The notes beneath the pieces were generated by a model. The model ran no database searches, was not told the origin of the DNA, and saw only the letters and a list, made by a program, of their open reading frames with translations. A DNA stretch of 63,263 bases, the filler included, from Kipferlia bialata (lineage: Eukaryota), in assembly GCA_003568945.1 (NCBI GenBank). It is 5 parts of 5 records of this genome, joined end to end, with 100 filler letters (N's around TTAATTAATTAA, not from the genome) between each part and the next. Parts side by side here need not be neighbours in the genome. Positions count along the whole stretch, not along the records: positions 1 to 22,346 come from BDIP01000295.1; 4 more parts are not named here. The stretch is one strand, 5' to 3'. Made by a program: the position numbers and the translations under genes. Below, in pieces: positions 1-63,263 of this stretch (the first letter of the stretch is position 1; each line of letters opens with the position of its first letter).

Positions 1-12870: not shown

Positions 12871-15001
12871 AGACCGAGAGAGAGAGAGAGAGGTCCAGGA
12901 CCATGACGTGGTCCTCTAGCCACCTGAGTGTAAGCAAGGAAAGGATATATGAACACATATGAATATATGAATCCAGATATTGACGTAGATATGAGAGACA
13001 GAGAGAGAGAGAGAGAGAGGTCCAGGACCATGTGGTTGTCCTCAAGCCACCCGAGGGTAAGTCGCTTTCTCCCTTCTCAATGTCTGCCCAGGGATCGCAT
13101 AGTAATATACTACGGTTGATGGCTAAATACACCCACCTTGCTCTTCTCTCAAACAGTCTCTCTTTCCTAGATCCTCCATACATATAGCTATACATATACA
13201 CTCATATAATACACCCACCTTGCCCTTCTCTCAAACTCATCTGCTCCAATGCGAGTCTCATAGGCATCCTGACAATAAGGGTGTAGGGAGGGGGAGAGGA
13301 TATTAAGGGTGTAGGGAGAGAGAGAGAGATAGAGAGAGTACATGTTAATACACTATACCTGTGGACTCTGGCAGAGCACCTTGTCGGCCCTTGACCTGAC
13401 AGCCACATAGCCACCCTGAGAATAAGGGTGAAGAGGGACAGAAAGGGTGTTACAAGAGAGTCCAAGGAATCACCGATACTCAAACAATACTATAATTGCT
13501 ACATATATACATATACACAATACCGATATATATAGAGATGTCGATATATACTATGTTACCTTCAACTCCTTGATGACATCCTGGTCCAGTATGACCATGC
13601 CAGGGGTGGACTCTCCATACACAGTGGCCTGGAATGAGGGTGTAGAGGGAGAGAGAGAATATGTGTGTGTGTGTATAGCTCTGACAGCCCTGATACTCTC
13701 TCTATGATGAGTCTCTCCCTCTCTCTCGATAGTATATATATACTCTCTCTATAGTATATGTACTGTACTATACCTCTGATAGTCTTGACACCCTCTCTAT
13801 GATGAGCCTCTCTCTCTCCTGACTCTCTGTCTCAGCAGGCAGGTCACGACACACACCGCCATCCTTGGTGACAACCTGGGCTTTAGGGGTGTAGAGGAAG
13901 AGAGAGAGAGAGACATCCTTGGTGACAACCTGGGTATTAGGGGTGTAGAGGGAGAGAGAGAGAGACATCCTTGGTGACAACCTGGGTATTAAGGGTGTAG
14001 GAGGAGAGAGAGAGACAGAGAGCGAGAGACCCCCTTATCGGAGGAGGGGGGTATACATACACATACAAACCTTGCATCTGGCCGAGTCCTCCTTGGCACT
14101 GGAGGCACCCAGAAGGGCCATATTCCTAGGCATTAGTGTTAGTACATATAAAGGGTATTGTTGTATACATATACCTGCTCATCTGGGCCCTGTCTGCCTT
14201 GGTCTTGACTGTCCTCTCGGCACTATATATATATATATATACATAGTATATAGTATATACATATATACACTGTATACCTACTCATCTGGGCCCTCTCTGC
14301 CTTGGTCTTGACTGTCCTCTCGGCATTATATATACACTATATAAGTCTATATATAGAGTATATCTACCTACTCATCTGAGCCCTGTCTGCCTTGGTCTTG
14401 ACTAGCCTCTCAGCACTATATATATACTATATGTACAGTATATATACACTATATATACACTATATACCTACTCATCTGAGCCCTGTCTGCCTTGGTCTTG
14501 ACAGTCCTCTCGGCACTATACGTACACTATATATATAGTATAGAGTGTGTATATATATATATTGTATATACCTACTCATTTGAGCCCTCTCTGCCTTGGT
14601 CTTCACTGTCCTCTCGGCACTGAGGGTCACACCGTTGTCGGGGTTCACAAGGGGTTCACTGTCAACCTAAAGGTAAATATGTTATCTATACATATATTTT
14701 CTATATAAATATTTTCTATACATATATCTATATATAAATTTCACATATTACGAGTAGTTATGAAGTAGTTATGAATACTATATGCATAGCAATTCACAAG
14801 GGGTTCACTGTCAACCTATGCATTAGGGTGTAGGGGGAGAGAGAAAGAGAGAGCAGAAGTTCACTATCACCCGCTATCGATCTCGAGGTTTGATTAGTAA
14901 CATACCTTGAGTACATCCTCCAGTGTGAGTGCCTTGGGGGCAGAGCCATCGGCACCAAGGTGGACAGTGACATACCTAGAGTGAGTAATATATATGTATA
15001 T

Positions 15002-15038
<37 letters not shown>

Positions 15039-16706
15039 AGTTCATCGGCACCCAGGTGCACGGTGAGAGGCAATATACACTAATATGGATGGGCACTATT
15101 ACATATGGATGAGTTCTCACTCTGATCTGTGTATATCCCTCGTGTACAATTACTCAGACACAAATACTCAGTATATACATATGCATTCATCTATACAGAA
15201 ACACATATAGAGATAGGGTACTCACTCTGATCTGTGTATCTCCCTCTGCCCATTCTCTGTGGACACAACCAGCTTGGAGCTGATGCAGTCCCTTGATGTC
15301 AGAGGAATACACTGGAAGACAATATGCATACTATTATAGAATAATGAATAATAGATATGCACTATTATATTTATATATATATGCTGTGGACACAACCAGC
15401 TTGGAGCTGATGCAGTCCCTTGGAGTCAATGCATATATATATAACATCTTCATACTATAGTAATACAAGCACACTATAATCCCTACTTTACCTTGATATG
15501 ACTGTGGCAGCCTCCCATCTCTCCCCATCGTCCTCCTCTCCCTCTCCCTCTCCATCTCCCTCTCTCATGCTCTTCCCAGGTACCCTGCAGTAGCCTCGCA
15601 GCAGGGCATCCTCACCTGCAACAGCAACAGCTACTCTATCCTGATATAAGGTATAGAGGATAATGATACACACATATATATATGCATATGTATGTCTGTA
15701 TATGTATGTCTGTATATGTATGTCTGTATATGCATGTCTGTATATATCCTCTCAGCATAGCATCTTCGCCTGCAACTGCTACAGCTACTCTATCATGATA
15801 TAAGGTATAGAGGATAATGAAACATATATATATATATATGCATATGTATGTCTGTATATACTCTCAGAATGGCGTCCTCCCCTCCCACAGCGACAGTAAC
15901 CGTGTCGTGGTATTAGTATAATACTGGTTTGATGGTGTACGTCTATACCTGCTCATGCAGACTCTCCCTGACCCAGTCACTGGTGGAGATGGCAGGGACA
16001 GTATATATATGTATACTTGTGTATAGTATATATATATATATATATATAGTATATACCTGTTCATGTAGACTCTCCCTGACCCAGTCACTGGTGGAGATGG
16101 CAGGGACGGGTTATACATATGCATTATATACAGTATATATGAGTATATATACACACATATATATATATATACCTGCTCATGCAGACTCTCCCTGACCCAG
16201 TCACTTGTGGATATGGCAGGGACAGGTGGCTCATTCCCAGTGACACTAGTGTTCAATCTAGAGAGGACCTAATGTAAGTCAAATAGAGAGTGTACTTGGG
16301 GAGAGAGAAATAGTTCACTGTATATATACCTTACTCCTGGGTGCCCTCGACACACTCTTTGACCTCACCACCCCATGGGCAGCAGAGGCAGAGTATACTA
16401 AATACTATATAATATATACTATATACTATACAATATACATATACATGTGTATACCTTGCTACGTGGGGCTCTAGATACACTCTTTGACCTCACCACCCCA
16501 TGGGCAGCAGAGGCAGAGTATATATATACTAAATACTATATACTATATACTATACAATATATATACTAAATCTATACTATTTATATTTAGTGTATATATA
16601 TACCTTACTCCTAGGTGCCCTAGACACACTCTTAGACCTCACCACCCCATGGGCAGCAGAGGCAGCTCTATCCACAGACTGAGAACGACCTGACATTAAG
16701 GGTGTA

Positions 16707-16749
<43 letters not shown>

Positions 16750-17331
16750 GGCAGCCCTATCAACAGACTGAGAACGGCCTGACTATAAGGGTGTAGAGGG
16801 GGGAGAGAGAGAGAGACTTGCTATACCCACCGCGAGACCCTGGTCCATGACAGGTGCCTGCACATATACATACTACTTTCACTATAGTATACCTACCAAC
16901 ATGATATTATGCCATATACTATAGTATATACCTATGACAGCCAGTCCCTGGTCCATGACCGGTGCCTGTGCAGCAATGAGGGACGGGATGGGGTAGGCCT
17001 GTTTTAATAGTGTAGATGTATATATGTAACAATATGTATATATATATAGAGAGAGAGAGTGGGGGGGTAGAGGTGTATAGACGGGATGGGGTAGGCCTGT
17101 GTTAGGAGTGTAGAGAGAGAGAGAGAGAGATGTATGAGTCTGTAAGTGTAAGAAGGCGAGGCACTAAAACCTTTCCACAATATCCTCAATAAAACGAATA
17201 CTAGTAGTACAACGAATATCGCTCATATACAAAATGTACCTGCTGGGATGAAGACAGACCCCTCTTCCTAGCAGCACCCCTGTCAGTAGAGGCAGACCTC
17301 CTGATAATTAGGGTGTAGAGGGGGAGAGAGA

Positions 17332-17363
<32 letters not shown>

Positions 17364-17405
17364 AGCACCCCTGTCAGTGGAGGCAGACCTCCTGACTATA
17401 AGGGT

Positions 17406-17438
<33 letters not shown>

Positions 17439-20400
17439 CACCCCTGTCAGTAGAGGCAGACCTCCTGACAATAGGGGTGTAGAGAGAGAGAGAGAGAGAG
17501 AGAGAAGCACCCCTGTCAGTGGAGGCAGAGCTCCTGACAATAAGGGTGTAGAGGGAGAGAGAGAGAGAAAGAGATAGGAAGAGAGGTACCTTGACACGGA
17601 GTTTGACCGGCCTCTCTTCTGGGAGGCTGCCCTGTCACCCTGATGTTACAATAATAGGGGTGTAGACAGAGAGAGAGAGAGAGAGAGAGAGAGCCTCTCT
17701 TCTGGGAGGCTGCTCTGTCACCNNNNAGAGAGAGAGAGAGAGAGAGAGCCTCTCTTCTGGGAGGCTGCTCTGTCACCCTGACATGAATATAATAGGGGGT
17801 GTAGAGAAAGAGAGAGAGAGAGAGAGAGAGCCTCTCCTCTGGGAGGCTGCCCTGTCACCCTGAAATGAAAAATAGGGGTGTAGACAGAGAGAGAGAGAGA
17901 GAGAGAGAGCCTCTCTCCTGGGAGGCTGCCCTGTCACCCTGAGATGAATATAAGGGTACAGACATATACAGATATATATATATATATAGGCATAATACTA
18001 TCATTGAGAAGACGAATGAAAGAAGGGGTGGAGAGACAGAGAGAGAGAGAGAAATACCTTTGAGAAGACATCTGGCACTTGGAGCTTGACAGAGACATAC
18101 ATATAAATACAAGTATATGAACATATATACAAGTATAATAGAAAATACATATATATATACCTTTGAGAAGACATCTGGCACTTGGAGCTTGACAGCTGGG
18201 CCAAGAGATGGGGCAAGAGAACCTGTTAATAAGGGTGTAGAGAGAGAGAGAGAGACACTTGACAGTTGTGGGGTAAAGGAGCCTAATAATAGGGAAGACG
18301 GTAGAGAGACTCGGTTTACTAGTTGTGGAGGATAGAAAGGGATAGTATACATACCTACACTGGCCCTCCTCTGGTTGACACTGGAACCTGGGATAAGGAA
18401 GTAGAAAGAGAGAGAGAGAGAGAGAGTATATGTTGACACTGAAACATGGAATAAGGGTGTAGAGAGTGAAAGGGAGAGAGAGAGTAGGAGTAACGATGGA
18501 TACCTGGAGAGCGGCGCTTCTCCTTCCTGACAGGCAGGTGCTGGACTGGGGTAGGAAAAAGTATATGAGAAAGGGAAAGATCCTCTCCACATGTGGCAGT
18601 ATTGTCAATATTTGTAAAATACATACATACAATACTGTATATACCTCTCTGTGGACTCTTGTGCTGGGGGTTCCTAGCTAATGCATCGGCCAAAAACTTG
18701 ATAGAGCCTGTAATTAGGGCTATAGAGAGAGAAAGAGAGAGAGAGACGGTATATGATTGTTACAAGGTGATAATTAATATAACACAATGTACAGACTAAT
18801 ATACCCTGTGAGTCCTGGCTTGGGTTGTCTCTCTCTCTCTCCCATCAATATACTATACATACACATATATATGTGTATATATACACTTTACCCTGTGAGT
18901 CCTGGCTTGTGTTGTCAGGGTTGGCAGCCAGTCTGTTGTACCAGGCACCAGACTGAGGGGACTGACAATAAGGGTGTAGAGAGAGAGAGAGACAGAGAGA
19001 GAGACAGTACCTTTCTCTACCCTCTCTGTGTGCTGCTGGATCTCTTACAAAAGGGTGTAGAGAGAGAGAGAGAGTATGTATAGAGAGAGAGAGAGAGAGT
19101 ACCTTTCTCGACCCTCTCTGTGTGCTACTGGACCTCACGACACTCCTAGGGTCCACTACCTTCTCCTGCTTCACCTCATCCTGATAATAAGGGTGCAGAG
19201 GGAGAGAGAACAATAAGGGTGCAGAGGCATATATCAGTCGACGATGACTATCGTGGGATTAATAATGACAATTCCGGTGCAGAGGGAGAGAGAGAGAAGA
19301 GCCTAATAAATATACCTCAGGTGATCCCCTGTCTCTGAGAGATGGTGTCAGTGCTCTTCCACTCTCTCTCACACTATAGATACATATATACAATATATAG
19401 ATAGATAGCTATATTTATATATACCTCAGGTGATCCTCTGTCTCTCAGAGATGGGGTCAGTGCCCTTCCTCTCTCTCCCTCTCTCACTATAGATAGATGT
19501 ATATATATATATATATATACCTCAGGTGATCCTCTGTCTCTGAGAGATGGTGTCAGTGCCCTCCCTACAGTGGGGCCTCTCTTGGACACAGACTTGGACC
19601 TGACCCTAAGGTTAGCATATACATATATATATAGATAGATAGATAGATATACAATAAAAGTTTATATGAAGAGAGAGAGATATACATAGGCCTCTCTTGG
19701 ACCTGACCCTAGTGTTAGACATGTAGAGTATATAGTATCGATACATGGTTATAGCAAGAGAGTGAGATGGCTAAGGGGGAGGGAGAGGGGGTATGTGGGG
19801 GGGGGGGGCAGATCTCAAAAGAGTACACCATACATATACTACACATACCTGTTATTGAAATATGCGGGTGTCTTGCTCTGTGCCACAGCATCTCTGCATA
19901 TATATATACATATACTAGATAGTGACTGAGAGATAGTAAGAGAGTTATATACCAAATGTACACACCTGTTGTTGAAGTATGCGGGTGTCTTGCTCTGAGC
20001 CACTGCGTCTCTGAGACCAGCACGGGACTTGGACCTAAGGTGAGATATATAGATATACGTATATATAGAGAGAGAGAGAAAGAGAGAGAGAAACCAGCAC
20101 GGGACTTGGACCTTGAATTAGAGAGAGGGGGGGAGAGAGGGAGAGGGAGAGAGAGAGAGAGAGTATCTCCGAGACCAGCACGGGACTTGGACCTGGACCT
20201 TGTATTAGAGAAAGAGAGAGATAGAGAGAGAGAGACCGGCACGGGCCATATATAGAAGGAGAGGAAGGAGGGAGAGAGGTAAGGGACTTAACCAGACTGG
20301 GCAAAACTGTAAAGGAAGAGGCGGATCGTGGGGGGGGGGGGGGTATGCAAACGTATCCTGACGCGTATAGGAGTGGACAAGAAGGGGATATAGGAGAGAG

Positions 20401-20975
20401 AGAGAGGAAGAGAAAGAGTGGCATTGATACCGGTACCAAAGAGAGTATACAATTGTTGATAGTATCAACTTGATACACCCCTATAGGATACTCAGACTGG
20501 GGTTATAAAGGTAAACAGACATTGATAGAGAGGAAGAGAATAAGACTGATAGACATTGCATATAATAATTGACACTATACTGAAACAGTACCGGTACCGG
20601 TACCGGTACCGATAATTACAAATTGCCATCAGAGGGGGAATGGGGTTACAACTATAGGAGAGGGAAAGATAATACATAGGGTATGGACAAATAAGTGCAA
20701 GAGAGTAAGAGTAGCCGCCCATACTAGGCACAACATATAACAGGACCTGTACCATTATAATGTAACACGTAGCTCTCGACCAGAAATATACACATATACA
20801 CGTCAATTATGCACCTGTGTGTCGAGCTCCTCAGCTCAGGCAGCACGTCTGGCCTGGGGGCACCTGGCAGACCCTCTCCCCCTCTCTCTCCACTCCTCTC
20901 TCTCACGTGATGCGCCCCATGCCCTAGCAGCATCAGGTCATCACTCGACTCCTCATCCACGCCGTGCCGATCCAT
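4568..20975 (-). CDS. Large multi-exon hypothetical protein with a low-complexity Ser/Arg-rich N-terminus and an acidic C-terminus (could be more than one gene)
   Basis: A chain of minus-strand GT-AG exons, phase-compatible where checked, runs from MDRHGVDEESSDD (ATG 20975) through RSKSRAGLRDAVAQ, KHWRQCLDRLEEYGTAMLSA, GLPILPLLMDEASGDAGTCFLRAIEQ and CLEYLEAADNIRLTMD to ..EEICTPYVPQE* (4568). No family was recognised. Confidence 0.6.
5667..6125 (-). repeat. Tandem array (~100-bp period) of an exon 3' end plus donor: the real exon and 4 echoes
   Basis: The unit encodes PRLSALKGHPLILQR|GTA plus the same intron stretch (ATGCTAATAATACATGCAATTA). Two copies share a 15-nt internal deletion. Confidence 0.85.
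6908..7908 (-). repeat. Echo arrays on both sides of one exon: 6 donor-end copies and 3 acceptor-end copies
   Basis: CCTGCTCTATAGCCCTTAGGAAGCATGTCCCT recurs at ~6910 (degenerate), 6986 (divergent), 7105, 7217, 7332, 7441 and 7556 (real exon). CCTCATCCATCAGG..GGGGAGGCCT recurs at ~7700, 7795 and 7866. Confidence 0.9.
14173..14621 (-). repeat. Five tandem variants of exon end SAERTVKTKA(E/D)RAQMSR|GT
   Basis: ~50-nt copies at ~14173, 14277, 14367, 14466 and 14570 (real exon), separated by TA-rich spacers. Confidence 0.9.
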
Positions 20976-21473
20976 ATCTCACTCGGGGATACCCTCCCAC
21001 CGGGATACAACTGAGCTAGGCGGGTATGCGCGGGTCAAGGTTGGTGAGAGGGCCCCTGCGTACCTCTTGCACCGCTCATTTTGACAAAGAGATTGGGAAT
21101 AGACCCTTATCCATACAATTGAACTGGGGGTACTGGGCAAACCTGGCAAATTCCGCCATCTCTGGAGAGATCTGTCGCGCTTTGTCGTCACGCTGTTACC
21201 CTATCTTCCAGTTGTACGGTCACCATGCTCTAGTATCGGGTCGGGGGAAGGCACTGTATGGTCGTGGTGTGTTATCGCACCTGGATCACTAACCCTTACG
21301 TGTGTTTTTGGTCTACTCAAAAATTCCGAGACGCTCCACCCTTTGTGCATGGGCGCAGTCAAGACTCAGATTCAGCGAGACAGCCATTCTTTCAGTCTCC
21401 GACTAGTTGTTGTGGTCTCTAAGCTGCTGTATTGGACCCGCATTGAGGGGTTGCGGTGCGGCGGTGTGTGTAG

Positions 21474-22285
21474 ATGTACCCTGACGTGGATGACGATGTC
21501 TCTAGCAGTGATGAGTCCAGTGATGACTACATGCTAGATGGAGAGGGGCTAGATGGTCTAGAGGGAGAGGCAGAGGCAGAGCACCTCAATCTATTCCAGA
21601 AGGTATGCATGCATATACACCTACGGTACAGTATTTGGGCTCTGGGTATGACTGTTGTGGTCTGAGGGGGTTGGATATGAGTCATATCCGGCTGAGATAT
21701 TTATACATATCTGGATAGAGATTTCTCAAACGAATAGGGACAACGTAGATACAGACATAGCTATAGAGAGAGATAGAATGGGTGGGAGTGGATGACATAT
21801 TGATTGGTATGCATGTCTGCGTTCGTCCAATCATCATGATGTGAGACGGGTATTAGAGACGTAGATGGCGCATGTATCAGTATTGTGATAGCTGGTAGTG
21901 CACCTTGTGTGTGTATATATTCATGTATCAGTGGCTGTGGGTGACTATTTGGCTGTGGGTAGCATGCCTTGCTATATTTCTCTATATCTATATTTGTCAG
22001 TGTCTTGTGTTCTTGTTGTGATAGGTGGGAGAGAGAGAGAGATATGTGGGACATTGGACTGGTTGTTTCCGTTTTCGTCCATTTTAGGCACCTATGTCAC
22101 ACACGCACACACATATATATATACGGCGCCCAATACGTAGTTCTGCCAGTTAGATACCCTTTTAATAGAATTGTTCATCTCTCCCTCTCTCTCTCTCTCT
22201 CTCTCTGTATTTCTTATGCCAGAATCGTCGCTCGGCTAGTCTTAGCAGTGTCCATGATTCCCAGCTCAAGAGCTCTTTAACTGGG
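21474..22285 (+). CDS. 5' exons of a hypothetical protein with an acidic N-terminus, cut by an assembly spacer
   Basis: Exon MYPDVDDDVSSSDESSDDYMLDGEGLDGLEGEAEAEHLNLFQK|GT (21474-21602) and a phase-0 exon NRRSASLSSVHDSQLKSSLTG|GT (22223-22285). It lies head-to-head with the gene starting at 20975. Confidence 0.5.
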
Positions 22286-22299
22286 GTACGATATACATT

Positions 22300-22332
<33 letters not shown>

Positions 22333-22346
22333 TCTCTCTTCTCTTT

Positions 22347-22446
22347 NNNNNNNNNNNNNNNNNNNNNNNNNNNNNNNNNNNNNNNNNNNNTTAATTAATT
22401 AANNNNNNNNNNNNNNNNNNNNNNNNNNNNNNNNNNNNNNNNNNNN
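22347..22446. other. Artificial contig/scaffold spacer
   Basis: N44-TTAATTAATTAA-N44 (stops in all six frames), flanked by poly-C runs. Confidence 0.98.
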
Positions 22447-22768
22447 CCATTTTTTCCCCCCCTAACCCCCCCCCCCCCCCCCCCTTCCCATTCTCTCACT
22501 ATTGCTCATACTCCTCTTTAATGATTTTGAGTTATTATTGTCTCTCCTTCCCTCCCTCACTAACAGTGATGTCACGATTACTCTGTGTCTCTCTCTGTCC
22601 CTCTATGTCCCTCTCTCCCTCTCACTCTCTCCTCATTTGTCCCCACTCTTTCCCCACTCTTTCCCCACTCTTTCCCCACTCACTCCTAGAGATATCCTCT
22701 CTCCGTCAGTGACTTCGAGGATATGCCTCCCTCTCTCTCTCCCCCCCCCCCTTCCCTCACCCGTAAGG

Positions 22769-24314
22769 ATGCCTCTTCCCCTCTCCCTCAGTGCCTTTGA
22801 GCATGCCTATGACTCATTCATATCACTCGAGAGGATAGAGACAGGTGCTCTCTCTCCCCCCTCTCTCTATGTCCCTCTCTTTGGCTAACAACCTATCCCC
22901 ATCACTCTGTCTATTCTATTCTCTAGAGGGTAGGATATGGTGTGTGCCCTCCGCAATTCCATCTCTGTTTCCGTTCTTTCCCTCTCTCTCATTGGTTCTA
23001 ATTTACTATTGTCCATATCACTCCATATGGACATGTTCACTTCCTTTCAATACAAGAATATCTTCTCTCTCTTCGTCTCTCTGACACAGGTAATCTGAAG
23101 GATGTGAGCTGCTTCGATCCCCTCCGTGTATCAGACAACACCTTTCTGCTCTCCAAGACCCTCTACGCAGTGGAGTATATAGAAGGGAGGCCAACACTGG
23201 TGCAGCGTGGCCCATTTCCATTTCCTGAGGTATACTGATCGATACAGATACATATTCTAATATGGCTGTAACATTAGTTAGTAGTTCGCTTATTTCATAT
23301 GAATATTTGTATATGTATTATATGTTACACTGGTGCAGCGTGGCCCATTTCCATTTCCTGAGGTCTTACTCTGTAGTTACACAAGATGAAGTCAGAAACA
23401 GATTCACATAGTATTCATATAGATACACATGTATTATTTATATACTGACTGGTGTGTGTTCTATACACAATACTGTTGCATTCTGTTACTATTTAGAGTA
23501 TGCCGAGGAATTTCAGTATCATATATATATATGTACTTCTTACACTTAGTGTATTACATTATATGCATTGTCACTATCTCTGACCTCTTAGAGTATGCCG
23601 AGGCGTTTCAGAGAGGCTCTCAGCATAGGCTCTTGCCTGTACTGCGATGCCCCATACCCTCTGCCCAAGGGTGCACAGTATGTGTTACACACAGATACAG
23701 GTAGGGTATTGAATATACTTATGTATATAGATATGAATGTATATACGCCCTATCCCTCTGCCCAAGGGTGCACAGTACGTGTTTCACACAGATACAGGTG
23801 TGTATATATATACATATATATGTATATACATGGATGTATTCTTGTATGTATATCATATACAAGTAGGATACTGAATATTCTACCCAACGGTGCAAAGTCT
23901 GTATTGCACACAGATACAGGTGGGGACATATATGTATATACATAACCATACTAATACACTTTGTGTATAGGATTATTTGGGCCGATACTATGGATATACA
24001 GAAAGGATGTATGTATATATAGTACCTCCCATACAGTATTGAGTGTCCTACTGTCATTAGGATACCATTACATTTAGATGACTCGCTCTTTACTCTTAGG
24101 TGATTGGACCGAGATTGATCCTCCCCCAACCCTGGATGAGGACTGTCGCACCTGCACTCTATCACAGTTTAACGGAAAGGTATTACCTTTTCTTACTCTT
24201 TCTCTTTGTTTTTCAACTATATACATATATATGTGCACCATGACCCCACGTAGCAGCCGTTCCCAGGAGTGGTTTATCTCTCTCCCTCTCTCCCTCTTAG
24301 TATAGGTCTATTAG

Positions 24315-24345
<31 letters not shown>

Positions 24346-24926
24346 ACACATGACCCCAGCTCCTACGCAGCACCCGTTCCCAGGAGTGGTATATCTCTCT
24401 CCCTTCCTTTCTCAGTATACATATAGTATATACTATTGTATTTCTATGTACCATGACACCAGTTGCTTCGAAGCACCCGTTCCCAGGAGTGGTCTATCTC
24501 TCTCTCTTTCTTTCTCAGTATACATATAGTATATATCTGTATATTAGTATATACCATGACCCCAGCTCCTACGTAGCGGCCGNNNNNNNNNNNNNNNNNN
24601 NNNNNNNNNNNNNNNNNNNNNNNNNNNNNNNNNNNNNNNNNNNNNNNNNNNNNNNNNNNNNNNNTCCCTCTCAGTATATATCTGTATATTAGTATATACC
24701 ATGACCCCAGCTCCTACGTTGTCTCTCTCTCTCCCCCTCTCAGTATATGTCTATTAGTATCTATATACATACGAGTGTGTGTGTACCATGACCCCAGCTC
24801 CTACGCAGCAGCCGTTCTCAGGAGTGGTTACTGGACACTGAGACTGAGACATGGGAACAGATACCCAAGCCAAAGGGTCTCTTTGGTGGGTCATGTGCTC
24901 TCTCTCTCTCTATGTATATACCTACA

Positions 24927-24975
<49 letters not shown>

Positions 24976-26281
24976 CCTGAGACCGAGACATGGGAGCTGC
25001 TGGAGAAACCTCCGATGCTCTTTGGTGGGTGTCAACTGATATCTCGCTATATCATTGGGTAAAGAGATATTGCCTGTGACATACTACTCATGTGTGCAAT
25101 ACGTTCCTATATGTATATGTATATATGTATGCAATCCGACACTGTTCGGTGAGTGTCAAAAGTATGTATACGTATATTTATGTATACAATGTATGTATCT
25201 CTCATTGTCCCCTAATTATTGAGCTTTAGTGAATAAAGGCTGGTAGTATGGACTTGTATATAGATTTACGTGTGTATATTCATCACGTATATAGGTCTGA
25301 ACGCCGGTTACAAACCAACTTGCTCTCTCTCTATATATATACATATATATAAACATATATGTATCTGAACCCAACCTGCTCTCTCTCTATACTCTATATA
25401 CATACATATATATATACCTATCTATCTCTGAACGCAGCGTACAACCCCCCTTTCATTGTTGGAGACCGTATCCTGCGACCATATTTCGAAATCATAGATG
25501 AAATAGACGGCAGAGAGACACAGCGTGTTTTGGCCTATCGCAAGACAGTATCCAAGGGTCAGCGAGAAGGAGAGGACGATCAGTGGAGGGATGACGAGGG
25601 CTGGAGTCTGCCAGAAGGTATATGAAGTGGATTCCCCATTGGCATCATATGTATATATATATATATATATAATATACTTATATACATGTATGCGCTAGGG
25701 CTGGTCTACCAGAAGTCATTGCCGACTCATACGTACATACACACATTATCCACCAGTTCCGATACCATGTCTGAAGTTTTGCGCTAGTGGTCTCAGTGAC
25801 TTTCATCATTAGTGTATGTACATTGTAAGTATGTGCTAAGAGACAACTGTTTGTATACATGATATATACGTACGCTTTGACCTAATTCCTGGGCTACCGT
25901 GCTGGGTTAGTTATTGGCATTAGTACTATTCCATCCAAATATATCCTATTTTCATATATGTATACAATCCCAAGTAGATATCGTAGTGTATGGACATATA
26001 TGTGTTGACAGTCATATATACACATGTACAAGCAATAACTCTAGGCTTTGTTGCAAGGTGTCCCATACCTATCGGACGTGGCACACTCTACCTGGGGTAC
26101 AGAGAGGTGAAGGTATGGAGGGAAACCACTGTGTGTCCTCTATCATATGTGAGTACACTGTCAGCTTTCCTGTATTATATCTTACCGTTAGGAGCTATAC
26201 GACGGGAGAGGCTCCAACAGAGTGACACGCCGGAATGGCTGGATAGACCCAGTGAGCAGGGAGTTCATAGAGGGGCCAGAG
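22769..26281 (+). CDS. Kelch-like beta-propeller protein, 8 exons, terminal exon not found
   Basis: Phase-compatible exons: MPLPLSLSAFEHAYDSFISLERIET/GNLKDVSCFDPL../SMPRRFREALSIGSCLYCD..VLHTDT/GDWTEIDPPP..SQFNGK/LLRSSRSQEWLLDTETETWEQIP../AYNPPFIVGDRIL../GFVARCPIPIGRGTLYLG../ELYDGRGS..WIDPVSREFIEGPE|GT. The repeated 'hhDt.t..W' blade motifs are Kelch-like. Confidence 0.65.
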
Positions 26282-26482
26282 GTAGGGGCATCATTTGTTC
26301 ATTTAGCATCATAGTGTGTATATACATAGTCATATATGTATATAAATGCATGTGAATTGACCCAGTGAGCAGGGAGTTCATAGAGGGACCTGAGGTATCA
26401 ATAGTAGTATATATACCTATATATATACACATTAGTACATATGTATATATATATATATAGTTGGAGAGTATGTTATTCATAC

Positions 26483-28426
26483 CTGTCAGAAAGGTCCAGC
26501 TGCCACTAATGGTGTCATAGGAGCCGTACCGGTAGTTTTGCACACCTGGCGTTGGAGCATGAATACTCTAGAAATATGCTAAATGCTACCTTAGGTGGTC
26601 CATCTGTAATTGATGGAGTTACCGTTGGTCACTATAGGAATCAATATAGGAGTGGTCGATGCAGGGGGGTATAAACTTCAGTCATATGCTAACCTACCTC
26701 TAACAGAAGGACACAGAAACGGTGCCACGATGTGTCTCCCCGACACACATCCGTACATGCACTCGTGGATGGTGTCGATGCACGCAGTCCTGAGATTAAG
26801 GTTTCAAAAGGCACATTAGGCCTAGTAAAGTGCTCAATTAGTACTGCAAACTATTCTCTTTGAATCCCTACCTGAGATCCTCGTAGGGGTACACCGACCT
26901 GTAGTACTCCTGTGTAAGAGTAGGGCGGAGGTACATCACATTTACTCAACGCATGTAGTAGTTCACTTACTGCTACTAGCATCGGTGCATACAAGCAGTG
27001 CTATTATAGCACTGTGCTATAACAGTACCACTGAATAATTGTTTGAGAAGAATATAGACTTGTTGGACTCCATACCCAGCGGAGATGGCGGTCATCCCAC
27101 ACTCTGACACCATTGTAGCCATCCTTTGTAGTGTAAGTCCCAGTCTCTCTCTCACCCAGTACAACAAACTCGTTCCCCACTGCTGCTGTTAGATAGCAGT
27201 CGAAGGTGTCGGGACCTGCCCTCGAGTGGCCATTTGCACTAAGAGGCATGGCATCTATGCTCCACTGTCTTATCTCCGGGTCATATCTGAAGTCAGAGGC
27301 GTCTAAGTTTCACTGTAACCTTGATATACTGCTAGAGGTCTTGCTCCTTCTGCCGTGATGAAATCTGCGCGTCACTAAGGAGAGTAATCGACACTGAATA
27401 GGTGCAATTTATACACACTATGGTGTTGCACATGATGTTACTGGTGAGGCTACCTTGCAACCGCATCAGAGCCCAGTAGCACCAGCTGCCAATCCATAAC
27501 TGTTGACAGTGACTTCTGGAACGAGAAGAACAGATCCTCTTCTGCCCCGCTAAGGTCAGAGGAACCCAACTAGTGATCCGAGTATTCATATAGGAATACA
27601 TACACAAACAGTATTAAAATGTTCATCTTGAGCTGATCCCACCCCTTTACTTTGCCATCTGGCAGTGGACCAAGAAACCTCAGCTCTAGGGTGTCCAGCT
27701 CGACAGCACACCTTGACATGAGGGGAGGAGAGAAGGGGAAATTTGGTGTAGATATACACACTGGCAGGTGAGGAGGTGTTCTGTTTCCTCTTCTTACATT
27801 GAGTAGTGGTTGCAGTCCCTCCCGACGGCTGCTGCGAGGTAGATAACTCCCCCGATGCGGCCCAGGTACCTGAACTCATGAGAACTCTGATATATGGATG
27901 TGACAGATTTATTCGTGAGAGTCATCATAAGATATACGATATGGGCAGCATACTGCTATTAGCACTGTCAACAGTGACTCTACAGTAACCAGGGTATGTG
28001 GTACTCAAGATACCTAACAAAGTGCAGCTTGCCAGGAAGTGTAATGCGTGCCGTCACCCCTAGTAGCCGTCCGTCTATGCAGCTGTATTTCAGTATCCTA
28101 ATTGATGTGGGGTGGGTCTCGTATGTGGCCCCTTTTGGGTAGTACACCCAGAGAGTCTCATAGGGGCCGATAGCCGCAACAGGCCTTCCTGGTAGGCTGA
28201 CCCCCTTGTGTGTGACAGAGAGAGGGGTCAGGGAGACACACTTGGTCATCTGAGACGAAGGAACGAAGTGGGAGGTGTTTGTAGAGGTGAAGAATGGGAT
28301 CGAAGTGTGCATGTACAGTGGGTTGCTCACCAGAGATACCCGCCGAGCTGAACGCTTTCTGCTTATGTCTACAATTGAGGACAACTCCAATGTGTCCCAT
28401 GGCAGACTGCCATTGGCAGTATCCAT
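26483..28426 (-). pseudogene. Kelch-like beta-propeller pseudogene, multi-exon, 3'-truncated
   Basis: First ORF 28426-27980, then exons YLGRIGGVIYLAA (in-frame TAA at 27794-27796), AVELDTLELRFLGPLP, FRYDPEIRQWS..AAVGNEFVVLG (in-frame TGA at 27310-27312) and YGSYDTISGSWTFLT|GT ending at 26483. Confidence 0.6.
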
Positions 28427-28603
28427 ACCTCTTGGAAAGTAAACTATACAGTATAAGTCACATTTTTGTCACCTGTGACTGTGTGGTGTCTCACCACACA
28501 CATATATATATAGTTGTTCGAGAGACATTTGGGTCAAAAATGAAACAAATGTCTGAAATAATCACATCTTTACAGGTGCTCTTTCAACCTCAATAACATC
28601 AAT

Positions 28604-31600
28604 ATGGAGGAGGAAGGTAAATCAGATACCTGACGTGTGCTATTTATAGTGATAGTATTTATAGTGTTCTAATAGCAGTGGCTCCGCAAACGTGCTGGGG
28701 TGCTGGGTTCAGTGTTTATATACATTCATACATATATACATACACATACCAACAGAAGTAGTTTTTTGACGTCTGACCCCGGCTCTGCCCCCTTCCTCCG
28801 TGTCTACACCTATACCAATTACTATATATATACTATATATATAATATACACACACACTACTATACTATCACCTTATCCCAGCTGTGACCCCTCTCTCCAT
28901 GTTCCATCTTGTACTTATACCAAATACTATATATACTATATACATATACACACACTATACTATACTATGTATGTATGCCTCTCTGCACTGATCCCAGCTG
29001 TGACCCCTCTCTCCATGTTCCATCGACCGAGAAGTAATGTATATATATGGATACCCCTATGCTAATACTATACTCATATTCATATATATACCATAGTATA
29101 TACCCCTTATAACAGCTGTGACCCCTCTTTCCATGTTCACACCTATAATTAATACTATATATACTAAGTACTATATATACATATATATACTATAGTATAC
29201 TATAGTATATATCCCTTATCCCAGCTGTGACCCCTCTCTCCATGTTCCATCGGCACCCAGGAACACAGGTGTGCATATTGCTCTCCTTGGAGTATATACC
29301 TCTCCCCCCCTCTTTCTTCAACGATAGGAACATATATATATGCGCCACATGCTCCATACTCTCCCTGCCCCCCCCTTTTCCCCCCTTCTCTCCATTGAGC
29401 CAATATATCTGGTCATCTTGTATTTGGCATCCTCACCCCCCCCCTCCACCCTCTTCATTCTCCATCATTATTGTGCGTATATCATTCTTTTCACTCCTAC
29501 TCTCAGAAGCCTAATACCAAAGGGTACTTGTTGCCTCAAGCAATTACTACAAAAATGTATGTTCGCTCCCTTACTCTAAAACGTTTGATCCCAGCCCTTC
29601 GACGGCTGTTCACCCCTCACCACATACCCCCTAGGTGAAGGTATGTTCAACGGTGGTTCATGTTCTGATTGTTACTGTATATTGTTGTATTTCAATGATA
29701 CATTGGAGTGTTCATGTATGTATGTGTATATGTATATTACTGGTGTGTGTTTCAAGGAGGTGGATATACATAATGATACCATACGTATTTATCTGATACT
29801 CACCTAGGCATGTTCATGGCCAGGACAGACACACACGATTAACAGTATACACTTATTAATATATTAATGATATATACATATATATATATATATCAGTCCT
29901 ATTCTATATACTCAATAAGTATAGTACTCATCTCAGGCATCTATATATATATTGATTATAATATTTAGTACTATTCTATATATACTCATCTTAGGCATGT
30001 TCATGGCCAGGACAGACACACGCACCAGTCATGGTACCACCTCCTCTCTCTGGCTGTATACACTACAGGCACCAAGGTTAATGTATGCATATCATATTAT
30101 GTACCCTACAGGCACTAAGGTAAATGTATACATATGTATATATATATATGATATGTGATTGTAGTGTAGTAGTGTATTTATACCCTATATGATTGGACAT
30201 ATGTACATATACATGTCTATATATATGTGTGATATGTACACATGCACAGGAGGGTGATACACCTAAGGAATTCCTGATATATACACATACTGTATGCAAG
30301 ATTATTGATTATAGACAGAAAGTGCTAGAGAGAGGTATTCTTCTAACACTTAGTGCACATGAGGGAGAGACACCCAGGCTAGTTGGCACCGATGTCACTC
30401 CAGCCAAGTTCAGAACCCGGGAATGCGGAGACATATTTGTCACAAAGGTCATATATACATATATATCTACATATATAGATACATATATAGATACATTGGA
30501 TATTGATAGAGTTGGTATACCTGAAGATAGTTCCCCTCTATTTCCTTTCCCCATACCGATATTGAACACCGGACGTTTATTTGTCTGACCATTAGGTCAA
30601 CGGAAGGGTGTGTGTTCTTGCATACCTACCCCCCACCCACTTTCTCTTCGTCATGTCATTGGACACACTGGAGTGGCAGGAGAAGTTCTCCCCAGGTACA
30701 TATATGACAGTTGATCTACGAACTAATACATGTCCTGGTATCTTTCTATAACTTAGCTTGGGAGGAGAAGTTCTCCCCAGGTATACTCTATGTCTCCCAC
30801 CATAGACTTTTGTACTCTTACAATTATGTCCTCTGATCTCTCTACACACATAGTGCACTACTCTCTTTACATGACTGTACACGTCCATATATGTGCTGTT
30901 ACCATCACCTGATCCAAGTGGGTGAGAAGGATCCAAAGGGGAGGGACATACCTAGATATGGACGTGGTGCCAGGTAGGCCTCCTAATTTATAAAACTCTA
31001 ATATTCAGTAATTAAATTCTAATATTGAATTAGTAAATCCTAATACTCATCGAATACTGGTCCGTGAGCATCTTTTGAAGCCTCTTGTGAGCTCAATACA
31101 TACTTTGCATGTCTGTATATTATGTGTAAATAGGAAAGTATTATTTGGATCTTGCGCATAGTATCATACTATGATAGTATGTGACATACACCTCGATATT
31201 TGTCGCATTTACCTGACCTTCTAGAGAAATGTGCGGCACTGCCTGTCTAGAGGATAGGCTGGTTGTGATCGACAGTCTCTATACCCATGTGTATGACCCA
31301 GGTATTGGGTGTGTATATGTATACATTGTAACGTGTATATATATACAGTATGAGTTTGTGTGTGTGTATACATTATATATATGTGTGTGTACGGCAGAGA
31401 GTGACCGTTGACTTTGAACAGTCCCATCCGGACCACCCCCACCATACATGTAGTAGATATACCAAATTGTAGAGTAAATATATATATTGTGAATATGTAG
31501 TATATATATATATGTAGTGTATATATATGTATGTGTATACACATATATATTCATGTATTTAATATATGATAGTGTATGTATTTATGGCAGAGAGCGACCA

Positions 31601-32174
31601 ATGGACCCATCCCGACCACTCCCTCCCAGCCTCTGTGATTGGAACAGCAGCCATAGTAGGGGACACTCTGCACTGGTTCGAGTGGAGTCTCACCAAGAAC
31701 GAGAGGTATCATCATTCATATCACCTAATACATAGAGACTACTAATACATAGAGACTACTAATACATAGAGACTATGACACAACAGTATATTATACTATG
31801 GTATAAAACACCATAACACGGTATATTGTATTATAGTATAGAAATCCCTGCACTGGTTCGAGTGGAGGGGCGGAACTAATCAGACGTATCAATGTATATT
31901 TATATATATTATTATTATTATTATTTTGTTAATGTATATTTATACATATATACTATTATTATTATTTTGTTGTATATTTTATTTATGGAGACATCAGTCA
32001 ACATATAGTTCATTTTTGTAATTCTATGAAATTCTTAGTAGTACTATTCATAGTATGAATCATGTTAGTGACGTGATTACTGTTATGCACTGGTTTGAGC
32101 GGAGTCTGGCACCCCTAATCACATATACTGTTGGTAGAACTGTATGTCTTTCTCCCTAACCCAATGGCATACAC

Positions 32175-32244
<70 letters not shown>

Positions 32245-33573
32245 GCATGTTCATGTGATGCTGAAGAGCATCACTCATATGTATAGTGAGAGTGTGTATA
32301 CTACTAGTGAAGTATCTGAACGTCATACTCACTCAGTGATCACCATACCTACACGCATGCTAATGGGTGGACCTGTGATGTGGTGCCCTGGAACATAGGG
32401 GGATATGGCCATACCATATTTCCGATAGCAACCATGGTGAGGACTCTGATTTGTCCTACCACGTTATCGAGATAGTACTGGTTACATACTTTGCATGCTA
32501 CTCAGGTAGTAGTATGTTGGATGATAACTATTTTGTGGAGAACTACTGCATGCAACCATATCTCATATAGCAGACATTTGGCCCTGTTGTCGCCATCTTC
32601 AGTCAGCGTGTCCCCGAGTTCCATGGTGAATGTGACTTCAATGTGATAGTGGACCTGTATGAGACGGTGAGCGCACTCTCTTTCTCTCTTACTGTTCTTT
32701 TCTATACTTACCATGTATATTTGCAGTTTGTGTTTGTACATACTTCGTCAGTTTCACTATATGTACAGGTGAATGAGTGTCAGTTACAAACATCCCATGG
32801 TCCGTTCATTATGTTTTGTCAAGGGTACTTTAGTGTGATTACACCGTGATAAGAACAGTGTTATCGGTTACCTATATCTATACACTCAAATATATGTTTG
32901 TAATTTTCTCACAGCAGGTCTGGAGACACACTATCACAGAAGTGTAAAATGTATATTGATATCATATGCCTCTTCCACAGAGTTACTTGATATCAATGTA
33001 TTGTTCGCTCACTGCAGGTGTCTGGGGACCACAGTGTACACATAGAGCACAGCCTACTTAGGCCAACTGATCCCAGCAGTGACTCCCTGGTGCACATGGG
33101 AGGGGATACTATCCTGAGAATACTCAATGTATGTAGTCTGCTTCACTATTCCTGAGTGTTCATATATGTTAATTCACCCCTTCTCTAACAATCAGACAGA
33201 AGACGACTCAAAGCCACGATTCCAGGTGCTGGAATTAGAGGTATGAATGCATCTCTAGATAACGTTATTTCACAGATATATCCTGATAATCAATGAGTAG
33301 TAGGTAGCATTGTAGGTATCCGTACGAAAAGGTATATATCCTATTCATACAAGAAAGGTGCATAATCACTTCTGTACACATCCATGTGGTCCATTCCTAA
33401 CATATCAGGAGTCGCTACTCTCTCTGGATACTGATCCATACACCGACACCTCAATAAAGAGGTATCATAACCCCAGAGAGGTCAGAGAGCACTTGATCAG
33501 ACTATGGGAAGAGGAGAGAGAGATGATCCTCATGCAAGACGACACAGAGGAGGACGGAGACAACTACTTTTGA
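28604..33573 (+). CDS. Kelch-like beta-propeller protein, about 15 exons
   Basis: An open spliced frame runs from MEEE|GT through VNGRVCVLAY..FVMSLDTLEWQE, CLEDRLVVIDSLYTHVYDPESDQWT, AIVGDTLHWF, HHTYTHANGW and LYETVSGD to ..EEDGDNYF* (33573). Exon 2 is tentative. Confidence 0.75.
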
Positions 33574-34240
33574 CTTGCACTCTCTTCTCTGATAGTCAAA
33601 GATAGTCACAGATATATTAAAGTCTACCTTTCAATTGTTCCAGAGACCCAAAATACATATGTGCAATGAACTTGAACTCGCTATATTTCAATGTTCAGTC
33701 CTACTAGGCCTAGGAGTAAGACTGTACTATGACTGGCAGATTTGAATACATCAGCGTCAGGAAAGGAATCTGTCTTTCGAAGCAATAATCTGTATCATCC
33801 GTTTTGCTATGAAGAAGCTGCTGACAATCAGTACCAGGATGTGATGATAATGAGAGAAACTATAGAGTGATGGAAGTTCCTTCATGGAACTAACAAATAT
33901 GAACATGAAACCATTGTTCAATCGAGCTTAAGAGATCCTGAGAAGTGAGGGCTTCTGTGTAGCCGACAACAGTCTTTGTGCAACACCGTGGTGAAGTATA
34001 TATATGCATATAGGTTGATTAATTTGTAATATATTTATAAGAGAGTGATTATTGGACACTGTAAGTCTTACAGTGAAAGACATTGAGAAGTCATGTGAAA
34101 GAATGTACTGACTCAGGCACTAACAAATCCCGAACTGCTAAGACACTTTACTTGTACGATGGCATGTTGCCATTGATAGTATCAAGATTCATTTACAGAG
34201 GCCACTACGTGGACTGTCTGTGGATATTGGCATGCCTTGG

Positions 34241-35305
34241 TCACCAAGGTGGTACTGCCTGTATAGACACACATGGCACGCTGTTCTCGTGTCGTGCATT
34301 GACTCGTAGCGTCGTGTCCCGGGTACCCAGCGCAGCACACCAGTCTAACTGCTCCCCCATGGAGGTGACGCACTCAGGACTCAGCATGAGTGGGTCAATC
34401 CCAACTACAAGTGTCTTGTTGTCGTCAATGCATAGAAGAGTTGTCGGCCCCAAGAAGACTAGCGCGCAGTCTTCGTATATATTCCTCTGGAGTGGCAGTC
34501 TCACCAATGGCACAATGTCAAGGGAAACAGGGTCTCGGAGCCACATATCCAGAGGCTTTCCATCTCCTTCAGTGTGCTCTGTCACCTGTATATGCAGCCG
34601 ACCTAATGGTAGTACTGCCATTGTATCATACGACTGCCACCAGCACCCATGGTACTTGCTCCAGGTCTCAATGTCCACATCGGCTGCCTCCTGTGTACTG
34701 AACAGAGAATCACGGACGTCCACACAATACGCTCTCTCTGATGGAACTTCCTTGGGGCCAATACCCCCATGTCGAGTCCACTGCTCTGTCGGAGCTGACC
34801 AGGTCCACACGCTTTGGTCTCGATCCAGGCGTGAAAATTTACCCTGACTTACAAACAAGTTGTCTCCAACAGAGGAGACAATCGGTTGATCTTGAGGAGG
34901 TGGCTTCACTGCCTCTGGGCGTTCTATGTTGCGCCACTCACCCGTGTCTATGGTGTAGACACACATGTTCCATGCAGTGATGCCGCGCACACTGCGCAGC
35001 CCACGTGCATATGCTACTATATACCCGCCTACACGGTAGAGCTTCACATATACTTTTCGGACATCATCAGGTCCGGAGATAGTGGTCAGTGTTGGGTTGC
35101 CGTCGGAACCAAGAGAGACCAGTCTCCATTGGCGGATATACTCTCTTCTTCCTCCCCTTATCGTCTCTTTCCTGTAGGTTAACATGCCATCTCTGTGGCC
35201 TATTGATACTGCAGAGGGACGCTCTATGAGGCAGTCACCGTCTGGCATCACACTTGGGTAGGTGTCCATACTGGTATACCATGGCATCGTGTGCATTCGA
35301 TTCAT
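34241..35305 (-). CDS. Intronless 354-aa Kelch-like beta-propeller protein
   Basis: This is the longest uninterrupted ORF in the window. Blade motifs include YRVGGYIVAY, VYTIDTGEWRNI, SSVGDNLFV, WTWSAPTEQWT, MWLRDPVS and CALVFLGPTTLLCI. Confidence 0.75.
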   Translation of the reverse strand: MNRMHTMPWYTSMDTYPSVMPDGDCLIERPSAVSIGHRDGMLTYRKETIRGGRREYIRQWRLVSLGSDGNPTLTTISGPDDVRKVYVKLYRVGGYIVAYARGLRSVRGITAWNMCVYTIDTGEWRNIERPEAVKPPPQDQPIVSSVGDNLFVSQGKFSRLDRDQSVWTWSAPTEQWTRHGGIGPKEVPSERAYCVDVRDSLFSTQEAADVDIETWSKYHGCWWQSYDTMAVLPLGRLHIQVTEHTEGDGKPLDMWLRDPVSLDIVPLVRLPLQRNIYEDCALVFLGPTTLLCIDDNKTLVVGIDPLMLSPECVTSMGEQLDWCAALGTRDTTLRVNARHENSVPCVSIQAVPPW

Positions 35306-35582
35306 TGAGCTACAGTCTTTGTGTCAGTTGTACTGATGCAAATGGTATGATTCAGTGCAGTTGCTTATAAGCTCGTGGTGCACGGATGAGAGTAAAGGCG
35401 GCTACTGCGGGTGTTATTGAAAAGTGGACGATGGCCTCAAATATCAGTGCACATGAGACCATCGCGGTTGCAGTTTGCAAATGAGACTCTATATCAGCTA
35501 CAATGTAGTATATGGTGTCATAAACTACTGCAGAGGAAGGATGCCAAACGCATATATTTGGTATTTGGGTAGGAGAGCCGCT

Positions 35583-36570
35583 TCAGTCTGACCCAGTCTC
35601 ATAGTCCTCAACTGAAGCATCATCTCCTTCTTCCTCTCTCTCTCCCTCCTCCTCCTCATTACCACCTTCATCTCCTACACTCTCCCTTCCAAACAGTACA
35701 TATTCCGTCTCAGGCACATCCCCCTCAACAGACACAGGAGTATCAGTCATGGCACTATCCCCCTCTCCCCTCCCTTTCCTCCCCATGGCTGTGTGGGGTG
35801 TGGGTGGCAGTGCTACCTTCAGACCACAGACCTCACTGCGGCAGTAGAAGCACTGGGGTGAGGGGCAGGCTGATATATATATGTATACTCTATTCATATA
35901 CATTCCTCTGTTCAAGTGCATTTTGAACTCTCTCCCTTGCCAGACATGAAGTTTTACATGTGGTCTATGAAGTACCAGCACTTACCTGTCTCTGTCTGTT
36001 CAAGTGCTTGCGACAACAGCACAGACATCCTGAGGGGTCAGCAGTGTAGACACATACATGTGTTTTCAATACGCATTCAATAGTTTGTATGTACACATTT
36101 GTCACAACACCCATACCTCTGTGCCCGCATGGCATGAAGACAGTGGCTCATGTTCTAGACACCTTGTATATATATACATATATATATGTATATATATTTA
36201 AATATATGTGAGTGTGTGAATATACCCCTGTGGCCGCATGGCATGAAGACAGTGTCTGACTCATGATCTAGACACACGGGGCACAGATCCTCATCCTTAG
36301 GCTCTCTCTCTCCCTCCCTCTCACTGGGAGTGGGTACATACTCAGCCTGGGTAGTAGGCCTAGGAACTCCCAGTCTCTCTCTCCTCTCCCTCCGCTTCCT
36401 CTCTTTCTCCCTCTCACTCTCTAGCAGGTATGTAACTCTCTCCCTCTCAAGAATCGAGGCCACCGGGCGGGGTAGAACACTTACGGGTAAGACCCACTTG
36501 AAATGAAATATCAAGTATTGAAAGTCTTTCTAATACTCAGAACGTCACCAGCCAGTGACTACATATGTAT

Positions 36571-36605
<35 letters not shown>

Positions 36606-39600
36606 CATGCTTCAATACCTAGTCACCACCTCCAGGGTAAAGTAATAGAGTGATACCATATAGAGCATACGCACATACATACATATTTGTATATTTATAG
36701 GTATATACATTCATACCTTGTCACCACCTCCAGGGCAGAGTCAGATATCGTGTCTAAGGTGCACAGAGAGTACCTGGTGTTACAAACAACAGTGGCAACT
36801 CAAAGAATGTAATAGAGGGATTTGGTGTCATAACCGGAACGTATCATGTGTATATGAACATACACAACTATGTATTAACACACAACGTACCAAGCCAGCC
36901 CCCTCTGCGACTCTTGGTCTATGTGTCTCCTGGTCTCTCTGCCAGTTGGGGTATCAGCCAATGATGCATCCACAGTCCACATAGTCCTGCCATTGACTTG
37001 ACGGGACCCATAGAGACTATCATTGACTTCCCCTTCTCCTTGTGGAGAATCTGCTTGACGCTTGGCGAGTGGCTCCTGGTCGATGGGCATGTCTCTCTCC
37101 CTCTCTCTCTCCTCGTCTCCCTCTCCTCTAGGGGACATATCTACATCACCCTCTGTGTCTACAGTGTCTATGTCCCCATCTGTGCATATGGCACAAAAGG
37201 GTGCAGCAGGGGTGTCGGCAGGGCGGAGCTGCCGCATTACCATATTCACTGGGGTTAGCAAACAGAATACACACGAGAAGTCACAAGATAATTCAATCAT
37301 TCACACGCATATGTGTAAGGTATCCCCCCTCATTCTGCTTCACCTTCCTCTTCTTCTTCCCTCTCTCCATATATATATTGAATACATATCCCTACCATAT
37401 GGCTGCCCTGCCTCTGACCATGCGAGGGGTAGAGTCAACAGACCCTGGAACTCGGGGGTGTGGACCTAGGGGTCAAGGGAATCTATATACTACTATAAAT
37501 TTGTTACAATGTACATACGAATAATGATGTAACACACTTCAGCGACCCTGGAACTCGGGGGTGTGGACCTAACAGTGAGAATTTATATAGTATATATAGT
37601 ATATAAATTGTAATATATAGAGCAAAATGTAACTGTAACAATGGATGGAGGACATGGAAGTAATCGTGGGTCGGATTATATAGAGTTTGAAGGGGGTATA
37701 GGGCGCAGTGCTATATACCCATAAGAATCAAGTGTGTGTGTAACGTTGTATTCGTATATTGTGTTCTTGCACGATTATATGATAATACTGACCCACCCTG
37801 ACAGGCAGGTCCAGCCCACTAATGACAGCCATCAGCACAAGGCTCTGGCTGGTGTAGCTGATATGAGGAAAACAAACCATACTCACATACCGGAAACTGC
37901 ACTGAATAGATACATACAATGGACAGTGTAGCTGACATGAGGAGATCTCTACATAGTGCCTATGGATACTAAATACATTGCAATCCGAGTACATAGAAAT
38001 GCACTATACTATAGCATATCCATACCCAAAGGAAGACAACAGGAGAGATCGCACGAGGCGGTACTCCGAACGGTCTCTGTCCTCAGAGGGAGATAGAGGG
38101 CGGAGCAGACCTTGAAGGATGAACTCCCGCTGGGCATGGCAGTGTTGCTAGAGTTAGTGTCTAAAGAGACTGTATATAGTTAGTATATAGCTGAACATTT
38201 ATCAATATGATACAACAGATACTTCTAAAGCTATGAAAGGTCACTCCCGCTGGGCATGGCAGTGTTGCTATAGTTAGAATATACATACACAAGACTATAC
38301 TATATTATCACTTCAATTGAATAGTCACTTCAGCGCACTTCCAACATACCCATATTTCCAATAGTAAGTATAGTTATCCTATTATTTCGTGTTGCAGTTA
38401 CCCCCATCTTGTGTGCAAAGTGCTCTGGGACTGGTGTGAATGTGAGCTCTGCTGTCCCGTCCAGTACATGGGACAGGAGGGAGATGGTGATGCGGGCTAG
38501 ATATTCACTAAGGTCAGACTAATGAATTCAGAGATGTAATACTCAATGATAGTGTACTACAATTAGAGAATATAGTGGAACAAGAGGGAGATGGTGATGC
38601 GGGCCAGGTGTTGACTGAGGTAAGATGAGTATAATAACCAGTATGTAATGAAATACAACTATATCAGTACACAGTGATACGGTCTAGTTGTTGACTGAAG
38701 TTAGATGTAATGAGAATCATCCAATGGTAGACTATGGCTGTAACACTTACATAAATACATGTATTGTATGTTCACTCCACTTCATACTTGTACCTTGTTG
38801 GGAATGCCATGAGTGCATAGTAGTAGACGTCACTGAACTGGGGCCACTCGGCAAAGGCAGTGTCCTCAACCTCAGACACATACAGAGAGTGTACAAGCTG
38901 TCGTTAGATTTGAGTAGAAGTCGCAATCTCTACTACAGACATACCTGATCTATGGGTCCGAACTCACACACATACACGTCATCGTATGCCTGCAGGTACC
39001 GGTCTATGTCACTCTCTCTCTCTCTGTCACTCTCGGCATCAGCATCTGCATCCTCACCCCTAGCCCCATAGGCCTGGGGTATGGTGGGGGCAGCCCTGGA
39101 CTGTGCCTCCTAGAACGGTTAGACGTTTCAGACGTTTCAGACGTTATGTACACATCTATGAGGGCATTAGAGGTACTTACCCCGTATACAATGCTCCTTA
39201 TCAGGAGTGACACAGTGGCACTGGCTGCTGCTCTCTCTCTCTGGGAGTCCAGCACTGAGTCCAGGGGTACGTGGGGGGTGAGGTCTCTCTTGGGTCCATC
39301 GTCAGTATCTGCCTCTCTCTCTCTCTCCCTCTGCCGCTCTCTGTCGACCCTTGTGGATTCTGTCTCTGCACTCCCCTGATCAAACATGTGTCTCTCTCTA
39401 TAGGTACCGTTCATGGCTATGTAGGAGAGAGACCTAGCAACCTGGGGTGAAAAGTACATTATGTGAGAACACATCATCCACTGTTGGTACCCCCTCCTAT
39501 ATGTATATATACATACTATATATACGTTGTATACTCATATATACCTGAGCCATGACCCGACTCTGCACCGGGTACTTCCTTCTTCTTTGTATACATAGTA

Positions 39601-53326: not shown

Positions 53327-54339
53327 GCCTGGTGCCGACCAGATCCTTCAGCCCCAGGAGCCAAGGGAGCTTGTGGAGAATGTAAGTATTTTTGCTTCTA
53401 ATTATCGGTGTTTGCGTGGTCTAGGGCCTATTGAGTGACCCATCACACCCAGGAGAACACCAGCAACACTGCTCCTCGCGAGATGGGTCTTGAGGAGTCT
53501 GGATCCGTGAGCGCTGTGCTTGTGGCCCCTCCTGCCAAGGGCGAGGCCGAGCTGATTCTGGAGGAGGAGCCTATGACTGCTGCTGCCAACCGTGAGCCAT
53601 CTGTCTCTCACATCACGCCTCTCAGCGGAGAGCTGCGCACCATTGGGACTGAGTCCCCTAAGGCCGCCCCCGGAACCCCCCCAGCCATTGGCCTGGACTC
53701 TTCCATGACTAGGACTGCCTCCCCCCACGCCTCCCCCAAGGCTACCCCCCAGGCCTCCCCAGTGGCCTCTCCTGTGGCCTCCCCCATGGGATCCCCCGCT
53801 GGTGCTCCCCCCATCCCAGAGCCCATTGTGATCCCAGGCTCCCCATCCTCTGTTGGTGCCCCCTCTGCCACTGCTGCCCTCAGCTCAGCTGACCTCATGC
53901 CCTCTGGCCCAGCATCCCTCATGACAAGGTTGGTAGGGCTTATATTCACCTGTGTAGTCTTGTGTATTCGTGAGGAGGGGGGTACAGTTGCTGTGCACAC
54001 GGTATTCCTGTATTGTGAATGTGTATTTATAGTACATGTATACGTTGTCCTATATCGCTTCTATCCCATGTATTGTGAGAGTGTACATTATCTCTGCCAT
54101 CACTATATATATATATACTCTTCTGCACCTCTATGTAACGACTTCCTTGATTCTCAATGCACCATAACTTGTGTTGATATAACCTATTCATATATAACCG
54201 ATATATAGTCTAACGTCAGGGACAGCCCCATCACTGGATCCCCCGCCGCTCTCCCAGTGCACCACTCCCCAGTGGCATCCAAGGCACCCCGCGGACACCT
54301 CCTGGAGTGCGCTCTCCTCTTTGTCGCTGACCAGTACAG
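53327..54339 (+). CDS. Pro/Ser/Ala-rich exons of a hypothetical protein, possibly the 5' part of the pentapeptide-repeat gene; start codon not identified
   Basis: Exons PGADQILQPQEPRELVEN, ENTSNTAPREMGLEE..ASPVASPVASPMGSP..SLMTR and DSPITGSPAALP..LLECALLFVADQY, ending at a donor just before the spacer. Confidence 0.6.
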
Positions 54340-54406
54340 GTGGGTGTATGCATATATGGGTAGATTAATATCACCCCCCCCCCCCCCCCCCCCCCCCCCG
54401 CCCCCC

Positions 54407-54506
54407 NNNNNNNNNNNNNNNNNNNNNNNNNNNNNNNNNNNNNNNNNNNNTTAATTAATTAANNNNNNNNNNNNNNNNNNNNNNNNNNNNNNNNNNNNNN
54501 NNNNNN
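54407..54506. other. Artificial contig/scaffold spacer
   Basis: N44-TTAATTAATTAA-N44. Confidence 0.98.
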
Positions 54507-54661
54507 TTTTTTCTCTCCCCCCCCCCCCCCCCCCCCCCTCACCCATGCCTCTAGCTCTATCCTCTACCTCCCCCCGCCATATATATTGTATATTATAGCA
54601 TTTTTTATATATATACATATATTTTATACAATATTTACACTCCCCACCCTTACCCCCCCAG

Positions 54662-57600
54662 ACCCCTGTGCCCTGTGCCGAGGGGGGTGTCACCCCTGAC
54701 ACCCTGCTGAGTGCCCTCCCTATACCCCTTCCACCCCCCATGGCCACAGACTCAGAGGACGAGGACTCAGAGGGTGGGGGGGAGGGCATGGTGCCTGAGG
54801 GCCTGGCCCTGAGGATGGAGTTCTATGCCGGGGACCCCCTGGTGTCAGTGGACCCAGACACTCCACTGGGTGGGTGATGGATGTAGTACAGTATAGTGCA
54901 TACATTCAGTATACAGTATGCACAGTACGGTAGTGTCTTACCCCAGGCTTCCTCTGTGCCCTGAGTCAGTCCTCCCTAGACACTGTGCACCTCACAGTGC
55001 ACTATGTACCCACTGTGGGAGAGGCAGGGGAGGGGGAGGGAGAGGAGGGAGAGGACGTCTCTCCCCTGGCCCTAGGCATAGCTGCACCCACCACACACAC
55101 TCTGGCACAGTTCAGGCATGGCATGGATATATCTATATATACTTGTATATTATAATGAATGTTACTAGATTGGGGAGTGACATCAGTGCCCCCCCCCCCT
55201 CCTATCCTCTCTGTATCTTACCCCAGTGGAGTTGCTTCCTACGACGCCTCTACCCCCTGCCCCCTCTGCCTGCCCTCTTGTGTGCACTGTGACACATTCA
55301 CCAACGTGCTGAGCAGGGATCTCTCCACCCTCTACTGCATAGACAATGCTAGGCAGGACGTGATGCAGGTGGGTATGGCATGGGCATCCTCTTCACACAT
55401 TCTATGTATGTCGATATTCTGATACAGTCTACATCATATACTCATATGTCATGTATATGTACACTCCTCACCCCAGGCTGTCCCCCTCTCCAGCTCGCCC
55501 TCCCTTACCTCCACCAACTGGCTGGTAGCATCAGCAGAGGGGGCCAGGCTCTGGGTGGTAGCAGTGAGTCTTGACGGAGAGGTCAAGGTGGGTGTCTGAG
55601 TATATACGCAGCACATACGAGTACCTCTTCACCCTGCGTCTCCTTCTACCTCACCCACTCCCAGGTCCATGCTGTGTCCACTGACTGTGCCTGGATAGAT
55701 GCCGCTGTCACCATAGCACCCCAGGCACAGACAGTCCTCAAGGCAGGCACAGGTGGGGGAGGCGTGTATCAGTGGGTGCAAGAATTAGTAGTCTGTACAC
55801 TCTCACTTCTCCTATCCTATTGGACCCAGAGTCCATCACCTCTCACCCCCAGTCTGTGGAGTCACCCGCAACGTCTCCACCAACCACGTGTGGCTATCTG
55901 TCTCTGAGCCCGTGAAGCCCAAGGCTGATGAGGATGATCAGCATGTGTCCCACATCCTGTGTCTATCATTCAACTCGGGTCACCCCTCCCTCAACGTGCT
56001 CTGTACACTCCCCACTCCCTTCACTCTCACAGGCGGTCTCCAGCACTTCTCTGTGTGTGGCACTGAGGTACATATACACATAACCATTGTATCATTTGTG
56101 TGTGCTATACTTATGGATCATGGCAATATGTGTTCATAGTCAAGTATTGTGTCTACGTTTCAATCCTGTCCTTATGCCAGGTGCTTCTTGCCTCTGGTAC
56201 TACCCGCCTTGTGCTTGATACCAAGACAGGGCACGGCAGACCTCTCTCCCTTGCCGACGACCACCTCTCCCTCCCCATATCCCTTTCCCCCCATGGCACC
56301 CTGTTGAGTGACAGCGGTATGCTGCACCTGGTGTGTCCCAGTGGGACTACAGTGGTGGTGGCTAGGGGTGTGGCACAGTATGCGGTGCACGGGGGGACTC
56401 TCTTCTGGGTGGGAACGGACACGCACATGCGCAGGTACAGAGTAGTAGCTATGAACTGTAGTTACTCTATCTGCATATACGGATGCCCCTCTCACCCTAG
56501 GACCGAGCTCTCGTGCCTGGACTCTGTCCCCCAGCTCCCCTCCACCTCAGCCACTATGGAGGTGGACACTAGGCTGCACGACATACCCGCCCTTGTCCCC
56601 CCCTCCAGTGCTGAGGGGTGGAGCCTTGTGTGCCCCACCTCAAGCACAGACTGCCTGTACATGGTTCTAGGGGAGGGGGAGGCAGGGGAGAGCGTGTCTG
56701 TGTGCGTCGAGCACCGGCACATATCTGGGCAGACCCTAGATGTCAGAGGGGCATGTGCCGCAGAATGCAAGGTGGAGGGTACACGCAGCATGGAGGGCTG
56801 CGGGGTGTATGTTGGAGGCACTGTGTATGCCAGAGTGGGGGGTAGGCTGATCAGTGTGCAAGTAGTGCCTGCATCTACAGATGCTGCCCCTCTGTCTGTG
56901 TGTGACCACGGACTCAGTCTGACCAGCCAGCCCAGACTGACCCCAGACAGAACAGGTCTACTCCTAGGTCAGACAGACTGATAGTGGTGTACTCATACCT
57001 CAGTCCAATACCTCACGCTCCCTCTCTAACCCACCAGACACTCCCTCAGGCATGCGCATCCTCCACCTCCCCCACGGGTCCCTACCCCCCAAGGTGGGGC
57101 CTAGCCACGTGGCCCGTAGGCAGTGTGGGTGTGTGTGTGCCCAGAAGGTAGATGAGTGTATGGCAGACACGCAGGACGTGGAGCCAGAGGCATCGCCAGC
57201 CGCAGAGGGTGGGGACGCATACACCTATGTGGGACGGTACCTGGGCCAGACTGATATCCTACTGAACGGGGTGGTCAGAGGTATATATGTACTCTTGCCA
57301 TACTACCGCTCTACTATGCTACTCTCCCCCTTCCCTCCCCCCAGGCCCCTTTGGCTGGGCCCTTGTGAAGAGGGGTGTGGTTGTGCCCTTTGTCGAGTCT
57401 GTGCCCTCAGGCCAGCAGACACCCTCAGCACATACACAGGCACAGGATGGGGTGGAGAGAGAGAGACTCGACAGTGCCAGGCTGGCAGCCCAGGCAATAC
57501 AGACAGGTACCAGAGGCTACGATATAGTTATTCCCAAATACACATCCATACACACGCTCCTACCATTCAGGCAAGTCCCAGCGCCTCCACTTTGTTGGAG

Positions 57601-59550
57601 TGGACCTTGCCGGCACCCTTGCCCACCTCTCCTTCAGACACTGTCTGTTTGAGGGGTGTACTATTACAGGGTGTGAGCAGTCTAGATTCAGAGACTGTGT
57701 GTGGAGTGACTGTACCTTTGTGGCATGCAACTTCAAGAGGTGTGACATGGGGGCATGCCTGATGGAGGGGTGCGACCTCTCCCATAGCAACATGAACCAA
57801 GCAGTGGTGGTGGACACATCTATGGATAGGTGGGGAGGCTATGCCTGACTGCGTCTAGAATTGTATTGACATGCATCTTCGTATATATATATATACCCAC
57901 CCCAGGTGCAGACTGGACCGGTCCTACTGGGACGAGGGGTGCCGGGTATCGGGCCTCTCCCTCTCCCACACCTCTCTCTCTTCCACCACTGTGTCCACCT
58001 TCCAGGGGTGGAGGTTCAAGGAGTGGGACACGTTCTCAGAGACATACCTAGGCCCGGGGTGCAACCTGGCAGGTGAGTCCAGGGTGACATGTATATATAC
58101 AAAGTAATATCGATACCTCTAACAATTTATACCCGATATTTGCGACCCTCACCCCCCAGGCCTAGTCCTCCGCACCAAGAACGGTGTCTCCTATGAGTAC
58201 TGCCCCTTGACAGGACGTGACCTCAAGGGGTCCAGTCTGAGGGGGGCAGACGTCACAGGGATAGACCTGACAGGGTGCAACCTAGAGGGTATGTCACATA
58301 TGTGTGTCACTGCATAGAATGACGAATACATCATATGTTGCCCTGTCACTCCTCACTCCTCAGACTGTGACCTGACCGGGGCAGTGTGTCTCACCCCCAT
58401 CCACCTAGTCCAGGCTGCCTCCATCGCTGGGTGCACCCTGTCTGCAGATGTGGAGGGATGGGACCTCAAGGGGGTGGACATGCAGAGATGTGACCTCAGT
58501 GCAACATCAGGTGTGTTACTACCATATACTACCTCATATATGTGTAGATGCACTGAATAGAGCCATCTCTCACCCAGGCCTGACCTGCACCCATCTGAGG
58601 GAGAGTGGAGGGTGCCAGGGGGTGGTGCTCAAGTACCTGACCCTCAAGGGAGACCTCTCCCACACAGACCTCACAGGGGCAGACCTCAGTGGGGCCAACC
58701 TCTCAGGTGGGAGAGGGCATATTCCTACTCTGCTATGGTGTGTGTGTATGGGTTGTCTCACCGTCAGGGTGTGATCTCACTGGGGCCACTCTCACTGGGT
58801 GCAACCTGGAGGGCACCAACATCACTGCATGTACCATGGAGGATAGCACACTGCCCGCAGACATATCCATGGCAGTGCAGGTACAGGGGATACCATATAT
58901 AACTGGGGTCTATCTATGTATTATGTCCTGCTATGCTACGTGCCTAAAACTCCCCTCACACCAGAACCCTCTCTCCTTCACCTTCACCAAGGTGACTACC
59001 AGTAAGGTGGTACTCAATGAGGCACTAGATACCGCAGAGGCCTACCACGAGTGGAGGGAGACAGCGGTGAAGGGCTCCAACACCATCCGCAACACCAACG
59101 GGCGTGTCAATGTTGTTGTCCCACCTGTCGAGGGCGCTGAGTTCACTCTGACTGGGTCCTTCAACAACAGCAGCAACCAGTGGAAGGCCAACACCCGCTT
59201 CCACTACCCCACTGTCATGTTCCCCTCCACAGGCCACCATGCGGATGCCACGGACAAGGAGGACCTGGTGCTCAAGGGGACGAGGAGGGGAGGGGTCATC
59301 AGGTGGGGGTATAGTATACGAGTATGTGTATATATCTGTCTACTATGTGTCTCTGATGTCAGCATCAGCAACCCCAAGGGAGAGGACGTCGAGGTGCCCT
59401 GCAAGAGAGGCCAGGTAGGATACAGTATGTAGCTAATGCGATATCATACTCTGTATGGTGTTTATATACCTATGTATACTCAACCCCCAGGACTGTGTCA
59501 TCAGACTCTTCCTCAAGCACGGGAACTTCTCCATCCGTGTTGGACACTAG
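54662..59550 (+). CDS. Multi-exon pentapeptide-repeat protein (5'-partial)
   Basis: Short GT-AG introns. The 57570-58880 exons give classic A(D/N)LXX repeats (GRDLKGSSLRGADVTGIDLTGCNLEDCDLTGA; GDLSHTDLTGADLSGANLSGCDLTGATLTGCNLEGTNIT). The gene ends DCVIRLFLKHGNFSIRVGH* at 59550. Confidence 0.85.
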
Positions 59551-60003
59551 GATGTGTCTGGTACACTCTGTTAGTGGAGGCAGATATCTCCTGTTCTCAA
59601 GCCAGTGGAACTGACCCTTCCCTGGCTAAGGGGCCCAGGGGAGGGGGAGACCGTGTCACTCTCTCGATTAACGCATTCGGCAACATGCATAAATATTTGA
59701 ACTGGTGGCCTATAGAGTGACACTTCCTCTGCTCCTGTCACTTTGGACTGAAGCCATCGATTCTTCATGTGTTCGATGTGACAATATAGTACATCTAATG
59801 ATACTCTCAACTGCTGTCTATCAGTCTTACAACCAACCACCTGTTTGATTCATCATTTATAAAGAAAGTGCCCTATCTGCACATGTGTATATGCAGGGGG
59901 CAGCCCCCTCCTGGTCAAATGGAAGTAACCAGTTAGAGGCGCTTGTGGGGCCGGCCGCGGATTGCGACTGGCACTATGCTACACCTGTCTAATGTCACCC
60001 CTC

Positions 60004-60117
60004 CTACACGTGGGTGGTGTCTGGGAGCTGGACTGCGCCCTCCTGCTTCATGGGCATGTGCTGCACGTGCTGCACAGGGGCAGGGGGGAGGTTGGAGGGC
60101 AGGCCGGTGTGGGGGAC
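60004..60117 (-). CDS. Probable terminal exon of a minus-strand gene whose remainder lies in or beyond the spacer
   Basis: Acceptor CTGATGCCCAG is followed by PPHRPALQPPPAPVQHVQHMPMKQEGAVQLPDTTHV*. Confidence 0.5.
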   Translation of the reverse strand, partial: VPHTGLPSNLPPAPVQHVQHMPMKQEGAVQLPDTTHV

Positions 60118-60185
60118 CTGGGCATCAGAGGGCAGTGTGTGTGTGGGGGGGGGGGGGGGGGGGGGGGAAACACCCAAAAAATAAA

Positions 60186-60285
60186 NNNNNNNNNNNNNNN
60201 NNNNNNNNNNNNNNNNNNNNNNNNNNNNNTTAATTAATTAANNNNNNNNNNNNNNNNNNNNNNNNNNNNNNNNNNNNNNNNNNNN
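60186..60285. other. Artificial contig/scaffold spacer
   Basis: N44-TTAATTAATTAA-N44. Confidence 0.98.
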
Positions 60286-60509
60286 GATTTTCTTTATTTT
60301 TCTCCCCCCCCCCCCCCCTCCCCTCCCTATTGAAGCCCAACTCCCCCCAGAATCGTTCACCTCCCCTGTCTCTCTCTGTCTCTCTGTCTCTCTATAGAGA
60401 GTGTGTCTCTCCTCACAGACCCCTTCACCACCTCCCCGTCTCTCTCGGTCTCTCTCTCTTCCACACCCACATATAAACATATACATTTATAAACTGTATC
60501 TCACTCCAG

Positions 60510-62827
60510 ACCCCTTCACCACCTCCCCTGTCTCTCTGTACTACGAGACCATCACGGCATTCGTCAGTGCAGAGCTCGATAGGTATATATATATATATAT
60601 ATATGCAATACTATATATGATGTATATACTATGTATATATATGTATATATATCTGTACCGTTGAATACTATGGTGGATCTACTATATATAGTACTAATAT
60701 ATTCATCAATATGTATGTATGATACCATCACGGCATTCGTCAGTACCCAGCTCGATAAGTGTGCATATATGCCACTACCACAGTACTATGTACTGTGTTT
60801 GAATTGTTATACTCACCTCCAGGGATGTGTACCTCTCCCATTGGGCCGGTGGGTTATGCTATATATATACAATGTTCTATGTATATAGTACTATATATGT
60901 AATACTATATGCGATATATACTAACCCTAGGGATGTGTACCTCTCCCACTGGGCCGGTGGCTTCAGGTCAGAGGACCACTATGCACTCCACAACACAGGA
61001 GGTATAAGGGAACCCATATATGTGATATATGTGCTTTCTATGCCATTCCTCATGTCACCACATAATAATTCACATATGGTCACATATGTTGTCACTTACC
61101 CCCAGGCGAGGTGTCCACCTACAGTGCCGTTGAGCTGGCAGCCAGCATCAAGAGGTTCAGCAGGTATAGTGTATCTATATCTATCTATCTATATACATGT
61201 ATGTATATACATTTTCTATATATTTCTACTATCTACATATATATATACGTATATGCTTATCAAGAGGTTCAGCAGGTATAGAGTCTATTGATATGAGTAT
61301 TTGAATACATGTCAAGTAGTGTTAAATTAGTGATACGTGTGCTAATATGTGTATATTGTATATGGAGCTGGCAGCCAGCATAAAGAGGTTCAGTAGGTAT
61401 TGCCCATATGTATTCTCTCTCTCTCTCTCTCTCTCCCTCTCTCCCCCCCTCTACCCCCTCACCACCAGAGTGAGGCACATGCCCTTCCCCTACTTCCTTG
61501 TCTCTCTCTCTCTCTCTCTCTCCCTCTACACCCTTAATGTCAGAGTGAGGCACATGCCCTTCCCCTACTTCCGTGTCTCACTGCCATACATCTGTGAGGG
61601 CATCGACTACCACGACAGGATAGGTACATACAGAGAGATGTATATATATATGTATGTGAGTGTATCAACATAATATGGATATCCCTCCCATACATTTGTG
61701 AGGGCTACGACTACCATGACAGAATAGGTACATATATGTATATTTATATATATATAGAATAGGTATAATATATATATATATAGGATAGGTACATGTATAC
61801 GTATGAATGTTATTTCCTGTCGATATTCGGCTTCTTTTGACTTCAAAATCCTCCATACATATACTAGTATACATACTCTTATCCTTCAGGCAACATCTCG
61901 ATCTCCGTTGTCCACTCCATCAGTATATATGTGTATCATTACTTCATATGGTTTTATGTATGCAATTGTAGTGTATATATTCATTCTCTTACCCATTAGG
62001 CAACATCTCGACCTCCGTTGTTCACTCCATCAGGGGCAAGGAGACATCCCTCTCACTGTCACCAAGGTATCCCGTGCATGTTCTTTCTACCATTTACCAT
62101 ATACAACCTACCAGATGTTTCATATATACCCATGTCACCCTATGTCTAGTAGACATTGTCTACCCTTCACCCCAGGTCCCCCCTCCTCCCCAACTACCGC
62201 ACTGAGTTTGACGTCCATTACAACTACCCCAACCAGCAGCCAGAGGGACCCATGGTGTTCAGGTATATGTATGCATATACTGTCACTTATGGCATTGTTG
62301 AACAGAACATATTCATTCATTGTTCTCTTACCCCCAGGAACCCCTTCAACAACGTGTACAGCGCCAGAGTGCACCTGGCCAGAGAGGTATGGCAAATATA
62401 GAAATCATTTACTAGTAGCTTGTGAACTATTTCAAATGAAAGGATATAATTGTTGTGATGTCATTCCTCAACCCAGGTCGACCCTGTCCTTCTCTACACC
62501 AGGATCAAGACATGCTTCCACCTCCCAGCAGGTACGCTATTATCTCTCTCTTTCCTGATACTGATACTGATACTGATACTCCCAACAGGTATGCTAGTCC
62601 AACCCCCCCCCCCCTCCCCCTCTCTCTATCTCTGTCTGATACTGATCAAGACATGGTTCCACCTCCCAGCAGGTCTACCGAGAGTATGGTACTATCTTCC
62701 TCTCTCTCTCTCCGTATTCAATCTTAGGACCCTTGTCTGCCGAGTTCTCTCTCTCTCTCTCTCCTTCTAGGTCCTTATTCCAGGCGCCCCTATTATCAGA
62801 CCCATGGCCCCCTCCTCTACTGAGTCG

Positions 62828-62872
<45 letters not shown>

Positions 62873-62933
62873 TAATTTCTTACTCTAGGTGCTACTGACA
62901 TTAACTTGATGGCACCCTTCTCCACCGAGTCCC

Positions 62934-62966
<33 letters not shown>

Positions 62967-63187
62967 ACTGCTTACTCTAGGCGCTACTGACATTAACTTG
63001 ATGGCCCCTTTCTCCACTGTGTCCTCTCTCTCTCTCTCTCTCTCTCTCTAGACCCTTACTCTAGGCGCCACTGATATCAACCTCATGGCACCCTTCTCCA
63101 CTGAGTCCTCTCTGGAGCACAGCCACTACTTCCTGGACTACCCCACACACCCCGTGCTGTGTATAGAGAGGGGTAGAACTGTGCCAG
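60510..63187 (+). CDS. RPN1: Ribophorin I / oligosaccharyltransferase subunit OST1 (internal exons; both ends missing)
   Basis: Spliced motifs occur in the expected order: VSLYYE..RDVYLSHWAGGFRSEDHYALHNTG, SLPYICEGIDYHDRIGNISTS, PLLPNYRTEFDVHYNYP, FHLPAGATDINLMAPF, HYFLDYPTHPVLCIE. These match the ribophorin I motifs as recalled (IEVSHWG, YYRDEIGNVSTS, FPLFGGWK..GYN, ILPEGA, YTYLDTFGRPV). Confidence 0.88.
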
Positions 63188-63263
63188 GTACTGAGTACAT
63201 ATATATAGTATAGTATATATAGTATATATAGTATATATAGTATATATAGTATATATAGTATAT

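What the first reader, a model, noticed from the sequence alone, without database searches (positions are those of the whole stretch)
14173..14621. Five-variant echo array that looks like an archive of alleles
Four intronic copies plus the real exon end (SAERTVKTKAERAQMSR|GT) all differ. The variable sites (ACA/ACT, GTG/GTC, GAG/GAC, GCT/GCC, CAA/CAG, AGT/AGC) reassort between copies like recombining haplotypes. Five distinct versions in gap-free sequence are more than a diploid mis-assembly can supply, which favours repeated capture or conversion events.
Basis: partly seen in the sequence, partly recalled or inferred. Interest (0 to 1): 0.72.

Follow-up and report, generated by a model that had tools for sequence, protein, structure and literature searches.

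The report
Intron echoes archive old exon alleles
In this single-celled eukaryote about two in three introns examined carry head-to-tail copies of the neighbouring exon end, skipped in the one transcript checked, that differ from the working exon mostly at protein-neutral positions, so they are likely leftover pieces of other alleles left by recombination, which would be a record of sex and high diversity readable from one genome.

Summary
Real, and part of a window-wide pattern. Intron 18 of a 48-exon minus-strand gene holds four 48-nt copies of the exon 18 tail, each followed by GT; all five versions differ. DNA contigs carry copy-spacer-copy joints at single-copy depth, with no second haplotype or paralog in exons 19-21, so allele concatenation is unlikely. 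One spliced RNA contig joins the working tail straight to exon 19. In four genes, 57 of 85 introns hold 120 such echoes (chance 0-2 per 46 introns). Against the working exon, 209 of 317 differences are synonymous: pN/pS 0.16 (95% CI 0.11-0.23), where a copy dead since birth gives 0.5 or more. Echoes that cannot be in-frame exons show the same bias. The copies therefore came from already diverged coding sequence. Most likely (0.55): short duplications across splice sites survive because the spare copy is intronic, and recombination between diverged alleles fills or separates them. Allelic origin and the repair route are inferred; no second isolate was found. 'Reassortment' in this array rests on one pair of informative sites. 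A protein on another contig of the window is Kipferlia bialata. Eight literature searches found no description.

The parts
14572..14666 (-). working exon 18 (95 nt); its last 48 nt, 14572-14619, are the echoed unit
   Evidence: in-frame GT..AG gene model; RNA contig fits this tail only
14468..14515 (-). echo 1: exon tail + GT, preceded by AG; 4 differences from the working tail
   Evidence: DNA contig geometry echo 1-spacer-exon 18
14368..14415 (-). echo 2: exon tail + GT, preceded by AG; 6 differences, including Thr>Leu
   Evidence: spacer between echo 2 and echo 3 seen inside a DNA contig
14278..14325 (-). echo 3: exon tail + GT, preceded by AA; 3 differences
14175..14222 (-). echo 4: exon tail + GT, preceded by AG; 5 differences
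   Evidence: DNA contig 14035-14222 with 0 differences, depth 426
14126..14571 (-). intron 18 (446 nt) holding the four echoes and their TA-rich spacers
   Evidence: removed whole in the RNA contig
14071..14125 (-). exon 19
14793..14815 (-). acceptor-type echo of the head of exon 18 (AG + 23 nt, identical) in intron 17
13914..13981 (-). two acceptor-type echoes of the head of exon 20 in intron 19; the RNA contig uses the last acceptor (13875)
4568..20975 (-). host gene A: 48 exons, 1558 aa, no family found; 73 echoes in 31 of 46 introns
   Evidence: no homolog or Pfam hit
35583..43096 (-). gene B (22 exons modelled, 5' end open): 20 echoes in 14 of 21 introns
45997..49403 (+). gene C (11 exons): 15 echoes in 8 of 10 introns
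60510..63187 (+). gene D (9 exons modelled, both ends open): 12 echoes in 4 of 8 introns

Best explanation
The array is four intronic copies of an exon tail with its splice donor, skipped in the one transcript checked, and likely left by recombination between diverged alleles of the gene. SHOWN: copies lie head-to-tail; donor-type copies follow the working donor and acceptor-type copies precede the working acceptor; the first donor and last acceptor give the open frame; the differences are mostly synonymous. INFERRED step 1: duplications of about 50-120 nt arise often, and only those whose spare copy falls in an intron (or behind the stop codon) survive. INFERRED step 2: the two copies come from different alleles. 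The route I favour is repair of a break on a diverged homolog: one end invades in the exon, the only alignable part, copies through the splice site into the microsatellite-rich intron and rejoins the other end without homology, so that the incoming allele becomes the working tail and the old tail stays as an echo; later misaligned exchange within the array adds copies of the same length and mosaics. A duplication from the same chromosome followed by frequent crossing-over gives the same signature. INFERRED step 3: the population is highly diverse (about 0.17 per synonymous site) and echoes turn over fast, each having aged about 0.03 changes per site since it fell silent. No function is needed: the archive would be a by-product.
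For: Array real at single-copy depth (426-438 v 441-451 in flanks), summed depth 4.6-5.5 copies, no other letters in exons 19-21. RNA contig fits only the working tail: 4 mismatches to echo 4 and end at 14224. pN/pS 0.13 in gene A, 0.23 in B+C+D, 0.16 in all; bootstrap upper limits 0.20, 0.35, 0.23. Simulated self-duplication with or without conversion gives 0.63-0.78; only inter-allele capture or frequent crossing-over goes below 0.5 (0.15-0.39). 47 echoes that cannot be in-frame cassettes have ratio 0.13. Variants private to an inner echo: 19 of 35 synonymous v 24% expected. Echo-echo pS 0.226, pN 0.071 v working-echo 0.196, 0.043: both rise by about 0.03, as two silent branches against one predict. 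Ratio rises with distance from the working exon, 0.12, 0.16, 0.23 (not tested for significance). 0 of 18 introns with both types break the donor-then-acceptor order. No trend of pS with distance from the splice site, as capture predicts. 25 of 38 acceptor echoes end at a dinucleotide repeat v 15% background. Metamonads lack NHEJ, and Fornicata lack Rad51A and have two Dmc1 (PMC8516963, passages); Dmc1 stabilises mismatched joints (PMC6719624, abstract).
Against: No second isolate or allele was seen; the DNA run shows one haplotype over exons 19-21 although the species is reported diploid (PMC5874029, passage), so the diverged partner is not in hand. The simulation reaches 0.15-0.21 only with very fast turnover (capture 10/N, or crossing-over 50/N), in a small model (N=400, 2 replicates). 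The spread of divergence fits 'identical or one fixed value' slightly better than a many-allele gamma (AIC 320 v 324-325), which leans to two parental haplotypes; only 6 of 132 shared variable sites have three states. Gene B alone is borderline (ratio 0.29, P 0.05) and a frame-free test outside gene A was weak (39 of 95 spacings, 274 of 5000 shuffles reach it). An in-frame AG lies near the start of 16 of 28 donor echoes v 35% expected. Junction microhomology is short (mean 1.4 and 1.2 nt). Four-gamete evidence is one site pair. RNA evidence is one contig over three introns, and contigs drop rare forms.
Confidence: 0.55

Rival explanations
1. Two-parent version: a hybrid, or an old asexual diploid with deeply diverged homologs, was later homogenised by conversion; echoes are the ends of conversion tracts and fine mosaics of only two haplotypes.
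For: 'Zero + fixed divergence' is the best fit (AIC 320.2); 126 of 132 shared variable sites have two states; one haplotype at the locus now.
Against: Echo-echo divergence equals working-echo divergence; the five versions here have 7 variable third positions in 48 nt and would need several switches per copy; the AIC gap is only about 4 once saturation is modelled.
Confidence: 0.17
2. The diverged source was a paralog or whole-genome duplicate since lost, or conversion from such a copy into the working exons.
For: Would give coding-constrained differences without high population diversity (inference).
Against: No contig of 80% likeness or more with other letters over exons 19-21; it would have to hold for all four genes modelled and a fifth.
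Confidence: 0.08
3. Echoes are kept by selection because they are translated: in-frame mini-exons or swapped exon ends used rarely or in another life stage.
For: Three of the four copies here read AG-48 nt-GT in frame; in-frame AG near 16 of 28 donor echoes v 35% expected.
Against: RNA contig skips them; 47 echoes that cannot be cassettes have the same bias; some echoes carry stops in frame (4 among the differences); an echo behind a stop codon shows the same bias; 1 of 28 donor echoes has an internal AGGT.
Confidence: 0.08
4. Time series: echoes are frozen snapshots and working exons mutate much faster than introns (for example by error-prone RNA-templated repair), selection removing the amino-acid changes.
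For: Would give a ratio below 0.5 without outcrossing (inference); single echoes are the most diverged (pS 0.31).
Against: Variants private to inner echoes are still mostly synonymous (19 of 35); site 31 here is not nested; intron spacers are plainly more diverged than the echoes.
Confidence: 0.07
5. Assembly artefact: haplotypes or strains concatenated by the assembler.
For: Short-read draft in many pieces; three echoes at N gaps are exact 55-nt duplicates and probably are artefacts; the DNA run may be the source of the assembly; no contig spans the whole array; two of the four spacers were not seen in the (cut) tables.
Against: Spacer-to-mid-exon joints lie inside independent contigs at full depth; one haplotype; contig ends fall exactly where shared 30-mers between copies predict; 93% of sampled 31-mers of 13300-19600 are held while 11.6% straddle echo junctions.
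Confidence: 0.04

Closest known systems
Internal (intragenic) tandem duplication across splice sites, Gao and Lynch 2009 (not held; known from its citation in PMC3443670, and from recall)
   Same: Short tandem duplications inside genes that are tolerated because splicing removes the spare copy.
   Different: Here two thirds of introns are affected, no new intron is made, and the spare copies carry a protein-level purifying-selection signature that a dead duplicate cannot have.
Intron gain by tandem duplication of an AGGT proto-splice site (PMC3443670 passages; PMC2891723 abstract)
   Same: Exon sequence duplicated and one copy intronic.
   Different: Echoes include an existing splice site and lengthen existing introns (median 88 nt with none, 184 with one, 476 with four); 1 of 28 has an internal AGGT.
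Tandem duplicated, mutually exclusive exons (Dscam type; listing only; otherwise recalled)
   Same: Array of exon-like copies with synonymous-biased differences.
   Different: Echoes are partial, mostly lack one splice site, and are skipped in the transcript seen.
Silent-cassette conversion systems: trypanosome VSG pseudogenes, chicken pseudo-V segments, Neisseria pilS, Borrelia vls (recalled, no call)
   Same: Silent partial copies next to an expressed sequence, with mosaic variants.
   Different: Differences here are mostly synonymous, so no diversification of the protein; found in every gene examined, not in one antigen locus.
One-sided invasion / synthesis-dependent strand annealing resolved by end joining; polymerase-theta tandem duplications (mechanism recalled; PMC13031629 listing only)
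   Same: Would produce a short tandem duplication whose two copies come from different templates.
   Different: Not known to me as a genome-wide record of allelic diversity; not tested here.
Splice-junction minisatellites such as human F7 intron 7 VNTR, and exon-end copies in a sea-urchin gene (earlier scan note e1-7787398, unchecked)
   Same: Exon end plus donor repeated into the intron.
   Different: Lower density in that note (about one exon end in six) and no synonymous bias mentioned in the lines shown.

Membership tests
Internal tandem duplication across a splice site | Head-to-tail direct copy next to its source | tested here: met
   73 direct hits v 3 inverted and 0-2 in shifted pairings
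Internal tandem duplication across a splice site | Copy includes the splice site and reading frame is preserved | tested here: met
   28 of 35 donor echoes end in GT, 23 of 38 acceptor echoes follow AG; open frame in 4 genes
Internal tandem duplication across a splice site | Spare copy decays neutrally from an identical start (pN/pS 0.5 or more) | tested here: not met
   0.16, CI 0.11-0.23; simulation 0.63-0.78
Mutually exclusive / cassette exons | Each copy has acceptor and donor in frame | tested here: not met
   26 of 73 could, 47 cannot; 3 of 4 in this array could
Mutually exclusive / cassette exons | Copies appear in mRNA | tested here: not met
   one RNA contig, three introns, none included; rare forms cannot be seen in contigs
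Intron gain by AGGT tandem duplication | New intron bounded by duplicated AGGT | tested here: not met
   1 of 28 donor echoes holds AGGT; RNA uses the original sites
Silent-cassette gene conversion (VSG / pseudo-V type) | Donors diversify the protein | tested here: not met
   209 of 317 differences synonymous
Silent-cassette gene conversion (VSG / pseudo-V type) | Ongoing transfer from donor to expressed copy | not testable with these tools
   needs clones or isolates; one four-gamete pair only
Captured alleles | Echo variants segregate as exon alleles in other isolates | not testable with these tools
   two metagenome scans found no relative; only two runs of one sample listed
Captured alleles | Copies as far from each other as from the working exon at synonymous sites | tested here: met
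   0.226 v 0.196
Assembly artefact | Copy junctions absent from reads, or at fractional depth with several haplotypes | tested here: not met
   three of the five joints seen directly, two spacers not listed

The most novel reading that the evidence does not exclude
A genome in which recombination between highly diverged alleles routinely leaves the displaced exon end behind in the intron, so that most introns hold an ordered stack of former alleles: tens of thousands of crossover scars from which sex, population diversity and recombination sites of an intron-rich metamonad can be read in a single genome, and a main driver of its intron length.
Probability: 0.45. Interest if true: 0.87.

Novelty: new variant of a known kind. 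Interest (0 to 1): 0.76.

Why it matters
Sexual or parasexual processes have not been observed directly in Metamonada (PMC8516963, passage). If echoes are captured alleles, one genome holds a sample of its population's alleles and a map of past exchanges, which makes sex, diversity and the repair habits of a lineage without NHEJ and Rad51A directly testable. It also poses a splicing question: the first of five near-identical donors and the last of three acceptors are used. It explains intron length here (about 90 nt plus about 100 nt per echo) and warns that gene predictors may call echoes as exons.

Tried and rejected
No whole genome held, so the pattern was measured only in this window. Host protein: no homolog for exon 30 or exon 33 (weak evidence), no Pfam hit above cut-off for 12 exon pieces, Atlas unreachable. 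No other isolate in metagenome contigs. No earlier scan notes on this genome or look-alikes. No run on record as RNA was listed; X2 is taken as RNA because one contig is spliced at CT..AC ends. Crossing-over only within the exon tail predicts a divergence gradient: none found. Directional decay (methylation type) rejected: synonymous changes GC>AT 54 v AT>GC 57. Frame-free periodicity outside gene A was weak; I replaced it by hand-built gene models, and the first run had one exon off by a base and two double-counted hits, corrected. Recursive splicing through the echoes' YAG|GT ends is not excluded and has no support. Echoes under 24 nt or beside N were dropped for the divergence fits (89 of 120 kept) and under 20 nt for the echo-echo comparison; intron 24 of gene A (N gap) was left out of all counts.

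Full report
SETTING. The window is an intron-rich eukaryote in five pieces joined by 100-nt spacers; the finding lies in the first piece (1-22346). A long exon at 50.9-51.4 kb, in the third piece, is 100% identical to Kipferlia bialata KIPB_002245. That the first piece is the same organism is inferred from the shared window and intron style. No whole genome was held.

OBSERVATION. On the minus strand the last 48 nt of an exon (14572-14619) recur four times, at 14468-14515, 14368-14415, 14278-14325 and 14175-14222, each followed by GT and separated by TA-rich spacers, with no N nearby. All five versions differ. Seven variable sites are third codon positions (six synonymous, one Glu/Asp) and one copy has a two-base Thr>Leu change. 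Only two sites are informative and they show all four gametes; the rest are singletons, so reassortment is suggested, not proven.

HOST GENE. A hand-built model of 48 exons (20975-4568) gives 1558 residues and one terminal stop when the first donor and the last acceptor of every array are used; 46 of 47 junctions are GT..AG and the other is an N gap. The protein has no homolog or family in my searches. The array fills intron 18 (446 nt).

IS IT REAL? Two runs of one sample were listed: X1 holds 93% of the sampled 31-mers of 13300-19600, X2 15%. On 13500-14229, X1 has a contig from echo 4 through exon 19 with 0 differences (depth 426); a 552-nt contig whose two pieces, start and end match echo 1-spacer-exon 18 to the base (depth 438; geometry); and a contig holding the spacer between echoes 3 and 2 (depth 428). 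Flanking contigs have depth 441-451, and summed depth over the unit is 4.6-5.5 times that. No other letters appear over exons 19-21 at 80% likeness, so no diverged haplotype or paralog is present there. Limits: X1 may be the source of the assembly, no contig spans the array, the tables are cut and two spacers are not listed, contigs can hide simple SNPs, and the 552-nt contig is listed with 1 other letter where the geometry predicts 5, which I cannot explain. Three other echoes, at N gaps, are exact 55-nt duplicates and probably are artefacts.

IS IT SPLICED IN? One 665-nt X2 contig (depth 155) runs exon 21-20-19 and then one unit. Its 4 mismatches to echo 4 and its end at 14224 fit only the working tail; no second unit is joined. 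It also uses the last of three acceptors of exon 20. This is one contig over three introns; rare isoforms would not show.

THE PATTERN IS GENERAL. Gene A has 73 echoes in 31 of 46 introns; shifted exon-intron pairings give 0-2. With three more genes on three other pieces there are 120 echoes in 57 of 85 introns, and donor-type copies always precede acceptor-type ones (18 of 18 introns with both). A further copy lies behind a stop codon. Introns without echoes have a median of 88 nt and each echo adds about 100. This placement is what survival of in-gene duplications predicts: the spare copy must be outside the mRNA frame.

THE SURPRISE. A dead copy should differ from the working exon at amino-acid-changing sites at least half as often as at synonymous ones; simulations of self-duplication with or without conversion gave 0.63-0.78. 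Observed: 209 synonymous and 108 other differences, pS 0.228, pN 0.037, ratio 0.16 (CI over introns 0.11-0.23); gene A 0.13, B 0.29 (P 0.05 alone), C 0.14, D 0.23. This array alone gives 0.10-0.13, but only P 0.04-0.10 on unique sites. A cruder frame-free test was strong in gene A (61 of 88) and weak elsewhere (39 of 95). Translation does not explain it: 47 echoes that cannot be in-frame cassettes have 0.13, though in-frame AGs are somewhat enriched at donor-echo starts (16 of 28 v 35%). A frozen time series does not explain it: variants private to inner echoes are synonymous in 19 of 35 cases v 24% expected. Echo-echo distances (pS 0.226, pN 0.071) exceed working-echo distances (0.196, 0.043) by about 0.03 each, which I read as about 0.03 of silent ageing per echo on top of an allelic distance near 0.17 synonymous and 0.015 non-synonymous (my arithmetic).

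MECHANISM. Shown: tandem structure, placement, skipping in the one transcript, coding-type divergence. Inferred: the copies come from different functional alleles. Simulations fall below 0.5 only with inter-allele capture or frequent crossing-over, and reach 0.15-0.21 only with fast turnover (small model). I favour break repair on a diverged homolog in which one end invades in the exon, copies past the splice site into the unalignable microsatellite intron and rejoins without homology, leaving the old end as the echo. This fits the lack of a divergence gradient, the equal numbers of both types, junctions at dinucleotide repeats (25 of 38 acceptor echoes), the rise of pN/pS away from the working exon, and a lineage without NHEJ and Rad51A but with two Dmc1 (PMC8516963, passages; PMC6719624, abstract). 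The one-sided-invasion model itself is recalled, not read. Equal-length copies, as here, would come from later unequal exchange. The main rival is a two-parent version (hybrid or diverged homologs later homogenised), slightly favoured by the spread of divergences (AIC 320 v 324) and by few three-state sites (6 of 132). The species is reported diploid from k-mer peaks (PMC5874029, passage), yet shows one haplotype at this locus.

KNOWN OR NEW. In-gene tandem duplication across splice sites is known (PMC3443670, passages; PMC2891723, abstract; Gao and Lynch 2009 not held). I found no description of this density or of the synonymous signature in eight full-text searches (listings only). Word look-ups in the genome paper found no 'tandem' or 'duplicat', nor 'duplicat' in PMC6679479, nor Kipferlia in the Introner survey's main text (PMC9860276). 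I did not look at supplements, and subscription papers are mostly not held. I rate it a new variant of a known kind, of high interest because it may turn one genome into a population sample for a group in which sex has not been seen.

Noticed in passing
window 49479-49675 (-): The end of the last exon of KIPB_002245 (Pfam PF01868), its stop codon and 3' flank are duplicated behind the stop; 11 of 15 differences fall in one codon phase.
   Followed up: partly
window 6202-6311, 12706-12815, 17672-17781: Exact 55-nt duplicates across short N gaps, probably scaffolding artefacts that mimic echoes.
   Followed up: yes
window 6911-7556 (-): Intron 42 of gene A holds six donor echoes and two acceptor echoes; unlike intron 18 the donor copies have almost no synonymous differences (pS 0.01 or less), so probably a recent self-amplification.
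   Followed up: partly
window 5674-6124 (-): Higher-order repeat (periods 108, 197, 305) in which intron sequence is duplicated along with the exon tail.
   Followed up: partly
window 9285 and 9373 (-): The working acceptor appears to be AAG three bases downstream of the CAG used in the echo, a possible splice-site shift by one codon.
   Followed up: no
window 28782-29252 and 24245-24828: Further multi-copy echo arrays on the plus strand in genes I did not model.
   Followed up: no
window 34241-35323 (+), 56067-57762 (+): Long intron-poor ORFs (360, 304, 264 aa) with no echoes detected; 57.5-58.8 kb has pentapeptide-repeat-like reading frames (label from recall).
   Followed up: no
window 51637-52032 (-): Exon of a ribosomal protein S29/uS14-like gene (label from recall).
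   Followed up: no
window 35583-43096 (-), 60510-63187 (+): Gene B ends in RING-like Cys/His motifs; gene D resembles ribophorin I by eye (labels from recall, no Pfam hit for the two D pieces tried).
   Followed up: partly
genome-wide, seen: The CT-rich stretch before acceptors is shared by very many contigs (depth over 500,000 at 13925-13974), i.e. a strongly stereotyped 3' intron end.
   Followed up: no
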